DNA from: an uncultured Gammaproteobacteria bacterium
GTDB lineage: Bacteria; Patescibacteriota; Patescibacteriia; UBA9570; XYC2-FULL-38-9
Reading direction: 5' to 3'
Assembly: GCA_964492735.1 (NCBI GenBank)
Contig: CAZBLE010000003.1
Coordinates: 6,279 to 70,278 of the forward strand
DNA length: 64,000 nt
The position numbers were made by a program, and so were the translations under genes. This document shows positions 1 through 64,000 of the stretch, one piece after another; position 1 is the first letter of the stretch; each line of letters opens with the position of its first letter. The notes below the pieces were generated by a model, which was not told the DNA's origin, did not search any database, and saw only the letters and a program-made list of their open reading frames with translations.

Positions 1-136
1 CACCTACCCAGACTTTTGGTTTAACGTCCGCGGCAGTAACACTGAACCAAAATTACGTTTGAACCTTGAAGCAACGTCAGCTGCCGTATGCAAAGAAAAA
101 ACTGACGAAGTACTCGCACTGATTCGACAATAGACT

Positions 137-1672
137 ATGCAAACACGCACGCCGCTCGTTCTTGCGATTCTCGATGGTTGGGGACTTGCACCTCACTCAC
201 CGCACAACGCCATTGCCAATGCACACACACCGACCATTGATCGGCTGATGGCGCAATATCCATGGACAGCTATTGATGCATCAGGTGAAGCGATTGGTCT
301 GACGCCTGGTCATCAAGGCTCAACGGAAATGGGACATTTAATTATCAGCGCCGGGCGAAATGTCGTGTTGCCGCAAATGCGTGTTACCGCAGCGATTGAA
401 AGTGATGCGATTGCCACTATCCCAGCGTTTGCTCAAGCGATCGCACACGCCAAAAATACCGGTGCGAGACTCCATGTAATGGGCCTGCTTTCAAACGCCG
501 GGGTTCATTCATATGATGCGCTGTGCCACGCGCTGATTCGAGCAGCTGCCGCGGCGGGACTCACCTCTGACCAAGTGATTATTCATATCTTTGCAGATGG
601 GCGCGACACACCAAGCACTTCCCTTCCAGAACATGTTGCGCGTCTGCAAGAAGTCATGAACGAAACCGGCATCGGACGTATCGCAACTGTTCAAGGTCGG
701 TACTGGGCAATGGACCGCGACCACAACTGGGATCGTGTGGAGCGCGCCTACAACCTGCTTGTGCATGGCCGTGGCCGCACCGCCACTTCAATTGAAGATG
801 CAATCGCACACGCTCGAGCGCTGAATGAAACAGATGAATTTATTGAACCGACGATTATTGACGCAGATGGAGTGATCCGTGATGGCGACGCTGTGATCAA
901 TTTTAATTACCGCGTTGATCGAGAGATTGAAATTACGCAAGCGCTGATCGAGCATGATTTCACTGCCTTTGATCGTGGCGCGGCGCCCGCTATCCACTAC
1001 GTCGCAACTTTTCCGTATTATGAAACGATGGCGGCGCCAGCTGCTTTTGACCGAACAGAAACAGCTTTAGAAAATATCTTACCCGATGTGCTTTCAAAAG
1101 CTGGACTCACCCAATACCGTATTACAGAGACAGAAAAATGGGCCTATGTCACAAAAATTTTTAACGGCATGCGCGAAGACGCGGTCAGCGGAGAAACTCG
1201 CGAACTCATTCCTTCCGACGCTGTTGCAACCTTTGATCTCGCGCCAGAGATGAAGGCTCGTGAAATTGCGAGCGACATTGCGGAGCAAGTCAGTTCAAAT
1301 GCACATGACATCATTATCATCAATATCTGCAACGCTGACATGGTCGGCCACACTGGAAACTATGACGCAACAATTCGCGGCATTGAAACGGTTGATGCTG
1401 CAATCAAAACCATCAGCGACGCTGTCCTCAAAGCTTCCGGCACACTGATTATTACCGCTGACCATGGCAATGCAGAAACAATGAAACATGGTGACGCGAC
1501 GCCACACACCCAACACACAACAAATCAAATCCCGTTTGTTATTGTGAACGATGAACTCAAAAACCGAACACTGAATGCCGGCGGCAGTCTCCGTGATGTT
1601 GCGCCAACAATTCTTGAAATTCTCCAAATCGAAAAACCAGTCGAAATGACTGGCAAATCGCTGCTGATGTAA
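137..1672 (+). CDS. gpmI: 2,3-bisphosphoglycerate-independent phosphoglycerate mutase
   Basis: 511 aa. N-terminal LVLAILDGWG and the GHQGSTEMGH metal-binding motif are typical of iPGM. Full length with C-terminal ADHGNAE. Confidence 0.9.
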   Translation: MQTRTPLVLAILDGWGLAPHSPHNAIANAHTPTIDRLMAQYPWTAIDASGEAIGLTPGHQGSTEMGHLIISAGRNVVLPQMRVTAAIESDAIATIPAFAQAIAHAKNTGARLHVMGLLSNAGVHSYDALCHALIRAAAAAGLTSDQVIIHIFADGRDTPSTSLPEHVARLQEVMNETGIGRIATVQGRYWAMDRDHNWDRVERAYNLLVHGRGRTATSIEDAIAHARALNETDEFIEPTIIDADGVIRDGDAVINFNYRVDREIEITQALIEHDFTAFDRGAAPAIHYVATFPYYETMAAPAAFDRTETALENILPDVLSKAGLTQYRITETEKWAYVTKIFNGMREDAVSGETRELIPSDAVATFDLAPEMKAREIASDIAEQVSSNAHDIIIINICNADMVGHTGNYDATIRGIETVDAAIKTISDAVLKASGTLIITADHGNAETMKHGDATPHTQHTTNQIPFVIVNDELKNRTLNAGGSLRDVAPTILEILQIEKPVEMTGKSLLM

Positions 1673-1768
1673 TAAGAAAAAGGGCCGCGCAGAGTTTCAC
1701 CGAAGTGATTCTACACAGCCAGTCGCGAGCGGGCGCCAAGTGACCAAGAGCCGCAAGGCTCAAGAGAG

Positions 1769-2278
1769 CTACTTTTTAGGCACTACCGCTACGAAACGGC
1801 AGAAGAAGGCCCATTCACGCTCCAAGGTGTATGGGTTGTCTTCATCTCGAAAGCCGTCATGTTCGTACACAATCTCTTCTTCGCCCACAATTGCGACGAC
1901 AGGATTCCTATCGCCAGCCCTTTTATGGGCATCAAGGGCGGCACGAGCAACGAGCTTGTCCGGCTGATTGAGACCATATTCAACCATCTCGTCGAGCACA
2001 TCGTACCCAGAAGCATCGCGGCGCAAGTCGAGGAGAACGTAATGGACGATCTGAGGTCCGAGGCCTTCATAGTCAACCTCGACCTCAAAAACCTCCAAAT
2101 CTTCGAGCTTCGGTTTTGTAGCCTCAGCTATCAGGATTGCCGCCAATCTGGCAGCAACACCCTTCTTTGCGGTCAGCCGCAGAGCCTCCTTATCTCCGCC
2201 TGCACGCAGAACAGCCGCCGCAAGTGCCGCTCCAGCCTCAAACTCAATGCCATGCTGATCAGCCATAACTACCTCCAA
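1769..2278 (-). CDS. hypothetical protein (Ala/Glu-rich, 169 aa), no recognised domain
   Basis: Intact ORF with slightly elevated GC (~55-57 %) relative to neighbours. No motif I can assign. Confidence 0.4.
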   Translation of the reverse strand: MEVVMADQHGIEFEAGAALAAAVLRAGGDKEALRLTAKKGVAARLAAILIAEATKPKLEDLEVFEVEVDYEGLGPQIVHYVLLDLRRDASGYDVLDEMVEYGLNQPDKLVARAALDAHKRAGDRNPVVAIVGEEEIVYEHDGFRDEDNPYTLEREWAFFCRFVAVVPKK

Positions 2279-2439
2279 TCCTACTCAGGAATTATTCCTG
2301 AGAGTGTGCGATTCATCATTCGCAGCCAAAAAAGCAGAATAGATTTCTATTACTGACTTTTTCGCTACGAATGAAGATGAAAAGAGCGATCTATCTCGCA
2401 AAAATAGACCCAAATATATACCATTTTTTATTTATTTTG

Positions 2440-3801
2440 TCAAACTCCCAACTCTTCAACCGCTGCTCGAAACTGATCTCCCCGATCTTCGTAATTTTTG
2501 AATATCGAATAACTTGGCGCAGCACATGACAGAAGCGCAACACCATCGGATGGTGTGTTCGCATAGGCAAACTCAACAGCCTCACGCATTGATTCTGTTT
2601 CAAAAAATTGCGTCCCGTATGCCACTTCCCCCCACTGCTCTCGAATGGTTTTTCCAGAATCTGGAAATAGAATAATATTTTTAATCTCTCGACGTTTGAG
2701 CTCGGCAATCAGCTCTGTAAAGTCATACCCCCGATCTAAGCCTCCCAAAAAAATCGTCTGGACCGCATCAATTGATCGCAATGCCGCAAGTGTCGCCTCT
2801 GGAGTTGTCGCGAGTGAATCATTCACAAACGTCACGCCTTTATATGTCCCAATAAGTTCTAAACGATGTGGTAATGGCTTAAAGGTTTTGAGTGCTTGTG
2901 CAATGGCTTCATTTTCTACCCGTAATTGTTTTGCGGCTGTGATAGCGAGTAATATATTTTTTGTATTATGCTCTCCAAGTAATTTACAATCTGAACGTGG
3001 AGCAATTTCTTCTGCATCAAAAAACAATAACCCATCACGAGAAGAAGCACCTTCGTGCACATTCGCCGCTGGCACAGGCAATGGTCGTGCGGCGGACTGA
3101 TCTACTCGAGCACACAATTCTGTGCTCGCGGCATTATAAATCACTAACTGCAATGCTGACTGCATTGTCGTAACACGTAATTTATCGCGGTAATACTCTT
3201 CAATGCTTCCATGGTAATCAATGTGTTCAGGAAATAACTCAGTAAGCACCGCAATCCCTGGTCCGCGATCCAATAACCGCGCTTGATAGCTACTAGTTTC
3301 TACGACATACACATCTTCAACTGTATTATGCTGCGCTAGCATTTCCACGCTAGAAATACCAATGTTCCCTACAAAATGCGCTTGCTTGCCTCCAGCGATC
3401 AACATGTCATAAATCAATGATGAAGTTGTCGACTTCCCTTTTGATCCAGTAACCATAATCACCGTCCCAAGGCATTCTCGTAAAAAAATCGCCGTTGCAT
3501 TTGTCATCAGACGTGCCGTTGCGAGCAATGGTGTTGTTGGTGGAATTCCAGGAGACACAACAACCAAATCCCATTCTTCTAAAGTTTCTGGGTATTTTTT
3601 ACCATAGAGCTCTGTCACTCCAGGCAGTGCAAATCGCACCTTCTGCTCATCTGCAATGGTCACTTCAATATCTGGGTATGCTGTTCGAAAATACATTGCC
3701 GCACCTTGCCCTTCTCGGCCCGCACCCAAAATTAATACACGCTTGCCGGCATGATGCTCAAAAAAGCTGTCGAGTTTTTCTGAATACAATTGTTCACTCA
3801 T
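2440..3801 (-). CDS. murD: UDP-N-acetylmuramoyl-L-alanine--glutamate ligase (MurD family; could be a MurD2-type L-Glu ligase)
   Basis: 453 aa. N-terminal Rossmann-like GAGREGQG, Mur-ligase P-loop TGSKGKST, and VVETSSYQ. Its start ATG overlaps the stop of the upstream ORF (ATGA). Confidence 0.85.
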   Translation of the reverse strand: MSEQLYSEKLDSFFEHHAGKRVLILGAGREGQGAAMYFRTAYPDIEVTIADEQKVRFALPGVTELYGKKYPETLEEWDLVVVSPGIPPTTPLLATARLMTNATAIFLRECLGTVIMVTGSKGKSTTSSLIYDMLIAGGKQAHFVGNIGISSVEMLAQHNTVEDVYVVETSSYQARLLDRGPGIAVLTELFPEHIDYHGSIEEYYRDKLRVTTMQSALQLVIYNAASTELCARVDQSAARPLPVPAANVHEGASSRDGLLFFDAEEIAPRSDCKLLGEHNTKNILLAITAAKQLRVENEAIAQALKTFKPLPHRLELIGTYKGVTFVNDSLATTPEATLAALRSIDAVQTIFLGGLDRGYDFTELIAELKRREIKNIILFPDSGKTIREQWGEVAYGTQFFETESMREAVEFAYANTPSDGVALLSCAAPSYSIFKNYEDRGDQFRAAVEELGV

Positions 3802-5174
3802 AAAATTGATTGTTTCATAATTTCAATAGCTGGGGCAAATTGCTGAGGAATGTGACTTACATCTCCAAACGCACGTACATCTTGTAATGCTGTTTCAGCA
3901 TCAAGCTCTGCATGAATGCGGTTATATGCCTGAATCAATATATCATTTACATAATCTGATTGAACACTTAATTGCTCCAATGCAATAATCATTTCGTTTG
4001 GTGTGCCGACACACTCAAATGGCTTAAACGCAGAAATCCCAAGAAGTTCTAAAAACACTTCTTCGTTTATGGCGTTTTCTAATGGGTTACTACCCATAAT
4101 TGCAATAAGCTCTTGTTTTGACATGTGTGGCGCTAAGAGCGTTCCAACAAAGACACACTTTGGACAGACTCCGCACCAATAGGCCGTGCTTGTAGTAGGT
4201 ACTGATGAAGTTTGTGTAAAATTCCGATTACAACTACTAAAGAGTCCTGACCATTTTTCACAATCTTGAATAAATAATTTGGTAATTTGAAATTCGTATA
4301 ATGGTCGCAATAGACTGCAATAAGCAACAGGAATTGCATGAAGCGAAAGATGCTCTTGCAACATAGTTTCAAATTCAAGACTCTTACTCCATTGGTGATT
4401 AATTTCTTCGCCAAGATATTGCACGTTTCCATAATTTGCACTGCGCTCATTACTCAAGACAACAGATGAATGACCATTCAACACCGCAACCGCGATACTG
4501 CTCAAAGCATAGATAACAGAAATAGGAATGTGCCCATTATATGCACCTGTACGATTCAGCTCAAATAATTGCGGATCGATTGTTCTCAACACACGATGAT
4601 GTGGCGTCCCAATTTTTTTCACCTGCTCTTCAATAATTGGATACACACCAAGACTCACTGTTTCAAATGCTATTCCTGCGCGCTGTAAAATACCAATGGT
4701 TGTCAGCGAATCCTTTCCTCCGCCAAGTGGAACCAGGACAGCTGCTGTGTGCGCAAGAGAATCTACTGACTCGGGCTTCGGCGCAATAACCTCATCTGTT
4801 GATGATGGAAATTGCACAAGTCCGTGAAAATCAATTCTATTTTGATAAAAAAATTCTCCCAGTCCTTTTGTATACACTGTGTTCCAAAATTCCGCATCTG
4901 CTTTTGAGAGTCTGCCTGACTGCACTTGCAATTGTTGAGAACACGCTGCTTTCCAATAACTCATGCCCAATGCAAGATGCAGATCAAATAACACACGTTG
5001 AAATGCCGCTGTGTTCCCCTGCGTCCCAGGTGCGTCAAATTGAACCGTTTCTGTAAAATGGACTGACTCTTTCCCTTGTTCTTCTATCCGATAGAAAAAA
5101 TGCGCAATCTTTTTGCCTGCGTCAAAATCAAATGACTCAAAAATAAACGTGGAATTGCTGGTAAACATACGCAA
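3798..5174 (-). CDS. PP-loop (SGGxDS-type) ATP pyrophosphatase superfamily protein, translationally coupled to murD; candidate MurL-like glutamate epimerase
   Basis: 458 aa. Has VLVPLGGGKDSLTT (PP-loop) near residue 150 and a C-terminal CGVCPKC cysteine cluster. Stop overlaps the murD start (ATGA at 3798-3801). Confidence 0.6.
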   Translation of the reverse strand: MRMFTSNSTFIFESFDFDAGKKIAHFFYRIEEQGKESVHFTETVQFDAPGTQGNTAAFQRVLFDLHLALGMSYWKAACSQQLQVQSGRLSKADAEFWNTVYTKGLGEFFYQNRIDFHGLVQFPSSTDEVIAPKPESVDSLAHTAAVLVPLGGGKDSLTTIGILQRAGIAFETVSLGVYPIIEEQVKKIGTPHHRVLRTIDPQLFELNRTGAYNGHIPISVIYALSSIAVAVLNGHSSVVLSNERSANYGNVQYLGEEINHQWSKSLEFETMLQEHLSLHAIPVAYCSLLRPLYEFQITKLFIQDCEKWSGLFSSCNRNFTQTSSVPTTSTAYWCGVCPKCVFVGTLLAPHMSKQELIAIMGSNPLENAINEEVFLELLGISAFKPFECVGTPNEMIIALEQLSVQSDYVNDILIQAYNRIHAELDAETALQDVRAFGDVSHIPQQFAPAIEIMKQSIL

Positions 5175-5221
5175 AACCTATCATTTTTTGGGCCAAAAAT
5201 CAACCTATACCGCAAAAACTC

Positions 5222-6244
5222 CTACCGACCAACTCCAATAATGTCACTCACTTGCTGTAACTTTACAGCCGCAATCTCTGTAGCACGACGCGCACCATCG
5301 TCAAGAATCGCATCAAGCGCGGCCTCGTCAGCGAGTAACGCATGCATACGTTTTTGAATTGACTCCATCCAAAGAACGATATCTTCAGCCATTTGTTTTT
5401 TAAACGCGCCATATTGCTGCCCTGCAAACTGCTCGGTCAAATCAACGATTGAGCGACCTGTTAATGCGGAGTAAATGGTCAACAAATTTGTCAGCTCTGG
5501 CTTGTCACTCCCCGCTCGTACTTCAAACTTCTCATCTGAATCTGTGACTGCTTTCATGATTTTTTTCCGAATGACATCTGGCTCATCTGTAAAAGAAATA
5601 TAGTTCCATTCTGAAGAGGCGGACTTACTCATTTTTTTTGTCGGATCATCAAGGCCCATAATCCGCGCACCATCCGGTTTAATCATCGGCTCCGGAACAA
5701 CAAACACGTCTGTGTTGTAATAACTATTCACACGCTCTGCCAAATCACGCGTTAATTCAACGTGTTGTTTTTGGTCATCACCAACTGGCACGACAGCGGT
5801 GTCATAGAGCAAAATATCGGCCGCCATGAGCACTGGATATGAAAATAATCCAACATTATTATTTGAATCTTGTTTCCCTTTTTTATCTTTAAACTGCGTC
5901 ATCCGCTCCATTTCACCCATATAGGCAAAGGTATTCAAAATCCACCCAAGCTGGGTGTGAGCCGGCACATCTGATTGCACAAACAAAATAGATTTTTCTG
6001 GATCAATCCCGCATGCAATATACAGCGCTGCGAGTTCACGAGTCGCACGACGAAGCGCACCTGGATCTTGCCGAACAGTGATCGCATGTAAATCAACAAT
6101 AGAGAAAACACTATCATGTGTTTCTTGAAGAGTGAGCCACTGCGAGATTGCGCCAATATAATTTCCGATATGGAGGTTGCCGGTTGGTTGAATTCCTGAG
6201 AAAAGTCGTTGTTTCATATGTGTCAGTATAGCTGAAAATGCCAA
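5222..6244 (-). CDS. trpS: tryptophan--tRNA ligase
   Basis: 340 aa. Class I HIGH-region (FSGIQPTGNLHIGNY) and KMSKS motif present. Confidence 0.9.
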   Translation of the reverse strand: MAFSAILTHMKQRLFSGIQPTGNLHIGNYIGAISQWLTLQETHDSVFSIVDLHAITVRQDPGALRRATRELAALYIACGIDPEKSILFVQSDVPAHTQLGWILNTFAYMGEMERMTQFKDKKGKQDSNNNVGLFSYPVLMAADILLYDTAVVPVGDDQKQHVELTRDLAERVNSYYNTDVFVVPEPMIKPDGARIMGLDDPTKKMSKSASSEWNYISFTDEPDVIRKKIMKAVTDSDEKFEVRAGSDKPELTNLLTIYSALTGRSIVDLTEQFAGQQYGAFKKQMAEDIVLWMESIQKRMHALLADEAALDAILDDGARRATEIAAVKLQQVSDIIGVGR

Positions 6245-6302
6245 TGGACTGCAATTCCACTGAAATTATTATATGTATATTTGAGACGAGGATGGGTGCC
6301 AT

Positions 6303-6346
6303 CGAAAACGATCCGCGAAGGAGCGCAGCTCCGCCGTGGGTTTTCG
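6303..6346 (-). terminator. nested GC-rich stem-loop between the rnj stop and the trpS start (weak intrinsic terminator or structured element)
   Basis: Outer inverted repeat CGAAAAC/GTTTTCG encloses inner GGAGC-gca-GCTCC. On the minus strand it is followed by GTTTTCG, a weak T-run. Confidence 0.3.
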
Positions 6347-6369
6347 AAGCAACCTCAACGTCGTAATCC

Positions 6370-8487
6370 TTACACCTCAATAATAACAGGCAAGATCATT
6401 GGTTTACGCTGTGTGCGCTCAAACAAGAACATGCCTAAGTCATCGCGTAATTTATTTTTGATATAGGCAGCATTTGGTGTTTCATTTTGAAGATGTGGTG
6501 ACACAATATCAACAACTTTCTTCCGCGCATCATCCATTAATTGAGTACTTGATTTCGCGTATACAAATCCACGTGAAATGATGTCTGGTGTTCCAATGAC
6601 TTTTCCAGATTTCGCATCAAGCGTCATGATCACAACCAACATTCCATCTTCAGACAATAATTGACGATCACGCAGTACAACTTCAGAAATATCACCAACA
6701 CCAAGGCCGTCGACAAACACGTAATCAGATACAATCTTTTCGTCTGTTAAACGTCCTTCGCCATTCATGAATTCCATCACCTGCCCGTTACTGGTAATAA
6801 AGACTTTGTCTTCAGTCCATCCGAGCTCGCGAGCCACTAACCCATTGTCATGCAACAAATGAAGATTTCCTTCAACTGGTACATAATATTTTGGATTCAC
6901 CATCCGCAATAACAATTTAATGTCTTCTTTTTGCGCATGACCACCGGCATGGACATCCATCATTTGATAATGAATCACTGTCGCACCTTGGCGAATCAAT
7001 AAGTCTTTCAAAGATTGGACAGAACGTTCATTGCCAGGGACAACTGATGAACTGAAAATCACCATATCACCAGCATGTACTTTGAAGAAACGATGCTCCC
7101 CTTGCGCAATACGCATCATTGAAGCATTTTCCTCGCCTTGCGCACCTGTTCCGACGATCAACAATTTTTCTGGAGACAGACGCTCTGCATCTTCAGCCTT
7201 AATAATTGTGTCATTTTTCACCGTTAAATACCCGAGTTGTTTTGCGATCTCAACGTTTGTTTTCATTGAAAAACCTTCAAGCACAACTTTACGTCCGAGC
7301 TTCTCCGCACTCCACAGCAGCTGCTGCACGCGATTTAAACTCGATGCGAATGTCCCAACAATAATGCGGCCCTTCGCCTTCGACATAATGTCTTCAATGT
7401 TTTGGCCGATGGTACTTTCAGAAATTTGTTGACCTGGTTTACTTGCATTTGTTGAATCACCAAGCAGTGCCAAAATACCTTCTTGTCCGAGACGTGTCAG
7501 TTTTGCAAAATCAGTCACCTGATCACCAATTGGTTGTAAATCAAATTTAAAGTCACCGGTATGTAAAATTGTTCCTTCTGGAGTTCGCACAACGATCGCC
7601 AATGAATCTGGGATACTGTGATTAATCCGCACAAATTCGACAATCAAGTTTCCAAGATGGAGCTGACCATCAATATCCACCTGACGCAAATCTAATTTTG
7701 GTGTATGTGCAAAATCATCTTGGCGTTTCGCAATTAACCCCAAAGAAAGTGGTGCTGAGAAAATTGGTGGGTTATGCAATAACGGCGCTAAATGTGGAAT
7801 TGCTCCAATATGATCATAATGACCATGGGTAATAATAATACCGCGAATATTTTTTTCTTTTCCTTTCAAGTACGACACATTTGGAATAACGTAATCGATT
7901 CCTGGCATTTCTTCTTCTGGAAACTGAAGACCACAATCAATCAAAATGATATCTTCACCATATTCGATTAATGTCATGTTCCGACCGACTTCTTCCGCGC
8001 CACCAACGACGATTACGCGCAATTTTGTCTTACCGTCAGACTCCATTGGTTTTAAAATTTTTGCAGTACCTGCTGGACTTGGCATTCCTGTGCCACCGTG
8101 TTCCCCTGGTTTTTTCCAATTACGTGCAATGTCTTTATCAACACCTTTTGGTCGACGACCACCGCCCGCACGACCACCTTGGCCACCTCCGCCACGACGA
8201 TTTCCACCGCCTCCGTTGCCATTACCGCCTGGGCGACGATTTTGTCCACCTTGACCACCTGTAGGACGACCACCTGCTGGGGCTGGTTTTTTTGCGGGTG
8301 CTAAAATTGTATCAATTGCACCTGGTTGAATTGGACGTGTGCGTCCAGCTGGAGCGCGCATGACTTGTGTATTTTGTCGCGCTGTTTGCGCGGCATCTCC
8401 TGTGGCACCAGTCGTTTTGCGACGAATGTCTGTTAAAAAGCGAGACTTTCCCGCGGGTTGTGTTTGTTGTGTAGAATTTGTATTCAT
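6370..8487 (-). CDS. rnj: ribonuclease J (metallo-beta-lactamase/beta-CASP RNase) with ~150-aa Gly/Arg-rich N-terminal extension
   Basis: 705 aa. HGHYDHIGA metallo-beta-lactamase motif within the RNase J core. N-terminus contains GGQGGQNRRPGGNGNGGGGNRRGGGGQGGRAGGGRRP. Confidence 0.85.
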   Translation of the reverse strand: MNTNSTQQTQPAGKSRFLTDIRRKTTGATGDAAQTARQNTQVMRAPAGRTRPIQPGAIDTILAPAKKPAPAGGRPTGGQGGQNRRPGGNGNGGGGNRRGGGGQGGRAGGGRRPKGVDKDIARNWKKPGEHGGTGMPSPAGTAKILKPMESDGKTKLRVIVVGGAEEVGRNMTLIEYGEDIILIDCGLQFPEEEMPGIDYVIPNVSYLKGKEKNIRGIIITHGHYDHIGAIPHLAPLLHNPPIFSAPLSLGLIAKRQDDFAHTPKLDLRQVDIDGQLHLGNLIVEFVRINHSIPDSLAIVVRTPEGTILHTGDFKFDLQPIGDQVTDFAKLTRLGQEGILALLGDSTNASKPGQQISESTIGQNIEDIMSKAKGRIIVGTFASSLNRVQQLLWSAEKLGRKVVLEGFSMKTNVEIAKQLGYLTVKNDTIIKAEDAERLSPEKLLIVGTGAQGEENASMMRIAQGEHRFFKVHAGDMVIFSSSVVPGNERSVQSLKDLLIRQGATVIHYQMMDVHAGGHAQKEDIKLLLRMVNPKYYVPVEGNLHLLHDNGLVARELGWTEDKVFITSNGQVMEFMNGEGRLTDEKIVSDYVFVDGLGVGDISEVVLRDRQLLSEDGMLVVIMTLDAKSGKVIGTPDIISRGFVYAKSSTQLMDDARKKVVDIVSPHLQNETPNAAYIKNKLRDDLGMFLFERTQRKPMILPVIIEV

Positions 8488-8598
8488 ATCTATTATATCT
8501 ATTTAGTAGAATTGTGTGTCGTTGATTCACCCTCAGGCAGCAAAACAAATGTTGCAACGCGCGAGTTAATCAACCGCACCAATTCTCTGTATTATTAA

Positions 8599-10443
8599 TT
8601 ATTGTGATTTAAATTGTCGATTAGATTTGATGTACCATTGTGCAACTGTAGAAAAACGGTCAGATGGAACAGAGATATACTGCGTTGGATTCACGCCCCG
8701 AATTTTTTTATGCATTGCATACGGATACGTAGAATTGTACAAGAAAATTGCTGGAACACCTTCTGCGATACGAGTTTGAAATTGCATATATTTATCTCGT
8801 CGCTCATCATCAGATGTGGTTTTACGAGCTTGATCAAGCAGTGTATCTGCTTCTCGGTCTCGGAAAATTGCCAAACTAAGCCCCGGAGCTTCTTGTTGAG
8901 ATGAGTGCCAGAATGGATATGGATCTGGGTCTGTGCCAACAATTTGCGCGAATAACAGTGCGTCATAATCACGATTCTTGATCGTTGTTGTTTGGATATC
9001 TTGCGCGCTCGCAGTTGTAATATTCACTTTCACGCCCACTGCTTTCCACTCACGTTCTAATTCCTGAGCGGTCTGTTCATATTCTGGAATACTCGCAGTT
9101 ACAAGTGAGAATTCTAATTTCTTTCCGTCTTTTTGGCGCGGTTCAAATGGCTCTGAATTTGCATCTTTGCCTTCTGGATACTTCCAATTTGCCTCTTCTA
9201 AGAGCTTTGTACTTTCTTGAATATTTTGCGCATATTCACCAACACTTGGATTATACCCTAAATATCCAGGCAAAATTGGTGTATGAATCACCTCTGCTTG
9301 GCCTGCAAATACATCTTGTACAATCTGTTGTTTATTTAGCGCATATGCCAATGCTTTACGCACTGCCCCTTCTTGCAACACCGCAGACTTTTGCTGATTA
9401 AAAAATACTGCTGTGTATTGTGGAATGCGTAAATGCTGCAATGTGAGATCATTATTTTTCTTTTGGATTGTCGCCCAATCAGACCCTGAAAAAAATGCTA
9501 GCCCTTCAACTTTATGGGACTGCAATGCATCAATAACCGTTGCTTCGTCTGGAAAAAACGCAAACTGCATTTTTTCAATATGTGGCTTTGTGCCGTAATA
9601 CTCATTATTGCGCTTTAAATCCACTGACTTAATCGTCCCTTCACGATCTTTTTTTACAGTATCAATCATGTACATACCACTGCCGACCGGAGTAAGGTTA
9701 TGCTCATTTAAACCAATTGTTTGAGGTGTCACATCAAACCAAATATGTTTCGGTAAAATACCAAACGTCAATGTTGTTAAAAACGGAGCAAACGGCTCTT
9801 TTAATGCGAGAGAGAATGAATGGTCATCAATTTTTGTTGCTGTCACTCCTTTTAAAGACGCGAGCAAAGGGCTTTGGTACAGCGGATCTTGAATGAGTCC
9901 AATTGTAAATAAGACATCATCTGCTGTTAACTCTTGCCCATCATTCCATTTTACATCATGGCGCAAGAAGAATGTATAGGTTTTTTTGTCCTCAGAAAGC
10001 GTGTAGTTCGTAATGACATCAGGTTGCAATGTTTGGTTACCATCGTATTGAAAAATACTTGAAAACAGCAATTTTGTGAGGTCAGAGTCGACATCAGACA
10101 ACGGTGATAATACTGGGTTAATGTATTGCGGCGCACCAACAACACCTTCTGTGTACATTCCCCCATCCTGCGGCATCACAACTGTTGCGTTAAAATAGCC
10201 ACGAATAGAAAGAACAGGGACTGCTATAAGAACAATCGCAATCGAAAGCCAAGTAATAAACCGCTCACGACCAGTTAATAAGCGAAAAAAATAGGTTATT
10301 TGACGCCATGAGGGAATTTTCCGATTCGGAGTTGTCATATAGACCAGTTGCTCAGTAGAAGCGTCCGGACGAAAACGACGAAGTCGGGCAGCGATCGAAT
10401 CAGAGACAGATTGTGTAACAGATTGTTTCATAATAAAAGACAA
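8599..10443 (-). CDS. extracellular solute-binding protein, family 5 (peptide/nickel-type SBP) with N-terminal membrane anchor
   Basis: 614 aa. N-terminal TM helix (WLSIAIVLIAVPVLSI) followed by a large domain typical of OppA/DppA-like binding proteins. No adjacent ABC permease or ATPase genes. Confidence 0.65.
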   Translation of the reverse strand: MSFIMKQSVTQSVSDSIAARLRRFRPDASTEQLVYMTTPNRKIPSWRQITYFFRLLTGRERFITWLSIAIVLIAVPVLSIRGYFNATVVMPQDGGMYTEGVVGAPQYINPVLSPLSDVDSDLTKLLFSSIFQYDGNQTLQPDVITNYTLSEDKKTYTFFLRHDVKWNDGQELTADDVLFTIGLIQDPLYQSPLLASLKGVTATKIDDHSFSLALKEPFAPFLTTLTFGILPKHIWFDVTPQTIGLNEHNLTPVGSGMYMIDTVKKDREGTIKSVDLKRNNEYYGTKPHIEKMQFAFFPDEATVIDALQSHKVEGLAFFSGSDWATIQKKNNDLTLQHLRIPQYTAVFFNQQKSAVLQEGAVRKALAYALNKQQIVQDVFAGQAEVIHTPILPGYLGYNPSVGEYAQNIQESTKLLEEANWKYPEGKDANSEPFEPRQKDGKKLEFSLVTASIPEYEQTAQELEREWKAVGVKVNITTASAQDIQTTTIKNRDYDALLFAQIVGTDPDPYPFWHSSQQEAPGLSLAIFRDREADTLLDQARKTTSDDERRDKYMQFQTRIAEGVPAIFLYNSTYPYAMHKKIRGVNPTQYISVPSDRFSTVAQWYIKSNRQFKSQ

Positions 10444-10473
10444 ATGAAGCTGACTGCAGTAATCGGTTGTCGA

Positions 10474-10692
10474 CTAAATAAACAGTCGTCCGAGAGAAAC
10501 ACCAATAAACAGAATTGCAGTAATGATTGTAAAAATAAAAATACCCTTTTCTGGACCTCGACGTGTAGACACTACACCACCACTACCACCAAATGCACTA
10601 CCAAGACCGTCACCTTTTGCTTGTAAGAGAATGCTCACCACGAGTAGTGTTGCGAGAATAATTTGCGATACATCAAAAATTGTTTGAACCAT
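10474..10692 (-). CDS. secG: preprotein translocase subunit SecG
   Basis: 72 aa with two TM helices and a central Gly-rich GDGLGSAFGGSGG loop, the characteristic SecG architecture. Confidence 0.75.
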   Translation of the reverse strand: MVQTIFDVSQIILATLLVVSILLQAKGDGLGSAFGGSGGVVSTRRGPEKGIFIFTIITAILFIGVSLGRLFI

Positions 10693-10758
10693 AGAGCTAG
10701 ACCAGGATATCAGATGGGTGGTTTTCTGTCAAAGTAAAATCAATTATATTGGCTAATA

Positions 10759-13700
10759 TTACTGTAATAATGAATTTACATCTGCCACAACTGGGCTACG
10801 TTCATCTACATTTGCAAACTGCTTTGTTGAACGAAAAACCGGAATATCTGTTGTTTTTCCATTCACTACAAAACGAAAATACAATGTATGGTCTAAATTT
10901 GCCGACACACTGACCGGAATAAATTCAAACTGCGCGGAGGCAGTTTTGTAAGACATTATCAGTTGGAAATCATTGAAGTCGTTATCAGTACCGTCTTCGA
11001 ATTTTAATAACGTCTGACCACGTGCAAGTGAGACAGATTGGGCCTTTGGACTGTACTGAGCACTGCTTCGTTCATTACCAAAACGGATAAAGCTTTGAAA
11101 GCGTGCATCTTGAAGAGAAAATTGTACTTTTAATTTTTTGTTTTTTGTTGTGCGGTTACGAGCCGTTACATTATAGACATCTTTTCCTCCTGTCGCTTTA
11201 CTTGCTACGGTTAATGTCCGAGCAGATTTTTTTGCCGGGATATCTTTTACGACATACGAAACCGTAATCGTTCGCGTTGCACCTACTGCAAGTGGTTTAT
11301 TTTTTAATACATTATTCCAGACAAGTGTTCCTTTCTTTTTTGTTGAATTTGGCTTCACTGTACCTTTTTTAAACTTCAAGGTTGCCTTTGGATATGTTTG
11401 AGTAAGTTTTAATTTCGTTAAACTTGCTTCACCCGTATTTTTAATCTTCACTGTATATTTCACTGTCTTGCCTTTTGCAACAGTCGGATATTTTCCTTTT
11501 TTCGCTTTTGGTGAGATGAGCTTTTGCTGAATAGTATATGACGATGTCACTGATGCACGAGTAAATGTCACACTTGTTGCAGAACTTACGTTCCCTGCCG
11601 CATCCATTGCGACAATGCTAATTGCCTGAGACCCTACAGCAAGCGCACTTGTCGCTGTACAATTCCATGTACCATCGCTGCCAACGGTCGTTGTGCACAG
11701 TGTATTACTATTATTGTCACGAACAATGACAGTCGCAAGAGCCTCGGCCGTTCCTTGGAAGGTTGGTGTTTTAGTTTGAACAACGCCTGTGCTTGTTACA
11801 ATAGACGCATTACCACCGTTACTCGCAACAATCACCGGTGCATTTGGTGCAGTTGTGTCAGATGATGGAGTCGGACTTGGTGTAGTAGCAACAATCACAT
11901 AGCCAGCTTGTGTTGCTGGTGTCGCGACATTTCCAAGCGCATCTTGTGCAGCAATTTTCAAATTTCCTGAACTGGTAATTGCAATTGTACAATCTACTTG
12001 TGTACCAGATGTTTGTGTACAAGAAATTGCATCATGGCCAGCAGTTGTTGCAGCATCAACAGTCACTGCGCTACTACTAATCGCTCGAGCGTCTGTGACA
12101 CGAATTGTTGTATTTGTAATTGTTGTTGTCGCAGATAGTGTTGGAGCTGTAATTGCAATCACTGGTGCGGTTGCATCAATCGTAAATGAAGCAACGTTTA
12201 ATACATTCGATGCGTTACCTGCAGCGTCAGTGACTGTAATCGTACAATTTGTGTGTGCGCCATCAGCAAGCTCTGCAAATGTGATTGTGTTTGAGCCAAC
12301 CGAAGCTGACACCGCACTTGATGCGCAATCCCCACCATATGAAAGACTTCCTGCTTCATTGGTTGTGAATGTATAGTTCGGTGTGTTATCTGTGGTTGGA
12401 GTTGAAACAGGCGTCACGACTAAGATTGTTGGCGCTACTGCATCAATCGTAAATGACGCAACGTTTAATGTATTTGAAACATTTCCAATTGTATCAGTTA
12501 CAGTGATTGTACAATTTGTATGCGCGCCGTCAGCGAGTGTATTAAAAGTAATGGTATTTGAACCTGAACTTGCAGATGTTGTTGCGGATGAACAATCACC
12601 ACCATAGGAAATCGTTCCCGCTTCATTGGTTGTGAATGTATAACTTGGTGTGTTATCTGTGGTGGGAGTTGAAACAGGTGTTACTTCTGAGATTGTTGGT
12701 GCAGTTGCATCAACCGTAAATGAAGCGACATTTAACGTATTTGATGCATTGCCTGCAGCGTCGGTTACAGTGATTGTACAGTTTGTATGTGCACCATCAG
12801 AAAGTGTATTAAAAGTAATGGTATTTGAACCTGAATTTGCAGATGTTGTTGCGGATGAACAATCACCACCATAGGAAATCGTTCCTGCTTCGTTGGTTGT
12901 GAATGTATAACTTGGTGTGTTATCTGTGGTTGGAGTTGAAACAGGCGTTACTTCTGAGATTGTCGGCGCTCCTGAATCAATGACAATATTTTTATTCGCC
13001 GCAAGCGTTGTTCCAGGAGTAAAATCAGTCAATGTATTTAACGCATGATCTTTAATCGTTCCGGAAATAGTTGCATCTAAGTCAGCAGTTGTGTCCCCTT
13101 CTTGTACAATATAATTACATGTTCCTGTTCGAGAATCGGTAATCGTAAATGTACATGTTTGATCAGTCGTTCCTGTTTCGAGCGTCACGGTCACACTCCC
13201 AGTTGAAGTCACTGGCTCAGAAAATGTCACATCAATATCAATCGAATCCCCAGGGCTATATGAACCATTTGCCGCATCTGAAGAAATAGAATCGATAACA
13301 GGGGTCGCACCAGTCTCAACAACTAGTGTAACTGCGAGACCACTCATCGCATTTCTCAATTGTGTTATCCCTACAATTGAAGGGGGTGTTGTTGTTGAAT
13401 TGCCTAATGTATCAATGATTGAATATGAAAGAATGCTCGCAATTTGTAAATCTGAATCATCTTCTCCAGAAGCTGAATCTCCCACTACATAGTTTGCTGC
13501 AATAATATTTCCACCATATGCCGGGTTGTAAGCAAGATCCACTTCAACACCATTCGTTAAACGGACAGTCATGATTGAGGCTGAATTCAACGTTCTTGCA
13601 AATTGCGCCCCAATGAGAATTGTTTGACCAGTTGTGTAGGTTCCGCTTGTAGTAAGTGTCGCAAACTGTGTCAAAGCTGGCGCACTGGTTGCAATAGTAA

Positions 13701-15993
13701 AAGATGTAATAGACAGTGCTGCGCTGGTGTTCCCTGAACCAAAATCAACCAGATCAGTCACTGTTAAACGACAGTTTGTGTAACTCCCATCTGATAGTGC
13801 GCCGCCGGATCCATTTGAATCGAGGGTAATTGTGTTGCTTCCACTGCTCGCACTCGTTGTCGTGCTTCGGCAACTTCCTAGTGTAAACGCAATTGTACCA
13901 GCTTCGTTGGTTGTAAAAATATAATTTGGCGTTGTGTCATTTGTCGGCGTTGTCACCGCGGTGATTTCTGAAACAGTTGGCCCAGTTGTATCAACAACAA
14001 TATCTTTCGCCCCTCCAATATTATTCAAACCTGACGGAACTAATGAATTAGTTCGTGTATTTGGTGATGTAGCAAGATCAGTAACACTTTCAGAATTAAT
14101 CATTGACACTGTTAAATCCCCAGTTCCTCCACCCGCTCCTGTTGATGGGACTGTGTATGTTCCAGTTAATGTCGCTGTTGCTACTACACCACTTAAACTA
14201 ACAGAGCCACTATTATTAAGGGTAACTTGCATCGTTGAGGATGCATTGATTGTTTCATCATATGTCGCCGTGATCGTAATAACTGCCCCTGGGCCATATC
14301 GACCACTTGTTGAATCTGTTGTAAACGATTGTAATACAGGCGCGGTCGTATCTGGTGGCGCGCTGGTGGTGAATGTTCCAGTTTGCACTCCTGTGCGTGT
14401 AATATCATCACTCGAATCAACAGTATCAATTCGATAATAATATATAGTACTCGCACTTAAGCCAGTAATTGTTTTTGAATGACTCGTACCAAGTGTTCCT
14501 GTGTTTGCTGTAGCACCTGACAAGCCACCTTCACTAGTCGCAATATAAATTTTTGGTTTTAACGTTTCTGTTGAAGAAAATAAAAATGATACCTGACTAC
14601 TTGTTGGCGTAACTGTTGGTGTTGAAATCGTACCATCAAAAACAGTTGTGGAAACAGAGTTCGTTGGAATTGGGTTATTGTTAAAAGTCAAAATGACAAT
14701 TGATTGACCCGATGTTAAGCTCCCTGTTAAATCACCGCCTGCAACAGTTGCGGAAAAAGAAGAGCTTGAAATTGCCTTTGTTCCTTTATAGACACCACCT
14801 TGGTAGATCATGGCTGAGCCAGTTGATGCGCCAGATAATGCCTCAACGCTGGTTGTTTTTGCAACAATACTTGATGCTGCAGAAAATGGCTCTGAACCAC
14901 TATCATATGCAATATATTGCGTTGCAGCACTATCAAATGTGTTAAATCCAGCAACAACATTACTTGGTGTTGAGTCTTGTAAGTCAATAGCAAGTTGGTT
15001 TCCAGAAAATGTATTTCCATCTGCCGCAAGGCCTGCTCCATTACTCGCACCAATACGGATATCTGAAGGTGAGTCACTGATACAAAATCCACGTTGAGTA
15101 GACTCAATCGTAATTGTATTAGAACGATAGATATGACTACTTCCTCCTATCATGCGGACAGCACAATTATTATTGGAGATAATCGTGTCATCAATAGTCA
15201 CGTTCGTTGCGCTACTGAATTCAAAACCATGAGACGTTGAATTCAATGATTGTGTATTTGTTACTGTCACTCCAGAAGCAGAGCTTGCAGCAATATTTGG
15301 CTGCGATGAAGAATCAACAATCACATTATCAATTACTGTATTCGTTGCGGTACTTGCTACTAAAATACCGTAATTCACAGTTCCATCAACAGTACCGCCG
15401 ATATTGCGACCGATAATTGTGTGTTGAATTGTTGTATTTGCAGAACTAGTGGTAATACCTCGACGTCCGCCATAGATAAATACTTTTTGACCTGTCAGTG
15501 AGCCAGAACCAATTGTGACAAAATCAGAGGTAATATCGAGAGCGCCAGAGCCGATTCCGACAGTGTCCATACAATCTTTCATCGCAATACCCTCAAGTAC
15601 ACTGTTGTCTGAGCCAGGGCCGAAAGAAAGACAATATGGCCGAACAGACGCATCGCCAGTTGATCCGTCAAGAATCAGATCAATTGTTGATGTATCAGTA
15701 TTTTGAAAAACGGCCTTTCGCTGAATAATAGGCAATCCCGTTGATAGTGTGACTGTTTGTGTTCCACCTGCATTTTCAAGTGAAATAATACAATCATCAC
15801 TCGCGCTAATAGCGTTGCAATCAATAATCGCTTTACGAATAGAGCCCGCGCCAGAATCATTGGCGTTACTGACCGTGAATGTTGAAGTAGCCGCCTGCGC
15901 ACTAGTTACTGAAAACAAGCAAAAAAAGAGGCTAAATGCAGCTCCTGCAATGAATCGAACAGACTGTCTATTTTTGATATTTTTTTTACGCAT
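10759..15993 (-). CDS. giant exported Thr/Ser-rich surface protein with tandem Ig-like repeats (adhesin/S-layer-like)
   Basis: 1744 aa. N-terminal signal peptide MRKKNIKNRQSVRFIAGAAFSLFFCLFSVTSAQA. At least three near-identical ~89-aa repeats (TPVSTPTTDNTPSYTFTTNEAG...CTITVTDAAGNASN), with a more diverged copy upstream. Lys-rich C-terminal segment. Confidence 0.8.
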   Translation of the reverse strand: MRKKNIKNRQSVRFIAGAAFSLFFCLFSVTSAQAATSTFTVSNANDSGAGSIRKAIIDCNAISASDDCIISLENAGGTQTVTLSTGLPIIQRKAVFQNTDTSTIDLILDGSTGDASVRPYCLSFGPGSDNSVLEGIAMKDCMDTVGIGSGALDITSDFVTIGSGSLTGQKVFIYGGRRGITTSSANTTIQHTIIGRNIGGTVDGTVNYGILVASTATNTVIDNVIVDSSSQPNIAASSASGVTVTNTQSLNSTSHGFEFSSATNVTIDDTIISNNNCAVRMIGGSSHIYRSNTITIESTQRGFCISDSPSDIRIGASNGAGLAADGNTFSGNQLAIDLQDSTPSNVVAGFNTFDSAATQYIAYDSGSEPFSAASSIVAKTTSVEALSGASTGSAMIYQGGVYKGTKAISSSSFSATVAGGDLTGSLTSGQSIVILTFNNNPIPTNSVSTTVFDGTISTPTVTPTSSQVSFLFSSTETLKPKIYIATSEGGLSGATANTGTLGTSHSKTITGLSASTIYYYRIDTVDSSDDITRTGVQTGTFTTSAPPDTTAPVLQSFTTDSTSGRYGPGAVITITATYDETINASSTMQVTLNNSGSVSLSGVVATATLTGTYTVPSTGAGGGTGDLTVSMINSESVTDLATSPNTRTNSLVPSGLNNIGGAKDIVVDTTGPTVSEITAVTTPTNDTTPNYIFTTNEAGTIAFTLGSCRSTTTSASSGSNTITLDSNGSGGALSDGSYTNCRLTVTDLVDFGSGNTSAALSITSFTIATSAPALTQFATLTTSGTYTTGQTILIGAQFARTLNSASIMTVRLTNGVEVDLAYNPAYGGNIIAANYVVGDSASGEDDSDLQIASILSYSIIDTLGNSTTTPPSIVGITQLRNAMSGLAVTLVVETGATPVIDSISSDAANGSYSPGDSIDIDVTFSEPVTSTGSVTVTLETGTTDQTCTFTITDSRTGTCNYIVQEGDTTADLDATISGTIKDHALNTLTDFTPGTTLAANKNIVIDSGAPTISEVTPVSTPTTDNTPSYTFTTNEAGTISYGGDCSSATTSANSGSNTITFNTLSDGAHTNCTITVTDAAGNASNTLNVASFTVDATAPTISEVTPVSTPTTDNTPSYTFTTNEAGTISYGGDCSSATTSASSGSNTITFNTLADGAHTNCTITVTDTIGNVSNTLNVASFTIDAVAPTILVVTPVSTPTTDNTPNYTFTTNEAGSLSYGGDCASSAVSASVGSNTITFAELADGAHTNCTITVTDAAGNASNVLNVASFTIDATAPVIAITAPTLSATTTITNTTIRVTDARAISSSAVTVDAATTAGHDAISCTQTSGTQVDCTIAITSSGNLKIAAQDALGNVATPATQAGYVIVATTPSPTPSSDTTAPNAPVIVASNGGNASIVTSTGVVQTKTPTFQGTAEALATVIVRDNNSNTLCTTTVGSDGTWNCTATSALAVGSQAISIVAMDAAGNVSSATSVTFTRASVTSSYTIQQKLISPKAKKGKYPTVAKGKTVKYTVKIKNTGEASLTKLKLTQTYPKATLKFKKGTVKPNSTKKKGTLVWNNVLKNKPLAVGATRTITVSYVVKDIPAKKSARTLTVASKATGGKDVYNVTARNRTTKNKKLKVQFSLQDARFQSFIRFGNERSSAQYSPKAQSVSLARGQTLLKFEDGTDNDFNDFQLIMSYKTASAQFEFIPVSVSANLDHTLYFRFVVNGKTTDIPVFRSTKQFANVDERSPVVADVNSLLQ
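12095..12960 (-). repeat. three near-identical ~267-nt tandem repeats inside the giant surface-protein gene
   Basis: Plus-strand antisense ORFs at 12383..12607 and 12650..12874 are 267 nt apart and nearly identical. The protein shows three TPVSTPTTDNTP...ATAPTISEV units. Confidence 0.85.
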
Positions 15994-16003
15994 TTCGTCT
16001 ATT

Positions 16004-16037
16004 ATTATACCGTATCTTGTATTATACCGTATCTTGG
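16004..16037 (-). promoter_or_regulatory. tandem direct repeat (2 x 17 bp ATTATACCGTATCTTGK), each unit carrying a TATAAT box on the minus strand, immediately upstream of the giant surface-protein start
   Basis: Minus strand reads CCAAGATACGGTATAAT ACAAGATACGGTATAAT AATAGACGAA ATG. A -35-like TTGCAA lies 17 nt upstream of the distal TATAAT. No Shine-Dalgarno sequence before the ATG. Confidence 0.6.
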
Positions 16038-16252
16038 CACTTTTTGCAAGTGTGGCTAATGCTAGGGAAATGATGAGTGTGTAACAGGAGTTGGTGAGTG
16101 TCGTTGTCTTTTAAATAGAGAAAACCTGGCGCATGAGATCAGAGATGTGATCATGCATGCGTCAGGGAGAGGCCAGCTGCTGTGTCGTTGTGATCTGTGT
16201 GTAGATCAGCGAACGATGTGAGCTGCCTCTCAACCGGTGTTGCTCAGCTGTT

Positions 16253-18274
16253 TTACGGCTGAGCGAACAGCGGGTGCGGGCCGTCGGCGATGGCCCAGTT
16301 GTGTGTGGTCTGGCTACCGTCGGGCCAAACGACCTCAACTTGCGCCGAAGCCTGGTTGCTGCCCAGGTCGAGGCAGAAGTCGGAGTCGAGGCCGTTCCGG
16401 TAGCCGGTCGGCTGCTCCCGGAGGACCTCAACGCCGCCCACGGTGACAGTCACGCGCGACAACGAGCCGTTTCGCGGGACAGTCACGCCGTTGCCGGCCA
16501 AGCTTCCGCAAAAGCGGTTTCCGGTTGCGATGCTGTCGTTGCGGAGGTACTTGGGATTCCCCTCATACACTCCGCTGACAACGCAGTCAGCGTCGCCGTC
16601 GTTGTCGAAGTCCGCGCAGACCATCTGGCGATGGTTGCCGCGCGTGGCGTCGGCGCCCATCGTGTCGTTGATGCCGATGCGAGACGGCGGGTAGGGGTAC
16701 GTCATCCCCATCTGGCCGCCCGTGCCGCGAACCGCCATATGCGCCGTGATCGGCTGGCCGTTGGTCGGGCACTCCGCAGCGCCAGGGCAGGTGCCGTTGT
16801 ACCCCCGGCCGTCGTGCCCCCACGGGGTGAGGAACGACGTCGCGACTTGCCCGTCCGGCAAGTAGCGCGTCGTCTCGCCGCCCATTTCCCAAGGGATGGG
16901 GCGCACGGGCGGACCCGGCTCGAAAACGCACGCTGCGCCGAGGCCCTGGCCGCCAGCCAGGGACCAGTCGGCCAACTGCGGGACGTTCCCGGTGTTGTCG
17001 AACCAGAGGTCCGACCCTGGATCGCGGCCGTAAGCCGAGAAACAGAGGTCGTTGCTGCTGGTCGACACCAACAGGTCGGGCCAGTTGTCGCCGTCGAGAC
17101 TGGTAAAGAGGCCGCCCATCGGGCGGCTCCAAGCCAATTGACTCCAACCAGAAGTCCCGTCCTGCTCCACGAAGCGTGGCCAGCCGTCGGTGGTCGTGCC
17201 GTCCCGGACGAAAACGCCGGTCGGCGATCCGCCCATGGGCGATCCCATCGCCCAGATGGTCAGCGACCCGTCGGGGCCGGGCAAGGCCAGCCAGGTGTAG
17301 AGATCGCTTCTCGCGCCAGGGAGGCGCTCGAAGTTTTGACTCGCAACCCAGCCTCCGCCCGGCTGCTGGAAGAACGTCCACGGCAGACTGTCTCGCGACA
17401 TCAAGAGAATGTCGAGCAGCCCATTTCCGTCGATGTCCCAGACGCCCGGGATCGGGCGGATCGTGAACCCGGCACCGCGCCAGGCGGCGTCAAAGGAAGG
17501 GTCAGGCGCCCAGCGACCGTCCGGCTGACGCTCAAAAACGAGCCCAAGCGGCGAAGCCGCCAGGATCTCGACCTGCCCGTCGCCGTCGAGGTCGACGAGG
17601 TCAAGGTAGTTGACCTCGGTCGCCGTTGAGATCCGCGGGTCGAACCCACGCTCGAGGAGACCTGCAGCGACGAAGTCGCCAATCCCGTCCCGAGGGACGG
17701 TCCAGGTTCCCGTCGCCGGGTCGAGCGTGCGGATCGCTCCGCGATAGCTCGACCCGACCCACCGCATGTCAAAGAGACACACCAAGGAGTCGTCCGCCGG
17801 ACCAGCCCAACCGCCCTTGGTGCAGGCGGCGGGATGCCGCTGCACCGGGCGCGGCCCAATGTCGTCCTCCAACCACCCCGCCATGGGCTGGCAGTTGGTG
17901 GGGACGTCGGGCGGACAGATGTCGCCCGCGAGCTCGGTGTAGGTCAGCTGCGGGTAGTCCCCGAGCTGCGTTCCGAGCGCGGTGGGAACGACGGGTGGGA
18001 CGACGTCGGTGTCAGCCGTGTCGACGGTGTCGGTGTCATCCGTGACCTCCCACGCGGGAGTCGTGTCGGTGCCTGCCGACTCATCCGAGTCGTCCGTGCC
18101 ACCTCCCGCCTCAGGCGGGATGGTGTCGTCGGAGGACGGGGGAATCGTGTCCGTCGTGTCGACGGTGTCGATGTCGGGGTGGGGCTGGCGGAAGCCAGCT
18201 CCCACGTCCTCGATGACCTGACAACCGGAGGTGAAAGCGAAGAAGCCAAAAACCAGAGCGCGAAGGGTCGTCAT
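16253..18274 (-). CDS. FG-GAP/VCBS-repeat lipoprotein (ASPIC/UnbV, CRTAC1-like), GC-rich foreign gene
   Basis: ~67 % GC against a ~45 % backbone. Lipobox-type signal MTTLRALVFGFFAFTSGC. Repeated DxDGDG loops (VDLDGDGQVE, WDIDGNGLLD, CADFDNDGDADC). GGAG Shine-Dalgarno sits 6 nt before the ATG at 18274. The longest ORF extends to 18346. Confidence 0.75.
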   Translation of the reverse strand: MTTLRALVFGFFAFTSGCQVIEDVGAGFRQPHPDIDTVDTTDTIPPSSDDTIPPEAGGGTDDSDESAGTDTTPAWEVTDDTDTVDTADTDVVPPVVPTALGTQLGDYPQLTYTELAGDICPPDVPTNCQPMAGWLEDDIGPRPVQRHPAACTKGGWAGPADDSLVCLFDMRWVGSSYRGAIRTLDPATGTWTVPRDGIGDFVAAGLLERGFDPRISTATEVNYLDLVDLDGDGQVEILAASPLGLVFERQPDGRWAPDPSFDAAWRGAGFTIRPIPGVWDIDGNGLLDILLMSRDSLPWTFFQQPGGGWVASQNFERLPGARSDLYTWLALPGPDGSLTIWAMGSPMGGSPTGVFVRDGTTTDGWPRFVEQDGTSGWSQLAWSRPMGGLFTSLDGDNWPDLLVSTSSNDLCFSAYGRDPGSDLWFDNTGNVPQLADWSLAGGQGLGAACVFEPGPPVRPIPWEMGGETTRYLPDGQVATSFLTPWGHDGRGYNGTCPGAAECPTNGQPITAHMAVRGTGGQMGMTYPYPPSRIGINDTMGADATRGNHRQMVCADFDNDGDADCVVSGVYEGNPKYLRNDSIATGNRFCGSLAGNGVTVPRNGSLSRVTVTVGGVEVLREQPTGYRNGLDSDFCLDLGSNQASAQVEVVWPDGSQTTHNWAIADGPHPLFAQP

Positions 18275-18714
18275 GGGAACTCCAGAGCTCGCACGCAGCG
18301 AGTTCATGGGTGGAACGAGACTGCAAACGGCACTATGCCATCGCAATCATTCTCTCTATCATCCAAATACCCCACGACAAAAATGCAATTACTGCATCGC
18401 TGTCCTGAGGCCTCTGGATGATAGAGACGAAACTAGATGAAAAATTCAATTTTCAAAGAATGCAAAAAATTCCAAGTTGGAACTTGCACTACTTACTATA
18501 TCCCATATTTTGACAAAAAAGTCAAGCATTTTTTGGCTAACCTCTGTTGATATTTTCTTAATACGAAAAAGGCCAGAAATACGCAGATGCACGGGGAGCT
18601 GGTCGCTCGCAGTTGTACAAAAGCCTATTCCTGGCGTGCCGAGAGACTCTCGGTAACTTACCTCAATCAGCCTGACTGACATTTCCGCCGTTATCAGCCG
18701 GGCCGATTTTTTTC

Positions 18715-18987
18715 TCACATGAGCAAGGGGTCGGTCAAAGCCTGCCCACCCCACTCGCAACGCCAAGGGCGTGCAAACGGGTCGAAGAAGATCCTCTGCC
18801 GATACTCCCAGGCCCGGAGCTCGAGCTCCTGGATGCTCTCCGGGTCTCGAAGTCCCTTGCAGGCCTCCGTGAACTCCTCCGCGAGCTCAGCAAGCTCCGC
18901 CTCCTGAGCTTCACTGGGCGCGACAGCCCAGTAGAGAGTCGAGTACGCTGCAATGAAGATCCCACTCAACAAAAGAAACTCCCGCAC
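18715..18987 (-). CDS. small GC-rich secreted protein (90 aa), hypothetical
   Basis: GTG start preceded by GGAGG. N-terminal signal-like MREFLLLSGIFIAAYSTLYWAVAPSEA. GC-rich like the adjacent FG-GAP gene. Confidence 0.35.
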   Translation of the reverse strand: MREFLLLSGIFIAAYSTLYWAVAPSEAQEAELAELAEEFTEACKGLRDPESIQELELRAWEYRQRIFFDPFARPWRCEWGGQALTDPLLM

Positions 18988-19121
18988 GAGACCTCCAGCT
19001 CATGAGCGTAAGTGCTCATTTGTTGACTGATTATACAATTTTTCGCCCAAAAGTCAAGAAAATAAGCTTGTTATTCGGTCATTTTTCGGCTTTTAAAAAA
19101 CTGTGCTATACTCCACAAACT

Positions 19122-21329
19122 ATGCAAAAAAAATCTCCAAAAAAATCATCACCCTCCCCTACTCAAACTGCTGGAACAATTGGCACGCACACGGCAGCCA
19201 CTGAAATCCTCAAAACCCTCAACGACCAACAATCTCTCGCCGTCCAAACCACCACTGGACCCGTCCTCATTCTCGCTGGTGCAGGTAGTGGAAAAACAAA
19301 AACCCTTGTCCATCGAATCGCCTACCTCATTGCACACGAAAACGTGAAGCCGTGGAGCATTCTCGCTGTCACCTTTACCAACAAGGCCGCGCGCAACATG
19401 AAAGAGCGCATGGAAACACTTATTGGCCAAATGGAGCATCCGCCAGTGATGGGCACATTTCACTCAGTCTGCTCCCGCATTCTCCGTCGTGAAATTGAAG
19501 CCATTGGGTTTGAAAAAAACTTCACGATTTACGATTCAGACGACCAACTCACGCTGGTAAAAAAAATCATGAAGGACTTGGGGTATGACACAAAACAAGT
19601 CGCGCCATCGCTTGTTCATTGGCAGATCAGTAAAGCCAAAAATGAATTAAAAACACCAGCGCAAGTCGAAGCAGAAACTGGAGATGCCCTCTCAGAAGTG
19701 GTTGCGCGAGTGTATCCAAAATATCAATCAGAGTTGCAAGCACACAACGCTCTCGATTTTGATGACATGATCATGAAAACAGTTGAGCTACTCAAGCAAT
19801 ATCCGGAAGTGCTGAAAAAATATCAAACATTGTGGGAATATATTTTAGTCGATGAGTACCAAGATACCAATCAAGCACAATATCAGCTCGTAACAATGCT
19901 GGCAGCTGCACACAAAAATATTTGCGTGGTTGGAGATGATGCGCAATCGATTTATTCATGGCGACAAGCGGATATTCGCAACATTCTGGAATTTGAAAAA
20001 GACTACCCAGATGCGACGGAAATTTTCTTAGAACAAAACTATCGTTCAACGCAAACGATTCTTGATGCGAGTAATGCCATTATTGCGAATAACCCAAAAC
20101 AGAAAAAGAAAAAATTGTGGACGGAAAATCCAGGCGGTGATTCGATTATTGTTCGTGAACTTGAAGATGGTGATGCAGAAGGAAAGTATATTGTTGAAGT
20201 GATTGCTGGAAAAATTAAAGAACACGCAGGTAATGGAACAGACGGTTCAGACGATGAAGTGACGTATGACGATGAATACGCTCAACCTGATCCAGATGAA
20301 ATTGATCAATCCCCGATCAACGCCGGAGAAAGTATTTTGGATCGGATCATGGGTAGTAAAATGTTTAACCAACATAAAGAAACGGAAGAGCTGTCTGCGT
20401 ATATTAAAGCCAACAAAGCGTCGATCGATTTTGCGAAATACGTTGTACTGTATCGGACAAATGCGCAGTCTCGCCCTTTGGAAGAAGCGTTTTTGAAATA
20501 TGGGATTCCCTACCAACTCGTTGGCGGCTTGCGGTTTTATGATCGACGAGAAATTCGAGATCTGCTGGCCTATATGAAAGTCTTGTTCAACCCGAGCGAT
20601 TGGGTGGCAATGGAGCGGATTGTAAATGTACCGGCTCGCGGGATTGGCGACCGGACCTGGTTTAAAATTGAACAATTTGCCCGACAGCGAAATTTCACGG
20701 TGATTGACGCGGCGAAAAATGACATTCCAGATGTGCAAGCAGCTCGCATTGGAAAGTTTTATCAGTTTGCTGGTGAACTTGAGCATATTCGCAACCAAAT
20801 GGAAGCGCTGAATCCAACAGAAATCTTGGAGCTACTCACAAAAGAAATTTCGTTTAAGGAGCATTTAGAAAAAACGTCTGAGACAAAAGAGGAAGCAGAG
20901 ATGCGCTGGGAAAATGTGCAAGAATTAAAAAATGTCACGCAGAAATTTATGTCGCTCCGTGGCACTGAAGGCTTACTCGCCTTTTTAGAAGATGTTGCAC
21001 TTGTGTCAGACCAAGATTCGATTGATGAAAATGAAAAAGCCGTGAAGCTGATGACTGTTCATGCGGCAAAGGGCTTGGAATTCCCAGTTGTGTTTGTCAC
21101 CGGAATGGAAGAGGGATTGTTTCCACATTCTCGTTCACTCGTTGACCCACAAGAGATGGAAGAAGAGCGTCGCTTGTGTTATGTCGCACTCACGCGCGCT
21201 GAACATCAAGCCTATTTCTTGTTCGCTTCAAAACGCATGAAATATGGTGAGATGCATGTGAATCCTCCATCGCGTTTTCTTGATGAAATTCCAAAAGAAT
21301 TGGTTGTCTGGAAGTCGCCGTGGAATTAA
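19122..21329 (+). CDS. pcrA: ATP-dependent DNA helicase, UvrD/PcrA/Rep family
   Basis: Walker A AGAGSGKT and UvrD helicase motifs (TFTNKAA, VDEYQDTN). The start was moved to the ATG at 19122 (MQKKSPKK), preceded by an extended -10 TGcTATACT. The longest ORF starts at 19002. Confidence 0.9.
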   Translation: MQKKSPKKSSPSPTQTAGTIGTHTAATEILKTLNDQQSLAVQTTTGPVLILAGAGSGKTKTLVHRIAYLIAHENVKPWSILAVTFTNKAARNMKERMETLIGQMEHPPVMGTFHSVCSRILRREIEAIGFEKNFTIYDSDDQLTLVKKIMKDLGYDTKQVAPSLVHWQISKAKNELKTPAQVEAETGDALSEVVARVYPKYQSELQAHNALDFDDMIMKTVELLKQYPEVLKKYQTLWEYILVDEYQDTNQAQYQLVTMLAAAHKNICVVGDDAQSIYSWRQADIRNILEFEKDYPDATEIFLEQNYRSTQTILDASNAIIANNPKQKKKKLWTENPGGDSIIVRELEDGDAEGKYIVEVIAGKIKEHAGNGTDGSDDEVTYDDEYAQPDPDEIDQSPINAGESILDRIMGSKMFNQHKETEELSAYIKANKASIDFAKYVVLYRTNAQSRPLEEAFLKYGIPYQLVGGLRFYDRREIRDLLAYMKVLFNPSDWVAMERIVNVPARGIGDRTWFKIEQFARQRNFTVIDAAKNDIPDVQAARIGKFYQFAGELEHIRNQMEALNPTEILELLTKEISFKEHLEKTSETKEEAEMRWENVQELKNVTQKFMSLRGTEGLLAFLEDVALVSDQDSIDENEKAVKLMTVHAAKGLEFPVVFVTGMEEGLFPHSRSLVDPQEMEEERRLCYVALTRAEHQAYFLFASKRMKYGEMHVNPPSRFLDEIPKELVVWKSPWN

Positions 21330-21383
21330 GCGCTTGCGGGGCAGTGTCTCGCAAAAACCCGACGCTCGCACGCTTACTTACGG

Positions 21384-21415
21384 GAAGGTCTTACGACCTT
21401 CTTATTGTTTTTGCG
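21384..21415 (+). terminator. intrinsic terminator-like hairpin after pcrA
   Basis: GAAGGTC-ttac-GACCTTC stem-loop followed by a TTATTGTTTTTG T-run. Confidence 0.4.
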
Positions 21416-21507
21416 TAGACACTATCCCTTCCGCGACTTCACCTCTACGCTATTGTCGCTCTGATAAAAATTCTGTATACTGAGCATAATTATTTGGAGG
21501 AAAAATT

Positions 21508-22044
21508 ATGGCGACAACACAAAAAAGAAAAGCAGTGAGCAAGACACGAAAACGCACCGTCACAATTGAAGACGAAGTGTTGTCATTAGCGAGTTCTCCA
21601 ATGACAAAAACTGTGCAGCCAAAGAAAAAGGCAGCTGCGAAAACAAAAGCGAAAAAAACAACCGCGACAACAGCTCGCGCGAAAGCAGTAGCTGTGAAAA
21701 AAACAACGGTAAAAAAAGCAGCTACAAAATCAAAAGTAACGGCCAAAAAAGTTACGAGTAAAAAACCAACAGCAACAAAAACTGTTGCTAAAAAAACACC
21801 TGCGCGAAAAACAGTGGCAAAAAAATCAACCACTCGCACAGTCCGAACACGCAAACCTGCAACCATCCGCGAAACAATCGCTGCTGAAATGCGCGCTGTT
21901 GAGACAGAAACAAAACAGATTGCCAAAAATCCAACACTCCACAAAATGGTTCGCTTCTCAGAGCTCTATGTGTTGTCTGTGCTTGTGACTGTTATTATTC
22001 TTGCAACAGTGACTTGGACACAAACTGTACTCAACCTCCTGTAA
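21508..22044 (+). CDS. lysine/alanine/threonine-rich histone H1-like basic protein with C-terminal transmembrane anchor
   Basis: 178 aa. Strong RBS GGAGGAAAAATTATG. AKKT/KKxxAK repeats make up most of the protein. C-terminal hydrophobic helix LYVLSVLVTVIILATVTW. Confidence 0.6.
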   Translation: MATTQKRKAVSKTRKRTVTIEDEVLSLASSPMTKTVQPKKKAAAKTKAKKTTATTARAKAVAVKKTTVKKAATKSKVTAKKVTSKKPTATKTVAKKTPARKTVAKKSTTRTVRTRKPATIRETIAAEMRAVETETKQIAKNPTLHKMVRFSELYVLSVLVTVIILATVTWTQTVLNLL

Positions 22045-22107
22045 TAAAAAACTATTCCGGGGTAACAAAAATCGGGCACCTGAGTCCCGATTTTTTTATA
22101 GGCCAAT

Positions 22108-24174
22108 TTACTCTTGAGTGCCTTTTGCGAGGCGGAGCATTTGACGATATTCAGCTGGCGTAATCTGTGTTGCCCTCTGCATTTGCGCATTCGCTGTTCC
22201 ATCCGTTGATAGAGCAGCTTGTAAATCAATACCCATCGCTTCAATTAATCGCGGTGTTAAACGATGTGACAAAAATCCGGCCCCACGATGACGCACTTGA
22301 ACATCACCATACTCGTCATCTGCTGCTGCGGGTTTTAATGAAAATGATAATGGACCAATTTCAATTTCAGCATGCAATCCTTTTGAAACCATGTCATCTA
22401 GCGCATCTTCAATTGCTGAAAGTTGTCGCGCGGGGTTGAGTGTCTCAACTTTCGCACGAGGCTGCTCGATTGCTACTCGCTCATCAATAACCTCATCTTC
22501 ATCTTCCGTTTTTTTTGCAACGAGCTGCTCACTATTTTGCTCCTCCGGATTTTTTGGAGAGCGCTCTGTTGTTGCTGCTGGTGCTGGTGGAACATCGGGA
22601 ACGAGAGCTTGAGTAGTACGCACATCCGGCGCTACTTGTGCGCTTGGCTCAGCTGTCTGTGACGCTCCTTCAACAGCGGGCGCTTCTGGTGTTGTTGATT
22701 TTTTTGGTGCTTCCATTGCTTGGTGCACAGCAACTCCTTCTGAAGAGGTAAAATGCATTACACTCGCCAGCTCAGTTGGCGACAATACATGACTTGCATC
22801 TCCTGTATAAAACTGGACATTTTCAATAGTTCCGTCTGCAGCTTCGGTTACAATCATTCCAAGCTCTCCTCCTTTTGCGTCAACAAAGACATTAGCAAGC
22901 GTTCTTGTTTCTGCACCGATTGTCACTGGTAATTGCAATGCTGCCTTAATAGCAGCTATTTCATATCCTGCTCCAATTATTGCTTGAGACACACCTTCAC
23001 CTTTCTGAATCCATACCTTACTGACATCTGGCGTCGCTTCTTGCTCTTGCTGAACTGCTTCAACGCTTTCATCCGCAATAGTAGTTTCTGGAATAACTGG
23101 AGCACTCTCTGCAGGCATGACCTCTGACAGAGTTATTTCTGACTGAACTATTTGTGTGCTGGCTGTATTCTCAACTGCTTGTTGTTGTACTGCGGCTTCA
23201 ACGCGCCCTTGATCTTGATCACCTTGAAATGCTGCCGCTAACCCAAGTGCCATACCAAAACGACGCAATGCTTTTCCAAACCAACTTGTTTGTTTTTTTG
23301 ACTGCTCTGGCATTCGCAGTGGTGGTTTTTTATCAGAAGGTGCGGGCGCATTTTTTGCTGCTTCACGTGCAGCAACCTGAGCCGCAACATCGGCTTGTGC
23401 AATTTTTAAATTTTCTCGTGGAGTGCGACCATCTCGTGGACCGGAAGTTTCTGTTACTTGTTCAAGTGGTTGAGTTGGCTCATCTTCAAGATTATAAGGA
23501 TCATTACTTGATATGCGCGTTGGCTCATCATCGTCAGCCAAAGACGATGCATCTAGCGCATCATCTTTCGGCAAATCAGGAGCTACTGGCAACTCATCAA
23601 AATAATCTGAGACATTACTAAAACCTGTATCAACGGGAGCTTTTTCAGGAGTGCGTGACTCTTTCATTGGCTCATCATCAGCATCTAAATCTGCAAGCCA
23701 CTCCGTCCATTGCTGTTCAGCTTGTTTGGCTTTTTGGCCAACATCAACAAAACCTTCTGTGGTTTGATCGAATCCAGCGTCATTCAGGTGATCTTCTGGG
23801 TCAAAACCCTTTTGAGCCTCTCTCTTTTTTCGATCTTTTTCAGTACTTACTGCTATATCTCTTGCCTTTTGATCTAACTCAGGATCTTGCCGAAGCTCTT
23901 CTAACATACTGCGCCAGTCAGCAACACTAAAGACATCCACCTTTGGCGCTTTATCAGAAAATGATGGTGATTCCTCTGCTTTTACTGCAGCACGTAAATC
24001 ATCAATAGAGTGCATTGCTGTTTCGTCATATTGCGCCTGCACAACTGGTACGCCTGCTTCTTGTGCAACATCTAAACGCTCCTGCTCAGCTTCAAAATCA
24101 CGCCGTTTTTGACGAAGCGCATCTGTATCTATGAGGCCTCTTTTTTTTGACCTTGGAGGGTTATCGTATGACAT
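22108..24174 (-). CDS. acidic, low-complexity (intrinsically disordered) protein, paralog of 24233..25714
   Basis: 688 aa, rich in E, D, Q, A and P. Shares an ADW motif and a TSWFGKALRRFGMALGLAAA amphipathic/hydrophobic segment with the neighbouring gene. Confidence 0.6.
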   Translation of the reverse strand: MSYDNPPRSKKRGLIDTDALRQKRRDFEAEQERLDVAQEAGVPVVQAQYDETAMHSIDDLRAAVKAEESPSFSDKAPKVDVFSVADWRSMLEELRQDPELDQKARDIAVSTEKDRKKREAQKGFDPEDHLNDAGFDQTTEGFVDVGQKAKQAEQQWTEWLADLDADDEPMKESRTPEKAPVDTGFSNVSDYFDELPVAPDLPKDDALDASSLADDDEPTRISSNDPYNLEDEPTQPLEQVTETSGPRDGRTPRENLKIAQADVAAQVAAREAAKNAPAPSDKKPPLRMPEQSKKQTSWFGKALRRFGMALGLAAAFQGDQDQGRVEAAVQQQAVENTASTQIVQSEITLSEVMPAESAPVIPETTIADESVEAVQQEQEATPDVSKVWIQKGEGVSQAIIGAGYEIAAIKAALQLPVTIGAETRTLANVFVDAKGGELGMIVTEAADGTIENVQFYTGDASHVLSPTELASVMHFTSSEGVAVHQAMEAPKKSTTPEAPAVEGASQTAEPSAQVAPDVRTTQALVPDVPPAPAATTERSPKNPEEQNSEQLVAKKTEDEDEVIDERVAIEQPRAKVETLNPARQLSAIEDALDDMVSKGLHAEIEIGPLSFSLKPAAADDEYGDVQVRHRGAGFLSHRLTPRLIEAMGIDLQAALSTDGTANAQMQRATQITPAEYRQMLRLAKGTQE

Positions 24175-24177
24175 GTG

Positions 24178-24226
24178 ATTGAAGTTTATTACTTCAATTC
24201 ATACCACAAAAATCCCAAAAAGTCAA
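24178..24226 (-). promoter_or_regulatory. sigma70-like promoter (TTGACT-17-TATGAAT) with a perfect 8-bp inverted-repeat operator ending 3 nt before the start codon
   Basis: The palindrome ATTGAAGT-ttatt-ACTTCAAT at 24178..24198 overlaps the -10 box and the predicted transcription start. -35 TTGACT at 24221..24226 on the minus strand. Confidence 0.4.
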
Positions 24227-24232
24227 TGCTCT

Positions 24233-25714
24233 TTAGCGCGTATAATGTGGTTGTCGGCTCAAATCTTTTCCAAGTGTTGATACGTCTTCAGGAGTCAGTG
24301 AGCGAAAATCTTTTTCTCCTGGAAATCGTGCCACAATATCACCACTCGCGGATTGGCGTAATTCTAAACGCTTCGTTGGACTTAAGCGGATAAATACTTT
24401 TGATGAATCAAGACTCTCAAATAAACTTTTGACATAATCAATTTGTTTTTCAGGAGAAAGCGTACTCTTACTCATTTCAGCATTAAGTTGTTTGGCTACA
24501 TCAGCTGGTGCGACTGGCGCTTCTGCAACGGGTGTCACTGTTTTTGGTGCTTCCACATCAACGCTTGCGGGAGCAACGGGAACTGGAGGCATTGCCGGCT
24601 CTATCTGCATAGGTCGCACATCTTCTTCAGTAGCAACTACTGTCTGTTGCGCGGGTTGCTTTGAATCATTTCTGTAACGAACTGCAACTGGTAAATTATC
24701 TGGCGGCGGCGCAACAACGCGCTGAGATGGCACGCGTTCAGATGAACGGGGCTGTTGGACAGGGGTGGTAGGCACAGTAGGTGTAGCAACCTCCACTCGT
24801 GGAACAACAATAGTTGGCCGATCAGGCGCTGGTGCAGCTTGCGGTTTCTCAACCACATAAGTACTTGTTGCTTCTTGTGGGGTTTGGTTGGTTGGCACAG
24901 CCAGCGCTGCAACAAGACCAAGTCTGCGGCCCCAGCGCGTTAATGTATCAAGTGCGGCTTGTGCCTTTTTTCCAAACCAACTCGTAGCCGGCGGCTCTGG
25001 AACAACAGTAATTGTTTCTGTTCTTGGAGCAGCAGTGCGAGGGGTGCGTGTAAGATTTCTAATATCGCTAATACTTCCTGGTACAATTGGCTCGAGGGAT
25101 GCGGGTGCTGCATCGGCCTGTTGTTTTCGTGAAGACGTACGCTCAACAATTGGTGCTTGAGGGGGATGAGATACTTCATCTGAACCTGCTACATCTTCAG
25201 CAAAATTACCCATTGCAGAAGCATCCCAAAAAGGTTTATCTGTAGGCAAATTCCGTTCTAATGAGAATGGTGTATCTGCTGTCGCGGGATCATCTGTATA
25301 AAAAGAAGGTCGAAACAACTCTTCATCCTCAGACTCGCCTTCTAATGAGACCGGACCTGTATCTACATCATCTGGAATAGGCTGAATTGGATCTGGAAGA
25401 TCATTTATTAGATCCACTCGATCTCCAACTTGAGCTGCTCGCCCTGCAGCCTCTTGTCCAGCATACACTCGCGCAGCTACTTGCTCTGCCCGACGCGGAT
25501 CTTGAACAGCACCTCGAGCACGATCCAACATTGCTGTGTCATCATGCGTATCACTTGGTGTTGTCGGTACTTGTGCTTTACCGTCAACGACTGTTGGCTG
25601 GTTCCACACTTCATCTAAACGACCCCAATCTGCATGCGTTAAATCAGCTGTATCTGGTACCTTTTCTTGCGCAGGCTTTACCGCTTGCGCTCGCGGTCGT
25701 TCTGGATTACTCAT
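24233..25714 (-). CDS. acidic Pro/Ala-rich low-complexity protein, paralog of 22108..24174
   Basis: 493 aa. N-terminal ADW motif and TSWFGKKAQAALDTLTRWGRRLGLVAALAVP segment aligned with the neighbouring paralog. Confidence 0.6.
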   Translation of the reverse strand: MSNPERPRAQAVKPAQEKVPDTADLTHADWGRLDEVWNQPTVVDGKAQVPTTPSDTHDDTAMLDRARGAVQDPRRAEQVAARVYAGQEAAGRAAQVGDRVDLINDLPDPIQPIPDDVDTGPVSLEGESEDEELFRPSFYTDDPATADTPFSLERNLPTDKPFWDASAMGNFAEDVAGSDEVSHPPQAPIVERTSSRKQQADAAPASLEPIVPGSISDIRNLTRTPRTAAPRTETITVVPEPPATSWFGKKAQAALDTLTRWGRRLGLVAALAVPTNQTPQEATSTYVVEKPQAAPAPDRPTIVVPRVEVATPTVPTTPVQQPRSSERVPSQRVVAPPPDNLPVAVRYRNDSKQPAQQTVVATEEDVRPMQIEPAMPPVPVAPASVDVEAPKTVTPVAEAPVAPADVAKQLNAEMSKSTLSPEKQIDYVKSLFESLDSSKVFIRLSPTKRLELRQSASGDIVARFPGEKDFRSLTPEDVSTLGKDLSRQPHYTR

Positions 25715-25798
25715 ACACCTATTTTGATTTTATTTTTGAACCTTTTATCTATTCTACCACAAAACAAGGCTTTTTTCAAGCCCCTCTTTGTGCGTACA

Positions 25799-27436
25799 TT
25801 ACACCAATCCTGCAAGATGGCGTTTACGATAAAACCCAATGGCAAATCGATGCGCTTCGTCACGCATGCGTTGCATTAAATACAGCCCTTGCGAATCACG
25901 CGGCAATAAAATCGGAGTAGAATTTTCTGGCAAGAATATTTCTTCAATGCGCTTGGCAAGTGAAATAATCGGAATATCCAAATGCGCGACATCGAGCATG
26001 GCTTTCGCGGATGACAACTGCCCTTTTCCTCCATCAATCACAATCAAACTTGGCGTTGGCCATGGATCAGCGATCTCTTTTTGTTTCCGCTTAATGTGTT
26101 TTACACGCCGGTTGATAACTTCGCGCATTGATGCGAAATCGTCCGACTTCCCTGTTCCACGCGCGCTGCGAATTTTGAATTTGCGATATTCACTCGGCGC
26201 TGGCCGGCCGTCAATAAACACAATCATTGAAGCGACCGTGTACGCTCCTTGATTATGCGAAATGTCATAGACTTCAATCCGGTGTAATTTTTCTGGCGTC
26301 GTCTCCAAAGCAGCGGCAAGCTCGGCAAGGGCTTTTTTTGCACGGGTGTCTTCTTTTTCAAATCGCGCCAAATGCTGCTCTAAGGCTTGCAACGCGTTCG
26401 CCTCTCCCATTTCTAGCAACTGTTTATTTTTCCCACGCCGCTCTTGCCGATTGGTCATGATGTCTTTTGGTTTTTCCAAGGCGGCTTGATAATACTGATC
26501 TTGAAACGCTTCTAACACATCGTCATCTGATTGATCTTTCACGTGTCGCAACAAAAAAACATTTTGCGCAATCAACCGACCATGGCGAACGATAAATACA
26601 TTGACCGCAGCAGTGTCATCAACGCGCGCAAGCGACAACACATCAACAGACTGCTCGCGAACATCAACCACTTTTTGATCAAAAAATAATCGATCAAGCG
26701 CTTGCAGTTGATCGCGTATAGTTGCTGCTTTTTCAAACCGCTTTGCTTCACTTGCCTGTCGCATTTGTTGTTGCAAATCGGCAATCACTGCGTCTGTCTC
26801 ACCAGACAGCATCCGCGCCATATCACGAAATAACGCTTGATACTCCTCTTGCGAAATAGCCTGCGCGCACGGCCCGATGCACCGTCCCAGTTGATATTGC
26901 AAACACGGGCGCTTTGGATAGACCACAACTCCACGCTTCACTTCTGGCGGTGTTGTGCAATATCGAAATACTGTTTGCATTGTCCGCAACGTTTTTTTCA
27001 CCGCAAACCCTGAAACATACGGCCCAAAATATTTCCCACGACGTGTTCCGAGGCGTGGCAACTGCCGCACTGTTTCAATGCGCGGAAATGGGTCGTCAGT
27101 GATATGAATATATTGAAAATTTTTGTCATCTTTCATGACAATGTTATAGGGCGGTTTGTGTTTTTTAATGAGCGTTGTTTCGAGTAGCAATGCTTCGGCC
27201 TCCGTGTCGACCGTGATTGTTTTGATATCCGCAATTTTGCCAACCATGAACTGCTTGGCTGGTGAATGATTTGTGCTCGAGCGAAAATACGACTGCACGC
27301 GTGATCGCAACTTCACCGCTTTGCCGACATACAACAGCTTTCCAGCTGCATCAAAAAACTGATACACCCCTGGCTTCATTGGCAAGTCTTGCACCTGTTT
27401 TGCGATTGTATCCACTGATTGCTCTGTGTCCATAGT
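25799..27436 (-). CDS. uvrC: excinuclease ABC subunit C
   Basis: GIY-YIG N-terminus (PGVYQFFDAAGKLLYVGKA) and full-length UvrC-like body. Start placed at MDTEQ (27436). The longest ORF extends to 27505. Confidence 0.9.
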   Translation of the reverse strand, partial: TMDTEQSVDTIAKQVQDLPMKPGVYQFFDAAGKLLYVGKAVKLRSRVQSYFRSSTNHSPAKQFMVGKIADIKTITVDTEAEALLLETTLIKKHKPPYNIVMKDDKNFQYIHITDDPFPRIETVRQLPRLGTRRGKYFGPYVSGFAVKKTLRTMQTVFRYCTTPPEVKRGVVVYPKRPCLQYQLGRCIGPCAQAISQEEYQALFRDMARMLSGETDAVIADLQQQMRQASEAKRFEKAATIRDQLQALDRLFFDQKVVDVREQSVDVLSLARVDDTAAVNVFIVRHGRLIAQNVFLLRHVKDQSDDDVLEAFQDQYYQAALEKPKDIMTNRQERRGKNKQLLEMGEANALQALEQHLARFEKEDTRAKKALAELAAALETTPEKLHRIEVYDISHNQGAYTVASMIVFIDGRPAPSEYRKFKIRSARGTGKSDDFASMREVINRRVKHIKRKQKEIADPWPTPSLIVIDGGKGQLSSAKAMLDVAHLDIPIISLAKRIEEIFLPENSTPILLPRDSQGLYLMQRMRDEAHRFAIGFYRKRHLAGLV

Positions 27437-27526
27437 GTATATATATGGTAGTGCGGCATATTTTGCAATAAAAAAATAGAGGGTGATAGAAATAAGACAT
27501 TCCACTCACCCTCGTATTTTTGTTGT

Positions 27527-29131
27527 TTATTGCGCTTCCATGGCACGACCCGTTTCTTTGGCTGCTTCAAAGATAGACGTCGTAAGAGCTTTCCAATGTT
27601 CCTGGCTGAAGAAATTTGGATCTGGATGCTCAATCTGCTCAGCGATTAACACTTCCATCGTATCCGTCACTTCATCATTCACTGACTGGATTGTTTTGAC
27701 CACTTGATTTTTGGTCGTATCCACAACAACGGTTGTACGAACAGCATCTGGCTGATCTGTATATCGATAGACAACGGTCATAAGCGCTCCATCCGTCACT
27801 TGAGATTCCACAACTCCATAATTACGAAATTGATCAATATACCGCTCTGGACTGAGTGCCCATTTCTGCATATTGGTCTCCCAATTTTTATCAGCACCTT
27901 GAAGCGCATCAGCTTGATAGTCCAGAATTAACTGATCATTAAACGCTTGCACCTCTTCAGCGGTGAGTGCTGTGACTGTATTTGTTTCAAGATCATAATG
28001 ATAGACATCGGATCGCATAACAGTTTCAAACGTTGCTTCAGAAAAATTTCCTTGTCCAAGCTCGACAATTTTTTCATAAGACAACTGAACTAAAAATTGG
28101 GTTTCACGAGCAATATTTTCTGGTTCATTCGGCAGCGTTTCCATATTGCGGGTGCTTCCAAAATTTCCAATAACCGCAAACTGATTTTCATACCCTTCTG
28201 TCGTTTTCTTATTTGCAACAACATCTTCTGGATGCAATTGCGGATTAAAGAGAAATGGCTTCCAATGCGTTTTGTCGCGCGTTGTTGGCTTGTCTGTTAG
28301 TGTATTATAGGTATTTGTCCATACTCGAAGACGTGGCATGATTGTTCCAACTGGCTCGACCTCTCCGTGTGATAGAGCTTCTGGCATTTCTGGCAACGGT
28401 GCCGATGTTGTGACTGACAATGTTTTCACTGGGCCATCATATCCTTCATGTTCAATAACCATTGGCTTCATCACTGTAATTTTTTCACCTATCAGAGCTG
28501 GCGTACGTGCTGCAACATTCACATCAACGCGATTACATGCAACTGCCATATCTGTCACGTGCGCATCATCAAAGAAACAATTTTCAGAAGTTTGCGCATT
28601 CATGACATGATTCAGGGTTGATACAATTCCTGCATATGGCTCTCCATTGAGCGGCTGCGTACGAATACTCATCATACCCACGAGTGGTTGACTCCACGTT
28701 TCAACAACTTGATTTCCATCCCATTGCTTTGAGATTGTTGTATAGTTAATTTTCATATGACGAATCGCTTGAGCGGATGTTCCAAATGTATTGGTAATAG
28801 AATCCGCAACAACTGACTCGGCTGATTGGTTTGTGATATTTGCAATTGGTGAATTGGTTCGTGCAAATTTTTGACCTGCCTGCTGAATAGCGAGTGGTCC
28901 ACCTGCGAGAACAAATACTAACGCTCCAACAGCAAGTGCGCTGGCTGGAATCAGTAATCGCAACCACCGACGGCGATATGTTGATGTGTGCATAGAATAT
29001 ATCTGATAAGTTCGATACGCTTGAATTGTTGCATAACGCAATTCTTCAGTGTGGTCTGTGCGCTCTGGAATCGGAACAGCCCGCAATAGCTGCTCGAGTG
29101 ATTCTTCAAATTGTGATGGTGAGTGTTTCAT
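27527..29131 (-). CDS. membrane-anchored anti-sigma-factor-like protein with large extracytoplasmic domain
   Basis: 534 aa. Single TM helix (LLIPASALAVGALVFVLAGG) after a ~60-aa cytoplasmic N-terminus. Lies immediately downstream of an ECF sigma gene. Paralogous to 29800..31395 (shared C-terminal NPxxFFSxxxWK). Confidence 0.6.
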   Translation of the reverse strand: MKHSPSQFEESLEQLLRAVPIPERTDHTEELRYATIQAYRTYQIYSMHTSTYRRRWLRLLIPASALAVGALVFVLAGGPLAIQQAGQKFARTNSPIANITNQSAESVVADSITNTFGTSAQAIRHMKINYTTISKQWDGNQVVETWSQPLVGMMSIRTQPLNGEPYAGIVSTLNHVMNAQTSENCFFDDAHVTDMAVACNRVDVNVAARTPALIGEKITVMKPMVIEHEGYDGPVKTLSVTTSAPLPEMPEALSHGEVEPVGTIMPRLRVWTNTYNTLTDKPTTRDKTHWKPFLFNPQLHPEDVVANKKTTEGYENQFAVIGNFGSTRNMETLPNEPENIARETQFLVQLSYEKIVELGQGNFSEATFETVMRSDVYHYDLETNTVTALTAEEVQAFNDQLILDYQADALQGADKNWETNMQKWALSPERYIDQFRNYGVVESQVTDGALMTVVYRYTDQPDAVRTTVVVDTTKNQVVKTIQSVNDEVTDTMEVLIAEQIEHPDPNFFSQEHWKALTTSIFEAAKETGRAMEAQ

Positions 29132-29137
29132 AAAAAG

Positions 29138-29647
29138 TTACACAATTGATTGAACAGACTGAACACTGTTTTTTAAACGCTTGATCGCCTGACTCAACAT
29201 GCTACTGACTGTTTTTTGATCAATGTCGAGCATCTCCGCAATTTCCACATTTGAAAAATCGGATTGGTATCGCAGCAAAAGAACCTCGCGCTGACGGTCA
29301 GTCAGGCTCCCAAGATGCTGTTGCAGCATTTCCAGATTCATCGCCGTGTCGAGCGCAATGTCTGGCATCTCTGCTGTATCAGCGACATCATAATCCGCGA
29401 TATCGTCTGTTTGCTTTTGTGTGCGGTAGTGGTCGATGACTGTATTGCGCGCAATGGTGTACATCCATTTACGAAATGCCAGCTCGTCATTTTTTGGCGC
29501 AAGAGCGTCATAATGGCGAACGACTTTTTCAAAAATCGCAGATACCAAATCTTCGGTTGTTTCCATGTGACTCACACGCAAATACACAAAACGATAAATC
29601 GGTTTATGATACGTGTCGAATAGCGCGGCGATTTGTTCAAGCGTCAT
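29138..29647 (-). CDS. RNA polymerase ECF-type sigma-70 factor
   Basis: 169 aa. Sigma-70 region 2 (PIYRFVYLRV, IARNTVIDHYR) and region 4 HTH (DRQREVLLLRY...IAEMLDIDQKTVSS). Confidence 0.85.
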   Translation of the reverse strand: MTLEQIAALFDTYHKPIYRFVYLRVSHMETTEDLVSAIFEKVVRHYDALAPKNDELAFRKWMYTIARNTVIDHYRTQKQTDDIADYDVADTAEMPDIALDTAMNLEMLQQHLGSLTDRQREVLLLRYQSDFSNVEIAEMLDIDQKTVSSMLSQAIKRLKNSVQSVQSIV

Positions 29648-29799
29648 GCTGATAGATTAATTATGTGAAGCATACTCTGCAGAGTACAACGTGTCACGAT
29701 AAACATGACTACACAGACTACGACGACCGAGCAGCGAAAGTACGTATGACTATCAAAAAAGCCCCTATTTCAGGGCTTTTTTATGTGGTATTCGTATCT

Positions 29800-31395
29800 T
29801 TAGTCCTTGATAATCTCCTTGGCACGCTCTTTCCATGCCTTCTCAGAAAAAAACGTGTCTGGATTATCTGTTGTTGTTTTGAGCGCGTCGAATGTTGTGG
29901 TGTAGATTGTTGCTTGCTGTGTATTTGGATAATCATACCGCTCAATAATTGCCGTCAATAACTGAGTCTGACTATCAACACGCACTTCTGTTGTTCCAAT
30001 CATGTGCATCGATGGATTATCCGCATTCCACTCTTGGGTCACGCTATACACATATTCAGTTCCTTCAATGCGTGGCGTGACAGTATGGAGTTGCGCAAAC
30101 ACAGCAGATCCGCCAGCAATGTAATTGAAGAACGTCTCTCCTGAATTACTGGTAAAAATCTCTTTTCGTACTGCTAAGCGTCGTGCATTAAACTGCTCGA
30201 TATCTTCAGGTGTTTGAGTAAGCGGATGCACACTCTCAAATCGCCATTCATCAGAAAATTTCATTTGAAACACTTGAGATGCAGCAGAAAATAATTTTGA
30301 ATCATACTGCTTTTCTTGAACTGTTGTTGCTCCAAGAAGCGCTGTGTTGAGCTGCACAATTTGTAGTTGTACTTCAGAAAAAATACGTACCGGATTTTGT
30401 GTCGCCTCTGTTAACGTATCATGCGCATAACGCCCATCCAACATGAATGCAAATGATTGTTTATACCGACCATTCACTGGAACGTTCCACTCAGGATCTG
30501 CAATTCCTCCAGAGACATTTCCAAGTGGAGATAATGCAATTGGAGCAAAGGCAATATTATTTTGCGCATCAATAAACTCAGAAAGATATTTCACATAAGA
30601 CGGTTCAGCGATCAGAATGCCGAGATTGCTTGGGTCAATCGGCACTGCAGTTGTAAATGACATCTGCTCACTATCAAGGTCTGTATTATATGAAAAGTCT
30701 TGAATATCAAGTGGTGGTTGTTTTTCTGCGAAACCAACATAATCTGCAATACCACCTGAGTCACAGACATGCTCATTCGTAGCTAAATCTTCATTTGCAC
30801 TTTTTATTGATTGTGCATTGTGCATATCAACGCCGATGACACAATTTTCAATTGATTGCGCGTCAGCGTTCAAGTTTGTCATACGATACCTCTTTTCTTC
30901 TTGGACACTTGGTCCTGTTTTGCGCAGGTATCCAGTGAATGCGTGTTGTGCAATATAATATTCCTGATCCGTCCGCGCCGTAACTTCTTTTACTTCTGAC
31001 TGATTACCATTTGTATTCATGTCTTCACGAACCGTATGAAACACAACATGACGAATACCATCGGTAGTAGAAAAAGTGTGTTGAATTGATTCTGCAATAA
31101 GTTCTTGCGGAACAATGGATTCAATAATTGAATTCGTATTGTTCGTACGTGCTGCAAACTCACTGCGGAGCGCTGGGCTACCAACTGTAATCACACCAAT
31201 CGCAACAGCAGCCAAAGCAAATCCTGGCACTGCGAACCGAGAAACAAACCGACGTAGTCTCTGGCGCTGCGTAGTCGCCTCTTCTGTTGCAGACTCGAAC
31301 ATTCGAGCTTGGATAGCCGCTCTGTGAGCGTCGTGCTCTGGTACTGCTACACGCGCAAACATATCTTTTAATTGTTCTTCTGGTAAACGTTTCAT
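29800..31395 (-). CDS. membrane-anchored anti-sigma-factor-like protein, paralog of 27527..29131
   Basis: 531 aa. TM helix (FAVPGFALAAVAIGVITVG). Overlaps the upstream sigma gene by 4 nt. C-terminal conserved motif DNPDTFFSEKAWK. Confidence 0.6.
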   Translation of the reverse strand: MKRLPEEQLKDMFARVAVPEHDAHRAAIQARMFESATEEATTQRQRLRRFVSRFAVPGFALAAVAIGVITVGSPALRSEFAARTNNTNSIIESIVPQELIAESIQHTFSTTDGIRHVVFHTVREDMNTNGNQSEVKEVTARTDQEYYIAQHAFTGYLRKTGPSVQEEKRYRMTNLNADAQSIENCVIGVDMHNAQSIKSANEDLATNEHVCDSGGIADYVGFAEKQPPLDIQDFSYNTDLDSEQMSFTTAVPIDPSNLGILIAEPSYVKYLSEFIDAQNNIAFAPIALSPLGNVSGGIADPEWNVPVNGRYKQSFAFMLDGRYAHDTLTEATQNPVRIFSEVQLQIVQLNTALLGATTVQEKQYDSKLFSAASQVFQMKFSDEWRFESVHPLTQTPEDIEQFNARRLAVRKEIFTSNSGETFFNYIAGGSAVFAQLHTVTPRIEGTEYVYSVTQEWNADNPSMHMIGTTEVRVDSQTQLLTAIIERYDYPNTQQATIYTTTFDALKTTTDNPDTFFSEKAWKERAKEIIKD

Positions 31396-31901
31396 ATGGT
31401 TGTTGAAAAATGATTGCGAAGTTTATGAATAGCTTTTGAGATAGTTGATGCAACGGCCTTTTGGTCAATTCCCATTACAGAGGCAATTTCAGTATTTGTC
31501 AGATCTGCTTCAAGGCGTAATAACACACATTCTTTTTGACGATCTGGAAGCAGCGCGATGGCTTCGTGGACCTGTTCGAGTGAAAGCGTGTGGTCAACAA
31601 TTGCGTCTGGAAGTGGCTCTGTATCGATGATGGCAAGATCTTCAATTGGTGTATCGCTGTGCGGTCGATTGGCTTGCTTGCGATAATGATCAATGAGCGT
31701 GTTCCGCGCGATCGCGAAAATCCACGATTTTTCTGTCGCTCCAGGTTGCTGTTTGAAGCGCGGAAAATGTTTGATGACTTTTTCAAAAATATGTGAAACC
31801 AAGTCTTCAGCTGTCTGTTTGTGGCCCACGCGAAAATAGACGAAGCGGTAGACCGGCTCGTAATATGTTTGGAACAAGATCATTAATTCATGTTGAGACA
31901 T
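31392..31901 (-). CDS. RNA polymerase ECF-type sigma-70 factor (second copy)
   Basis: 169 aa, ~50 % identical to 29138..29647 (PVYRFVYFRV, IARNTLIDHYRKQ, DRQKECVLLRL...IASVMGIDQKAVAS). Confidence 0.85.
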   Translation of the reverse strand: MSQHELMILFQTYYEPVYRFVYFRVGHKQTAEDLVSHIFEKVIKHFPRFKQQPGATEKSWIFAIARNTLIDHYRKQANRPHSDTPIEDLAIIDTEPLPDAIVDHTLSLEQVHEAIALLPDRQKECVLLRLEADLTNTEIASVMGIDQKAVASTISKAIHKLRNHFSTTI

Positions 31902-32142
31902 AGGATATGTGTGCAGCGCACATGACTGATAACGACAAGTTGCGCAGAATACGTCAAAGGGAGTTTATGAGAGGCGTTATCCGTTACAAAATACATTTTT
32001 TTTGAGTGATTGTAATAACCAAAATGTGCCGCGTGATGCATTCCTTGGGAGAATATGCAAAACGCGACACCGAAGGCGGCCTCAAACAGCTGAACGATGT
32101 GATGTCGTTGTGACATCGCTCAGGTGTGAGGCAAAGGCCTTC

Positions 32143-33129
32143 TTAGAGCGGGGTCAATGCCGCGGGCACGGACCAGGGCCCGTTGCGGGTCGCCTGGGTG
32201 CTACCCCACAGGGTGGGGAGACCGGAGGCCGGGTCCACGTGGAACCCAATGGCCCACGGGGTGGTCGTGTAGTCGTACTCGAGGACGTCACCGGAACCCC
32301 CGGGCTCCCAGCAGTATGGCGTGTAGTGCCGGGTATGCTGGAAGTCTCCCAGATCGTAGACATCGACCCAGCAGATCTGGGCGCCTGCCGCCCCGGACTG
32401 GAGTGAAATGTCAGGAACTCCCCACGGGCGGCGGATCTCAAGACCCGTGCTGCGGTCGTAGGTGTAGCTGTGGGGGTACGGCGCCGTCACCATGACCGTG
32501 ACGGAAAAGTCAGTCATCACAACACGCGCCGCCGGGCTTGATGCGCCGGTGACGGGGTTGAACGTGACCGGACCAGGGCCCGTTCCGGGCTCATGGCAGT
32601 CGATCGTGATGTTTCCCGGCGCACCAGGCTGCTTAGCTGCGATGCAGAGCTCGTCGCCCATCGCGTCTGCCGCGTAGGTGACGCCAGGGGCGTTGGCTTC
32701 GATCGCCCAGCCGGAGCCCGGGCCGGTTCCAGGGATCCAGGTCCGCACGACGCCGCGCCCGGTCTCGAGCGCGGTAATGAAGCCGCCCCCGAGCGCAAAG
32801 GACTCAAGCGTGACGCCAACCGGCGCCGAGATCGTAGACCAGGTTCCATTGCTGGCGCGGCAGCGGATGGCGAGGCCATCCGTCTGCAGGCCGCAGAGGA
32901 AGTTACCCTCCACAGAGACCTCGTTCAGGGTAGGCGCCCCTGCGGGCACCGTCCAAGCCGGGGTCGCCGAGGTGGACAACAGGGGCTGCACCGCAGGCCC
33001 AGTCTGCAGCACCCAGGTGCCGGACAGGGGCTCGAAGATCGCCGGAGACTCCGCCCTCGCGGGTGAACCTCCGAACAGCAGAGCCGCGGCGAAAAACGCC
33101 GCAGCCACCAAAACCGAGATGTGCTTCAT
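32143..33129 (-). CDS. GC-rich secreted Gly/Pro/Thr-rich protein, hypothetical (foreign gene)
   Basis: 328 aa and ~66 % GC. Signal peptide MKHISVLVAAAFFAAALLFGGSPARA. No recognised domain. Confidence 0.6.
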   Translation of the reverse strand: MKHISVLVAAAFFAAALLFGGSPARAESPAIFEPLSGTWVLQTGPAVQPLLSTSATPAWTVPAGAPTLNEVSVEGNFLCGLQTDGLAIRCRASNGTWSTISAPVGVTLESFALGGGFITALETGRGVVRTWIPGTGPGSGWAIEANAPGVTYAADAMGDELCIAAKQPGAPGNITIDCHEPGTGPGPVTFNPVTGASSPAARVVMTDFSVTVMVTAPYPHSYTYDRSTGLEIRRPWGVPDISLQSGAAGAQICWVDVYDLGDFQHTRHYTPYCWEPGGSGDVLEYDYTTTPWAIGFHVDPASGLPTLWGSTQATRNGPWSVPAALTPL

Positions 33130-33365
33130 CTTGACCTCAATGTCTTTTATTTAGGCTGGCAGACTCACCAGTAAGACTTTTTTCAAAACGTATCAATGAA
33201 CAAAAAAGCACCACAATGGTGCATAAAACGGACAAAAATGTAGCTCAAAATAGGTAAAATGTCAAGCAATGGCGCATTATCCTTATAATAGAAAAAATGG
33301 ACGAATCCTGCATAGGCATTGTCAGTCACCGTTAGTCGCAGATTAGGCTGTACTTGCCCTTTACG

Positions 33366-33415
33366 ACCCGAAGCTGCGGGGTAGCTTCTCCACGTCTTTG
33401 CGATAAAGCACGTGG
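33366..33415. other. pair of adjacent GC-rich stem-loops in the 452-nt divergent intergenic region upstream of uvrA (possible structured RNA or regulatory element)
   Basis: GAAGCT-gcggggt-AGCTTC at 33370..33388 and CCACGTCTTT-gcgat-AAAGcACGTGG at 33390..33415. Confidence 0.25.
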
Positions 33416-33581
33416 CGTCCCGACACTGACACGCTATCATCAGAATTCGCCCGAGGCATACTGTCTACTGTATTTTATAAAAAAATGCAAGCCCCTGCGC
33501 TCCTGCCCATGGTTGACCAACCCCAAAAAAGCGAGTATTCTACAACACTACTTTCACTTATTACACATCTCATTTACACCC

Positions 33582-36431
33582 ATGGCAAAACCTACCCAGA
33601 ACGCACTTATCATCCGCGGCGCACGTGTCCACAATCTGAAAAATATCGACGTTGAAATTCCTCGTGACACCTTAACTGTCCTCACTGGCCTGTCTGGTTC
33701 TGGAAAATCATCCCTCGCTTTTGACACGATCTATGCAGAAGGACAACGCCGCTACGTTGAATCACTCTCTGCCTATGCGCGTCAATTCCTCGGCCTCATG
33801 GACAAACCAGATGTTGACCAAATTGATGGACTCTCCCCTGCGATTTCTATTGACCAAAAAACCGCGTCACACAATCCTCGTTCAACTGTCGGAACTGTCA
33901 CAGAAATTTATGATTACCTGCGCCTGCTCTATGCACGCATTGGTGTGCCTCATTGCCCAAACTGCGGAAAAGTTGTCAGCAAACAAACTGTGCAACAAAT
34001 GCTGAAACAAGTCCTCACTATTCCCCATGGCACAAAAATCTACATTCTCGGACCAATCGTTCGCGACAAAAAAGGTGAACATAAAGCCGTGTTCGAACAA
34101 GCGCGCAAATCTGGCTACGCTCGCCTGCGGATTGATGGCATTCTCTACACTGTCGATGAAGCACTTGACCTCAATCTCGACAAACAAAAAAAACACAACA
34201 TCGATATTGTGATTGATCGTTTAGTTATTGAAGCCGGCATTGATAAACAGCGCGTGTTAGAATCGATGGAAACAGCACTCAACCTCGGTGATGGCTTGAT
34301 GATGATTCACAATGTGACAACAGAAGAAGATATTATTTTTTCTGAACAATTTGCCTGTCATGATTGTGGTATTTCCCTTCAAGAAATTGAACCACGCAAT
34401 TTTTCGTTTAACTCACCGCATGGTGCCTGTGAACGTTGCACGGGCCTTGGCACAAAACTCGAAGTCGATGTTGATCTGATTATTCCCAACAAACGCCTGA
34501 GCATTGCAGAAGGAGCCATTCGTCCATGGAATCGAACCACCGGCTCACAAACCTGGATGATGCGTATTCTTGAAGCAGTTGCACGCAAGCACGGTTTTTC
34601 AACTCTCACGCCTGTGAAAGACCTCACAAAAAAACAACTGGAGATTGTACTGTATGGTAGCGGGGCTGAAAGCTACGACGTCAATGCAGGTGAAGGCTCT
34701 GGGAAAGTGCGGGAATTTTTAACGACCTATGAAGGTGTCATTCCAAATCTTGAACGTCGCTACAAAGAAACTGAATCCGACTACATGCGTTCAGACATTG
34801 AACGCTACATGCGTATTTTTAACTGTCCAGCCTGTGATGGTCGCCGGTTAAAACCAGAAGCGCTGAGTGTAACAGTTACAGGACTCAATATTGCAGAAGC
34901 AACAGCTCTGACTATTGAAGAAGGTGTTACATTTTTTAGCAATCTCGATCTCAATAAAAAAGAAGCTGAAATTGCCAAGCAGATTTTAAAAGAAGTCTGT
35001 GAGCGATTATCATTTTTGAATAATGTTGGCTTGTCGTATTTAACGCTCAATCGCGGTGCGTCGACACTCTCTGGTGGTGAAGCGCAGCGCATTCGCCTCG
35101 CAACCCAAATCGGTAGCTCATTGGTTGGCGTGCTCTATATTTTAGATGAACCGTCAATTGGACTTCATCAACGCGATAATGATCGCTTGATCACAACACT
35201 CAAAAAATTGCGAGACCTTGGCAATACAGTGATTGTCGTTGAGCATGATGAAGACACGATTCGCGCTGCTGATTATGTTGTCGACATTGGACCAGGAGCC
35301 GGAAAGCACGGTGGCACAGTTGTCGCTGCTGGAACACCTGAACAAGTAGCAAAAAATCCAAAGTCAATTACCGGCAAATACCTCTCAGGAAAAGAATCTA
35401 TTGCTGTTCCAAAAAAACGTCGTAAAGGCAATGGGAAAAAACTTTCAGTCATTGGCGCGACAGAAAATAACCTGCGAGAAGTTGATATGCACATTCCGCT
35501 TGGCACACTTACCTGCGTGACTGGTGTGTCTGGCTCTGGAAAATCAACGCTCGTGACTGATATTCTCGCAAACAGCTTGAACCAACATTATTACAATGCA
35601 AAGGAACTTCCGGGAAAACACAAAGAAATTCAAGGACTCGACCATCTCAATAAAGTGATTAATATCGACCAGTCCCCAATTGGCCGCACACCGCGCTCAA
35701 ATCCTGCAACCTACACAGGTGTGTTCACATTAATCCGCGATTTATTTGCAGAGCTCCCAGAAAGTAAAATGCGTGGCTATAAGGCCGGACGTTTTTCATT
35801 TAACGTCAAAGGTGGTCGCTGCGAAGCCTGTCAGGGCGATGGTGTGATCCGGATTGAAATGCATTTCTTGCCAGATGTGTATGTTGAATGTGATGAATGT
35901 CATGGAAAGCGTTACAACAAACAAGCGCTCGAAATTTTCTACAAGCAAAAAACGATTGCTGATGTGTTGCAGATGACCATTGAAGAAGCAGCGAATTTTT
36001 TTGCAAACATTCCTGCAATTCACAAAAAACTGGTGACACTGAATGAAGTCGGTTTGTCATACATTCAACTTGGGCAAAATGCCACAACATTATCTGGTGG
36101 TGAAGCCCAGCGTGTAAAACTTGCAACAGAACTGTCACGCCGTGCAACAGGAAAAACACTCTATATTCTTGATGAGCCAACAACTGGCTTGCACTTTGCG
36201 GATGTAAAACGGTTGCTTGCTGTCTTGCAAGAACTCGTTGATCGCGGCAATAGCGTCCTTGTTATTGAGCATAGTCTTGATGTGATTAAATGTGCTGACT
36301 GGATTATTGACCTTGGCCCTGAAGGTGGAAACAAAGGTGGTCAAATTATTGCAACCGGAACACCCGAAGATGTTGTAAAAGTGAAGAGTAGTTACACTGG
36401 TCAATATCTTGCACCGTTGCTGAAAAAATAA
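33582..36431 (+). CDS. uvrA: excinuclease ABC subunit A
   Basis: Two ABC ATPase modules ([18 protein letters not shown]; LSGGEAQR twice) and zinc-finger cysteines. Start placed at [10 protein letters not shown] (33582), downstream of TTGACC-17-TATTCT. The longest ORF starts at 33354. Confidence 0.95.
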
Positions 36432-36441
36432 TCACACCGTC

Positions 36442-37386
36442 ATGCCTTCTGCGCAACTGCCGATTCACACTTGGAACGACTCGCTCTATGCGACAGTTGT
36501 GTATTTGGATCTGTTTGATTTTGCCCCGACTCTACTCGATCTTCAAAAATGGCTTTTGCGACCACAACAATTTTCTGCCATGCCAAGCCTTTCTGAAATG
36601 GAAGCAATGCTCGCGACAGATTCACGGATTATCTGCACTGAAGGCGTGTATGTACTACGTGGTCGTGAATCGCTGATTGAAGTGCGAAAACAAAAATACA
36701 ACTACACTGACGCAAAGTGGCAACATGCGAAACCGTTTATTCGCTTGTTGTCCTTCATGCCATTTGTACGCGGAGTGTGGCTCTGTAATTCTATGGGCTG
36801 GAACAATGCACGGCGACTCAGTGATATTGACCTTGTGATTATCGCGGAGGATGGGCATGTCTGGACCGCACGATTTTTTACTGCCGCGTTGATGAAACTG
36901 CTGCGCCAACGCCCAAGAGAGCAACATCCTGCAAAAGCCCTCTGTTTATCAATGTATATTTCAAACGCACATCTCAATATTGAAGACTCGCGACTCTCCC
37001 AGACAAGCATTGGAGGTGATATCTATTTTGATTTTTGGTGCGCACAGCTTTATCCGGTCATTGATCGCGATGATCTATATCGCCGTTTTTGTACTGAAAA
37101 CCAATGGCTATCAAACACATTTGCGGACGTCGCTTGGACTGAACCAGTCCCACACCGACAACTACACTTGCAATCATGGCAAAAATCTCTACAGTATGTA
37201 TTTGAGCTCATTGCATCGCCATTTGAAAAAGCCTTAAAAAGCTGGCAATTTCGTATTATGCCGCTGGAATTACGAGAACTCGCGAATCAAGATACCCGTG
37301 TTCGGCTGAATGACTCTGTGCTAAAATTTCACACACATGATACACGTCAAGAAATACATCAACGCTTTGTGGAACGGCTCGGCTGA
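36442..37386 (+). CDS. nucleotidyltransferase-fold (Pol-beta superfamily) protein, hypothetical
   Basis: 314 aa. NSMGWNNARRLSDIDLVII fits the hG[GS]x9-13DhD nucleotidyltransferase signature. Confidence 0.5.
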   Translation: MPSAQLPIHTWNDSLYATVVYLDLFDFAPTLLDLQKWLLRPQQFSAMPSLSEMEAMLATDSRIICTEGVYVLRGRESLIEVRKQKYNYTDAKWQHAKPFIRLLSFMPFVRGVWLCNSMGWNNARRLSDIDLVIIAEDGHVWTARFFTAALMKLLRQRPREQHPAKALCLSMYISNAHLNIEDSRLSQTSIGGDIYFDFWCAQLYPVIDRDDLYRRFCTENQWLSNTFADVAWTEPVPHRQLHLQSWQKSLQYVFELIASPFEKALKSWQFRIMPLELRELANQDTRVRLNDSVLKFHTHDTRQEIHQRFVERLG

Positions 37387-38686
37387 GCTGTTGTTATTGC
37401 TCACGGTTTTCCTCCTCCCATTCCAGACCAGATGGATGTTTCATGGTGAACAGCGCAATGGGTATGGTTGGGAATTTGCCACTCGAAGTTTCTATATTGT
37501 AGATGGCCTGATTCTATTAGCGCTCTGTATTACCCTCCTCCAATGGTCGCCAGAAAAATCTACGCAGTTAAAAAAATATAGCGTATTGTTTTTCTCAGCC
37601 GGAACAGTCTTGCTTACCGGCTATCTCTCTTTTTTATTCGCAGACAATAAGCCAATGAGCGCGTGGTGGTTATGGAACCTCCTACTGTCCATGAGCTTTG
37701 CTGCCACGCTCATTCTTGCTCGTGTTTCTTGGAAACGCGTTGCCTGGAGTTTTGTTGCAGCAATGACACTGCAAGCAATTCTTGCTCTTGTGCAATGGAA
37801 GCTTCAAGCAGTTCTCGGAAATACGTGGCTTGGCATTGCGGAACAATTCCCAGAAAATCGCGGCGTACAAGTTGTCAGCACACTACCTTATGGTCGCGTC
37901 TTACGCCCCTATGGAGCATTGCCACATCCAAATATTCTCGCTGGCTATCTTGCTATTGGAATCTTCTTTGCCACCAATCTAATGAAGCGTGTCAGCACGA
38001 GCTCATTGAACAAACGCGAAACAACACTTGCACTCACTCTCCTTCTTGGGATAAGCCTCGTTCTTCAATCCAGTGCCTTGTGGATGACCATGTCACGCGC
38101 GGCGATGCTCGCACTTGGCGCAGTCCTACTCTGCATTATCTTGTGGCACGCGATTGAACGCAAGCGCCTCTCACAAACGTTTGTTATTGCACTTTGCAGC
38201 ATTGGACTCCCTTTCCTGATTTTGACTTACGCATTTCCATGGTATGCACTTCCACGTGCCGAAGGACTTGTTGCAAGAGAAACAGCACCTGCGCTTGAGC
38301 AACTATCCATTGAACAACGCCTTTCAAGTATGGACGCTATGTTTCATGCCATAAAACAAACACCGCTGTCAGGTGTTGGCATTGGCAACGCGACAGTCAC
38401 ACAAGCTGAGCCGGTTCATAATGTATTTCTCTTGATCTTTCATGAAACTGGTATTTTTGGATTACTGAGCGCAGCTCTTTTTGGCGTCAGCCTTCTGAGT
38501 GTTCTGTGGGCTCAATGGCACCAATCTACAGCAAATAGAATCATGGTATATACTGCAGGATTTACTCTTAGTTGCCTATGGATTATTGGGCTGTTTGACC
38601 ACTATCTCTGGTCACTCCACGCTGGCTCACTCCTGCTTTGGTTGTGTATTTCTAGTGGATTTTTAGGTGTTGACGATAACGCCTAA
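37337..38686 (+). CDS. O-antigen ligase/polymerase family (Wzy_C-like) polytopic membrane protein
   Basis: ~10 predicted TM helices. Conserved WMTMSRAAMLALG loop motif typical of WaaL/Wzy family. The 5' end overlaps the preceding ORF, so the true start may be the downstream ATG at about 37436. Confidence 0.6.
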   Translation: MIHVKKYINALWNGSAELLLLLTVFLLPFQTRWMFHGEQRNGYGWEFATRSFYIVDGLILLALCITLLQWSPEKSTQLKKYSVLFFSAGTVLLTGYLSFLFADNKPMSAWWLWNLLLSMSFAATLILARVSWKRVAWSFVAAMTLQAILALVQWKLQAVLGNTWLGIAEQFPENRGVQVVSTLPYGRVLRPYGALPHPNILAGYLAIGIFFATNLMKRVSTSSLNKRETTLALTLLLGISLVLQSSALWMTMSRAAMLALGAVLLCIILWHAIERKRLSQTFVIALCSIGLPFLILTYAFPWYALPRAEGLVARETAPALEQLSIEQRLSSMDAMFHAIKQTPLSGVGIGNATVTQAEPVHNVFLLIFHETGIFGLLSAALFGVSLLSVLWAQWHQSTANRIMVYTAGFTLSCLWIIGLFDHYLWSLHAGSLLLWLCISSGFLGVDDNA

Positions 38687-38762
38687 ATTGGATATTCTAC
38701 ATTAGCACTCGACGCAATAGAGTGCTAATTCACTAATAAATAATAAACGAATTTTTTATTCT

Positions 38763-39041
38763 ATGAGTATCCAACCTCTTGGAGACCGACTTCTCGTTGA
38801 AGTCAAACAAACCGAAACCACAACAGCCAGCGGCATTGTTCTCCCAGATTCAGCAAAAGAAAAAAAAGCTGAAGGGATAATTGTTGCGATTGGCAATGGT
38901 GAAAAAATCACCGCATTACAACTCTCTGTCGGTGATGTTGTGCTATTTGGCAAATACGCTGGCGACGAAATCGAAACTGAAGAAAAAGACAAAGAGCTGA
39001 AAATGCTCTCTGATAAAGAAGTACTCGCAGTAGTTAAATAA
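38763..39041 (+). CDS. groES: co-chaperonin GroES
   Basis: 92 aa. MSIQPLGDRLLVE...GIVLPDSAKEK...VGDVVLFGKYAG. Confidence 0.95.
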   Translation: MSIQPLGDRLLVEVKQTETTTASGIVLPDSAKEKKAEGIIVAIGNGEKITALQLSVGDVVLFGKYAGDEIETEEKDKELKMLSDKEVLAVVK

Positions 39042-40703
<1,662 letters not shown>

Positions 40704-40723
40704 TCCATTCACCTAGATAAAAA

Positions 40724-40751
40724 GACGGGGTTCAAGATCCCGTCTTTTTTT
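40724..40751 (+). terminator. rho-independent terminator of groESL
   Basis: GACGGGG-ttcaaga-TCCCGTC followed by TTTTTTT. Confidence 0.8.
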
Positions 40752-40774
40752 GTACCGTTTTAATAGACAAAGGG

Positions 40775-40891
40775 TCAGAACCATCCGAAGAAGGCCCCAA
40801 CCACGCACAGCGCCGTAGCGCTGAGGAGGGCGGCCATGATGGTCGCCCAAAAAATCGTCGCAACCCCGAGTGGGTTGATGTTTCCACTCAT
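40775..40891 (-). CDS. 38-aa hydrophobic small membrane peptide in a GC-rich micro-islet
   Basis: Perfect SD GGAGGTGAGT before the ATG. Translation MSGNINPLGVATIFWATIMAALLSATALCVVGAFFGWF. ~61 % GC with G/C-biased third positions. Not in the supplied ORF track, which has a >=60-aa cut-off. Confidence 0.35.
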   Translation of the reverse strand: MSGNINPLGVATIFWATIMAALLSATALCVVGAFFGWF

Positions 40892-40967
40892 ACTCACCTC
40901 CTGCATCGACCCTAACACAGGCAATTCTATGATACAATAGCGCTATTACAAACGACCTACAGAACAT

Positions 40968-41435
40968 ATGACCCCAACCGAACGCACAGAATATTACCTA
41001 GAAAAACTATTCTGGCCACTTATTGGCGCAATTGTGTTAGTCTGCGCATCTTATTATAATATCTACCAAGTCTTTATTATTGCCGGTGTCTATTGCGTTC
41101 TTGCTGGCAGTATCGCTCGATACACAATTCTCATTCAAGAACACTGGAAAGTTGGCGCTGTTGTGGGCCTTCTGTCAGGCAGTCTCCTTGGAATCATTCA
41201 ATCAATCTTTGTGCTTGTGATTCATTTTTCTGTTCCAGCGATTTTTTCCTTACTACCACGCACTCTTATCACTACCACAAGTGTTGCGGTTACCGCTGCA
41301 CTATTTATTGAATGCTACTACATTGGCCTTCGTGTATGGGCACGCTACGCAACGAAACCATCAAAAAATATTGCACACACACCAAAAGAGTCCACGTCAA
41401 ATAAAAAACAATCAACAACAAAAAGATCCTCATAG
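40968..41435 (+). CDS. small polytopic membrane protein, hypothetical
   Basis: 155 aa. About four hydrophobic helices and a Lys/Ser/Thr-rich C-terminal tail. Confidence 0.5.
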   Translation: MTPTERTEYYLEKLFWPLIGAIVLVCASYYNIYQVFIIAGVYCVLAGSIARYTILIQEHWKVGAVVGLLSGSLLGIIQSIFVLVIHFSVPAIFSLLPRTLITTTSVAVTAALFIECYYIGLRVWARYATKPSKNIAHTPKESTSNKKQSTTKRSS

Positions 41436-41449
41436 CGAGGATCTTTTTT
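41421..41449. terminator. bidirectional intrinsic terminator between convergent genes (membrane protein and recA)
   Basis: AAAAAGATCCTC-atagc-GAGGATCTTTTTT: perfect 8-bp stem flanked by A-run and T-run. Confidence 0.7.
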
Positions 41450-41472
41450 CTGCTCTATATTACCTAGTAGCA

Positions 41473-42543
41473 CTATGCCGCCGTTGGTGCATCTGCAAGA
41501 TCAGCTTTTTTTGCAGCAGCTGCATTACCCATAATGCTTTTGCGAATATCCTTCATGAGTTTTTTGTTCTCATTTAAATATTGCTTCGCTGCCTCTCGAC
41601 CAACGCCGAGCTTTTCTTCACCAAACGCATAGGTATTACCATTTTTTGCAATCGCACCGAGCGCAACACCTGTATCGAGCAAGTCCCCTGCAAGGCTAAT
41701 ACCTTCATTGTACATAATGTCGAATTCAGTTGTACGGAATGGAGCAGCAACTTTATTTTTCACAATCTTCACTTTCACGCGGTTTCCAACTGTTAATTCA
41801 CCCTTTTTAATTTGTGCTGCACGACGCACTTCAATACGCACTGATGAATAAAATTTCAAAGCCATGCCGCCAGTTGTTGTTTCTGGGTTTCCAAACACAA
41901 CACCAATTTTCATACGAGTTTGGTTGATGAAAATAACGACACAGTTTGTCTTTGAAATAATACTGGTCAGTTTTCGGAGCGCTTGACTCATTAAACGTGC
42001 TTGCAAGCCCATGTGTGAATCTCCCATTTCACCTTCAATTTCAGCACGTGGGGTGAGAGCTGCAACAGAATCGACAACAATCACATCAACCGCATTTGAT
42101 CGAACTAATGTTTCTAAAATTTCTAACGCTTGTTCACCATTGTCTGGCTGAGAAATCAACATGTCATTTGTGTTGATACCAATCTTCTTCGCATATTCTG
42201 GATCGAGTGCATGCTCGGCATCAATAAATGCTGCTGTGCCGCCCATTTTTTGCACTTCTGCGATAACGTGCTGCGCAAGTGTTGTTTTACCAGATGATTC
42301 TGGACCATAAATTTCAACAACTCGACCACGTGGCATACCGCCGACTCCAAGTGCTAAATCTAATGACAGGCAACCCGTCGGCACTGCCTCAACATGCATT
42401 TCTTTTGAGTCCCCAAGCTTCATGATTGAACCTTCACCAAATCGATCGCGGATTTGCGCAATCGCCATTGATGCTGCCTCTGCCTTACCGTCAGCCTTTG
42501 TGTCTTTGACTGTCTTTGGTTCTTTATCGTCTTTTTTTGCCAT
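41473..42543 (-). CDS. recA: recombinase RecA
   Basis: Walker [12 protein letters not shown] and RecA core motifs. Start placed at MAKKDDKEP. The longest ORF extends to 42624. Upstream TTGACC-17-TATACT promoter. Confidence 0.95.
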
Positions 42544-42658
42544 ACGTATTTCTTTCTGCTTATTTATTATTTTGGGTGGTAAGAACAGTATAACCGAATA
42601 AAAACCGAAGGTCAACGGGGGCACAAAAAACTGTGGATATCCTCAGCCCAGCTACACC

Positions 42659-43429
42659 TTATTCAACTACTGGAGTTGGAACAACATCTGGCGCATCAAA
42701 TAACACATGCCGTATGACCTCTCGCTTGCGACTCCGTTTAAATTGCGCAGTGACGCGAATGGTATTTACTCCATCCTTCACAAATAATTCTGCACGAAAT
42801 GCACCATCAGAATTTACATCTTGACGCTGCCCATTAATTTCAACACTTGCTTCAGGTGATGTCGTGCCGGCGATAGTAATTTTTTCTGTGGTTGTTTGAT
42901 AATCTGATGCTGGCTCAGCAACAACAAGCTCGGGTGGATTATATAATCGCACGAGCTGGATAGTTACATATAATGCAAATACCAAAACTAGTAAACCAAA
43001 TAGACCGAACTTCACAAGTTGAGGAATAATAATTGCATGACGCTGTTCATATGAACGTAATACAGCGATTTTACGAGCCGTTGCGTCTTTTGGCTCTGCC
43101 TTTGTTTTTAATAAAGATTGTTGATTTTTTTCGTGTTGCGCTTTTGGAGAATCACGATAAATCATAATCTCCTTTTCATATTGTTCAGCAATAAACTCCC
43201 ACGGAACACCAAGAAATTTTGCGTAGACCTGCAAGTAATTTCGAATATACACCGGGGATGGCAAATCACTGTACTTCCCTTTTTCTAACGCGAGGAGAAA
43301 TGCACTCATTACTTTTGTTGCACGAGCCGCTTCATCAAGTGACACATCTTTTTCTGCACGAGCAGCTGCAAGAATCTCTCCAACTGTTTGATGCGCGAGC
43401 GCAGCGCGTTTACGAAATGGATTTTGCAT
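42659..43429 (-). CDS. HTH (XRE-like) domain membrane protein, RodZ-like
   Basis: 256 aa. N-terminal HTH (GEILAAARAEKDVSLDEAARATKV), central TM helix (FGLFGLLVLVFALYVTIQLV), C-terminal beta-rich domain. Confidence 0.55.
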   Translation of the reverse strand: MQNPFRKRAALAHQTVGEILAAARAEKDVSLDEAARATKVMSAFLLALEKGKYSDLPSPVYIRNYLQVYAKFLGVPWEFIAEQYEKEIMIYRDSPKAQHEKNQQSLLKTKAEPKDATARKIAVLRSYEQRHAIIIPQLVKFGLFGLLVLVFALYVTIQLVRLYNPPELVVAEPASDYQTTTEKITIAGTTSPEASVEINGQRQDVNSDGAFRAELFVKDGVNTIRVTAQFKRSRKREVIRHVLFDAPDVVPTPVVE

Positions 43430-43431
43430 TT

Positions 43432-45861
43432 CTATACACGCTCAGGTTCATCTGAATCTTCTAGATCATCGATCTCTTCTTCGTCATCTTCAACATCGTC
43501 GTCTTCTGATTCATCAGCATCATCTTCAGCCTCTGAAAATTCATCGCCTTCCATTTCCTCATCATCAGCCGGGCCAAGATCCACCTCCGTTGCGAGAATT
43601 TCTCGTGGCTTACTGCCTTCCGCGGGCCCAATAAATCCTTCTTCTTCTAAGATGTCTAAAATACGAGCCGCGCGCGCATATCCAACCCGCAACCGGCGCT
43701 GCAGCAATGACGCAGAGGCTTTACCGGCCTGTAATAACACTTTCTTCGCTTCCTCTAATAACTCATCTTCGTCACTTCCCATGCCATCACTCACCATTCC
43801 AGGAATTCCTTTTGCGGAAATTTTTTCTGTAATATCACTATTGTAGTCTGGCTCACCAGCTTCTTCTTTCAAAAATTCAACAACTTTTTCAATTTCATTT
43901 TCATCAATATACGCACCTTGATACCGACGTGGTTTACTGGTACTTGGATCGATGTAGAGCATGTCCCCACGACCAAGTAATTTTTCTGCGCCTGAAAAAT
44001 CTAAAATCGTACGGGAATCAACGAGCGACGTCACAGCAAATGCGATACGGGTTGGCATGTTGGCCTTAATCAAACCGGTGATTACATTAACCGATGGACG
44101 CTGCGTTGCAAGCACGAGGTGGATACCGACCGCACGAGACATTTGTGACAAACGCACAATTGCCGCTTCAACTGATGAAGAAGCAACGGACATAATATCC
44201 GCCAATTCATCAATAATGAAGACGATGTATGGCATGCGATCTTCGTTATTTGCCGCTGTATTGTAGCCCTCAATATTCCGCTTCCCTGCACGAGAGAGCA
44301 CTTCGTAGCGACGATCCATTTCTGTGACTGCCCATTTCAATGAGTTGACTGTTTTTTCAACGTCGGTAATAACTGGTGTTAATAGATGCGGAATACCGTT
44401 GTAGACAGACAGCTCCACCCGCTTTGGATCGACCATGATGAATTTCAAATCATCTGGTGAGTTTTGATAGAGTAACGAAACAATCAAACTATTAATTCCG
44501 ACGGATTTTCCAGAACCGGTTGCACCAGCAATCAAGACATGTGGCATTTTATTGACCGATACCATCGCGGTTTTTCCAGAGACATCGCGGCCAATACAAA
44601 ACATCAAATTATCTTCGCGTTTTTTGAATTCTTTGGATTCTAATAAATCACGCAAACGCACAGTTGCGGTTGTTTTGTTTGGCACTTCAATGCCCACTTG
44701 TGACTTCCCTGGAATTGGCGCTTCAATACGAATGGGATGCGCGGCAAGTGCAAGCGCGAGGTCATTACTAAGTGATGTAATCTGCGTCAGTTTCACACCT
44801 TGCGCTGGCTTCAGTGCATATTGCGTCACCATTGGACCAACACTCACCTCTTCCATCTCAACGTCGATACGGAAATTTTCAAATGTTGATCGAATCTTTT
44901 CTTTATTGCCTTCAATATCACCACTCATTGGTTTATCTGTACTGCGCACTAATAAATCCAGCGGCATATCGACTTTTGTGCGGCGACGTTTTGGTTTTTG
45001 TGGGACAAATTCTAATTGTTCAGCAGAGCTTGGGTCAATCGCTGCTTCACTCGTGCGTTCCGCCAGTTCAGCTGATGTAAACGCTGGTACTTCTTCTTCA
45101 AGAAGTTCTTCTTCGACATCTTCATCAAGCAATTCTTCATCCTCTTCCCATTCTTCCTCATCATCTTCTGTGCCATCATCTAATACATATCCATATCGGC
45201 GCGCTGTAATACGCTGGCGAATCCATTGCACGGGTTTTGCCAAAAGTTTCACAGAACCCAAAACATCTAACAATGCGTTTAATGATGTTTGGAAGGTCAT
45301 TAATACTGAAGCAATCAGCAATGCGAACAATACAACCACTGAAGCCCAAATACCTGCGTATTTCAACAATGGATACGCGAGTAATACACCGAACAATCCA
45401 CCGCCGCGTCCATCTTGCAGCACAGTAAGAGAGTCAGGCAATGGAATCCATAGATGAATAAGTGCCAGTAATGCCAAGATACACAACACTGAACCAACCC
45501 AATTCACTGCACGCACTTGATATCGACTTGGGTGAAGCAAGACATATCCTAAGGCCGCAAATACAACAGTCATCATATATCGCCCCCAACCAAACAACCA
45601 ACCAAGACCGGTATCAATCCAGACACCAAGATCCCCAGCCGCATCAATAAATGCTAAAAACGATAAAATCGCGACACTAAAAAAGAAAATAACTGTGAGG
45701 CCACGTTGTGTTCCGTGTTCGTCAGAAAATTGAAACAACTCTGTTTCGTCGTCATCTTCGTCAAAATCTTCGATATCCTCAATATCTTCAGTCTTTTTCT
45801 TTCGACCGCGTTTTTTTGGTTCAAGCTCTTCGTCCTGATTTTTCTTCTTTTTTGCTGGCAT
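43432..45861 (-). CDS. ftsK: DNA translocase FtsK/SpoIIIE with poly-acidic N- and C-terminal tails
   Basis: 809 aa. N-terminal TM region, Walker A GATGSGKSV, motor domain, and winged-helix gamma-like domain. Both termini are E/D-rich, for example the C-terminal DDEEMEGDEFSEAEDDADESEDDDVEDDEEEIDDLEDSDE. Confidence 0.9.
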   Translation of the reverse strand: MPAKKKKNQDEELEPKKRGRKKKTEDIEDIEDFDEDDDETELFQFSDEHGTQRGLTVIFFFSVAILSFLAFIDAAGDLGVWIDTGLGWLFGWGRYMMTVVFAALGYVLLHPSRYQVRAVNWVGSVLCILALLALIHLWIPLPDSLTVLQDGRGGGLFGVLLAYPLLKYAGIWASVVVLFALLIASVLMTFQTSLNALLDVLGSVKLLAKPVQWIRQRITARRYGYVLDDGTEDDEEEWEEDEELLDEDVEEELLEEEVPAFTSAELAERTSEAAIDPSSAEQLEFVPQKPKRRRTKVDMPLDLLVRSTDKPMSGDIEGNKEKIRSTFENFRIDVEMEEVSVGPMVTQYALKPAQGVKLTQITSLSNDLALALAAHPIRIEAPIPGKSQVGIEVPNKTTATVRLRDLLESKEFKKREDNLMFCIGRDVSGKTAMVSVNKMPHVLIAGATGSGKSVGINSLIVSLLYQNSPDDLKFIMVDPKRVELSVYNGIPHLLTPVITDVEKTVNSLKWAVTEMDRRYEVLSRAGKRNIEGYNTAANNEDRMPYIVFIIDELADIMSVASSSVEAAIVRLSQMSRAVGIHLVLATQRPSVNVITGLIKANMPTRIAFAVTSLVDSRTILDFSGAEKLLGRGDMLYIDPSTSKPRRYQGAYIDENEIEKVVEFLKEEAGEPDYNSDITEKISAKGIPGMVSDGMGSDEDELLEEAKKVLLQAGKASASLLQRRLRVGYARAARILDILEEEGFIGPAEGSKPREILATEVDLGPADDEEMEGDEFSEAEDDADESEDDDVEDDEEEIDDLEDSDEPERV

Positions 45862-45922
45862 AGGATTTTACTATACCACAAAAAAAGCCCCGTTCAAAGG
45901 GGCTTTTTGAGCTGAGTCGATA

Positions 45923-47089
45923 TTATCGTAACTCAGGACGAATAGTTTCGTCGATTGCCTTTTTTTGATACTCAGACGGCTTTGCGCCTGTTGCTTTCGC
46001 AACTTTTGCAAGTTCTTGAGCAACTTGCCCATCAAGCGCATCTTTATGATCATGCAAAAATGCAGCGCGATCAGAAGGGGTTACACGAGCTTTCATAAAC
46101 TCAACAGATTTGTACAAATCCTCAACTGCTTTCGCAATAGCGCCGCCTGTTGCAGTGTCTACCGCAAGAATCTCTGCTTGCAAATCAGCAAGCTGTGTAT
46201 ATTCATCATATCCACCGCGCACCAAATTCGCTTGAGGAATGTAATCACTAAATGTTGCAAGAGACTCCATGAACTGACGGAATTCTGCATATGAAATTTC
46301 GCCTGTTTGTGGATATTGATCGACAAGATTTTGTAGATACTCTACATAGATGCGAGTTTGCTCCACGCCTGCAGCGACAACATGCTCATGTTTAACCTTT
46401 GGTGTACGCGTATCATGAATCAAGCGATTTTTCTGCTCTTCATGAACAAGATGAAGTAACGGACCAGTATAGCCAAACGCTTCAGTGAGAGAAACGACAA
46501 ATGCACGCTTCTCTTCTTTTGATAATTTTTCATTCAGTAGTGGATTCACCGCATCTTGCCCATGGTTGACTCGATCATCCATTTCAGCCAACAGGCCAGT
46601 TGTGTCAGTGACGTAAAATGGAAGATCTTTGTCTGGAGCCATACGTGCTAATGCCTGATCTGACATTGTGCGAGAAACAACACCTCCAGCCTGCATACGA
46701 TCCAACTCTCCTTGAGTCCATAAGACACCTTCACCAAGATTTTCACGACTGGCAAAGCCTTGCGGGTTAAACATCCAACGATTGATATCGTCCTTTTTTA
46801 TTTCTAGCCCCATGCGTCCTTCTGAAACATTTGTTCCAGACTCAGCAGCACTCAATACAATATCAGGGTCTTGTACATACGCAACAAAACGCTTCGCTTC
46901 AGTCTTAATATCTGAAACGACATACTGTCGTACTTGTTCTGGCAACTGCGCAATACGCGGATCAGTTGCATCGACCTGCTCTGTTGGTGGCTGCACGTCC
47001 ATTGCTCGTGCTGGACGATTCATCTCACCGCTTGCTGCCGCTAAACCCGCTGCTGCGGCAAATGCACGCATTTTTCCTTCAAAACCCAT
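45923..47089 (-). CDS. hypothetical exported protein (388 aa)
   Basis: Ala-rich signal-like N-terminus MRAFAAAAGLAAASGE. No recognised domain. Promoter TTGACT-17-TACTAT upstream. Confidence 0.5.
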   Translation of the reverse strand: MGFEGKMRAFAAAAGLAAASGEMNRPARAMDVQPPTEQVDATDPRIAQLPEQVRQYVVSDIKTEAKRFVAYVQDPDIVLSAAESGTNVSEGRMGLEIKKDDINRWMFNPQGFASRENLGEGVLWTQGELDRMQAGGVVSRTMSDQALARMAPDKDLPFYVTDTTGLLAEMDDRVNHGQDAVNPLLNEKLSKEEKRAFVVSLTEAFGYTGPLLHLVHEEQKNRLIHDTRTPKVKHEHVVAAGVEQTRIYVEYLQNLVDQYPQTGEISYAEFRQFMESLATFSDYIPQANLVRGGYDEYTQLADLQAEILAVDTATGGAIAKAVEDLYKSVEFMKARVTPSDRAAFLHDHKDALDGQVAQELAKVAKATGAKPSEYQKKAIDETIRPELR

Positions 47090-47172
47090 ATTTTTACTTT
47101 TATTAATAGTAAAACACTACTATGAGTTTATAGTACCATTTTTTACCGAAAAAGTCAATGCTCTGTACTACA

Positions 47173-47940
47173 CTACTCAACAATGCGCAATGAATACGAC
47201 CAATCGTGGAACTCAGCACCATCTTCTACAATAGATCCATCACGTGACATAGAGTCTTGTCCAAGTTTTAGAAAAAGATATTTTCCTGGAACAGCGCTAT
47301 TCATAACAAAATACTGAATACCGTTTGTTGCAGTGTAATCAGCTGGGCATTTATCGCCAATATCCCACCAAGGACCTTCTTTTGGAGCAAGATCTTCTGA
47401 AAAAGAAATTTCAGCAGCAGTGTATCCACTCGGAGCAACTTCTGTGGGACTATACGCTGCAACGAAACAATCCGTTTTTTTATAGTCTTTCAAAAAACGA
47501 TTCTGTATTGCCTCTTCTAAGGTCAGCTTGTCATCTTTTGTGAAGACTTGAATCGATTTTCCAGTTTCTGGTTCATACTTCGCATCATGTACATATATCG
47601 TATCTCCTTTTTCAGTCACTACGGTCTCAACAGATGAATCATATTGTGACTGCGGGAGATACGTAAAGCCAACGCCAAGTTTTTCTGAATAGAATAATTT
47701 TGTTTCAGGTGCTTTACTGCGGATATCAAATAGTGCGTCCAGCTTCTGTTGTTTTGTGAGTGGAACTGCTTGTTCGTTTGTTGTATTGCTCACGACAATA
47801 TTTGCATTCCCATTCGTGTTCACAGCAGTTGAATCAGCCATGATATTACGGACAATCACATAGCCTGCAATAGATAGCACGACGACACACGCAAGCGCGA
47901 CGATACCATAAATCATCCTGAGAGTATTTTTTGAATTCAT
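47173..47940 (-). CDS. membrane-anchored hypothetical protein
   Basis: Signal-anchor MNSKNTLRMIYGIVALACVVVLSIAGYVIV followed by a ~230-aa extracytoplasmic domain. The longest ORF extends to 48012. Confidence 0.5.
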   Translation of the reverse strand: MNSKNTLRMIYGIVALACVVVLSIAGYVIVRNIMADSTAVNTNGNANIVVSNTTNEQAVPLTKQQKLDALFDIRSKAPETKLFYSEKLGVGFTYLPQSQYDSSVETVVTEKGDTIYVHDAKYEPETGKSIQVFTKDDKLTLEEAIQNRFLKDYKKTDCFVAAYSPTEVAPSGYTAAEISFSEDLAPKEGPWWDIGDKCPADYTATNGIQYFVMNSAVPGKYLFLKLGQDSMSRDGSIVEDGAEFHDWSYSLRIVE

Positions 47941-48064
47941 AATCGAATAGTTATGAGATAATACAGACATGCTACGCCACTCAGTTGATAAAATCAACAA
48001 AGCTGGCAGCATGTGCGCGGCAGAAAACTATGCCGCAGCCAATAACAAAAAATAATTCTAAGAA

Positions 48065-49099
48065 TTACCGTGGTCGGCGCGATCGTGCTCTACTATGCTC
48101 TCCTTCAGATCCTGTATCAGTCGTGCCTTGATCTGCTGCTGTATCTTCAACGCCATCTGATGAGGAATCATTTTCACCTTGCTCTTTGAGCGCTTCCAAT
48201 TCCAATGCCTGTATTTCTCGGCGAATATTATCTTGCAGCTTTTCGTATATTGCACCTCGTTGTGCATAAAACACCTCTGCGACTTCTTGTGGCATAACAC
48301 CAAATGGCATGAAAATCTCCTGAGATCCCGGCAATAAAACCCTCTTGGTAAGAGCATCTTCTTCCTCAATTGTCGACACTCCTGTCTGTAAACTCATCAT
48401 TTGATTATATACATCATTTGCCCAAACATCTTGAGGTATTTGCTGTATTGCTTGTAGTTGTGAGATCCGTATTTTTACATCGACTGATTGCAAATCATTA
48501 AAATGATTTGGGTGGGTCAAAATACCATATATCTTTGCGAATTCGGTTACACAATAATCAACAATATAGACGGGATCATGAGCTTGAATAGATTTATCTC
48601 TGATGTATTCATCAAAAACAATCTGATCATCAGGGATGTAAAATGTATGCGCACCAAGTGCATAATGCAGTATCTCATGTCGAGCAACCCGGACGGGATC
48701 TGAATACATCGTAGGATCATCCTGAGCAATATACCCCCGAAACCGAATACTATCGTCTGACAATGACTTTGTAGCGTAGCCACCTGCTTCTCCGAGAATG
48801 TCCAAATCCTCGCCGGGCTTGGGGGAAATGATTTCTATCATTCCATCACGCAAATGTTGTCGAAGGACATCAGGTGCATGTATAATCGCATCCTTAACTC
48901 TATTTGGGTTGGTTCTGAGAATATCTGGATCAATACTTGCTGATAATGCTGCTGAAAACTCAACGTCTCTAGCCATAATATCTGCAATTTCCCACAAATG
49001 AGCCTCTTCTGCATCTGTTGGTAATCGAGAAACCGCATCATAATGACTACAAGCTGACATAGCCGCTCCAAGAGCGATAATCATTTTTGTGTTTGACAT
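48065..49099 (-). CDS. putative zinc-metallopeptidase lipoprotein (HExxH)
   Basis: Lipobox MSNTKMIIALGAAMSAC and HEILH (HExxH) motif in ARHEILHYALGAH. Acidic, Ser-rich C-terminus. Start placed at MSNTK. The longest ORF extends to 49174. Confidence 0.5.
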   Translation of the reverse strand: MSNTKMIIALGAAMSACSHYDAVSRLPTDAEEAHLWEIADIMARDVEFSAALSASIDPDILRTNPNRVKDAIIHAPDVLRQHLRDGMIEIISPKPGEDLDILGEAGGYATKSLSDDSIRFRGYIAQDDPTMYSDPVRVARHEILHYALGAHTFYIPDDQIVFDEYIRDKSIQAHDPVYIVDYCVTEFAKIYGILTHPNHFNDLQSVDVKIRISQLQAIQQIPQDVWANDVYNQMMSLQTGVSTIEEEDALTKRVLLPGSQEIFMPFGVMPQEVAEVFYAQRGAIYEKLQDNIRREIQALELEALKEQGENDSSSDGVEDTAADQGTTDTGSEGEHSRARSRRPR

Positions 49100-49115
49100 A
49101 GTAGCAATAGAATAA

Positions 49116-50933
49116 TTATTCCCACTCAATTGTAGCGGGTGGTTTATTGGTGATATCAAACAATACCGCGCCAATTCCGTCGATGGTCAGTAATTCTTTT
49201 GCCATTTCTTGTAAGACATGTTGATTCATGGGGTAGAAATTCACCGTCATCGCCTCTTGCGATTCAATTGGTCGAAGCACAATTGTTTCACTATCCTCTT
49301 CCGTGAATGACAGTGGCGCGAGAATCACCGGGAATTGCCAAATGTCGTTGTACAGCCCACTCGCTGCAACATGCTGTGTCATTACTTGTTCCGCTTTGCG
49401 CAATATATCAAGTCGATCTTGAGTCAGTGTTCCTTGTAGGAGTCGGGGCGCAGCTGCGGGATTTCCTCCGGCAATGTGCAAGACAACACGGTTCACACCC
49501 TTTACCACATTCGTTGTTTCAACAGATAGTTCTTGCAGTTTCTCCCACGCAATTTTTTCGGCGTTGTAAAATAGCGCTGGATGTTGATACGATCGCTGAT
49601 CTCCTTGAACACCAACACTGCGCACCGGGAGCACGCGTCCAGAAATGCCAGCCTCTTGAATGATGCCTGCAATCTGCGCATCAATTTCTGCTTCATTTTC
49701 AACCACAACGTCCGTTTCGGTGTTGCAGAGCGTGCGAATGGAAAGGCCCGGCCCTGGAAACGGCCAACGGTTTAAGAGTGGTGCTGGAATCCCGAGTTGT
49801 GCGCCAAGTTCACGCACTTCGTCTTTGTAAAGCTCAGCAAGCGGCTCAATCACACCACCTTGTTCAATCATTTCCATGATTTCCGGAATTCGGTTGTGAT
49901 GGGTTTTAATTGTGTCAGAGGCTTTGGTTCCGCCAGATTCAATGGTGTCTGGATAAATTGTTCCTTGTCCGAGCATCCACTCAGCTGGATCAAATTTCAA
50001 CTCCTTGATCATCTTTTTCTGGACGTCAATAAAGGTTCGGCCAATGATATTGCGCTTTTCTTCCGGTTCTGCAACGCCTGCGACTGCTGTGAGGAAATCT
50101 TCTTGGGCTTCAACAACGTGGAGATTTTCAAACCCAGCAGCGGCAAGTGATTGTTTCACCAAAGTGGATTCATTCAGGCGCATAAATCCGTTGTCGACAT
50201 GGAGTCCATAGACCCGCTCTTTGCCAAGAATTTTTTCAAGCAACGCAAAGGCGACTGTTGAGTCAACACCACCTGAAACAAACAAAAAGACATTGCGCTC
50301 ACCGACCTGCTCTTTAATGTGTTCTGTGAGTTCTGCAAGATACTGCTCCATGCTCCAGTTCTTTTCTGCCTTACAAATATCAAGCACAAAATTTTCAAGC
50401 ATCGCCATGCCGTGAGTTGTGTGCGCCACTTCAACATGAAATTGCAAACCATATCGACGACGCGCATCATCTGCCATTCCAGAAATAGACGCCGCTTTTG
50501 TGCGCGCAGTCATGTGAAATCCTTCTGGCACCTCAGCGACAGAATCCCAATGACTCATCCAGACTGGTTCATTTTTCTGCAATCCTTTAAATAACGAAGA
50601 ATCATCATGCACTTCAATTTCCGCAAGACCGTATTCACTTTCAAAGCCAGATTTCACTACACCACCATAATGATGCGCCATAAGCTGATGCCCATAACAC
50701 AGGCCAAGTACTGGAACTGGAAGATCAAAAATTGCTGGGTCATAGGCAATTTTTTGCTCGTTCACATCATTTGGTCCGCCAGACAAAATAACACCCCACG
50801 CGTCAGACAACTCTTCCGCTGATACATCAGACGGATAAATTTTTGTGAGCACTCCCATTTGCCGAATTCGGCGAGAAATGAGGTGCATATATTGAGAGCC
50901 AAAATCAAGAATGGCGATATGTTTATGATTCAT
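49116..50933 (-). CDS. guaA: GMP synthase (glutamine-hydrolysing)
   Basis: N-terminal class-I glutamine amidotransferase (IAILDFGSQY, catalytic Cys in GLCYGHQL) and C-terminal ATP-PPase SGGVDS PP-loop. Confidence 0.95.
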   Translation of the reverse strand: MNHKHIAILDFGSQYMHLISRRIRQMGVLTKIYPSDVSAEELSDAWGVILSGGPNDVNEQKIAYDPAIFDLPVPVLGLCYGHQLMAHHYGGVVKSGFESEYGLAEIEVHDDSSLFKGLQKNEPVWMSHWDSVAEVPEGFHMTARTKAASISGMADDARRRYGLQFHVEVAHTTHGMAMLENFVLDICKAEKNWSMEQYLAELTEHIKEQVGERNVFLFVSGGVDSTVAFALLEKILGKERVYGLHVDNGFMRLNESTLVKQSLAAAGFENLHVVEAQEDFLTAVAGVAEPEEKRNIIGRTFIDVQKKMIKELKFDPAEWMLGQGTIYPDTIESGGTKASDTIKTHHNRIPEIMEMIEQGGVIEPLAELYKDEVRELGAQLGIPAPLLNRWPFPGPGLSIRTLCNTETDVVVENEAEIDAQIAGIIQEAGISGRVLPVRSVGVQGDQRSYQHPALFYNAEKIAWEKLQELSVETTNVVKGVNRVVLHIAGGNPAAAPRLLQGTLTQDRLDILRKAEQVMTQHVAASGLYNDIWQFPVILAPLSFTEEDSETIVLRPIESQEAMTVNFYPMNQHVLQEMAKELLTIDGIGAVLFDITNKPPATIEWE

Positions 50934-50989
50934 AGCCGTAGTGTACCCGAAACGCCTGAAAAATCAACCTTTCTTCGTATAACTCTTTA

Positions 50990-52270
50990 TTATTCTTCCC
51001 AGTCAATAAGCAATAATCGCGGCTCTACTTCGCCATCGCGAACCAGTGGTTTGTCCGCATTAAAATCCCATTCAATCATAGTGTTTCGACTTGCAAAATC
51101 TTTATGGGGAACACCGCGCTCCTCTGCCATCTTTTTGAGAGACTCTCGTCGAGCTGTTAACGGAAAACCAAAAAAATGCACATCAACGACTTGAGCCCAT
51201 TCTTTTTTATATGACACTATTTTAGCATCAGCGTCTTCTTGAATCAGCACCGCATCTTTCTCCCATTGACTCTCCCAATGAGGAGATGCAAAACGGTATC
51301 GATTAAAAAAATCTTCAATCGAATCGATGCCTAGTGTGCGAGCAACTTGCAATATACACTTATCTACAAATTCTTTTCCGCCAAAGATATTAACGTGACG
51401 TAAATAACTACCCGGCCCGTCAATAACATCACTGATATAAATGTAGAGCTTCGAACAAAAAAAATGATAATCAAGAACCTCTTGGTATTTATTTGCAACA
51501 TCTTGACAGCGTTTTTGTAAATCATTATTTTGCGTTTCTGGAAAATAAAACATAATACCTGACATTACAGCTTGAAATGAAAGAGGTGCGCGTAACAAAT
51601 TGTCATAATCTTCAGTGCGTTGGAATCTACGGGCGATCGCATCTAACACTGTCACTCCACGCACTTTTTCAAAAAGTGCGTACTGGTTTTCGCCATGCAG
51701 TACTTCTCCGTACACTCGTGGCGTTGGAATCCCAGCGTCAAATGCTGCCCGTTGGCGATTCACAGAACTCAATGCCTTCCGATCAATCCGTCGTGAAACA
51801 ACAGAAAGAACACTCTCATCTGGCCCTGGAAGATTAAAAGATTTTACTTGTGTCACATCATATGCGATGTCCATCAGTCGGCGATTGGTTTCTGCTCGCG
51901 GGATCCTGCCTGCTCCACGATCTACCTCAACTTGGCCTTCAATAAAAGATGTTGGATCATCAAAAAACTCTTTTGGAAAATATGAACTGACTGCTTCGTC
52001 CAATAAAATAACAGGCGGTACTTCTGGATGCGTTTCAAAAAATAACGGCTCTGCGTCTAATAACGCTTCCATGGCATCAGCGTTCCCGGCAGTCAAACGA
52101 AATAATAATGCATACGGACTCTCTGTATACAGCACCTTCCCTTCACGGATATGCCGATCATGACGCTCCGCAAGTTCTAAAATCAACCGTGAAATACGCC
52201 GACCTGTGTCTTCCAGTGTTTTTTCAGGGCGTCGTGGTTGCAATTCGGCCATAGTTGAAAAATCTTTCAA
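50990..52270 (-). CDS. hypothetical protein, possibly protein-kinase-like (APH/choline-kinase-like) fold
   Basis: 426 aa. N-lobe-like PRVYGEVLHGENQYALFEKVRGVTVLD and C-terminal LLIDWEE resemble APH-family motifs, but the catalytic loop is not canonical. Tentative call. Confidence 0.4.
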   Translation of the reverse strand: MKDFSTMAELQPRRPEKTLEDTGRRISRLILELAERHDRHIREGKVLYTESPYALLFRLTAGNADAMEALLDAEPLFFETHPEVPPVILLDEAVSSYFPKEFFDDPTSFIEGQVEVDRGAGRIPRAETNRRLMDIAYDVTQVKSFNLPGPDESVLSVVSRRIDRKALSSVNRQRAAFDAGIPTPRVYGEVLHGENQYALFEKVRGVTVLDAIARRFQRTEDYDNLLRAPLSFQAVMSGIMFYFPETQNNDLQKRCQDVANKYQEVLDYHFFCSKLYIYISDVIDGPGSYLRHVNIFGGKEFVDKCILQVARTLGIDSIEDFFNRYRFASPHWESQWEKDAVLIQEDADAKIVSYKKEWAQVVDVHFFGFPLTARRESLKKMAEERGVPHKDFASRNTMIEWDFNADKPLVRDGEVEPRLLLIDWEE

Positions 52271-52312
52271 AATATTGTAGAATATGTGTAATCAATCATA
52301 TTTTTTACGCTT

Positions 52313-53389
52313 ATGCAAATTCGCCTCGGCCTTACATACGACGACGTTCTCCTCATTCCTCGCTATTCTGAGGTATCCCCTCGCAATACAGACCTGCGAG
52401 TGAACCTCGCTGGCATCAAACTTGAATTGCCATTTTTGAGCGCGCCAATGGATACGGTAACTGAATATGCAATGGCAAAAGCGATGGGCGAGCTCGGCGG
52501 GCTTGGCGTCATTCACAAAAACATGACCGCGGAAAAACAGGCCGGAATGGTAAAGCAACTCGTTGCAGACGGATTGGTTGGCGCTGCCAGTGTTGGCGGT
52601 GGCGACGAAGAATTTGAACGCGCGAAATTATTGGTTGAAGCTGGCGCTCGAATGATTGTTGTTGACAGTGCGCATGGCCATGCCCAATCAGTACTCAATC
52701 AAGTAAAACGAATTAAAAAAGCCTTTGGGAAAAAGGTCGTTGTTGTTGGAGGAAATGTTGCATCTGGAGCTGGCACAAAAGCCCTTATTGCTGCTGGCGC
52801 TGATGTTGTGAAAGTGGGTGTTGGCCCTGGATCAATTTGCACAACGCGTGTGATCGCCGGCGTTGGCGCGCCACAACTCACTGCTGTCATGGACGCAGTC
52901 GCTGCTGCAAAAAAAACCAAGACACCAATTATTGCAGATGGCGGAATTAAATATAGTGGCGACATCGTGAAAGCCCTTGCCGCTGGAGCAACGGTTGTAA
53001 TGGCGGGTGGATTATTTGCTGGAACAGATGAAGCGCCTGGTGAAGTAATCACAAAAGACGGTAAAAAAATGAAAATGTATCGTGGCATGGGTTCAGCGGA
53101 CGCAATGGAAATGGGCTCAAAAGATCGCTATGGACAAAAAGACACAACGGACAAAAAGAAACTTGTTGCTGAAGGAATTGTTGGATATACGGATTACAAA
53201 GGCGCAGTTGGCGATGTTGTATTTCAACTCGCTGGTGGACTTCGAGCTGGTATGGGGTATAACGGCGCAAAAAACTTGAAAGCGCTCGCGACCAAACCGG
53301 ATTTTATTCAAATTACATCAGCCGGTTTTGCAGAATCACATCCGCATTCACTGAAGATGATTGAGGGTTCCAGTAACTACAAAAAATAG
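52313..53389 (+). CDS. guaB: IMP dehydrogenase/GMP reductase family protein lacking CBS subdomain (guaB-like)
   Basis: 358 aa. Catalytic-Cys loop [12 protein letters not shown], phosphate-binding GGIKYSGD, and no CBS pair. Divergent from guaA. Confidence 0.75.
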
Positions 53390-53450
53390 TTACACAATTT
53401 TCATCGGTCAAAAAAACACTTCTGTATTGAAGCGTTTTTTTATTTGGGTA

Positions 53451-55112
53451 TTAAATGCCTTTATCGCGGCGCATGTCCCACAAGACACTACTCATGTATG
53501 GGCGACGATGCTCCCCTGTTGCAACCATCAGAAGCTTCGTGATTTTTAACCCTTCTGGATCTGTAAACAATAAAATCAACATTTCACGAATAATGTTTGA
53601 ATTCAGCAACACGTAATTATCCGTTCCGATACTGAGCTTCATTCCCTTCTTTTCCCACCATGAAAATGGATGTTCTTTATAGTCACCAAATTGACTAGTG
53701 AGTTTATAGTTTGATGATGGCAGGGAAACCAATTCAACACCTGTATCAATCATTCGATTTAAAATATCGTGCTGATATCGTTCCACTTCACGAGATGTAT
53801 GGAATTTTGTTTTCACAAAAGCTGTCACATCACTTTCAGTGAGCACATCACCTTCAAGCAACTTGCGCAACACTGCGTGATCTCCACGCCAATCCATGTC
53901 ATTTAGCTCGCGACCAAGACTCGAATCAACATCAATTTCCTTCCCTTGATGATTCAGCTCAAGTGCTTCTTGAAACAGGCGATGAAAATAATAGTTTGGA
54001 TTAATCCCTAACGCAACGCCATGTTCAACAGCGTCAATCGCCCAAATGTTGAGCGCATTATCAACTGATTGAATTCCCCGACGCAATGTATACCACGTTT
54101 CGCCATGATGGCTCCGAATTTTAAATCCACGAAATTGTAATTTTCGAAATGGCGCTTTAAATGCCATGTAATTTTCTTTGGTGTAAAAATGCATTTCATT
54201 CCCCACTGTATCAACCGATGTCATGACTTTTGCGATTTCTGGATGACGATCAATAATCGCCAATACTTCATTGACCTGATTACTCATGTCTTCTTCTTTA
54301 TTTGCAAACCGTGTGGTGTCAAAAAAATCTAACTCTTTCCGAAACGATGGGGCAAGCTCAAAAGAAAATTCAGGATGCTTGGATTGAAAATCACGGAAGC
54401 CTTCATAGAGCGCTACGGTGATATCTTCAGAAGACAAATGCTCCATTCCAGGAATTTCTTCAGCCGCTCCAGTTGAATTTGCGCGAGAAAATGTCCATTT
54501 TAAACGGATAAAGCCAACATTTGCTTCAGTCCATAAGCGCTCTGCCATGTGATAAGCCGCATCATGGTGCGCTTGTTTACTTGTCAGCACAACTTTTGTT
54601 AAAAACATTTTGCGCAAATACTGCACAAATGGATTATCAGCTTCATCGTCTCGCAGGCGCAGCAACGGACTAATACTTTCTGGTGTTGTCAGTGTCGCAG
54701 CATCTACTCCATAGACCTCTTGAATTTGTGCAGCAATTTGTGCACCATGTTCTCCAGAAAGCGCTTCCTGCAAGCGTGGGAAAACAAATGATTCATCAAG
54801 TGCGCCGGTTAAATGAGTGTGATGCTCTTGAAAATGAAGTCCAAAATCATGAAAATATTCAAAAAGAGCTTGAGCAAATGGATGCGCAAGCACTTCATCA
54901 ATCGGGACTTGGCGAATTTGAAAGGCTGTTAATAGCTTTGCAAATTCATCAATTGCTTGATGCGCTTCTACTGAAAAGCCATCAATATGCGTTTGTTGTA
55001 ATAAATCCAAGGTACTACGAAGAGAAATACCGTTGGTTTCTGCAACCATTTTGCTCAGCACCATTTTGAGCTCTTGGGCAACTGGATTGGAAGATTGGGC
55101 AGAAAATGTCAT
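53451..55112 (-). CDS. adenosine/AMP deaminase family amidohydrolase
   Basis: 553 aa. HxHLxG (EHHTHLTGAL), HxGE (SHHGETW) and a TD-containing motif (LSIGTDNYVLL), consistent with the adenosine/AMP deaminase metal-binding set. Confidence 0.6.
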   Translation of the reverse strand: MTFSAQSSNPVAQELKMVLSKMVAETNGISLRSTLDLLQQTHIDGFSVEAHQAIDEFAKLLTAFQIRQVPIDEVLAHPFAQALFEYFHDFGLHFQEHHTHLTGALDESFVFPRLQEALSGEHGAQIAAQIQEVYGVDAATLTTPESISPLLRLRDDEADNPFVQYLRKMFLTKVVLTSKQAHHDAAYHMAERLWTEANVGFIRLKWTFSRANSTGAAEEIPGMEHLSSEDITVALYEGFRDFQSKHPEFSFELAPSFRKELDFFDTTRFANKEEDMSNQVNEVLAIIDRHPEIAKVMTSVDTVGNEMHFYTKENYMAFKAPFRKLQFRGFKIRSHHGETWYTLRRGIQSVDNALNIWAIDAVEHGVALGINPNYYFHRLFQEALELNHQGKEIDVDSSLGRELNDMDWRGDHAVLRKLLEGDVLTESDVTAFVKTKFHTSREVERYQHDILNRMIDTGVELVSLPSSNYKLTSQFGDYKEHPFSWWEKKGMKLSIGTDNYVLLNSNIIREMLILLFTDPEGLKITKLLMVATGEHRRPYMSSVLWDMRRDKGI

Positions 55113-55292
55113 ATAGAATAAAAAACAAACTGCACTATTTTTATTATTATAGCAAAAAATATTGAGTTTGTCCAGGTGCGCACGTATAACCTAAACAAGT
55201 AAGTCAACGCCTGTTATTCTCTACCATAATTGTTATTGTTGCATAACAACTCTGGAAGGGACTGATCAGCACGCACGCGGCGACATTCTGAT

Positions 55293-55334
55293 CAGTGGCT
55301 CTTGAACGTACGGCCGTGGCGTACACCAAGAGCC
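55293..55334. repeat. nested perfect hairpin (GGCTCTTG...CAAGAGCC enclosing GTACG...CGTAC) next to two CTGATCAG palindromes at the edge of a GC-rich islet
   Basis: GGCTCTTG-aac-GTACG-gccgtgg-CGTAC-ac-CAAGAGCC. CTGATCAG occurs at 55263 and 55289. Immediately 3' of the small GC-rich gene. Confidence 0.4.
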
Positions 55335-55358
55335 CTTGAGCGGAGCAGCAGCTAGATG

Positions 55359-55636
55359 CTACTGGCCGTCAACAGGCGGCTGAGGGTCCGAAGCCTTCAT
55401 CAGTGGAGGTGCACGATGGAGCCGACGCCGACCCCAGACCCCGAGGCCGAAGCCTACCAGGTAGGAGAGGGCGATCAGCAACGGGTAACCGGACTCCTCC
55501 AACCGACGGGCGAAGAGCACAAAGGCTCCCACCGCGAAGACCAGGATCAGCGTCGTGCGCCACTCCTTGTCGCGACGAAACCCGTCGACGATGAAACCGG
55601 CGATCAGCCCATACATCAACAACCCGAAAACCAACA
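55359..55636 (-). CDS. GC-rich small membrane protein (~92 aa, 3 TM), hypothetical (foreign gene)
   Basis: SD AAGGAG 11 nt upstream of the ATG at 55636, with an in-frame GTG at 55649. Perfect -35 TTGACA upstream. ~65 % GC with G/C-biased third positions. Translation MLVFGLLMYGLIAGFIVDGF... Confidence 0.5.
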
Positions 55637-55733
55637 TTGTTTTCACCACTCCTTGAGTGCCAATCTATTTGGCTACAGCCAGCCTACTGGCTCAAATCAA
55701 GGTTGTCAACAAAGATTCAATACTCTCAAATGA

Positions 55734-55762
55734 CAAAAAACCCTCCAGAAAGGAGGGCTTTT
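55734..55762 (-). terminator. rho-independent terminator of rpoBC (bidirectional hairpin)
   Basis: Minus strand reads AAAAGCCCTCC-tttct-GGAGGG TTTTTTGTC. Lies 22 nt after the rpoC stop. Confidence 0.75.
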
Positions 55763-55783
55763 GTATCGAGTATGTCTGTTTAT

Positions 55784-58700
55784 TTACAGCGTTTCGATTT
55801 CTTCTGTTGTATCTTCATTCGTCTTCGCACCAGCTTCTGGCATTTTAAAACCAGTTCCAACTGGAATTAATTTACCGATGATGACGTTTTCTTTTAGACC
55901 CATCAAGTTATCTACTTTTCCAGACACAGCCGCATCGATCAAGATGCGGGCAGTTTCTTGAAAAGACGCTGCAGATAAGAATGAATCAACAGTTAATGAT
56001 GCTTTTGTGATACCGAGCAATACCGGCTCAACAACCGCTGGTTTACCGCCAGCTTCAGCATTTGCGCGAGCAAGTGCTGAACGTGAAACAACATCGCCGT
56101 TCACTAAGTCAGTTCCCTTTGGATCTAAGACCTTGAAACGTGCAAGCATTTGACGAATGATTACTTCAATATGCTTGTCATTTAACTTCTGACCTTGTGA
56201 GCTATAAATATATTGAATTTCTTTAATGATATATTTATGCACTGCATCGATTCCTTGAAGCGCTTGTAATTCATACAAGTCCAATGAACCTTCTGTTAGC
56301 TGTTGACCTGCAACAACCAGCTCACCTTCCTTCACCCACACGCCATAGCCTGGGACAACTGGGCATTCGCGAATTTGTTCTTCACGACCATAGAGTGAAA
56401 GTTTGGTTTTTTCGATTTTAATTGTTCCAGCAATACGTGCTTTCACAGTTCCATCGACGTTATCAAACAAGGCAGCGCCTTTTTTCACAGTTGCACCATC
56501 GGAAGCGTGCAGCTTGTCAGCTTTTTTCATGGTGTATTTTTCTTCAACATCAGCATCATATCCAATGCGAACAATATACTGACCATTTTCTTTCACAATT
56601 TCTTTCACAACACCATCAACGTCAGCGATCACTGCTGCTCGTTTTAATTGGCGCGCTTCAAACAATTCTTCGACACGTGGAAGACCTTGGGTAATATCAG
56701 CGCCAGCTACACCACCAGTATGGAAGGTACGCATAGTAAGCTGAGTTCCTGGCTCACCAATTGATTGAGCGGCCATAATTCCAGCGGCAGTTCCAAGAGC
56801 TGCTAATTTATTGTTTGAGAGATCGAAACCATAACAGAACTGACACACACCACGATCTTGTTCACACGTCAGTACTGATCGAATGACTGCAGATTCCATT
56901 TCATGACCTTTCACTTTTTCAAGTTCGTCAGTTGAAACTAATGTACCTTTTTTAATCAAGACTTTGCCGTTTACATCAACCAAGTCTTTCGCAAGCACAC
57001 GGCCTAAGATACGATTTGCTAGTGATTCACCCATGTCTGTTGATTCTTTTTCAGAAATTTCAAAGCCACGAGTTGTTCCGCAATCTTCTGCAGCGACAAC
57101 AACATCTTGGGCAACATCAACCAAACGACGAGTCAGGTATCCGGCATTCGCAGTACGAAGCGCAGTATCAGTCAAACCTTTACGCGCACCATGTGTTGAA
57201 ATGAAATATTCCAAGACATCGAACCCTTCTTTAAATGACGCTTTGACTGGCAATTCGATTGTTTCACCAGACGGGTTAATCACGAGACCTTTCATACCCA
57301 TCATCTGAGTTGTTTGACCCCATGAACCACGAGCACCAGAGTTAATCATTGCGAATACTGAACCATCAAGTGGAAGCACTTTTTGTACTTCATCAGTCAC
57401 TTTGTCTTTTGCGGCTGTCCAAATTTCAACAACTTTTACACGACGCTCGTCATCAGTTAAGAGACCCATCATAAAGTTGTGATGGATATCTTCTACTTCT
57501 TTTTCTGCGTCAGCGATAATACCAGCTTTTGAATCTGGAACCATCACGTCATCCATACCCCAAGAAATACCAGAATGTGTGACATATTCAATCGCAATAT
57601 CTTTCACATCATCAAGTAATTGAACAGTACGATCTGGACCTTCAACAGCGAGACATTCTGCAATGATATCTTTCAATACTTTTTTATCAACCACTTCATT
57701 CAAGAACTGTTGTGCTTCTGGCAAGATTGTATTGAACAAGATGCGACCAGCTGTTGTTTCAACAACTCCGTCTGCCATCTTCACAAGAACAGCATCTTGC
57801 AAATGAACGCGACCAGTCTGCTGCGCAAAACGCGCTTCTTCTGCACTTCCAAACGCGAGCATGCGTTTATTGTCGTCTGCTTTTTCACGCTTCACTGTCA
57901 TGTAATATGATCCGAGGACGATATCTTGTGACGGAGTGACGATCGGTTCACCAGTCGCTGGTTTAAGCAAGTTATGTGATGCGAGCATCAATTCTTTTGA
58001 CTCACGACGCGCTTCTGTTGAAAGAGGCACATGCACCGCCATCTGGTCACCATCAAAGTCAGCATTAAACGCTGGACACACAAGTGGATGCACTTGGATC
58101 GCTTTACCTTCAATCAAAATTGGCTGGAAGGCTTGGATACCAAGACGATGCAAGGTTGGAGCACGGTTCAAGAGTACAGTTGCATCGAGTGTCACTTCTT
58201 CAAGGATGTCCCATACTTCAGGACGATCTGATTCAATGAAGCGGTTTGCTGAGCGAACATTGTACACATATTCACGTTCAATCAATTTCGCAATCACGAA
58301 TGATTTGAACAATTCAAGTGCCATACGTTTTGGCAAACCACATTGATACAATTTCAAATGTGGACCAACCACGATTACTGAACGACCAGAGTAGTCAACA
58401 CGTTTACCAAGAAGATTTTGACGGAAACGACCTTGTTTTCCTTTCAGAATATCAGCAAGTGATTTCAACTGACGTTTTTGTCCAGTAGATGCCGTAACAG
58501 TTTTTCCATGACGAGCACTGTTATCGATCAGCGCATCAACCGCTTCTTGTAACATACGTTTTTCATTGCGTTGAATCACTTCAGGTGCATTCAATTCTTT
58601 CAAACGCTTCAAACGATTGTTACGGTTAATCACGCGACGATACAAGTCATTCAAATCAGAAGCTGCGAATCGACCACCGTCAAGTTGCACCATTGGACGC

Positions 58701-59683
58701 AAATCTGGTGGGATCACTGGAATAACATCAAGAATCATCCATTCAGGGCGCAGTTCGTTCTTGATCAAATTCTTCACAAGTTTCAAACGACGCAACACAC
58801 GACTTGATTGATTCTTTGTTGCAGTGAGAAGTTCTGCTTCGAGCGCTTTTTGTGTTTCCGCAAGATCAATGCGTACAAGTAACTGCTTCACAGCTTCAGC
58901 ACCGATACCAGCGTCAAACACGTGACCGTATTTCAATGACAAGTCATAGTATTCACTTTCTGAAACAATCTGATGAACACTTAAGTTCTTCAATTCTTTC
59001 ATTGCCATTGATGCCGCATCTTCTAAATCTTTCAGCTGTTCATCACGCAACACAGAAACATTCACAAGTTCTTGTTCGAACTTATTATCGTCTGCTGCTT
59101 TCAATTTTCCGCCTGCTTCCTTCGTTGCAGCTTCACGACGTTTTTTTACTTCAGCAACTTTGTCTTGTGCTTCGGCTTTAATCTGTTTTTTCTTTTGTTC
59201 TAATTCTTGTTCAATTTGCTCCATTGTCTGAGCGCGTAACTCATCGTTCACATCAGTCACGATAAAGTTTGCAAAATAGACAACTTTTTCAAGAGCTTGT
59301 GCAGATAAGTTTAAGAGCAAACCAACTTTACTTGGCACGCCACGGAGGAACCAGATATGTGACACTGGCGCAGCAAGCGCAATGTGACCCATGCGTTCAC
59401 GACGTACGTTTGCGCGTGTGACTTCAACGTGACATTTATCACAAACAATTCCTTTGTAACGAATGCGTTTGTATTTACCGCAATAACATTCCCAGTCTTT
59501 TGACGGACCAAAAATCTTTTCACAGAACAAACCATCTTTTTCTGGCTTCTGTGTTCGGTAGTTGATCGTTTCTGGACGAATGACTTCGCCATGAGACCAT
59601 GAACGAATTTCTTGTGGAGATGCCAGTTTCAGACGGATCGCTGAGAAATCGGCAACTTGTGTGGTGTTTTCGTAGAATGACAT
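55784..59683 (-). CDS. rpoC: DNA-directed RNA polymerase subunit beta'
   Basis: 1299 aa. Zinc-binding CYCGKYKRIRYKGIVCDKCHVEV and the NADFDGDQM catalytic motif. Confidence 0.97.
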   Translation of the reverse strand: MSFYENTTQVADFSAIRLKLASPQEIRSWSHGEVIRPETINYRTQKPEKDGLFCEKIFGPSKDWECYCGKYKRIRYKGIVCDKCHVEVTRANVRRERMGHIALAAPVSHIWFLRGVPSKVGLLLNLSAQALEKVVYFANFIVTDVNDELRAQTMEQIEQELEQKKKQIKAEAQDKVAEVKKRREAATKEAGGKLKAADDNKFEQELVNVSVLRDEQLKDLEDAASMAMKELKNLSVHQIVSESEYYDLSLKYGHVFDAGIGAEAVKQLLVRIDLAETQKALEAELLTATKNQSSRVLRRLKLVKNLIKNELRPEWMILDVIPVIPPDLRPMVQLDGGRFAASDLNDLYRRVINRNNRLKRLKELNAPEVIQRNEKRMLQEAVDALIDNSARHGKTVTASTGQKRQLKSLADILKGKQGRFRQNLLGKRVDYSGRSVIVVGPHLKLYQCGLPKRMALELFKSFVIAKLIEREYVYNVRSANRFIESDRPEVWDILEEVTLDATVLLNRAPTLHRLGIQAFQPILIEGKAIQVHPLVCPAFNADFDGDQMAVHVPLSTEARRESKELMLASHNLLKPATGEPIVTPSQDIVLGSYYMTVKREKADDNKRMLAFGSAEEARFAQQTGRVHLQDAVLVKMADGVVETTAGRILFNTILPEAQQFLNEVVDKKVLKDIIAECLAVEGPDRTVQLLDDVKDIAIEYVTHSGISWGMDDVMVPDSKAGIIADAEKEVEDIHHNFMMGLLTDDERRVKVVEIWTAAKDKVTDEVQKVLPLDGSVFAMINSGARGSWGQTTQMMGMKGLVINPSGETIELPVKASFKEGFDVLEYFISTHGARKGLTDTALRTANAGYLTRRLVDVAQDVVVAAEDCGTTRGFEISEKESTDMGESLANRILGRVLAKDLVDVNGKVLIKKGTLVSTDELEKVKGHEMESAVIRSVLTCEQDRGVCQFCYGFDLSNNKLAALGTAAGIMAAQSIGEPGTQLTMRTFHTGGVAGADITQGLPRVEELFEARQLKRAAVIADVDGVVKEIVKENGQYIVRIGYDADVEEKYTMKKADKLHASDGATVKKGAALFDNVDGTVKARIAGTIKIEKTKLSLYGREEQIRECPVVPGYGVWVKEGELVVAGQQLTEGSLDLYELQALQGIDAVHKYIIKEIQYIYSSQGQKLNDKHIEVIIRQMLARFKVLDPKGTDLVNGDVVSRSALARANAEAGGKPAVVEPVLLGITKASLTVDSFLSAASFQETARILIDAAVSGKVDNLMGLKENVIIGKLIPVGTGFKMPEAGAKTNEDTTEEIETL

Positions 59684-59706
59684 ATGTGTATGTTGTCGAT
59701 TAATTA

Positions 59707-62700
59707 TTATTTCAGCTCGTCTTCAGAAGGCTCTTCATCGCCCGGATCGCGCTCGACGCGGATAATGCCTTCATCTTCTGAGTATTCATTCGCTGTTTCT
59801 GGAGTTGCAACGCGCTTTGGTTGATCGTGATCTTCAATTGCAATTCCTTCATCATTCAAGAGCTCAACATCAAGTGCAAGACCTTTCAATTCACGCACCA
59901 AGACATTAAATGATTCTGGCACGTTCTTCATTTGAATTTCTTCGCTCTTAATGATCGACTCATACGCTTTACTGCGACCTGGAACATCATCAGATTTAAT
60001 CGTCAACATTTCTTGTAATGTGTATGCAGCACCGTACGCTTGCAGTGCCCACACTTCCATTTCTCCGAAACGCTGTCCACCGAATTGTGCTTTACCACCG
60101 AGCGGTTGCTGTGTCACAAGACTGTACGGACCAATAGAACGTTGGTGAATCTTATCTTCAACCATGTGATTCAATTTCAGCATGTATGACACACCACACA
60201 TCACCAGTTGATCAAAACGTTCACCGTTACGACCATCAAATAGAGGGATGCGACCTTCGCGTGGGAAGCCAGCTTTTTCGAGTTCTTGACGAATTGTTTC
60301 TGCTGGAATTCCGGCAAAAGCTGGTGTTGCAACAGTGTAACCAAGAGCTTGCGCCGCAAGACCGAGATGGGCTTCGAGAATCTGACCCAAGTTCATACGA
60401 GATACGACACCGAGTGGATTCAAGATGATATCAACTGGTGTTCCATCTTCGAGGTATGGCATGTCTTCAACTGGAACAATACGTGAGATCACACCTTTGT
60501 TTCCATGACGACCAGCCATTTTATCACCGACTTGAATTTTACGAAGTTGTGCGATTGATACTTGAATTGTTTGCATCACACCAGCTTGCAGTTTGTCACC
60601 ATTTTCCTTACTGAAAATCTTCACATCAACAACGCGACCGTGTTCACCATGTGACAAATACAATGAACTATCTTTTACATCTTTTGCTTTATCACCGAAA
60701 ATTGCACGCAACAATTTTTCTTCCGCTGACAATTCTGTTTCACCTTTTGGAGTAATTTTTCCAACGAGGATGTCACCACTGCCAACTTGCGCACCAACAC
60801 GGATAATACCGTTTTCATCTAAGTTCTTTAACTTTTCTTCAGATACATTTGGAATATCACGAGTGATTACCTCTGGTCCAAGTTTTGTATCACGCACATC
60901 AATTGTGTAATCCTCAATATGAATTGATGTGTATCGATCTTTTTGCACTAAACGCTCAGAAAGCAAGATCGCATCTTCATAGTTACCACCTTCCCATGGC
61001 ATGTATGCCACGACAACGTTTTGACCAATCGCGAGTTCACCACCTTGAGTTGATGCACCGTCTGCTAAAATGTCACCCTTCTTAATCTTTTGACCAACTG
61101 AAACAATTGGTTTTTGGTTAATAGAGGTTGATGCATTTGAACGTTGGAATGATTTCAAGTGATATTCTTTGTATCCACCAGATTTTTCTTTGATTGTGAC
61201 TTTGTTCGCTTGAACGTGTTCAACAACACCGTCTTCTGTTGCAACTGCTACTTGTCCAGAATCTTTTGCCGCACGAAGCTCAACACCTGTTCCGACAATT
61301 GGCGCTTGTGGCTTAATTGTTGGCACGGCTTGACGTTGCATGTTTGTTCCCATCAATGCACGAACCGCATCGTTATGTTCCAAGAATGGAATCAACGCTG
61401 TTGAGATAGAAATGATTTGTTTTGGAGAAACGTCCATGTAATCAATTTCTGTCACGTCCATGATTGTCGGTTGCATGTGGTGACGTACTTCTGCTTTTTC
61501 AACGAGGAAGTAACCGTCAGCATCAATCTGCGTTGTTGCAGCTGTTGTTGTACTTTTTTCTTCTTCAAAAGAATCAAGGTACACAATATCATCAGTGACA
61601 CGCATGCGGCCGTCTGCTTCTTTTACAACTTTGCGGAATGGAGTTTCGAGGAAACCGAAATCATTAATACGTGCAAATGAACTCATGTGACCCACGAGAC
61701 CAATGTTTGGACCTTCAGGAGTTTCAATCGGACAAATACGACCATAATGAGTGCGATGTACATCACGAACTTCAAAGCCTGCGCGTTCACGAGATAGACC
61801 GCCAGGACCCATCGCATTCAAACGACGTTTATGTTCAAGTTCTGCAAGTGGATTTGTTTGGTCCATGAATTGTGAGAGCTGTGAACTCATGAAAAATTCT
61901 TTCACCGCACCAATCACTGGACGAGCGTTAATCAATACACCAGGAGTCAATGTTTCAACGTCTTTGGTAGACATACGATCTTTCACAATACGTTCCATAC
62001 GTGAAAGTCCAATACGGAATTTGTTTTGCACTAATTCTCCAACGGCACGAATACGACGATTTCCAAGATGGTCAATATCATCCGGTTGTTCTTGACTGTT
62101 GTTCAAGCGAATGATTTCACTGATGATTGCAACGATATCTTCACGACGCAATACACGATTTTCTGGAATATTTTCAACGTCTGTGAATCCAAAACGTTTG
62201 TTGAGTTTATAGCGACCAACACGACCGAAATCATAACGATCGAAGTTAAAGAACATCGCGTGGATCAATGAACGCGCATTATCAACTGTCGCGAGATCAC
62301 CTGGACGAATACGTTTGTAGACTTCTTTCAAACCTTCTGCTTCATTGCGACTGGTATCTTTTTCTAATGTCGCAGCAATGTATTGATTGTGTGGATGTGT
62401 ATCAACATCTTTGAAGAGCTCCATGATTTCTTCATCAGAAGAATAGCCGAATGCACGAAGCAGCGCAGTAATTGCTACTTTACGTTTACGATCTACTTTA
62501 ACGTAAATCACATTGTCGTGATTTGTTTCAACTTCAAGCCATGCACCACGGTTTGGAATAATTTTTGCACCGTAGTAAAAATTTCCTTTTAAGAAATTTG
62601 ATGTAAAGAATACACCAGCTGAACGGATGAGCTGTGATACCACAACACGCTCAATACCGTTAATAATAAACGTTCCACGATCTGTCATGAGTGGGAAGTC

Positions 62701-63063
62701 GCCCAAAAAGACTTCTTGCTCTTTCATTTCTTTTGATCGTTTGTTAACGAGTTTTGTATTTACGCGCAACGCTGCTTCGAATGTTAAATTCTTGGCTTTT
62801 GCTGTCACTTCATCAAAACGCGGTTCATCGAGGTAATAGTCGAGGAATTGCAACTCAAGATCACGATCAGAAAAATCGGTAATCGGAGTGATTTCATCAA
62901 ATAATTCTCGGAGACCCTTTTCAAGGAACCAATCATATGATGCCTTTTGTGATTCAATGAGATTTGGCATCTCAGTTTTTTCACGTTGGTCTGTAAAATA
63001 AAGGCGACCTGTCACCTCGTCTGTGTGGACGGCTGTGGTAGCCACTTGCGCTTGTTTGGGCAT
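59707..63063 (-). CDS. rpoB: DNA-directed RNA polymerase subunit beta
   Basis: 1118 aa. Conserved beta-subunit blocks throughout. Immediately upstream of rpoC. Confidence 0.97.
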   Translation of the reverse strand: MPKQAQVATTAVHTDEVTGRLYFTDQREKTEMPNLIESQKASYDWFLEKGLRELFDEITPITDFSDRDLELQFLDYYLDEPRFDEVTAKAKNLTFEAALRVNTKLVNKRSKEMKEQEVFLGDFPLMTDRGTFIINGIERVVVSQLIRSAGVFFTSNFLKGNFYYGAKIIPNRGAWLEVETNHDNVIYVKVDRKRKVAITALLRAFGYSSDEEIMELFKDVDTHPHNQYIAATLEKDTSRNEAEGLKEVYKRIRPGDLATVDNARSLIHAMFFNFDRYDFGRVGRYKLNKRFGFTDVENIPENRVLRREDIVAIISEIIRLNNSQEQPDDIDHLGNRRIRAVGELVQNKFRIGLSRMERIVKDRMSTKDVETLTPGVLINARPVIGAVKEFFMSSQLSQFMDQTNPLAELEHKRRLNAMGPGGLSRERAGFEVRDVHRTHYGRICPIETPEGPNIGLVGHMSSFARINDFGFLETPFRKVVKEADGRMRVTDDIVYLDSFEEEKSTTTAATTQIDADGYFLVEKAEVRHHMQPTIMDVTEIDYMDVSPKQIISISTALIPFLEHNDAVRALMGTNMQRQAVPTIKPQAPIVGTGVELRAAKDSGQVAVATEDGVVEHVQANKVTIKEKSGGYKEYHLKSFQRSNASTSINQKPIVSVGQKIKKGDILADGASTQGGELAIGQNVVVAYMPWEGGNYEDAILLSERLVQKDRYTSIHIEDYTIDVRDTKLGPEVITRDIPNVSEEKLKNLDENGIIRVGAQVGSGDILVGKITPKGETELSAEEKLLRAIFGDKAKDVKDSSLYLSHGEHGRVVDVKIFSKENGDKLQAGVMQTIQVSIAQLRKIQVGDKMAGRHGNKGVISRIVPVEDMPYLEDGTPVDIILNPLGVVSRMNLGQILEAHLGLAAQALGYTVATPAFAGIPAETIRQELEKAGFPREGRIPLFDGRNGERFDQLVMCGVSYMLKLNHMVEDKIHQRSIGPYSLVTQQPLGGKAQFGGQRFGEMEVWALQAYGAAYTLQEMLTIKSDDVPGRSKAYESIIKSEEIQMKNVPESFNVLVRELKGLALDVELLNDEGIAIEDHDQPKRVATPETANEYSEDEGIIRVERDPGDEEPSEDELK

Positions 63064-63336
63064 AGCGTAAACGTTTAATAATTTATTACTATAATAATGC
63101 AGCTGTCTGCATACGCATTTTCAGGCACTACAACAGGTGTTGTACACAATAATAGACACAAAAAGCCGATTTCCTGGTGGAAGTCGGTAGAATGTTGTCT
63201 ATATGTTATTGTGTGATATGCACGAGAAAACGTGTTGTTTCCGAGGAAAATGCCCTAATTTTGGAGCAATATTTACCTCGACAGCTGGATAAAAACAGTT
63301 ACCAGAGCATCAACTCGAATTCATGAAACCTGAATG

Positions 63337-63365
63337 ATTATACGCAATTTACTGATTCCTGTCAA
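63337..63365 (-). promoter_or_regulatory. consensus sigma70 promoter for rpoBC (TTGACA-17-TATAAT), ~265-nt leader
   Basis: Minus strand reads TTGACAggaatcagtaaattgcgTATAAT. A second TTGACA lies 21 nt further upstream. Confidence 0.6.
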
Positions 63366-63419
63366 CGCAAAACCTTGAATTTTGTCAAGAGACCACTATT
63401 TATCTAATTTTAGTCACTT

Positions 63420-63611
63420 TTATTGGCTTTGTGTATAAATATGCGGTGGATTTTTTACTGTTTTTCGCAGCTTGTACACAGGGTTATGCACAGCTGGGCA
63501 TAAGTCGTGTGGTGTATCGCATTTCAGTGGGCAGAATGTGTGGATTCTGCACAGTGGAACGCGATGGAGACGGCGAAACGTGCGTACAGGGCTGATGCCT
63601 GTGTGTTGCAT
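63420..63611 (-). CDS. 63-aa Cys/His-rich small ORF with strong SD (possible small metal-binding protein)
   Basis: GGAGGcggcaaacATG. Translation contains LCRIHTFCPLKCDTPHDLCP. Lies in the GC-enriched segment next to a truncated GC-rich gene. Could be spurious. Confidence 0.25.
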   Translation of the reverse strand: MQHTGISPVRTFRRLHRVPLCRIHTFCPLKCDTPHDLCPAVHNPVYKLRKTVKNPPHIYTQSQ

Positions 63612-63659
63612 GTTTGCCGCCTCCGAGTGGGTGGGGTCTGTTGAGAAGTTGTGTGCGAC

Positions 63660-64000
63660 CTACTTAGCCGCACGCTCCTCCTGCTGGAGCGCCAGCCGCT
63701 TGTACGCCAAAAGCTCCGTGGCCTCAGCAACCTTGGCCGCGTACCCGAAAGTGTTCGGGTAGTAGCCGCGGACCGAGATCCGACCGTCGGGGGTTACGAC
63801 ACAGAGGTTCATGTCGACGATGAACCCAACGGGCTCACCAACGAACTGACGCGACGTGTACGGTGACGTCCGCTTCTTCGGCAGAGCGCCCTTCTCAACC
63901 TTGTCCATGACGCGGAGGTTAGTCGGGTGCTGCTGCGCGTAGCGGCTGAAGACGCGCTGCAGGTCGTGCAGATCGTGGACACCAGAGTTCCTCCCCGACT
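63660..64000 (-). CDS. GC-rich hypothetical protein, 5'-truncated by the window edge
   Basis: The open frame runs to the window end without a stop (…SGRNSGVHDLHDLQRVFSRYAQQHPTNLRVMDKVEKGALPKK…EERAAK*). ~65 % GC. Confidence 0.4.
   Translation of the reverse strand, partial: SGRNSGVHDLHDLQRVFSRYAQQHPTNLRVMDKVEKGALPKKRTSPYTSRQFVGEPVGFIVDMNLCVVTPDGRISVRGYYPNTFGYAAKVAEATELLAYKRLALQQEERAAK

Follow-up and report, generated by a model that had tools for sequence, protein, structure and literature searches.

In M. tuberculosis, the nucleoid-associated protein Rv3852 (annotated 'H-NS') binds DNA through N-terminal lysine-rich tetrapeptide repeats (PAKK/KKAP) and is anchored to the membrane by one C-terminal transmembrane (TM) helix (PMC4433263, PMC8233713). 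MapZ (LocZ) of Streptococcus pneumoniae, which is phosphorylated (PMC7055233), starts with a cytoplasmic domain that is disordered and carries a conserved N-terminal peptide and amphipathic helices that bind the membrane; a single membrane anchor/TM helix comes next, and then two small extracellular subdomains joined by a flexible, low-complexity Ser-rich linker (PMC4931243, PMC7055233). HubP/FimV proteins are membrane-anchored scaffolds in which a LysM-like domain that binds the wall is combined with one TM segment and, in the cytoplasm, a very large acidic region (PMC12918733).

The locus studied here lies in a 64,000-nucleotide stretch of DNA, the whole of which is called the window, and comprises A178 and, on the opposite strand, B688 and C493 (A, B and C; Table 1), which are narrowly distributed genes of an uncultured, small-genome, low-GC lineage and whose products probably sit at the cell envelope. 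The trio had been described in a first-pass annotation, whose observation was confirmed and whose interpretation was partly supported. Our leading reading, to which we give a probability of about 40%, is that B and C form a pair of envelope scaffolds resembling MapZ/HubP, next to A, a membrane-tethered polycation that binds DNA.

Table 1 Features of the A178-B688-C493 locus (positions in the window; aa, residues of the protein).
Feature	Position	Strand	Basis or detail
Terminator-like hairpin and T-run after pcrA/uvrD	21382..21403	+	9-bp stem, tail ATTGTTTTTG
A178 promoter-like site, TTGTCG-17-TATACT	21453..21481	+	consensus match only
Shine-Dalgarno GGAGG, 7 nt before A178 ATG	21496..21500	+	direct sequence reading
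A178, lysine-rich H1/Hc2-like protein, predicted tail-anchored, 178 aa	21508..22044	+	ORF, profile, composition, ortholog comparison
A178 polycationic low-complexity region, aa 38-117	21619..21858	+	30 K+R, 0 D+E
A178 predicted C-terminal TM helix, aa ~150-172	21955..22023	+	hydrophobicity scales
Bidirectional terminator-like hairpin between convergent A178 and B688, AAAAATCGGG-CACCTGAGT-CCCGATTTTTTT	22068..22100	.	direct sequence reading
B688, acidic multi-module protein, 688 aa	22108..24174	-	ORF, homolog alignment, AlphaFold2
B688 C-terminal domain, aa 578-688	22111..22443	-	AlphaFold2; paralogous to C493 C-terminal domain
B688 folded middle domain, aa 381-478	22741..23034	-	AlphaFold2 pLDDT 73-83
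B688 basic cluster and short hydrophobic run, aa 296-318 (TSWFGKALRR-FGMALGLAAAF-QG)	23221..23289	-	
B688 acidic N-terminal region, aa 1-295	23290..24174	-	net about -23; mostly low-confidence helical/disordered
Intergenic element directly upstream of B688, 43 nt, TTGACT-17-TGgTATGAA...GTAATAA	24186..24228	-	alignment
C493, acidic Pro/Ala/Val-rich paralog of B688, 493 aa	24233..25714	-	
C493 C-terminal domain, aa 401-493	24236..24514	-	AlphaFold2 pLDDT 73-85
C493 Pro/Ala/Val-rich linker, aa 274-400, predicted disordered	24515..24895	-	
C493 amphipathic basic helix and 9-residue hydrophobic run, aa 244-273 (TSWFGKKAQAALDTLTRWGRR-LGLVAALAV-P)	24896..24985	-	
C493 promoter-like site, TTGAAA-17-TGgTAGAAT	25751..25779	-	10/12 matches, extended -10

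The three are real genes, with synteny kept in up to six other contigs and evidence of purifying selection, and the open reading frames had exactly the coordinates, strands and lengths first reported. Gene order in one other contig (L005) was that of the window (uvrD and A, followed on the opposite strand by B, C and uvrC), and was the same in L002 except for a DUF3800 gene inserted between A and uvrD; the loci of L006, L009 and L010 were partial. As for the conservation of the gene neighbourhood, A and B were convergent neighbours in six of the seven contigs showing the region downstream of A, the exception being L011, with an unrelated gene directly after A. The trio had been called lineage-specific, which agrees with very small families (B, 6 matches among 1.84 billion representatives; C and A, 4 and 7 clusters, respectively, among 5.8 billion proteins), except that B-like proteins also occur in another lineage (L007 and L008), where the gene stands in a different context, next to a Ser/Thr kinase gene, and no A-like gene was found in the retrieved flanks (up to 10 kb). 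The annotation had seen no evident homology to characterised division or nucleoid proteins, and comparison with Pfam, NCBIfam, PADLOC, PHROGs, PDB sequences and PDB folds gave no characterised homolog of A, B or C; neither FtsK nor TolA was matched, and the window has a complete FtsK gene at another place (43432-45861).

The hairpin downstream of pcrA/uvrD sets A178 apart from its upstream gene, and the strong Shine-Dalgarno sequence attributed to A178 was present. Promoter-like sites such as that of A178 showed no excess in the region over shuffled expectation. The 43-nt element, most likely B's own promoter, was nearly invariant in five loci in which the flanking coding sequence was just 35-40% identical, and the promoter-like site of C493 overlaps a hairpin just past the uvrC stop codon. 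With separate promoter-like sites, and with A and B parted by a bidirectional terminator, the trio is not a single operon. The proposal of an envelope-associated scaffold is favoured by the predicted membrane tethering of A and by a plausible envelope place for B and C.

A178, described as a basic protein with a C-terminal TM helix, has a pI of 11.4 (44 K+R versus 8 D+E), and T, K, A and V together make up 64% of its residues, with six [AVT]KK[TVSAP] tetrapeptides as well as a single weak 30-bp tandem repeat. Residues 14-36 form the motif RKRT[VI]T[IL]EDEVLSLAS[SA]PMTKTV, variable only at the three bracketed positions, while the K/T/A/V-rich region (aa 38-117) differs in length among orthologs and is almost missing from P0012 (127 aa); the juxtamembrane segment (aa 118-149), conserved and helix-prone, leads to the hydrophobic helix, for which the Kyte-Doolittle 19-residue mean reached 2.2 and the Hessa-scale sum was -0.9 kcal/mol, and after which only about 6 uncharged residues remain. 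Overall dN/dS was 0.18 (N-terminal motif 0.04, K-rich region 0.30, C-terminal part 0.12). By these predictions A178 is membrane-tethered by its tail; the positive-inside rule points to an N-in topology, and its composition suggests DNA binding. The protein fell below the threshold of every family searched, with weak compositional matches to HC2, the Burkholderia H1-like protein and Rv3852_fam.

B688 (pI 4.5, net charge -55) and C493 (pI 4.9, net charge -18) were highly acidic and Pro/Ala/Gln-rich as first described; in both, A, P, Q, E and D are abundant and Cys is absent. Their reported disorder holds for most of each chain (402 of 688 and 375 of 493 residues at AlphaFold2 pLDDT <50), but not for the domains predicted to fold at residues 381-478 and 578-688 of B688 and 400-487 of C493 (pLDDT 73-85), none of which had a match in Pfam, NCBIfam, PDB sequences or PDB folds. 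The acidic N-terminal region of B688 carries a conserved MSY(D/E)NPPR start and an (A/E)(D/G)WR.ML.E motif. Its middle domain, modelled as a beta-alpha-alpha-beta unit followed by about five strands, showed 17 invariant columns across 7 sequences, with the signature I.NGEG[VI]SQA....G......AL...V.G....L......GG.LGM, and no significant relative in sequence or fold searches. The C-terminal domain of B688 is alpha-beta-beta-beta-(beta)-alpha with extra helices, and that of C493, alpha-alpha-beta-beta-beta-(beta)-alpha, is under stronger constraint than any other part of C493 (dN/dS 0.08, versus 0.41 overall and 0.55 in the acidic N-terminal region).

The paralogy claimed for B688 and C493 is real but remote: BLASTP aligned the SWFGK segment alone (E 0.002), and profile-profile comparison of the C-terminal domains (hhalign) gave a probability of 87.5% (E 3.6e-6). 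The modules they have in common occur in the same order, namely an N-terminal peptide (MSN/MSY..P.R, with an aromatic DW/GW/EF motif in each), a basic-then-hydrophobic segment and an alpha/beta C-terminal domain of ~80 residues, B having two folded domains and C one. Conservation of the SWFGK segment was borne out for the pattern, in which an aromatic residue precedes a basic cluster (net +2 to +6) and this in turn a G/A/L-rich hydrophobic run in all B/C homologs, and not for the literal string, kept among close relatives only. In the two most distant homologs, P0030 and P0031, this position holds an 18-residue uncharged TM-like helix preceded by a charge of +4 to +6. The window's own runs are of 11 (B688) and 9 residues (C493), and since the Hessa-scale sums for 19-residue windows were +8.2 and +10.8 kcal/mol, respectively, no TM helix is predicted there. 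AlphaFold2 confidence was low at the segment, including a predicted helix at residues 246-264 of C493; the helix beside the run is amphipathic (hydrophobic moment 0.44-0.69; 0.49 for aa 244-273 of C493). In every B/C homolog basic residues precede the run and neutral or acidic ones follow it, and 'putative degenerate membrane anchor' suits the segment better than the plain term 'amphipathic helix'. It lies 245-300 residues from the N-terminus, an unusual place for an export signal, and B688 and C493 have no N-terminal signal peptide.

Between the window and L005, identity was 35% for B and 39% for C, compared with 92% for UvrC and 95% for an ECF sigma factor, the folded domains of B and C diverging far faster than neighbouring cytoplasmic proteins; the TM-anchored D534 diverged similarly (29% identity). 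Fast divergence is likewise expected of disordered proteins, wherever they are located. B exists in two deeply diverged mosaic forms which do not track the flanking genes: A of the window and of L006 had 90% nucleotide identity while their B genes had no nucleotide similarity, so that B switches allelic form independently of A. Such two-form mosaic patterns are often seen among surface-exposed proteins. The B orthologs of L002 and L006 contain, past the anchor and ahead of the first globular domain, a ~370-residue Ser/Asp/Gly/Thr insert (21% Ser, 20% Asp; charge -68 in L006) absent from the window's B688.

In the model that we favour, three lineage-restricted envelope proteins would meet at the cytoplasmic membrane. 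A178 would have its C-terminal helix in the membrane and its N-terminal ~145 residues (net about +36) in the cytoplasm, where the H1/Hc2-like K/T/A-rich tract may bind DNA or another polyanion and hold it against the membrane, like Rv3852, and where the near-invariant N-terminal motif could be a docking site for a partner. B688 and C493 would begin in the cytoplasm with the conserved peptide and a mostly disordered acidic region, pass through the basic cluster and a weak hydrophobic anchor (N-in/C-out), and continue outside the membrane as a low-complexity stalk (Pro/Ala-rich in C, Gln/Ala/Glu-rich in the window's B, Ser/Asp-rich in other B alleles) ending in small conserved globular heads, two in B and one in C, which would contact the wall or cell surface. 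Besides the P0030/P0031 helix, the charge asymmetry, the fast divergence and the mosaic B forms, we counted for this model the stalk-like sequence past the anchor (Pro/Ala-rich in C, the Ser/Asp insert in L002/L006) and the absence of Cys from both proteins; against it stand the short runs of the window's own proteins, the position of the segment and its low AlphaFold2 confidence, and MapZ and HubP were not among the top fold-search matches listed (50-60 per search). Synteny and charge suggest a possible functional link between A and B/C. The acidic cytoplasmic tails of B (net -23) and C (net -17) would face the polylysine tract of A on the same membrane side and may interact with it, a direct charge-driven contact being conjectural; should B and C be membrane-spanning, a large share of the acidic B sequence would lie outside the cell, away from A.

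Alternatively, all three proteins might be cytoplasmic, B and C being peripheral through an in-plane amphipathic helix and a short hydrophobic stub, with polyanionic disordered regions that would bind the polylysine tract of membrane-anchored A, buffer it and so tune the amount of DNA held at the membrane. This is essentially the idea of the first-pass annotation. Acidic chaperones or DNA mimics would be the model, as in the pairing of prothymosin-alpha and histone H1, and ZipA, a cytoplasmic Pro/Gln-rich tether with a globular head at its end, offers a precedent. At 9-11 residues the runs fall short of a TM helix, the adjoining helix is amphipathic, a signal peptide is absent, charge complementarity is strong (A +36, B -55, C -18, L006 insert -68) and A adjoins B in six of seven loci; however, the P0030/P0031 segment is TM-like, and the charge asymmetry across the segment obeys the positive-inside rule in every homolog. 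Moreover, what is conserved in B and C is the folded domains and the N-terminal peptide rather than the acidic tracts (in C, dN/dS 0.08 versus 0.55), the B-like gene occurs without A in the retrieved flanks of L007/L008, and dimorphic mosaic B alleles look more like a surface protein than a housekeeping chaperone. We regard a wholly cytoplasmic trio as doubtful.

We also consider it unlikely that the neighbourhood is coincidental, A178 being a stand-alone membrane-tethered nucleoid-associated protein and B and C fast-evolving surface/adhesion proteins or targets of phage/host contact, with no joint work of the three genes and a synteny reflecting only common descent within one genus-level clade. 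Because every syntenic locus belongs to a close relative (the window and L005 have RpoB in the same 90%-identity cluster), conserved gene order carries little weight. The three separate promoter-like sites, the terminator between A and B, the unrelated genes inserted in L002 and L011, the other context of the B-like gene in L007/L008 and the independent change of B allelic form (window versus L006) fit this explanation; against it, though not decisively, A, B and C are each restricted to the same very narrow clade, six of seven loci have nothing between A and B although the region tolerates insertions, and the charge complementarity is extreme. Finally, that the reading frames are artefacts, either chance frames in low-complexity or repeat DNA or pseudogenes, as low-complexity sequence, long shadow ORFs opposite the trio strands (e.g. 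21450-21944, minus strand) and an in-frame stop codon in the L002 B ortholog might suggest, is effectively refuted by ortholog alignments with conserved start peptides and folded domains, the 17 invariant B columns and dN/dS well below 1, along with confident AlphaFold2 domains and the conserved promoter-like element upstream of B.

Among known systems, Rv3852 has its parts in the same order as A178, whose polycation would also have to face the cytoplasm. Convergence is the probable source of the resemblance. Homology is not significant (NCBIfam Rv3852_fam, E 0.015, 15.8 bits versus a cutoff of 100), and A178, from another, low-GC and small-genome lineage, differs in its longer K/T/A/V tract and in two conserved modules peculiar to it (the EDEVLSLASxPMTKTV motif and the juxtamembrane helix). 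Chlamydial Hc2 (PF07382) and the Burkholderia H1-like protein (NF038053) share its Lys/Ala/Thr-rich low-complexity composition, which drives their sub-threshold scores, the best obtained (27.2 bits, cutoff 40, and 30.4 bits, cutoff 80, respectively), but these soluble proteins lack a TM helix and the conserved terminal modules of A178.

For B and C, HubP/FimV, from Gram-negative bacteria, differ in having the opposite orientation, with LysM N-terminal and periplasmic, and B and C have neither the FimV C-terminal TPR domain nor a LysM profile match. The B688 middle domain opens with a beta-alpha-alpha-beta unit, the LysM-type topology, and the sole recurring theme in the weak structural matches listed for the B688 model was the N-terminal domains of M23/LytM endopeptidases (NMB0315 3slu, Csd3 4rny, VC0503 2gu1, ShyA 6u2a, EnvC 8tzl). 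Staphylococcal Clf/Sdr surface proteins have serine-aspartate repeat stalks, and the Ser/Asp tract of the L002/L006 B orthologs is placed where a wall-spanning stalk would sit, although it is irregular (DSADS/GDS-type rather than a pure SD dipeptide repeat), is missing from the window's B688 and comes without an LPXTG sorting signal. The architecture of B688 matches that of MapZ, which is phosphorylated by StkP, and the B-like gene of L007/L008 adjoins a Ser/Thr kinase gene.

All three ORFs that the first-pass annotation had reported were recovered with exactly its coordinates and strands: A178, a 178-aa lysine-rich protein with a C-terminal transmembrane (TM) helix, and, on the opposite strand, the two acidic proteins B688 (688 aa) and C493 (493 aa). 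We read the trio as a membrane-tethered polycation that would bind DNA (A178) together with two paralogous scaffolds resembling MapZ and HubP in layout (B688 and C493), and we give this reading a probability of about 0.4. The remaining window is ordinary chromosome of ~43% GC, which also encodes iPGM, MurD, a class I tRNA synthetase, RNase J, UvrA, GroEL, RecA, a complete FtsK, GuaA and RpoB/RpoC, with no rRNA or tRNA gene in its 64 kb. Among PDB entries, its RpoB lies closest to Firmicutes-type polymerases, which is of little help for its affiliation.

Features of the trio and its surroundings (window coordinates)
Feature	Position	Strand	Remark
A178	21508-22044	+	ORF call
B688	22108-24174	-	ORF call
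C493	24233-25714	-	ORF call
pcrA/uvrD	19002-21329	+	one flank of the trio
uvrC	25799-27505	-	other flank of the trio
43-nt intergenic element	24186-24228	-	5' of B688; TTGACT-17-TGgTATGAA..GTAATAA
164-aa shadow ORF	21450-21944	-	antisense to A178; rejected as a gene
1744-aa ORF	10759-15993	-	few kb upstream of the trio
697-aa FG-GAP repeat protein	16253-18346	-	local GC ~0.65
328-aa GC-rich gene	32143-33129	-	local GC ~0.57
First ECF sigma factor pair	27527-29647	-	169-aa sigma factor and large partner
Sigma factor of first pair	29138-29647
Second ECF sigma factor pair	29800-31901	-	169-aa sigma factor and large partner
ftsK	43432-45861		4TM, alpha, motor, gamma

Each gene of the trio appears, from its sequence signals, to be expressed on its own. 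Between pcrA and A178 lie a hairpin resembling a terminator and a promoter-like site, with GGAGG 7 nt before the ATG; where the convergent A178 and B688 meet, there is a further hairpin, bordered by an A-run on one side and a T-run on the other. C493 is preceded by a promoter-like site (TTGAAA-17-TGgTAGAAT), and the intergenic element 5' of B688 is almost invariant at five loci where the coding flanks are 35-40% identical and diverging fast. No obvious Shine-Dalgarno sequence was found for B688, whose leader would be short; a small hairpin, ATTGAAGT-AATAA-ACTTCAAT, stands immediately 5' of its ATG. The low-complexity Lys/Thr/Ala codons of A178 account for the shadow ORF on its antisense strand.

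A178 has a pI of 11.4, with 30 K+R against no D/E in residues 38-117, and carries six [AVT]KK[TVSAP] tetrapeptides. Its C-terminal helix (aa ~150-172) is a confident TM segment followed by ~6 uncharged residues, and from the positive-inside rule the N-terminal part, with its charge of +36, is predicted to be cytoplasmic. Three modules are kept in the orthologs: an N-terminal motif, RKRT[VI]T[IL]EDEVLSLAS[SA]PMTKTV, in which differences are confined to the three bracketed positions, a juxtamembrane segment, and the hydrophobic C-terminal helix. The K-rich tract is variable in length and nearly deleted in the homolog P0012. We considered the 'EVLSLAS' of the motif as a candidate beta-clamp-binding site and set it aside. 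Whole-protein searches of Pfam, NCBIfam, PADLOC and PHROGs with A178 gave sub-threshold compositional matches only, among them HC2 (Pfam PF07382; 27.2 bits, cutoff 40), the Burkholderia H1-like family hist_H1_lk_Burk (NF038053; 30.4 bits, cutoff 80), histone_lik_HC2 (NCBIfam NF038052; 20.6 bits, cutoff 135) and Rv3852_fam (NF050153; 15.8 bits, E 0.015, cutoff 100), none of which reached its cutoff; PADLOC and PHROGs yielded JetC at E 0.1 and nothing more.

When B688 and C493 were compared directly by BLASTP, the only link was the SWFGK segment noted in the first-pass annotation (E 0.002), and once orthologs were added the two proteins showed three colinear common modules. The first is an N-terminal peptide, MSNPERPR in C, MSY(D/E)NPPR in B and MSNPKD..ENPR in the distant homolog P0030, with an aromatic motif downstream; the second is the SWFGK segment, made of an aromatic residue, a basic cluster and a hydrophobic run; the third is a C-terminal domain of ~80 residues (hhalign probability 87.5%, E 3.6e-6), whose pairing recurs at E 4e-4 with full-length B and C profiles. 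The two proteins had been described as disordered, and in the AlphaFold2 models pLDDT was indeed below 50 for 375/493 residues of C493 and 402/688 of B688, but they are not wholly so. C493 is predicted to fold at 400-487 (alpha-alpha-beta-beta-beta-(beta)-alpha), and B688 both in the equivalent C-terminal domain (578-688) and in a middle domain (381-478) that opens beta-alpha-alpha-beta (383-389, 395-401, 406-412 and 416-419), all with pLDDT of 73-85.

Neither the B middle domain nor the C-terminal domain common to both proteins, each searched as a profile, had a relative in Pfam or among PDB sequences, where nothing scored below E 0.44 for the middle domain, and Foldseek against PDB folds gave at best E 0.6 for the C model and E 1.7 for the B model. 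The only recurrent theme among the weak fold matches listed was that of M23 endopeptidases with N-terminal wall-binding domains, which we treat as a lead, not a finding. The beta-alpha-alpha-beta opening predicted for the middle domain may be of LysM type; the matches of the B688 model to LysM-bearing M23 proteins were below significance, and with E allowed up to 10, none of seven middle-domain sequences matched LysM, OapA or Csd3_N2. Whole-protein searches of Pfam, NCBIfam, PADLOC and PHROGs returned a spurious Crinkler match for B688 (E 0.0065) and TIGR02574 for C493 (E 0.058), with no PADLOC or PHROGs model matching either. B688 and C493 define an uncharacterised family that has two new small folded domains and whose layout would be one familiar from bitopic scaffolds.

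The SWFGK segment, which the first-pass annotation took for an amphipathic stretch, was present as described but is better understood as a degenerate membrane anchor. In the most distant homologs, P0030 and P0031, its equivalent is an 18-residue uncharged helix after a +4 to +6 basic cluster, and only there is it TM-like; in the window's lineage the uncharged run measures 9 residues in every C and 11-17 in B orthologs, and the window's own anchors span 9-11. Across the segment, the charge asymmetry fits an N-in/C-out orientation in every homolog, and the sequence after the anchor is stalk-like in B and C. In two B orthologs (L006:3520-6384 and L002:3686-5959, on other contigs), the hydrophobic segment runs directly into an insert of ~370 residues rich in Ser, Asp, Gly and Thr (21% S and 20% D, with a net charge of -68), similar to the SD-repeat stalks found on staphylococcal surface proteins. 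The stalk-like sequence, the absence of Cys from B688 and C493, the fast-diverging domains and the mosaic B alleles favour outside exposure of the C-terminal parts. Conversely, an anchor so short and so far inside the protein speaks against exposure, and by simple Hessa-scale sums the window's B and C are not predicted to insert into the membrane. The trio might be an all-cytoplasmic pairing of polyanion and polycation, which we consider unlikely, and we have a slight preference, on these sequence features, for the bitopic model. In our main reading, A178 would bind DNA on the cytoplasmic side of the membrane, and B688 and C493 would combine acidic tails in the cytoplasm with a weak anchor, a stalk outside and small heads.

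Selection on A178 and C493 is purifying and uneven. For C493, dN/dS was 0.41 overall, 0.08 in the C-terminal domain and 0.55 in the acidic N-terminal region; for A178, it was 0.18 overall, 0.04 in the N-terminal motif and 0.30 in the K-rich tract; for uvrD, it was 0.018. Between the window and L005, a homologous locus, amino acid identity was 95% for the ECF sigma factor, 92% for UvrC and 84% for UvrD, and 48% for A, 39% for C, 35% for B and 29% for D534, the 534-aa TM-anchored partner of the sigma factor. B departs from its flanks. At the nucleotide level, uvrD and A of the window are 90% identical to those of L006, and the C-B intergenic element is common to both, but the body of the B ORF (L006:3520-6384) has no detectable nucleotide similarity between them; the middle domain of the window's B is 33% identical to that of L006 and 50% to that of the more distant L005 (10633-12648). 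Two forms were recognised, one (window, L005, L009) without the Ser/Asp insert and with a long linker between the two domains, the other (L002, L006, P0029/L010) with the insert and with abutting domains, the insert being placed upstream of the short fragment that is L010; the N-terminal halves, by eye, assort differently again. As judged from the sequences, B exists as two mosaic forms, far diverged from each other and out of step with the genes on either side, a pattern that looks like allelic exchange under diversifying pressure. In L002, the B ortholog (2954-5959) is broken by a single in-frame stop into ORFs of 231 and 757 aa in the same frame; the gene may be split, a pseudogene or read through, or the stop may be an assembly error. 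Uneven protein identity had raised the suspicion that uvrC recombined recently between the window and L002; this was rejected since nucleotide identity is uniformly ~75%, which points to uneven constraint.

The three genes are narrowly distributed. A word-indexed search of a collection of 5.8 billion proteins returned only B688 itself for B688, three relatives for C493 (81-33% identical) and seven for A178 (88-40%), and exhaustive phmmer against 1.84 billion representatives matched six proteins to B688; no match came from scans of genome contigs (queries B688 and the A alignment) or of metagenome contigs (queries the A alignment and the B middle-domain alignment). The trio held up as a conserved neighbourhood: L005 has the complete order (uvrD and A, then on the other strand B, C, uvrC, a TM-anchored protein and an ECF sigma factor), L002 (GCA_964608475.1) has the same order with a DUF3800 gene inserted between A and uvrD (6690-7343), and L006, L009 and L010 show it in part. 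In L011 (631-1218), an unrelated AT-rich gene lies directly downstream of A; the locus thus tolerates insertions in other strains. All these syntenic loci come from close relatives, since RpoB of L005 and of the window fall in one 90% cluster. The distant P0030 and P0031 genes lie instead among folD, a Ser/Thr kinase gene and ychF (L007, L008). Directly upstream of the B-like gene there, we noted a conserved helical 96-aa protein (L007:3500-3790, L008:3667-3957) with no Pfam match on record, separated from it by 4 nt in L007 and overlapping its start in L008, with the kinase gene divergent, which suggests that the partners differ in that lineage. Any contact of A with B or C is inferred from adjacency, common narrow distribution and charge, and the functional link among the three is circumstantial, in a tiny clade; that they are neighbours with no functional relation is a rather improbable alternative.

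Other explanations were rejected. B688 and C493 had no FtsK family match at E up to 1, and a complete FtsK is encoded elsewhere in the window; a TolA/TonB-like protein found no match in Pfam/NCBIfam, PDB sequences or folds, and the anchor is internal, not N-terminal. The absence of both families agrees with the first-pass annotation, whose observation of the trio stands once the folded domains and the degenerate anchor are taken into account, and whose interpretation is supported in part. Defence-system or prophage cargo is dismissed, as there were no matches and the trio consists of syntenic core-like genes, and an ORF artefact is ruled out by conservation and dN/dS.

Several other genes in the window drew attention. 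Two GC-rich genes, one for an FG-GAP repeat protein (also at the matching position in L002) and one for a protein that has no Pfam match and carries a signal-like helix at its N-terminus, are likely horizontal acquisitions from a high-GC donor. The large partners (534 and 531 aa) of two tandem ECF sigma factors have no Pfam match and are presumably anti-sigma factors; D534 has an N-terminal TM anchor and is 29% identical between the window and L005, against 95% for its sigma factor. The 1744-aa ORF, whose position is conserved in L005, would encode a large surface protein, its L005 ortholog (70% identical) having Big_6 and Big_13 domains.

Taken furthest, the tail-anchored polylysine A178 and the polyanionic, disordered, anchored B688 and C493 might form a charge-driven layer on the membrane's inner face that physically couples the nucleoid to envelope-spanning surface heads, hypervariable because they face hosts or phages; we consider this very unlikely; if true, a small-genome bacterium would have a kind of nucleoid-envelope tether not described before. 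Diversifying pressure at the locus is suggested by the dimorphic mosaic B alleles. The predicted module order of B688 is like that of MapZ (a disordered part, a putative anchor and two modules joined by a linker); Pfam gave no match to the MapZ extracellular subdomains, nor did MapZ appear among the top fold matches listed. Their MapZ/HubP-like layout makes B688 and C493 candidates for the landmark or surface-contact proteins still to be found in an uncultured organism with a small genome. For A178, the closest parallel is Rv3852, which binds DNA through Lys-rich PAKK repeats and is anchored to the membrane by a C-terminal TM helix (PMC4433263, PMC8233713). A178 has the same layout of N-terminal Lys-rich repeats and a single C-terminal TM helix, and from this shared architecture we read it as probably working like Rv3852 though outside the Rv3852 family. 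Bacterial membrane-anchored histone-like proteins are almost unknown, Rv3852 being the sole studied example that we found, and it has been described as exclusive to M. tuberculosis and its close relatives (PMC8233713). A178 would be an Rv3852-like protein of independent, apparently convergent origin in an unrelated lineage, which would suggest that tethering DNA to the membrane by a polylysine tail anchor is a recurring solution.

What the first reader, a model, noticed from the sequence alone, without database searches (positions are those of the whole stretch)
27527..31901. Tandem duplication of an ECF sigma / membrane anti-sigma module with very large extracytoplasmic sensor domains
Two consecutive pairs are present. 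The 169-aa ECF sigma factors are ~50 % identical to each other. The ~530-aa single-pass anti-sigma-like proteins are paralogous and share the C-terminal NP(D)xFFSxxxWK motif, and each overlaps its upstream sigma gene. The sensor domains are ~450 aa with no recognised fold, much larger than typical anti-sigma periplasmic domains. A diverged duplicated pair suggests two related but distinct envelope signals.
Basis: seen in the sequence. Interest (0 to 1): 0.55.

Follow-up and report, generated by a model that had tools for sequence, protein, structure and literature searches.

The report
Two tandem ECF sigma/anti-sigma sensor modules
Two neighbouring pairs of an alternative sigma factor gene and a membrane sensor gene are really there and almost certainly act as envelope-signalling switches; the type of system is ordinary, but the sensor protein family is very rare, is predicted to have a lipid-carrier-like (LolA/RseB) outer domain, and is reshuffled in blocks between close relatives.

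Summary
On the minus strand lie sigma2 (31392-31901), AS2 (29800-31395), a terminator, sigma1 (29138-29647) and AS1 (27527-29131). The sigmas are true ECF sigmas and are 44% identical. The 531- and 534-aa proteins are single-pass, N-in membrane proteins. They are detectably paralogous only over the first ~145 residues, plus a conserved C-terminal FF..W motif. Only pair 2 overlaps (ATGA); pair 1 has a 6-nt gap.

New findings:
- A motif, GACGTAy-N13-yCGTy, occurs exactly twice in 64 kb, once upstream of each sigma gene, and recurs upstream of homologous sigma genes elsewhere. It is a likely autoregulated ECF promoter.
- Every homologue with readable upstream sequence follows an ECF sigma gene.
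- AlphaFold models of both ecto-domains best match LolA/LprG/RseB/MucB-type structures, although no sequence family is matched.
- Between close relatives the modules are mosaics. Sigma1 with AS1 residues 1-32 is 84-95% identical while the rest of AS1 is 25%. In module 2 the sigma-4 domain, AS2 N-terminus and TM helix diverged (33-42%) while the ecto-domain is 82%.
- One relative carries a sigma2/sigma1 chimera.

Verdict: a new variant of the ECF sigma/anti-sigma kind. Anti-sigma function is inferred, not shown. Interest is moderate.

The parts
31931..31954 (-). Candidate autoregulated ECF-type promoter of module 2 (GACGTAT-N13-TCGTT); its 3' end lies 29 nt before the sigma2 ATG
   Evidence: Exact pattern hit. 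There are 2 hits in the window against 0.08 expected. PWM score is 25.2 against a shuffle maximum of 16.3 or less. The same motif lies upstream of sigma2-type genes in L001 and L004.
31392..31901 (-). sigma2, an ECF sigma factor of 169 aa
   Evidence: Sigma70_r2 (E 1.1e-16) and Sigma70_r4_2 (E 7.5e-12). TIGR02937 scores 108.1 bits against a cutoff of 42.9.
29800..31395 (-). AS2, a 531-aa putative membrane anti-sigma factor. It overlaps sigma2 by 4 nt (ATGA). Cytoplasmic residues 1-53 are 31237-31395, the TM helix is about 31180-31236, and the ecto-domain is 29803-31179.
29830..29868 (-). AS2 C-terminal motif NPDTFFSEKAWK
   Evidence: The F and W are near-invariant in the 12-member family alignment.
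29753..29775 (-). Intrinsic-terminator-like hairpin plus T-run immediately after the AS2 stop; it separates the two transcription units
   Evidence: Terminator scan. The same element is conserved at the same place in L001, L006 and L014.
29722..29745 (-). Candidate autoregulated ECF-type promoter of module 1 (ATACGTAC-N13-TCGTC); its 3' end lies 74 nt before the sigma1 ATG
   Evidence: Exact pattern hit. PWM score is 36.0. The orthologous site is present in L001 (9677), L006 (324) and L014 (240).
29669..29697 (-). Sigma-70-like promoter (GTGACA-N17-TATGCT) overlapping a 14-nt palindrome TACTCTGCAGAGTA (29673-29686) in the conserved region just upstream of sigma1
   Evidence: Promoter scan. The palindrome is unique in the window. 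The block is conserved in L001, L006 and L014. Function is not established, and the RNA fold is not special (z -0.12).
29138..29647 (-). sigma1, an ECF sigma factor of 169 aa
   Evidence: Sigma70_r4_2 (E 1.4e-13) and Sigma70_r2 (E 1.1e-11). TIGR02937 scores 103.8 bits. The closest solved structure is 6dxo_A, E 1.9e-11. It is 95% identical to its L001 orthologue.
27527..29131 (-). AS1, a 534-aa putative membrane anti-sigma factor. It starts 6 nt after the sigma1 stop. Cytoplasmic residues 1-58 are 28958-29131, the TM helix is about 28901-28957, and the ecto-domain is 27530-28900.
27590..27625 (-). AS1 C-terminal motif PDPNFFSQEHWK
   Evidence: F508 and W513 are near-invariant across the family.

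Best explanation
The region holds two independent, autoregulated ECF sigma/membrane anti-sigma signalling modules. They are old paralogues kept side by side.

Proposed mechanism:
1. Each sigma is co-translated with a single-pass membrane protein.
2. The short cytoplasmic N-terminus of that protein (about 40-55 aa, two predicted helices around an invariant Pro-Glu) holds the sigma at the membrane, probably through its sigma-4 half.
3. The roughly 455-aa outer domain is built on a LolA/RseB-like open beta-barrel stabilised by a conserved Cys pair. It senses a hydrophobic envelope-derived ligand (lipid, lipoprotein or glycolipid) or a partner protein.
4. On signal the anti-sigma is inactivated, most likely by regulated proteolysis.
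5. The freed sigma transcribes from GACGTAy-N13-yCGTy promoters. These include its own promoter (positive feedback) and, in relatives, promoters of small secreted Cys/Asp-rich proteins.

Shown here: gene architecture, ECF identity, conserved sigma-AS pairing, the conserved promoter motif, membrane topology by hydropathy, fold similarity of the models, and mosaic evolution.

Inferred: sigma binding, the ligand, proteolytic release and the regulon.

In effect this resembles RseA and RseB fused into one polypeptide.
For: - ECF identity of both sigmas.
- Tight coupling: ATGA overlap in pair 2 and a 6-nt gap in pair 1.
- Every family member with readable upstream DNA follows an ECF sigma gene, including members only 17-25% identical in unrelated contexts: L005, L009 and L008, and L001, L004, L006 and L014.
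- One TM helix with positive-inside charge bias, and two invariant Cys residues in the outer part.
- The promoter motif occurs twice in the window against 0.08 expected, both times upstream of a sigma gene. Nine sites across six genomes lie 26-79 nt before the start codon they precede. A PWM finds no other credible site in the window.
- A terminator lies between the modules.
- Recombination blocks keep the sigma-4 domain and the AS N-terminus together. In the natural chimera of L004 the sigma-2 domain is 83% like sigma2, the sigma-4 domain 88-92% like sigma1, and the partner carries the AS1-type N-terminus.
- Weak hits of the AS2 N-terminus to NCBIfam 'antisigma' NF052375 (E 0.003-0.019) and to the CU044_5270 family (E 0.0011), both far below cutoff.
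Against: - No anti-sigma domain family is matched by Pfam, NCBIfam, a PDB profile search, or hhalign against RseA.
- The cytoplasmic part (38-55 aa) is shorter than class I (four-helix) or class III (RsbN, 117 aa) domains as described in PMC6101532. It is modelled at pLDDT below 50.
- Co-inheritance of the sigma-4 domain and the AS N-terminus could reflect only their adjacency on the DNA.
- The models have low to moderate confidence (mean pLDDT 53.7 and 65.4), were built from only 12 sequences, and share one alignment.
- Foldseek against PDB gave no meaningful match (TM 0.26 or less), and hhalign against RseB found nothing.
- The LolA-like core covers only about 160 of about 455 ecto residues.
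- The -35-like element (ACGTAy) is not the canonical ECF GGAAC. The spacing to CGT is about 14 nt, against the 16-17 nt I recall as typical for ECF promoters.
- No transcription data exist.
Confidence: 0.72

Rival explanations
1. The long proteins are not anti-sigma factors. They are regulon members: membrane-anchored LolA-like carriers or chaperones that are simply co-transcribed with their sigma, and the N-terminus is only a membrane anchor.
For: No known anti-sigma domain is detectable. The cytoplasmic segment is very short. The LolA superfamily consists mostly of carriers (bioRxiv 10.1101/2025.01.13.632879).
Against: A pure anchor would not need a conserved cytoplasmic sequence. Here P22 is invariant, E23 is near-invariant, and the first 32 residues are 84% identical between genomes where the rest of the protein is 25%. 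A strict position immediately downstream of the sigma gene, with overlapping or near-overlapping reading frames, in all nine loci is the classic anti-sigma arrangement.
Confidence: 0.12
2. The long proteins act as positive, FecR-like transducers that are needed to activate the sigma, rather than only inhibiting it.
For: The architecture is the same as in the main explanation (N-in, single pass, large outer domain). Nothing in the sequence distinguishes inhibition from activation.
Against: No FecR or other pro-sigma domain signature was found. No TonB-dependent transducer was identified among the window proteins scanned. That FecR-type systems work with such a transducer is from my own knowledge.
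Confidence: 0.08
3. The pair is a recent in-situ tandem duplication that is now diverging.
For: Same gene order, same lengths (169 / about 530 aa), same promoter motif and same C-terminal motif.
Against: Sigma identity is only 44% and AS identity 17-20%. The tandem order is shared by L001, L006 and L014, so it predates these genomes. AS2 is closer to the distant homologue P0010 (25%) than to AS1 (17%).
Confidence: 0.05
4. The sharp identity breaks between relatives are artefacts of metagenome assembly, with chimeric contigs joining strains, rather than real recombination.
For: All comparison loci are MAG or metagenome contigs, and some are short.
Against: Each ecto-domain type was recovered in two independent samples: type A in the window and ERZ4208449; type B in ERZ650281/SRR6231170 and GCA_964608475/SRR12487045; type C in the Lake Mendota MAG and SRR29782969. 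All reading frames are intact, and L001 and L002 are two assemblies of one sample that agree.
Confidence: 0.05

Closest known systems
E. coli RpoE-RseA-RseB and P. aeruginosa AlgU-MucA-MucB envelope-stress systems
   Different: Here the LolA-like domain is part of the membrane protein itself, not a separate periplasmic protein. There is no sequence similarity to RseA or RseB. The cytoplasmic domain is about half the size of the class I domain. The promoter motif also differs.
Streptomyces sigma-BldN / RsbN (PDB 6DXO; class III anti-sigma domain; PMC6101532)
   Same: The closest solved sigma to sigma1 is 6dxo_A (E 1.9e-11), and the best NCBIfam model is the BldN family. RsbN is also an orphan single-pass anti-sigma factor with a large extracytoplasmic domain of unknown function (272 aa).
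   Different: Both sigmas score far below the BldN equivalog cutoff (114.8 and 133.6 bits against 206.45). RsbN has a 117-aa, three-helix cytoplasmic domain; here it is 38-55 aa. The PDB profile search with the N-terminus did not hit RsbN. That 6dxo_A is BldN rests on my recall of the entry together with the paper.
Class II anti-sigma domains (CnrY, NepR: a two-helix clamp)
   Same: A very short sigma-binding region. Two helices are predicted before the TM helix (H5-18/H25-60 in AS1, H6-15/H19-53 in AS2).
   Different: The helices are modelled at pLDDT below 50. No sequence comparison with CnrY or NepR could be run. The resemblance is one of size only.
LolA/LolB/LppX/LprG superfamily, including DUF4367-type domains found in some Gram-positive proteins
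   Same: The best structural matches of both models are 4mxt, 8cgm, 2byo, 3mh9 and 4qa8. These have a hydrophobic-ligand-binding open barrel.
   Different: No Pfam LolA, MucB_RseB or DUF4367 match for any of the 12 members. The ecto-domain is about 290 residues larger than a LolA core. That DUF4367 occurs fused to zf-HC2 anti-sigma domains is my recollection and was not tested here.

Membership tests
ECF (group 4) sigma-70 factors | Only sigma-2 and sigma-4 domains, about 170-200 aa, and a match to the ECF superfamily model | tested here: met
   Sigma70_r2 plus Sigma70_r4_2. TIGR02937 scores 103.8 and 108.1 bits against a cutoff of 42.9. Both proteins are 169 aa.
ECF (group 4) sigma-70 factors | An autoregulated promoter with conserved -35 and CGT-containing -10 elements upstream of the sigma gene | tested here: met
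   GACGTAy-N13-yCGTy occurs twice in 64 kb against 0.08 expected. It is conserved at nine sites in six genomes. This is sequence evidence only, and the -35 element is not the canonical GGAAC.
BldN family (NCBIfam TIGR02952, equivalog) | Score above the curated cutoff of 206.45 bits | tested here: not met
   114.8 bits (sigma1) and 133.6 bits (sigma2).
Membrane-bound ECF anti-sigma factors (functional class) | Gene immediately downstream of its sigma gene and translationally coupled to it, conserved across homologues | tested here: met
   ATGA overlap or a 6-nt gap in the window. The same arrangement is seen in L001 (two pairs), L004, L005, L006, L008, L009 and L014.
Membrane-bound ECF anti-sigma factors (functional class) | Single TM helix with a cytoplasmic N-terminus | tested here: met
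   One hydrophobic window per protein, with 4-5 K/R residues before it and 1-2 after it in both window proteins; the other members mostly follow the same bias. Two invariant Cys residues lie in the outer part. Based on hydropathy only; no dedicated topology predictor was run.
Membrane-bound ECF anti-sigma factors (functional class) | Physical binding to and inhibition of the cognate sigma | not testable with these tools
   Only indirect evidence exists: the AS N-terminus and the sigma-4 domain are inherited as one block.
Class I anti-sigma domain (RseA, RsiW, ChrR; with or without the zinc-binding HxxxCxxC motif) | A four-helix domain of about 80-90 aa, detectable by Pfam or NCBIfam anti-sigma models | tested here: not met
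   No Pfam hit for any of the 12 members. NF052375 reaches only E 0.003-0.019, below its cutoff. hhalign against RseA gives probability 0.4%. A PDB profile search found nothing. No His or Cys motif is present. The cytoplasmic part is 38-55 aa.
LolA/LolB/RseB/LppX superfamily | An open (unclosed) antiparallel beta-barrel fold | tested here: met
LolA/LolB/RseB/LppX superfamily | Sequence-profile membership (Pfam LolA, LolB, MucB_RseB, DUF4367, LppX_LprAFG) | tested here: not met
   No hits at E up to 10 for any member. hhalign against E. coli RseB gives probability 0.05%.
LolA/LolB/RseB/LppX superfamily | Binding of acyl chains or lipids in the barrel cavity | not testable with these tools
   Inferred from the fold only.

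The most novel reading that the evidence does not exclude
The family may be a recombination-driven 'sensor cassette' system. A highly conserved output unit (sigma1 with the first ~32 residues of AS1) is combined in different strains with at least three very different LolA-like ecto-domains: type A of 534 aa, type B of 547-551 aa and type C of 343 aa. In module 2 the opposite block is swapped (sigma-4 domain, AS N-terminus and TM helix). This would let a small-genome, uncultured bacterium retune which lipid or lipoprotein cue (for example from a host, prey or neighbour) triggers a fixed response, and rewire which sigma a given sensor controls.
Probability: 0.25. Interest if true: 0.6.

Novelty: new variant of a known kind. 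Interest (0 to 1): 0.4.

Why it matters
ECF sigma/anti-sigma pairs are the commonest bacterial transmembrane signalling devices after one- and two-component systems, so one more pair is not surprising. Three points are worth recording.

1. The partner protein family is nearly an orphan: about a dozen sequences among 15 billion proteins, with no Pfam or NCBIfam model. Its putative sigma-binding region is unusually short and unclassified.
2. It appears to combine in one chain the roles that RseA and RseB, or MucA and MucB, play as two proteins. This gives a simple model for how a LolA-fold lipid sensor could gate an anti-sigma factor.
3. The natural mosaics and the sigma2/sigma1 chimera amount to ready-made domain-swap experiments. 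They indicate which parts must stay together (the sigma-4 domain with the anti-sigma N-terminus) and which parts are free to vary (the sensor).

The conserved promoter motif makes the regulon predictable in any related genome.

Tried and rejected
- Pfam and NCBIfam scans of both long proteins and of all 12 family members found nothing significant.
- A third word-indexed homologue search, using the family profile, added no sequences.
- An exhaustive HMM search of 1.84 billion representatives found only 5 strong and 4 marginal hits. P0013 was not used further.
- A genome-contig scan with the whole-family alignment failed because no stretch was conserved enough. With the AS1-type alignment it found only 2 loci.
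- Two metagenome-contig scans gave nothing for the AS N-terminus and only unrelated ECF sigmas for sigma1, such as L010 in a peptide-maturation context.
- A profile of the N-terminus against PDB sequences gave only chance TM-helix matches.
- hhalign against E. coli RseA and RseB found no relation.
- Foldseek against PDB gave meaningless global alignments to beta-barrel porins. The afdb50 library was unavailable.
- A fused sigma-linker-AS structure prediction was considered and dropped. The tool returns no contacts or PAE and accepts only native sequences.
- Rank correlation of sigma identity against N-terminus or ecto-domain identity over 28 locus pairs did not discriminate (rho 0.63 against 0.59). 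The argument therefore rests on the specific mosaics.
- The RNA fold of the sigma1 leader is not special.
- A relaxed-motif hit inside AS1 (27773-27796) is within chance expectation and scores below the PWM reporting threshold of 12.
- Rfam and tRNA scans of the window were empty.
- Literature searches for CU044_5270, for anti-sigma with LolA-like, and for the sample accession gave nothing useful.
- The taxon could not be fixed.

Full report
**1. What is there**

The minus strand between uvrA (33354-36431, plus strand) and uvrC (25799-27505) carries, in order:
- a GC-rich 328-aa ORF (32143-33129);
- sigma2 (31392-31901, 169 aa);
- AS2 (29800-31395, 531 aa);
- sigma1 (29138-29647, 169 aa);
- AS1 (27527-29131, 534 aa).

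Both 169-aa proteins have Sigma70_r2 and Sigma70_r4_2 domains. They pass the ECF superfamily model TIGR02937 (103.8 and 108.1 bits, cutoff 42.9). Their best specific model is the BldN family, but they score far below its cutoff. They are 44% identical (E 2e-51).

AS2 overlaps sigma2 by ATGA. AS1 starts 6 nt after the sigma1 stop, and no earlier in-frame start exists.

By BLASTP, AS1 and AS2 are significantly similar only over their first 145 residues (30%, E 2e-10). The C-terminal FF..W motif aligns but is not significant on its own. In the family alignment the F and W, an A.S...T helix after the membrane segment, and two Cys residues are invariant or nearly so.

Each protein has one hydrophobic segment (about residues 59-77 and 54-72) with more K/R residues before it than after it. 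This indicates a cytoplasmic N-terminus and an outer domain of about 455 aa.

**2. How rare the long proteins are**

- Word-indexed searches of 5.8 billion clusters found 5 and 3 relatives.
- An exhaustive profile search of 1.84 billion representatives found 5 strong and 4 marginal hits.
- Three of the marginal hits (P0010-P0012) share the VPER turn, the AESI..TF helix and the NP..FF..W end, so they are true distant members.
- No Pfam or NCBIfam family is matched by any member. The only traces are sub-threshold hits of the AS2-type N-terminus to an NCBIfam 'antisigma' model and to the CU044_5270 family.

**3. The link to the sigma is conserved**

Every family member with readable upstream DNA sits directly after an ECF sigma gene.
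- L001 has both pairs between uvrA and uvrC.
- L004, L006 and L014 also carry the pairing.
- The distant members do too. L005 and L009 have a 4-nt overlap in unrelated neighbourhoods. L008 has a truncated upstream ORF that is a sigma-4 domain.

**4. Promoters**

Aligning the upstream regions revealed the motif GACGTAy-N13-yCGTy.
- The exact pattern occurs twice in the 64-kb window against 0.08 expected. The hits are at 31954-31931 and 29745-29722, both on the minus strand and both just upstream of a sigma gene.
- It recurs upstream of the sigma genes of L001 (module 2), L004, L005 and L009 (with one mismatch). In L001, L006 and L014 it also lies downstream of the terminator that follows AS2.
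- A weight matrix built from nine sites finds no other credible site in the window. The two sites score 36.0 and 25.2, the next best scores 14.4, and shuffles reach up to 16.3.
- The GC-rich gene next door has no such site.
- In L001 and L006 the same motif precedes small secreted Cys/Asp-rich proteins. These are therefore candidate regulon members.

A terminator-like hairpin (29775-29763 plus a T-run) separates the two modules, and it is conserved in relatives. Close to sigma1 there is also a conserved sigma-70-like promoter that overlaps a unique palindrome.

**5. Fold of the outer domain**

- The AlphaFold2 model of AS1 is weak (mean pLDDT 53.7). The AS2 model is better (65.4, with the ecto-domain mostly 70-87).
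- This superfamily includes the periplasmic regulators of the RpoE and AlgU anti-sigma factors (bioRxiv 10.1101/2025.01.13.632879).
- Sequence methods do not see the relationship, and Foldseek was uninformative.
- I therefore hold the fold assignment at moderate confidence. About 290 ecto residues remain unassigned.

**6. Anti-sigma status**

The cytoplasmic part is only 38-55 aa, with two predicted low-confidence helices around an invariant Pro-Glu. It matches no class I domain and not RsbN. In size it is nearest to the two-helix class II clamp described in PMC6101532. The closest solved sigma to sigma1 is 6dxo_A, then SigW and SigL.

**7. Mosaic evolution**

Window against L001. Housekeeping neighbours are 86% (UvrA) and 93% (UvrC) identical as proteins, and 74-84% as DNA.

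| Module | Conserved part | Diverged part |
|---|---|---|
| 1 | sigma1 95%; AS1 residues 1-32 84% | rest of AS1 25% |
| 2 | AS2 ecto-domain 82%; sigma-2 domain 67% | sigma2 overall 51%; sigma-4 domain 35%; AS2 cytoplasmic part 40-42%; TM helix 33% |

- In module 1 a 91%-identical DNA block (29686-29036) ends abruptly, and no DNA similarity is detectable beyond it.
- In module 2 the block that lacks DNA similarity spans about 31680-31140.
- Three ecto-domain types sit behind sigma1 genes that are about 90% identical or more. Type A is in the window and P0002. Type B is in L001 and L006. Type C (343 aa) is in L014 and L004. Each type was seen in two independent samples.
- L004 carries a single module. 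Its sigma is 83% like sigma2 in the sigma-2 domain and 88-92% like sigma1 in the sigma-4 domain. Its partner is 99.6% identical to that of L014, which has the intact tandem. L004 is therefore a recent sigma2 x sigma1 recombinant that lost AS2.
- In all these events the sigma-4 domain and the AS N-terminus stay together. That fits a binding pair, but it could also reflect their adjacency on the DNA.

**8. Verdict**

- This is an ECF sigma/anti-sigma system in duplicate, which is an ordinary kind of system.
- The non-ordinary features are an orphan anti-sigma family with a very short, unclassified cytoplasmic domain; a fused, enlarged LolA/RseB-like sensor; a conserved non-canonical promoter motif; and block-wise reshuffling between close relatives.
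- Anti-sigma function, the ligand and proteolytic release are inferred, not shown.
- The host organism is unresolved. One related 4-kb contig is labelled Bdellovibrionales. However, the window's RpoB (1118 aa) scores higher against the shorter RpoB chains in the PDB, about 1100-1270 aa, which from my recollection of the entries are from Firmicutes, cyanobacteria and actinobacteria. It scores lower against the ~1340-aa E. coli-type chains.

Noticed in passing
window 32143-33129 (-) and 16253-18346 (-): Two genes have about 67% GC and 81-82% GC3 in a genome where other genes have 27-48% GC3. One is a 328-aa secreted protein with no family match. The other is a 697-aa FG-GAP-repeat protein. They look like recent acquisitions from a high-GC donor, or assembly inserts.
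   Followed up: partly
L001 6726-7310 and 9787-10314; L006 404-967: In relatives, small secreted proteins with a GDCDD(N/S)D..RFP motif (weak Pfam MopE-like hit), about 57-58% GC and about 70% GC3, sit directly behind the same ECF-type promoter motif. One lies upstream of sigma2 and one between the AS2 terminator and sigma1. The window lacks both; it has the unrelated 328-aa GC-rich gene at the first position.
   Followed up: partly
L006 389-1036 (-) and L001 9616-10314 / 7429-8004: Public gene calls look wrong here. The L006 minus-strand 215-aa ORF is the antisense of the GC-rich secreted-protein gene. The L001 232-aa and 191-aa calls start upstream of, or within, the promoter motif, so the true starts are probably internal Met codons.
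   Followed up: partly
window 29669-29697 (-): A sigma-70-like promoter overlaps a perfect 14-nt palindrome, TACTCTGCAGAGTA, which is unique in the window. It lies in a block upstream of sigma1 that is conserved in L001, L006 and L014. It could be a basal promoter or an operator.
   Followed up: partly
window 27773-27796 (-): A relaxed match to the promoter motif (ACGGAT-N14-CGTT) lies inside the 3' part of AS1, about 270-340 nt upstream of uvrC. It is within chance expectation (3 hits against 0.52 expected for the relaxed pattern) and did not reach the PWM reporting threshold of 12.
   Followed up: yes
window 22108-24174 (-) and 24233-25714 (-): Two adjacent long proteins (688 and 493 aa) are low in complexity and rich in Pro, Ala, Glu and Gln, with no Pfam match. 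Both contain a 'SWFGK...GL.AA' hydrophobic stretch in the middle. They are possibly another paralogous membrane-protein pair, and are conserved in position downstream of uvrC in L001.
   Followed up: no
window 33208-33265 (-): Between uvrA and the GC-rich gene there is a good sigma-70-like promoter (TTGACA-N17-TACATT), followed about 15 nt later by a terminator-like hairpin. This could be a very short transcript or a regulatory leader.
   Followed up: no
window 59707-63063 (-); L004 record title: The taxonomic label 'Bdellovibrionales bacterium' on the related 4-kb MAG contig is doubtful. The window's RpoB is 1118 aa and scores highest against shorter PDB RpoB chains (8i23, 7l7b, 6wvj, 8x6f), not the ~1340-aa E. 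coli-type chains. Assigning those chains to Firmicutes is from my recollection of the entries.
   Followed up: partly
window 6370-8487 (-): The RNase J homologue carries an N-terminal extension of about 160 aa before the metallo-beta-lactamase domain.
   Followed up: no

What the first reader, a model, noticed from the sequence alone, without database searches (positions are those of the whole stretch)
32100..33135. Second GC-rich islet: secreted Gly/Pro/Thr-rich protein directly upstream of the duplicated ECF sigma modules
This single 328-aa signal-peptide protein at ~66 % GC has no recognisable domain. It lies in the same orientation as, and 240 nt upstream of, two tandem ECF sigma/anti-sigma pairs. 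It may be a foreign exported protein recruited next to an extracytoplasmic-stress signalling locus. The boundaries are sharp: GC falls to ~35-40 % within ~50 nt on both sides.
Basis: seen in the sequence. Interest (0 to 1): 0.6.

Follow-up and report, generated by a model that had tools for sequence, protein, structure and literature searches.

The report
High-GC orphan secreted-protein gene islet
A real, single-gene, 67 % GC insert in a 45 % GC Kerfeldbacteria-like (CPR) chromosome encodes a secreted, all-beta orphan protein with no relatives outside its sister genome; it is one of a class of gene-sized high-GC inserts in this lineage, most simply explained as imported genes, although their GC-richness does not seem to decay as imported DNA should.

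Summary
ORF 33129-32143 (minus strand, 328 aa) is 67.3 % GC with GC3 0.81, against host genes at 42-46 % GC. It has a canonical Sec signal peptide and lies 241 nt upstream of two ECF sigma/anti-sigma modules. It is not an assembly artefact: an independent assembly (L005, about 86 % nt identity) carries the orthologous N-terminus at the same site with the same GC. The next relative (L006) has no gene there, L007 has a different secreted-protein gene there, and distant Kerfeldbacteria have uvrC and uvrA adjacent.

The protein has no homologue in 1.84 billion cluster representatives, GTDB genomes, plasmids, phages, Pfam, NCBIfam or PDB. Weak structure models suggest a beta-propeller-like protein with three cysteine pairs.

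The co-transcription idea is not favoured. The islet has its own conserved sigma-70-type promoter and leader and a strongly structured 3' tail, and sigma A has its own ECF-type promoter (GACGTA-N14-TCGTT) downstream of the islet.

Best reading: a horizontally acquired, fast-evolving surface or host-interaction gene in a hypervariable slot.

One point is unresolved. In the sister islet family, synonymous sites are saturated yet GC4 stays near 0.8. The high GC therefore looks maintained, not merely un-ameliorated.

The parts
32143..33129 (-). Islet gene: 328-aa precursor of a secreted orphan protein. The stop codon is 32143-32145.
   Evidence: ORF listed. GC 0.673 and GC3 0.81. The orthologous N-terminus in L005 differs by an in-frame 3-nt indel.
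33052..33129 (-). Signal peptide coding region (residues 1-26, cleavage after ARA).
   Evidence: Read from the sequence. 'SPARA|ESP' is identical in L005 while the hydrophobic core diverges.
33135..33138 (-). Ribosome-binding site GAGG, 5 nt before the ATG.
   Evidence: Read from the sequence.
33237..33265 (-). Sigma-70-type promoter TTGACA-17-TACATT.
   Evidence: 10/12 consensus match. Conserved in L005, where the -10 is TATATT; identity 0.90.
33130..33236 (-). Conserved 5' leader. It includes the hairpin GCACCAttgTGGTGC plus a U6 run (33222-33202).
   Evidence: Terminator-like site. Identity to L005 is 0.92, against 0.72 at uvrA four-fold sites and 0.60 in the adjacent spacer.
32026..32142 (-). 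Mid-GC 3' tail folding into two long hairpins, followed by a U-rich stretch. It is a probable terminator or insulator.
   Evidence: MFE -58.4 kcal/mol, z = -6.5, 0 of 200 shuffles fold as well. No copy elsewhere in the window.
31931..31955 (-). ECF-type promoter motif GACGTA-N14-TCGTT in front of sigma A.
   Evidence: The pattern has 3 hits in the window against 0.10 expected. The same motif lies upstream of sigma genes in L006 and L007.
31392..31901 (-). ECF sigma factor A.
   Evidence: Pfam Sigma70_r2 1.1e-16 and r4_2 7.5e-12.
29800..31395 (-). Putative anti-sigma A: N-terminal cytoplasmic segment, one TM segment and a large external domain. Its start overlaps the sigma A stop.
   Evidence: Architecture read. 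Only a weak NCBIfam anti-sigma hit, E 0.019.
29722..29746 (-). ECF-type promoter motif in front of sigma B.
27527..29647 (-). Second ECF sigma (29138-29647) and its putative anti-sigma (27527-29131).
33480..33581 (+). Conserved uvrA promoter/leader. It marks the right edge of the variable slot.
   Evidence: Homology with the empty-site genome L006 resumes at 33480 at 95 % identity. Promoter-like site at 33513-33541.

Best explanation
The islet is a genuine single-gene accessory unit in the chromosome of a Kerfeldbacteria-like CPR bacterium. It sits in a hypervariable intergenic slot between uvrA and a sub-clade-specific pair of ECF sigma/anti-sigma modules. The coding sequence most likely entered by horizontal transfer from an unsampled high-GC source, in or before the common ancestor of the window genome and L005. 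It has since been inherited vertically while evolving fast. It is transcribed from its own sigma-70-type promoter through a conserved leader of about 100 nt, translated from a GAGG site, and exported by Sec with cleavage after ARA26. The mature protein of about 300 aa is probably an extracellular all-beta, propeller-like binding protein with three cysteine pairs spaced as if stapling hairpins. That would make it a surface or host-interaction factor of an episymbiont. Shown here: the gene is real, where it sits, its composition, its presence/absence pattern, the signals around it, and its orphan status. Inferred: horizontal origin, the fold, disulfides, and a binding function.
Against: No donor or outside homologue was found: 0 hits in 1.84e9 representatives, GTDB genomes, plasmids, phages and viral contigs. 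There is therefore no phylogenetic proof of transfer. There are no integrase, tRNA, flanking repeats or shared flank motifs. The 5' GC boundary coincides with the start codon, which simple illegitimate insertion does not predict. In the sister islet family (FG-GAP), synonymous sites are saturated yet GC4 stays at 0.79-0.83, which argues against plain un-ameliorated foreign DNA. The structure models are low confidence (pLDDT 38-39) and internal sequence repeats are not significant. Whether the window+L005 clade gained the gene or L006 lost it cannot be polarised.
Confidence: 0.55

Rival explanations
1. The gene is not a recent import. It belongs to an endogenous class of fast-evolving accessory genes of Kerfeldbacteria, mostly for extracellular proteins. 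Their high GC would be a maintained equilibrium, through GC-biased gene conversion at recombination-prone loci, selection on the DNA or mRNA, or continual replenishment from an outside pool. On this view the orphan status reflects rapid divergence.
For: Islet-1 orthologues in L009 and L010 are high-GC with ORF-exact boundaries: GC 0.63-0.635 and GC3 0.73-0.76, against host GC3 0.26-0.46. Their only homologues among 5.8e9 proteins are in this lineage and are syntenic. In strictly aligned blocks their four-fold sites are as scrambled as host sites (excess identity 0.10 vs 0.23; S/W correlation 0.07 vs 0.23), yet GC4 is 0.83 and 0.79. The retained GC excess is at least 0.44 as a product over the two lineages, against about 0.23 expected under host-like neutral decay. 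Protein identity is 27-58 % where housekeeping proteins are 85-96 % identical. All the high-GC genes share similar codon usage (RSCU r 0.37-0.90 among themselves, about -0.2 to -0.35 with host genes).
Against: The test concerns islet 1, not islet 2, which offers only 33 four-fold sites. It uses a two-state model, few sites (87) and a near-saturated signal. The cargo includes ordinary enzymes (M17 peptidase, possibly GAPDH) that look like plain imports. Islet 2 is absent from L006. To my knowledge, no bacterial mechanism is known that gives ORF-exact GC elevation of this size.
Confidence: 0.25
2. The islet gene is a functional member of the sigma A operon or regulon. It would be co-transcribed with, or controlled by, the ECF module, for example as a secreted partner or signal for the anti-sigma factor.
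For: It has the same orientation and lies 241 nt upstream. The scan found no sigma-70-type promoter between the islet and sigma A. In L007 both ECF modules are preceded by elevated-GC secreted cysteine-rich genes that lie behind the ECF-type motif. The 3' hairpins have only an imperfect U-tract, so read-through is possible.
Against: The ECF-type motif in the window lies downstream of the islet (31931-31955) and none lies upstream of it. The islet has its own conserved sigma-70-like promoter. A -58 kcal/mol double hairpin separates the two units. L006 keeps the sigma module without any such gene. The slot genes of the different genomes are not homologous.
Confidence: 0.12
3. The islet is cargo of a mobile element such as a prophage remnant, integron cassette, transposon or plasmid integration.
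For: It has a single-gene, cassette-like size with a structured, imperfectly palindromic 3' tail. The site is variable across genomes.
Against: There is no tRNA and there are no flanking direct or inverted repeats. The flanks of the different islets share no sequence. There are no PHROG hits and no tblastn hits in phage, plasmid or viral collections. None of the annotated neighbouring genes is a recombinase.
Confidence: 0.05
4. The islet is an artefact: a chimeric assembly, contaminating DNA, or a chance ORF in GC-rich non-coding DNA.
For: High-GC DNA produces long chance ORFs, and several overlap here on both strands.
Against: The same junction appears in an independent assembly. The codon-position GC pattern is frame-specific. 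The signal-peptidase site is conserved and the indel is in-frame. No Rfam family reaches threshold.
Confidence: 0.02

Closest known systems
Compositionally atypical, horizontally acquired single genes ('genomic islets', ORFan accessory genes) and the amelioration model of Lawrence and Ochman (from my own knowledge)
   Same: Atypical GC at all codon positions. Patchy presence among close relatives. Insertion between conserved housekeeping genes. No detectable homologues, as for many ORFans.
   Different: The direction is unusual: about +22 GC points in a small CPR genome. The GC step is ORF-exact at the 5' end. There are no mobility marks. In the sister family the GC excess has not decayed despite saturated synonymous sites.
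HGT islands and individually transferred genes reported in groundwater Patescibacteria (PMC12455944)
   Same: CPR genomes carry islands and single transferred genes. The paper reports up to 13 % of genome length, with donors often not recovered.
   Different: That survey reports transfers mostly between Patescibacteria. It notes that old events escape detection after GC and tetranucleotide adjustment. It does not describe gene-sized high-GC inserts or their persistence.
Extracellular beta-propellers: the CRINKLY4/ACR4 ectodomain (PDB 7a0k, 7a0j), which I recall from memory as RCC1-like and disulfide-stapled, and the PknD NHL sensor domain (1rwi)
   Same: Best structural matches of the weak model. 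The protein is extracellular, has runs of about four strands, and has cysteine pairs 11-20 residues apart (79/90, 162/178, 253/273).
   Different: No sequence match to RCC1, NHL, WD40 or any Pfam repeat, even at E = 10. Only alternate putative blades have cysteine pairs. The model confidence is too low to count blades.
ECF sigma/anti-sigma modules with co-transcribed accessory envelope proteins (general knowledge of group 4 sigma factors)
   Same: Two autoregulated-looking modules with a -10 'CGT' core promoter. In L007 secreted-protein genes lie behind that promoter.
   Different: In the window the islet lies upstream of the ECF promoter and has its own promoter. The anti-sigma assignment rests on architecture only.
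Hypervariable surface-structure loci with persistently atypical GC, such as O-antigen and capsule loci (from my own knowledge), and the hypervariable PTD-repeat surface protein of a Gracilibacterium (PMC6851277)
   Same: Cell-surface products, extreme divergence between close relatives, and a fixed chromosomal slot. The islet-1 lipoproteins have D/T/P-rich linkers reminiscent of the PTD repeat.
   Different: The O-antigen and capsule loci are multi-gene and low-GC. The Gracilibacteria case involves repeat hypervariation, with no GC anomaly reported.

Membership tests
Sec-dependent secreted protein (SPase I signal peptide) | Positively charged n-region, hydrophobic h-region of 10-20 residues, and small residues at -3/-1 (AxA) | tested here: met
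   MKH / ISVLVAAAFFAAALLF / GGSPARA|E. The cleavage region is identical in the L005 orthologue. This was read from the sequence; no SignalP-type predictor was available.
Horizontally transferred gene | Composition and codon usage deviating from the host genome | tested here: met
   GC 0.673 against 0.42-0.46, and GC3 0.81 against 0.33-0.48. RSCU correlation with host genes is -0.19.
Horizontally transferred gene | Patchy distribution among close relatives, with an empty site | tested here: met
   Present in the window and L005, absent from L006, a different gene in L007, and no slot at all in L011 and L012.
Horizontally transferred gene | Closest homologues in a different lineage (phylogenetic incongruence, identifiable donor) | tested here: not met
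   No homologue anywhere outside the sister genome.
Horizontally transferred gene | Amelioration towards host composition with time | tested here: inconclusive
   Islet 2 offers only 33 four-fold sites, with GC4 0.73 and 0.70 in the two lineages. The sister islet family shows no decay despite saturation.
Mobile-element cargo (prophage, integron cassette, IS/transposon) | Integrase or transposase, att/attC or terminal repeats, tRNA target, phage or plasmid homologues | tested here: not met
   No tRNA, no flanking repeats, no motif shared between islet flanks, and no PHROG, phage, plasmid or viral matches. A dedicated integron-integrase search was not run.
Beta-propeller fold | Four to ten repeated four-stranded antiparallel blades closing a ring | tested here: inconclusive
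   Both models are all-beta with runs of four strands, and the structural neighbours are propellers. However, pLDDT is 38-39, TM-scores are 0.2-0.3, and internal sequence repeats are not significant (z at most 2).
RCC1 / crinkly, WD40, NHL, tectonin or FG-GAP repeat families | Match to the family's sequence profile | tested here: not met
   No Pfam hit for the precursor, the mature protein or two fragments, even at E = 10.
ECF (group 4) sigma factor (the two neighbours) | Sigma-70 regions 2 and 4 only, about 170-200 aa | tested here: met
   Both 169-aa proteins exceed the Pfam cut-offs for Sigma70_r2 and r4/r4_2.
Anti-sigma factor (the two 531/534-aa neighbours) | N-terminal anti-sigma domain, single TM segment, gene coupled to the sigma gene | tested here: inconclusive
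   For the A pair the start overlaps the sigma stop, and a TM segment lies near residues 60-85. The only profile evidence is NCBIfam 'anti-sigma factor' at E 0.019, 15 bits against a cut-off of 100.
ECF sigma regulon member (the islet gene) | ECF-type promoter upstream of the gene | tested here: not met
   The motif KACGTA-N14-YCGTY occurs upstream of sigma A and sigma B but not upstream of the islet. It does precede the slot genes of L007.

The most novel reading that the evidence does not exclude
Kerfeldbacteria-like CPR bacteria may keep a class of gene-sized, ORF-bounded high-GC genes, mostly for extracellular proteins, whose GC-richness is an actively maintained state and not a fading trace of import. 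The cause would be GC-biased conversion or selection acting gene by gene, or continual replenishment from a high-GC partner organism. Islet 2 would be a young member of this class, encoding a new family of disulfide-stapled propeller-like surface proteins used in host contact.
Probability: 0.2. Interest if true: 0.75.

Novelty: new variant of a known kind. Interest (0 to 1): 0.5.

Why it matters
CPR/Patescibacteria are thought to live attached to other microbes, and the proteins that mediate contact are largely unknown. This locus gives a concrete candidate. The gene is secreted, lineage-restricted and fast-evolving. It has clean regulatory signals and sits in a chromosomal slot that different genomes fill with different secreted proteins, next to envelope-signalling sigma factors.

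More broadly, the set of gene-sized high-GC inserts has two possible uses. If the inserts are imports, their composition could point to the unknown high-GC partner or donor of these bacteria. If their GC is maintained, they would be an unusually clean bacterial case of gene-specific base-composition equilibrium. That is directly testable with population data.

Tried and rejected
- Sequence homology for the 328-aa protein found nothing. I tried the word-indexed search, exhaustive phmmer over 1.84e9 representatives, tblastn-confirmed scans of GTDB genomes and viral contigs, plasmids and phages, PDB, and Pfam, NCBIfam and PHROGs, including fragments at E = 10.
- Exact look-ups of window proteins failed. 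The source record itself appears not to be indexed, so 'no hit' means no hit other than self.
- Scanning GTDB genomes with the sigma factor found nothing, and the metagenome scan found only 26-29 % identical sigmas. UvrA was the query that finally gave close relatives.
- The second AlphaFold run, without the signal peptide, did not improve the model.
- Internal repeat detection by local alignment was not significant.
- A shared mobile-element or recombination motif in the islet flanks was not found.
- Rfam gave nothing at gathering thresholds. The permissive scan gave only sub-threshold chance-level hits (glycine riboswitch, 20 bits against a cut-off of 32, on the opposite strand; an IRES), which I rejected.
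- The 85-aa ORF 33183-33440 in the leader was rejected as coding, because the L005 alignment has frame-breaking indels.
- The four-sequence alignment of the slot was uninformative and was replaced by pairwise mapping.
- Literature searches found no description of this pattern.

Full report
**1. The observation**

The minus-strand ORF 33129-32143 encodes 328 aa. Its GC is 0.673, and 200-nt windows give 0.645-0.71, against 0.38-0.50 in the flanks and 0.45 for the whole window.

The codon-position profile is GC1/2/3 = 0.62/0.59/0.81. This is the signature of a gene shaped in a high-GC setting, since host genes have GC3 of 0.33-0.48.

The GC step at the 5' end falls within about 30 nt of the ATG. 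At the 3' end there is first a tail of about 120 nt at 0.50-0.57 GC, so 'sharp on both sides' is only half right.

The window has further such stretches:
- 16253-18346, a 697-aa FG-GAP protein with GC 0.67 and GC3 0.82.
- A small bump at 55359-55649.
- A stretch from about 63660 to the window end.

**2. It is a real gene for a secreted protein**

The N-terminus, MKH / ISVLVAAAFFAAALLF / GGSPARA|ESP, has the parts of a Sec signal peptide. A GAGG lies 5 nt before the ATG.

The mature protein is rich in G, T, A and P and has one lysine. It has six cysteines in three pairs (79/90, 162/178, 253/273) and eleven tryptophans.

An independent assembly, L005 (Logan SRR8640622), ends inside the gene. It encodes the orthologous first 70 residues at the same place, with GC 0.68 and GC3 0.81. 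It differs by an in-frame 3-nt indel and has an identical 'SPARA|ESP'. This excludes an assembly chimera and a chance ORF.

**3. It is an orphan**

No homologue was found in any of these searches:
- the word-indexed search of 5.8e9 proteins;
- exhaustive phmmer over 1.84e9 cluster representatives;
- tblastn-confirmed scans of GTDB genomes and viral contigs;
- plasmid and phage records;
- PDB sequences;
- Pfam, NCBIfam and PHROGs, even with fragments at E = 10.

**4. Fold**

Without an alignment, AlphaFold gives poor models (pLDDT 39 and 38). Both are all-beta, with runs of about four strands.

Internal sequence repeats are not significant. A propeller-like, cysteine-stapled extracellular protein is therefore a reasonable guess and not a result.

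**5. Host and locus history**

UvrA next door has relatives named Candidatus Kerfeldbacteria or Patescibacteria at 68-77 % identity, and unnamed close relatives at 87-98 %. The window is core chromosome: iPGM, MurD, RNase J, OppA, UvrD, UvrC, UvrA, GroEL, RecA, FtsK, GuaA and the two genes I take to be rpoB/rpoC at 55.8-63.1 kb.

Four-fold-site identity in uvrA makes the window and L005 sisters (0.72). L006 comes next (0.60) and L007 is further out (0.42).

The slot differs between genomes:
- L006 (GCA_964608475.1) has the sigma gene and uvrA about 380 nt apart with nothing between them. Homology to the window stops at the sigma A start (31901) and resumes at 33480. So 1578 nt in the window stand where L006 has 277 unalignable nt.
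- L007 carries a non-homologous 194-aa secreted MopE-motif gene in that slot (GC 0.57). It has a related 232-aa gene between its two sigma modules.
- In more distant Kerfeldbacteria (L011, L012), uvrC and uvrA are directly adjacent. The whole block of two ECF modules plus slot (27.5-33.1 kb) is therefore a sub-clade addition.

Gain in the window+L005 ancestor is the simplest reading. Loss or replacement in L006 cannot be excluded.

**6. Signals**

Upstream of the islet lies a sigma-70-type promoter, TTGACA-17-TACATT (33265-33237). Next comes a hairpin plus U6 (33222-33202), and then the ribosome-binding site.

The promoter and leader are 0.90-0.92 identical to L005. Four-fold sites of uvrA are only 0.72 identical and the spacer further upstream only 0.60. 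The leader is therefore under constraint.

After the stop codon, 32142-32026 folds into two long hairpins (-58.4 kcal/mol, z = -6.5) followed by a U-rich stretch.

A dyad, GACGTA-N14-TCGTT, lies upstream of both sigma genes. It has 3 hits in the window against 0.10 expected, and two of them are exactly at 31931-31955 and 29722-29746. It also lies upstream of the L006 sigma and the L007 sigma191. In L007 it also lies upstream of both elevated-GC slot genes. With its 'CGT' -10 core it looks like the autoregulated ECF promoter.

In the window this motif is downstream of the islet. The islet is therefore most likely a separate transcription unit. A regulon link is plausible for the L007 slot genes but not for this one.

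**7. A class of such genes**

Gene-sized GC outliers recur in every relative, at different places:
- the FG-GAP lipoprotein family (window, L009, and two copies in L010);
- a TSP3-repeat gene in L005 between Wzy and groES, where the window has none;
- the MopE-motif genes in L007;
- an M17 leucyl aminopeptidase after uvrA in L011, which lies on the strand opposite to the database gene calls;
- a 195-aa gene in L011 and a short one in L012;
- a possible GAPDH C-terminus in window islet 3 (NCBIfam E 5e-4, far below the cut-off).

These are documented. The flanks share no sequence, repeats, tRNA or recombinase. Mixed cargo with no common vehicle fits piecemeal import.

**8. The awkward fact**

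The FG-GAP islet has only two homologues among 5.8e9 proteins. Both are in this lineage and in the same neighbourhood. They are 27-58 % identical in protein, where RNase J, OppA and UvrD are 85-98 % identical. All are high-GC with ORF-exact edges.

Between the window and L009, four-fold sites of host genes are nearly saturated: excess identity over random 0.23 and S/W correlation 0.23. Those of the FG-GAP pair are at least as scrambled (0.10 and 0.07). Yet their GC4 is 0.83 and 0.79, against 0.36 and 0.48 for host genes.

If the gene had experienced the host's substitution process since the split, the product of the two lineages' retained GC excess should be about 0.23. It is at least 0.44 even if the ancestor had GC4 = 1. 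The sample is small (87 sites) and the model crude. Still, it suggests the GC-richness of this class is maintained or replenished.

For islet 2 itself only 33 such sites exist (GC4 0.73 and 0.70, d4 0.56). No verdict is possible for it.

**9. Verdict**

The most likely account (about 0.55) has these parts:
- a horizontally acquired single gene from an unsampled high-GC source;
- fixed in a hypervariable slot beside uvrA in the window+L005 lineage;
- expressed from its own promoter and exported;
- acting as a fast-evolving extracellular binding protein of an episymbiotic CPR bacterium.

The main rival (about 0.25) is an endogenous, fast-evolving gene class with a maintained high-GC equilibrium. 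Operon or regulon membership with sigma A (about 0.12), mobile-element cargo (about 0.05) and artefact (about 0.02) are less likely.

**10. Relation to what is known**

HGT islands in Patescibacteria are documented (PMC12455944). A hypervariable surface protein possibly tied to host contact is known in a Gracilibacterium (PMC6851277). Four literature searches found no description of gene-sized high-GC inserts in CPR genomes or of their persistence.

I rate it a new variant of a known kind (atypical-composition accessory genes) and of moderate interest. The upside lies in the lineage-wide pattern more than in this one gene.

Noticed in passing
window 16253-18346 (-); L009 10001-11908; L010 661-2700 and 7657-9705: The first high-GC islet encodes an FG-GAP protein with a lipobox (likely start MTTLRALVFGFFAFTSG|C) and a D/T/P-rich linker. 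Its only homologues are syntenic copies in close relatives. They are also high-GC and only 27-58 % identical, although housekeeping proteins are 85-98 % identical. Synonymous sites are saturated, yet GC4 stays at about 0.8.
   Followed up: yes
window 29722-29746 (-), 31931-31955 (-); L006 1664-1688; L007 6793-6817, 9057-9081, 9839-9863: A candidate ECF-type promoter, KACGTA-N14-YCGTY, has 3 hits in the window against 0.10 expected. It lies upstream of every sigma module in three genomes. In L007 it also lies upstream of the secreted slot genes. A third window hit at 51397-51421 (+) lies inside a minus-strand ORF and is probably chance.
   Followed up: partly
window 33130-33265 (-): The leader of the islet gene is more conserved between the window and L005 (0.92) than synonymous sites of neighbouring genes (0.72). 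It starts with a terminator-like hairpin plus U6 only about 8 nt after the predicted transcription start. This may be an attenuator or a 5'-protective stem. There is no Rfam match.
   Followed up: partly
window about 63660-64000 (-): A third high-GC stretch (about 0.62) contains the C-terminal 112 codons of a gene that runs off the window. It has weak, sub-threshold similarity to the C-terminus of type I GAPDH (NCBIfam E 5e-4). It is followed by a strongly structured mid-GC 3' flank.
   Followed up: partly
window 55359-55649 (-): A small GC bump (300-nt windows at or above 0.58) downstream of the presumed rpoC gene (ORF 55784-59683) contains a 96-aa ORF that looks like a small membrane protein. 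It may be another mini-islet.
   Followed up: no
window 18347-19001: About 650 nt of mid-GC (about 0.55) DNA lies between the islet-1 start and uvrD, with no convincing ORF (only a 106-aa ORF at 18446-18766). Unlike islet 2, the 5' side of islet 1 is not ORF-exact.
   Followed up: no
L005 5828-6379 (-): The sister genome has a high-GC gene (0.65, GC3 0.79) made of bacterial TSP3 calcium-binding repeats (Pfam 2.7e-25). Its best, sub-threshold, similarity is to Myxococcus CglD/MtsD. It is inserted between the Wzy-like gene and the position of groES, where the window has no gene. The islets therefore differ even between sister genomes.
   Followed up: partly
L011 12911-14559 (+): In a distant Kerfeldbacterium, a high-GC M17 leucyl aminopeptidase sits right after uvrA. 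It is split into two ORFs and may be a pseudogene. The database gene calls there are on the wrong strand (GC1 well above GC3).
   Followed up: partly
window 27527-33129 vs L011 8272-12859 and L012 8241-12844: uvrC and uvrA are directly adjacent and divergent in distant Kerfeldbacteria. The two ECF sigma/anti-sigma modules of the window are therefore themselves a lineage-specific insertion between two repair genes.
   Followed up: yes
window about 29755-29782 (-): A canonical intrinsic terminator (AAAAAAGCCCTGAAATAGGGGCTTTTTT) follows the first anti-sigma gene. The two ECF modules therefore look like separate transcription units.
   Followed up: no

What the first reader, a model, noticed from the sequence alone, without database searches (positions are those of the whole stretch)
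55255..55650. GC-rich islet downstream of the rpoC terminator: small three-helix membrane protein with its own consensus -35 and a nested terminal hairpin
After the rpoBC terminator comes a ~400-nt segment at ~65 % GC. It encodes a ~92-aa membrane protein with an AAGGAG SD and a perfect TTGACA -35. The segment ends in a 13-bp nested perfect hairpin (GGCTCTTG..GTACG..CGTAC..CAAGAGCC) flanked by two self-complementary CTGATCAG octamers. This resembles the structured terminus of a mobile cassette rather than ordinary intergenic sequence, although it does not match integron attC core sites.
Basis: seen in the sequence. Interest (0 to 1): 0.5.

Follow-up and report, generated by a model that had tools for sequence, protein, structure and literature searches.

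The report
Strain-specific GC-rich orphan membrane-protein islet
A 557-base stretch of foreign-looking, GC-rich DNA sits between the RNA polymerase operon and the next gene of a low-GC Bdellovibrio-like bacterium; its two closest known relatives lack it, and it carries a small orphan membrane-protein gene with a hairpin-rich tail but shows no sign of being a repeated mobile cassette.

Summary
A GC-rich core (55256-55637, about 0.61 GC against 0.45 for the window) lies between the rpoC terminator and the promoter of the adenosine-deaminase-like gene. It encodes a 92-aa, three-helix membrane protein on the minus strand. Two Bdellovibrionales relatives (90% and 82% nt identity) join the rpoC terminator almost directly to the deaminase promoter, so window 55176-55732 is a 557-nt gain.

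The ORF length alone means nothing in GC-rich DNA. Codon-position GC periodicity and codon usage show real coding on the minus strand. The protein is an orphan in every collection searched.

The "nested hairpin" is real. The two CTGATCAG octamers do not flank it. They lie on one side and pair with each other into a second, abutting hairpin.

Nothing supports a cassette-end or repeat role:
- no attC core sites;
- no second copy in the window, 200 kb of relatives, or metagenome and viral collections;
- no clean target duplication or terminal inverted repeats;
- no recombinase in 64 kb.

Best reading: a strain-specific, monocistronic accessory gene with a structured 3' UTR. It is one of several single-gene GC-rich islets in this lineage, all encoding exported or membrane proteins. 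Interest is modest.

The parts
55736..55762 (-). Native rpoC intrinsic terminator (11-bp stem plus T-run). It marks the upstream limit of the insert.
   Evidence: It is conserved in L002 and L001.
55176..55732 (.). Segment present in the window but absent from relatives: 557 nt in place of 16 nt in L002.
   Evidence: L002 1-6025 matches window 61753-55733 and L002 6042-7160 matches window 55175-54056, both at 90.3% identity. L001 is also empty.
55681..55709 (-). Candidate sigma-70-type promoter: TTGACA (55709-55704), 17 nt, TAGGCT (55686-55681). It lies in the low-GC 5' flank of the insert.
   Evidence: Read. The -35 is perfect. The -10 matches 3 of 6 positions and was not called by the scanner. 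Function is inferred.
55649..55654 (-). Shine-Dalgarno AAGGAG, 11 nt upstream of the ATG.
   Evidence: Read.
55359..55637 (-). CDS of a 92-aa orphan membrane protein. Hydrophobic segments are at about 1-18, 27-46 and 51-69, with a basic/proline-rich tail.
   Evidence: ORF. GC1/2/3 = 0.66/0.43/0.77. Periodicity exceeds 2000 shuffles and hydropathy shows three hydrophobic segments. It is the only frame with a positive score under the islet codon model. AlphaFold2 predicts three helices at pLDDT 73. No homologues were found.
55346..55364 (-). Small stem-loop spanning the stop codon.
55297..55334 (-). The 'nested' hairpin: an 8-bp outer and a 5-bp inner stem with a 7-nt loop.
55261..55296 (-). Second hairpin, abutting the first. 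Its arms ACTGATCAG/CTGATCAGT are the two CTGATCAG octamers.
   Evidence: I9.
55177..55255 (-). Low-GC (0.38) 3' flank of the insert, with an imperfect AT-rich inverted repeat (55218-55261). It is absent from relatives.
   Evidence: I1.
55146..55174 (-). Native promoter of the deaminase-like gene (TGGACA, 17 nt, TG-TATAAT). It marks the downstream limit of the insert.
   Evidence: It is conserved in L002 and L001.

Best explanation
The islet is a strain-specific accessory gene unit that entered the short spacer between the rpoC terminator and the promoter of the deaminase-like gene. This happened after the lineage split from its nearest sampled relatives.

The unit is monocistronic:
- a low-GC leader with a plausible sigma-70 promoter (TTGACA, 17 nt, TAGGCT) and a strong ribosome-binding site;
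- a GC-rich CDS for a 92-aa, three-helix inner-membrane protein with no detectable relatives;
- a GC-rich 3' UTR that folds into abutting stem-loops.

I infer that the stem-loops act at the RNA level. They would define or protect the transcript's 3' end and insulate the deaminase promoter just downstream. I do not think they are a recombination site.

The unit belongs compositionally to a set of single-gene GC-rich islets in this low-GC Bdellovibrionales lineage. Those islets encode exported or membrane proteins and also have structured 3' UTRs. Some of them are old and shared with relatives. This one is a recent gain.

Shown: the insertion, the foreign composition, coding on the minus strand, orphan status, the fold, and the absence of repeat or attC features in the data available.

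Inferred: expression, the role of the hairpins, the route of acquisition (most likely illegitimate or flank-mediated recombination of DNA from an unsampled GC-rich source or from another strain's accessory genome), and the protein's function.
For: Empty site in L002 (rpoC C-terminus 98.7% aa, deaminase 96% aa, 90.3% nt on both sides) and in L001 (82% nt).

Composition: CDS GC 0.62 and GC3 0.77, against native genes at GC 0.41-0.45 and GC3 about 0.33.

Coding: codon-position GC range 0.344 against a shuffle maximum of 0.269. The minus frame is the only one of six with a positive log-likelihood under a codon model trained on the other islets. That model fits 0.61 bit per codon better than the native codon model. 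There are three hydrophobic segments with basic loops and three predicted helices.

The start codon and SD sit exactly at the composition boundary.

The 3' region folds into three stem-loops, z = -3.0.

The other islets have the same architecture without sequence similarity: a gene followed by two abutting long hairpins. A3 gives z = -4.7, C3 -8.05, the L001 islet -3.5 and L010 -3.1 (all-against-all comparison).

The other islets encode a lipoprotein-type FG-GAP protein, a signal-peptide protein and a membrane-anchored small protein.

The FG-GAP and B islets are syntenic and GC-rich in relatives L010 and L011.
Against: No donor or homologue was found in about 5.8 billion clustered proteins (word-indexed search), in 1.84 billion cluster representatives read in full, or in the PDB, Pfam, NCBIfam, PHROGs, PADLOC, plasmid, phage, metagenome or viral searches. 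The horizontal origin therefore rests on composition and the empty site only.

The hairpins lack a U-tract, so they are not a canonical intrinsic terminator.

The -10 element is weak, and there are no expression data.

The low-GC flanks of the insert (0.42 and 0.38 GC) are not what a simple block transfer from a GC-rich donor would give.

GTTGAC occurs once in the L002 empty site and at both ends of the insert: 55710-55705 and 55208-55203 on the minus strand. This could be a remnant target duplication of a site-specific event.

Only 64 kb of the genome could be searched for further hairpin copies.
Confidence: 0.6

Rival explanations
1. Mobile gene cassette. The hairpin/octamer module would be a structured recombination site, like an integron attC or a REP/MITE end, that a site-specific recombinase used to insert the gene here.
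For: The unit is a single small gene with a folded 3' module. It is inserted at an intergenic site that is empty in relatives.

GTTGAC is present once in the empty site and at both ends of the insert. Integron cassettes are known to insert at loose genomic G|WT sites (bioRxiv 10.1101/2022.09.11.507474).

Elsewhere in this lineage a real cassette-like arrangement exists. GC-rich genes upstream of rpoB are each followed by a conserved 121-nt two-hairpin repeat, and L001 has one more gene-plus-repeat unit than the window.
Against: There are no RYYYAAC or GTTRRRY cores on either strand of 55100-55800. The fold is two or three separate hairpins, not one bulged attC stem.

The hairpin is unique in the window. 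The insert has no significant match in the window or in L001-L009. The exact stem pattern is absent from the metagenome and viral collections.

The covariance model of the rpoB-upstream repeat does not hit the E region.

The GTTGAC copies are not at the homology breakpoints. A 6-mer repeat chosen after the fact in 557 nt is weak evidence.

No integrase or transposase family was found in 64 kb.
Confidence: 0.12
2. Decaying or silent foreign DNA. The segment would be a fragment of a GC-rich genome captured by chance, perhaps prey DNA taken up by a predatory bacterium. The ORF would be a relic that is not expressed, and the hairpins would be the donor's terminator with no role here.
For: Orphan status. 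The -10 is weak and no promoter was called. Long ORFs are expected by chance at this GC. No function could be assigned.
Against: The ORF is intact. A consensus SD and an ATG lie exactly at the composition boundary, with a perfect -35 upstream in the co-inserted low-GC leader. A random fragment would not be expected to bring a low-GC promoter and leader matched to the host. Codon periodicity is fully preserved. Other islets of the same composition are retained at syntenic sites across relatives, which argues for selection on this class.
Confidence: 0.17
3. Assembly or binning artefact: a chimeric join of reads from a GC-rich organism into a low-GC contig.
For: The relatives are all metagenome-assembled genomes. 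The window's own proteins are not on record in the assembly collection, so its provenance cannot be checked.
Against: The insert is flanked on both sides by native sequence colinear with L002 and L001. Its leader and 3' flank are low-GC. Independent assemblies from different studies (L001, L010, L011) carry GC-rich single-gene islets of their own, some at syntenic positions.
Confidence: 0.03
4. The coding strand is the plus strand (ORF 55356..55733, 125 aa), or the segment is a non-coding structured RNA.
For: The plus-strand ORF is open and longer, and GGAG lies 10 nt before its ATG. The 3' block is strongly structured.
Against: The plus frame has GC1 > GC3 (0.77 against 0.66), the reverse of every other islet gene. 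It scores negative under the islet codon model. It runs out of the GC-rich core into the low-GC flank and encodes a low-complexity hydrophilic product. No Rfam family matches, at the gathering score or at E <= 10 apart from terminator-like noise. Three-base periodicity argues for coding.
Confidence: 0.05

Closest known systems
Strain-specific genomic islet / ORFan accessory gene acquired by horizontal transfer
   Same: Its composition is atypical for the host, and it is absent from close relatives at an otherwise colinear site. It carries a single short gene with no homologues, inserted between conserved genes.
   Different: ORFans are usually more AT-rich than their host (from memory: Daubin and Ochman 2004). 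This one is about 20 GC points richer. No donor, mobility gene, tRNA or att site is associated with it. Only the CDS and 3' UTR are GC-rich, while the leader is host-like.
Integron gene cassette with attC, including off-integron insertion at attG sites (bioRxiv 10.1101/2022.09.11.507474)
   Same: It is one small, often orphan ORF followed by a folded imperfect-palindrome module, inserted at an intergenic site that contains GTT.
   Different: It has no R''/R' core sites and no single bulged stem. There is no integrase or array, no second copy of the module, and the unit has its own promoter-like leader.
REP / REPIN / BIME extragenic palindromes at gene 3' ends
   Same: GC-rich imperfect palindromes lie just downstream of a stop codon, in tandem, and probably act on mRNA 3' ends.
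   Different: REPs are defined by many near-identical copies per genome. This one is single-copy in all the sequence available.
Rho-independent terminators of GC-rich bacteria (long stems without a U-tail)
   Same: Stable GC-rich stem-loops lie within 100 nt of the stop codon with no U-run. This contrasts with the host's own canonical rpoC terminator 400 nt away.
   Different: Termination here is untested. There are two abutting hairpins, plus a third across the stop codon, rather than one.
The 121-nt two-hairpin repeat following GC-rich genes upstream of rpoB in this lineage (window 63515-63635; L001 1368-1488 and 1982-2102)
   Same: It has the same layout: a GC-rich single gene followed by two abutting hairpins in a low-GC genome.
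   Different: That repeat is conserved in sequence across genomes and duplicated in tandem with an extra gene. The E module shares no sequence with it.

Membership tests
Integron gene cassette (attC) | R'' core RYYYAAC and R' core GTTRRRY bounding the site | tested here: not met
   Neither motif occurs on either strand of 55100-55800.
Integron gene cassette (attC) | A single imperfect hairpin of 57-141 nt with extrahelical bases | tested here: not met
   RNA and DNA folds give three separate stem-loops: 55364-55346, 55334-55297 and 55296-55261.
Integron gene cassette (attC) | An integron integrase, or an array of cassettes or attC sites, nearby | tested here: not met
   The neighbours are rpoC and a deaminase-like gene. 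No Phage_integrase family was found among 37 ORFs of at least 110 aa in 64 kb. The rest of the genome was not available.
Integron gene cassette (attC) | Insertion at a G|WT (attG/attI) point that leaves composite junctions | tested here: inconclusive
   The empty site in L002 contains GTTGAC, and the window has GTTGAC near both ends of the insert. The homology breakpoints do not coincide with these copies.
REP / REPIN / BIME | Many similar copies dispersed in the genome | tested here: not met
   There is one copy in the window allowing 3 mismatches. The insert has no significant hit in the window or in L001-L009. Only 64 kb of the genome could be searched.
MITE / IS-derived element | Terminal inverted repeats and a target-site duplication, with no coding capacity | tested here: not met
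   There are no terminal inverted repeats at the breakpoints and no clean duplication. The element carries a coding ORF.
Canonical intrinsic terminator | A GC-rich stem followed by a U-run | tested here: not met
   The scanner finds the rpoC terminator but nothing at 55261-55334. The downstream sequence is UCCCUUCC.
Horizontally acquired genomic islet | Composition that deviates from the host | tested here: met
   GC 0.62 and GC3 0.77, against native GC 0.41-0.45 and GC3 0.33. The islet codon model fits better than the native model.
Horizontally acquired genomic islet | Absence from close relatives at a colinear site | tested here: met
   L002 and L001 both have empty sites.
Horizontally acquired genomic islet | An identifiable donor lineage or homologues elsewhere | tested here: not met
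   No homologues were found. The one hit, P0001, is a translated repeat, not a relative.
Holin / small membrane toxin (type I toxin-like) | Family-level sequence or fold match, a lysis or antitoxin partner, and a toxicity phenotype | tested here: not met
   There is only a sub-threshold Pfam Phage_holin_3_6 match at E = 0.07. Nothing was found in PHROGs or PADLOC, and there are no fold matches at E <= 0.001. The phenotype cannot be tested here.

The most novel reading that the evidence does not exclude
The E unit, like the other GC-rich single-gene islets of this Bdellovibrionales lineage, could be the product of an undescribed gene-capture system. In that system a GC-rich CDS plus a two-hairpin 3' module would be the mobile unit. 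The hairpin pair would be the recombination substrate, analogous in logic to attC but with different sequence and structure. The tandem gene-plus-121-nt-repeat units upstream of rpoB would be the resident array, and E would be an off-site insertion.
Probability: 0.08. Interest if true: 0.75.

Novelty: new member of a known kind. Interest (0 to 1): 0.33.

Why it matters
On its own, this is one more strain-specific orphan gene, and it matters little. Its value is as a clean, datable example: both junctions are defined against an empty site at 90% identity.

It exemplifies a pattern that is unusual in direction. Orphan and accessory genes are normally AT-richer than their host. This low-GC Bdellovibrio-like lineage instead carries several single-gene islets 15-25 GC points above background. 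They encode exported or membrane proteins with no or few relatives and have long hairpins in their 3' UTRs.

If these come from prey or from an unsampled GC-rich partner, they bear on how predatory bacteria acquire envelope functions. If a dedicated capture mechanism exists, that would be new.

Tried and rejected
- Exact-protein look-ups of the 92-aa and 96-aa products and of the deaminase found nothing on record.
- The word-indexed homology search and the exhaustive HMMER search of 1.84 billion representatives gave only P0001. That hit is a translated tandem repeat and was rejected.
- Back-translated peptide scans of metagenome and viral contigs found nothing.
- Pattern scans for the hairpin stems found nothing.
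- blastn and tblastn against plasmids and phages found nothing.
- Pfam, NCBIfam, PHROGs, PADLOC and PDB sequence searches gave only sub-threshold transporter or holin-like noise, typical of hydrophobic helices.
- The AlphaFold2 single-sequence model gave three helices. Foldseek against PDB and BFVD gave nothing at E <= 0.001. The afdb50 library was unavailable.
- Rfam returned only terminator-like noise on the rpoC terminator. There are no tRNA or tmRNA genes in the window.
- I considered a shared CTGATC/GATC motif between the E and A islet 3' ends and rejected it. GATC occurs 6 times in the islet 3' UTRs against 2.8 expected, and CTGATC is common as Leu-Ile in the CDS. The third CTGATCAG, at 2255, is inside a start-proximal CDS.
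- I considered adenine-specific depletion, a DGR-like signature, and rejected it. Only E is A-poor, as expected for a hydrophobic protein. The other islets have A about equal to T.
- I considered a GTTGAC target duplication and left it as inconclusive.
- Two literature searches for GC-rich islands in Bdellovibrionota found nothing specific.

Full report
**1. What is in the sequence.**

Window 55229-55667 is a compositional spike. 200-nt windows reach 0.66 GC, against a window mean of 0.45.

In gene orientation (minus strand) the layout, read, is:
- rpoC stop codon, then its canonical terminator at 55762-55736;
- a low-GC stretch (55735-55638, GC 0.42) containing TTGACA (55709-55704), 17 nt, TAGGCT (55686-55681), and AAGGAG (55654-55649);
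- ATG at 55637 and a 92-codon ORF ending at TAG 55361-55359 (GC 0.62);
- a GC-rich block of stem-loops (55358-55256, GC 0.59);
- a low-GC stretch (55255-55177, GC 0.38);
- the promoter of the adenosine-deaminase-like gene (TGGACA, 17 nt, TG-TATAAT, 55174-55146).

The two CTGATCAG octamers do not flank it. They lie together on its distal side and pair with each other (ACTGATCAG/CTGATCAGT, 55261-55296) into a second hairpin that abuts the first. A third small stem-loop spans the stop codon. The fold has z = -3.0 as RNA and -3.2 as DNA. As a bare word, CTGATCAG is not enriched.

**2. Is the ORF a gene?**

ORF length is not evidence at this GC. 65% of dinucleotide shuffles of the core have a stop-free run at least as long, and four overlapping ORFs are open here.

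Four things are significant:
- Three-base periodicity. GC at codon positions 1/2/3 is 0.66/0.43/0.77. The range of 0.344 exceeds the maximum of 0.269 in 2000 shuffles.
- Frame and strand. GC3 > GC1 > GC2 holds on the minus strand, as in every other GC-rich gene of the window. It is the only one of six frames with a positive score under a codon model trained on those genes. That model fits 0.61 bit per codon better than the native codon model.
- Protein properties. There are three hydrophobic segments separated by basic loops, and three predicted helices at pLDDT 73.
- Position. The SD and ATG sit exactly at the composition boundary.

The antisense 125-aa ORF has the inverted GC1/GC3 pattern, scores negative, and runs out into the low-GC flank. 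I take it to be a shadow ORF.

**3. Is it an insertion?**

A scan of one genome per species with the deaminase-like protein found nine related loci, all Bdellovibrionales/Bdellovibrionota metagenome-assembled genomes. Only the two closest have rpoC next to the deaminase gene.

In L002 (rpoC C-terminus 98.7% aa, deaminase 96% aa) the rpoC terminator is followed after about 16-18 nt by the deaminase promoter. L001 (82% nt) is the same.

blastn places the breakpoints precisely. L002 1-6025 matches window 61753-55733 and L002 6042-7160 matches window 55175-54056, both at 90.3% identity. So 557 nt (55176-55732) stand where L002 has 16 nt. One gain in the window's lineage is more parsimonious than two precise losses.

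The inserted DNA includes the low-GC leader and the low-GC 3' flank, not just the GC-rich core.

**4. Is it a repeated or mobile element?**

- No part of the 557 nt has a significant match elsewhere in the window or in L001-L009.
- The stem pattern has no exact match in the metagenome or viral contig collections.
- There is no match in plasmids or phages at DNA or protein level.
- No integron core site (RYYYAAC or GTTRRRY) occurs on either strand of 55100-55800.
- The fold is several hairpins, not a single bulged attC stem.
- No Rfam family matches.
- There are no terminal inverted repeats at the breakpoints.
- GTTGAC, present once in L002's empty site, occurs near both ends of the insert (55710-55705 and 55208-55203, minus strand).
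- None of the 37 ORFs of at least 110 aa in the window matches an integrase or transposase family.

**5. Is the protein known?**

No. Every search came back empty:
- Pfam, NCBIfam, PHROGs and PADLOC gave nothing significant.
- The PDB sequence search gave nothing.
- The word-indexed search of 5.8 billion clusters gave nothing.
- The exhaustive HMMER search of 1.84 billion representatives gave one hit at E = 5.6e-5. It is a translated tandem repeat and is spurious.
- The back-translated peptide scans of metagenome and viral contigs gave nothing.
- There are no fold matches at E <= 0.001.

**6. Context: a class of GC-rich single-gene islets.**

The window has four more such islets:
- A, 16253-18346: a 697-aa FG-GAP lipoprotein, GC 0.67.
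- B, 18715-18987: a 90-aa protein.
- C, 32143-33129: a 328-aa protein with a signal peptide, also an orphan.
- F, from about 63490 to the window end: the C-terminus of a GAPDH-like protein.

All are on the minus strand with GC3 of 0.75-0.82, against 0.33 for native genes. L001 has its own islets. The relatives at about 50% identity have essentially none.

The islets are not all recent. The FG-GAP gene has only two homologues in 5.8 billion clusters. Both sit at syntenic positions in related low-GC genomes and both are GC-rich (L010 at 52% aa identity, L011 at 30%). B and the low-GC leader of A are 84% identical in nucleotides to L010, the same as the neighbouring pcrA gene.

All islet 3' UTRs fold into two abutting long hairpins. 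A gives z = -4.7, C -8.05, the L001 islet -3.5 and L010 -3.1. Apart from orthologous pairs and two 11-mers shared by A and C, they share no sequence with each other or with E.

So E shares the architecture and composition of the class: a host-like leader, a GC-rich CDS for an envelope protein, and a GC-rich double hairpin. It differs in being a recent, strain-specific gain.

**7. Mechanism.**

I commit to the following at confidence 0.6. E is an expressed or expressible monocistronic accessory gene. The hairpins are its RNA 3' end module, acting as a terminator or stabiliser and as an insulator for the deaminase promoter 85 nt further on. They are not a recombination site.

Acquisition was by non-site-specific or flank-mediated recombination of DNA from a GC-rich source that is not in current databases, or from the accessory genome of a sister strain.

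The function of the 92-aa protein is unknown. The only defensible statement is that it is a small polytopic inner-membrane protein with a basic, proline-rich cytoplasmic or periplasmic tail.

Rivals are scored in the Rival explanations section: cassette with a structured recombination end (0.12), silent relic (0.17), assembly artefact (0.03), and plus-strand coding or non-coding RNA (0.05).

**8. Comparison and novelty.**

It works like, and is best filed as, a horizontally acquired strain-specific islet carrying an ORFan. It fails the defining tests for integron cassettes, REP/REPIN elements, MITEs and canonical intrinsic terminators.

It is a new member of a known kind. The unusual aspects are the direction of the compositional deviation (GC-richer than the host) and the lineage-wide pattern, not this locus in itself.

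Noticed in passing
window 63515-63635 (-); L001 1368-1488 and 1982-2102 (+): A conserved 121-nt element, predicted to fold into two abutting hairpins with some compensatory changes, follows each GC-rich gene upstream of rpoB. L001 has one extra unit (a 132-aa GC-rich gene plus the repeat) compared with the window. This is a cassette-array-like arrangement. A covariance model finds only these three copies in 265 kb, and the core pattern is absent from viral contigs.
   Followed up: partly
window 16253-18346 (-); L010 10001-11908; L011 661-2700 and 7657-9705: FG-GAP lipoprotein genes are GC-rich (0.62-0.67, GC3 0.69-0.82) in every related low-GC genome where they occur. They sit at syntenic positions next to a giant surface protein and are only 27-52% identical to one another (the two L011 copies are 62-64% identical to each other). 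They have no other homologues among 5.8 billion clusters. The high GC has persisted through substantial divergence.
   Followed up: partly
window 18353-18547 (-); L011 7387-7853 and 423-500; L010 about 9650-9923: A low-GC non-coding leader upstream of the FG-GAP genes is far better conserved (79-86% nt) than the coding sequences it precedes. It is present before both L011 paralogues. It may be a conserved regulatory region or RNA.
   Followed up: no
window 16100-16255 and 32010-32145: The 3' UTRs of islets A and C each form two long hairpins (z = -4.7 and -8.05). They share two 11-mers (TCACATCGTTC and TCACAACGACA on the gene strand) in opposite order. About 0.01 such matches are expected by chance. 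This may be a shared REP-like motif or a common source.
   Followed up: partly
window 32143-33129 (-): A 328-aa signal-peptide protein in a 0.67-GC islet is also an orphan, with no hit at E <= 0.001 among 8000 word-sharing candidates.
   Followed up: partly
L001 11666-20846, compared with window 53389-53451: L001 carries about 9.2 kb, including its own 0.72-GC islet at 14402-15052, between the deaminase-like gene and IMPDH. These two genes are adjacent in the window. The neighbourhood is a hotspot of gene flux.
   Followed up: no
window 63064-63490 and beyond: The gene upstream of rpoB is not rplL or rplJ, as in most bacteria. It is a GC-rich GAPDH-like gene, in both the window and L001 (26% aa identity over the C-terminus).
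   Followed up: partly
window 53451-55112 (-): The 553-aa 'deaminase' matches Pfam A_deaminase only over about 65 residues (E = 8e-11). It has a long N-terminal region with no family assignment.
   Followed up: no
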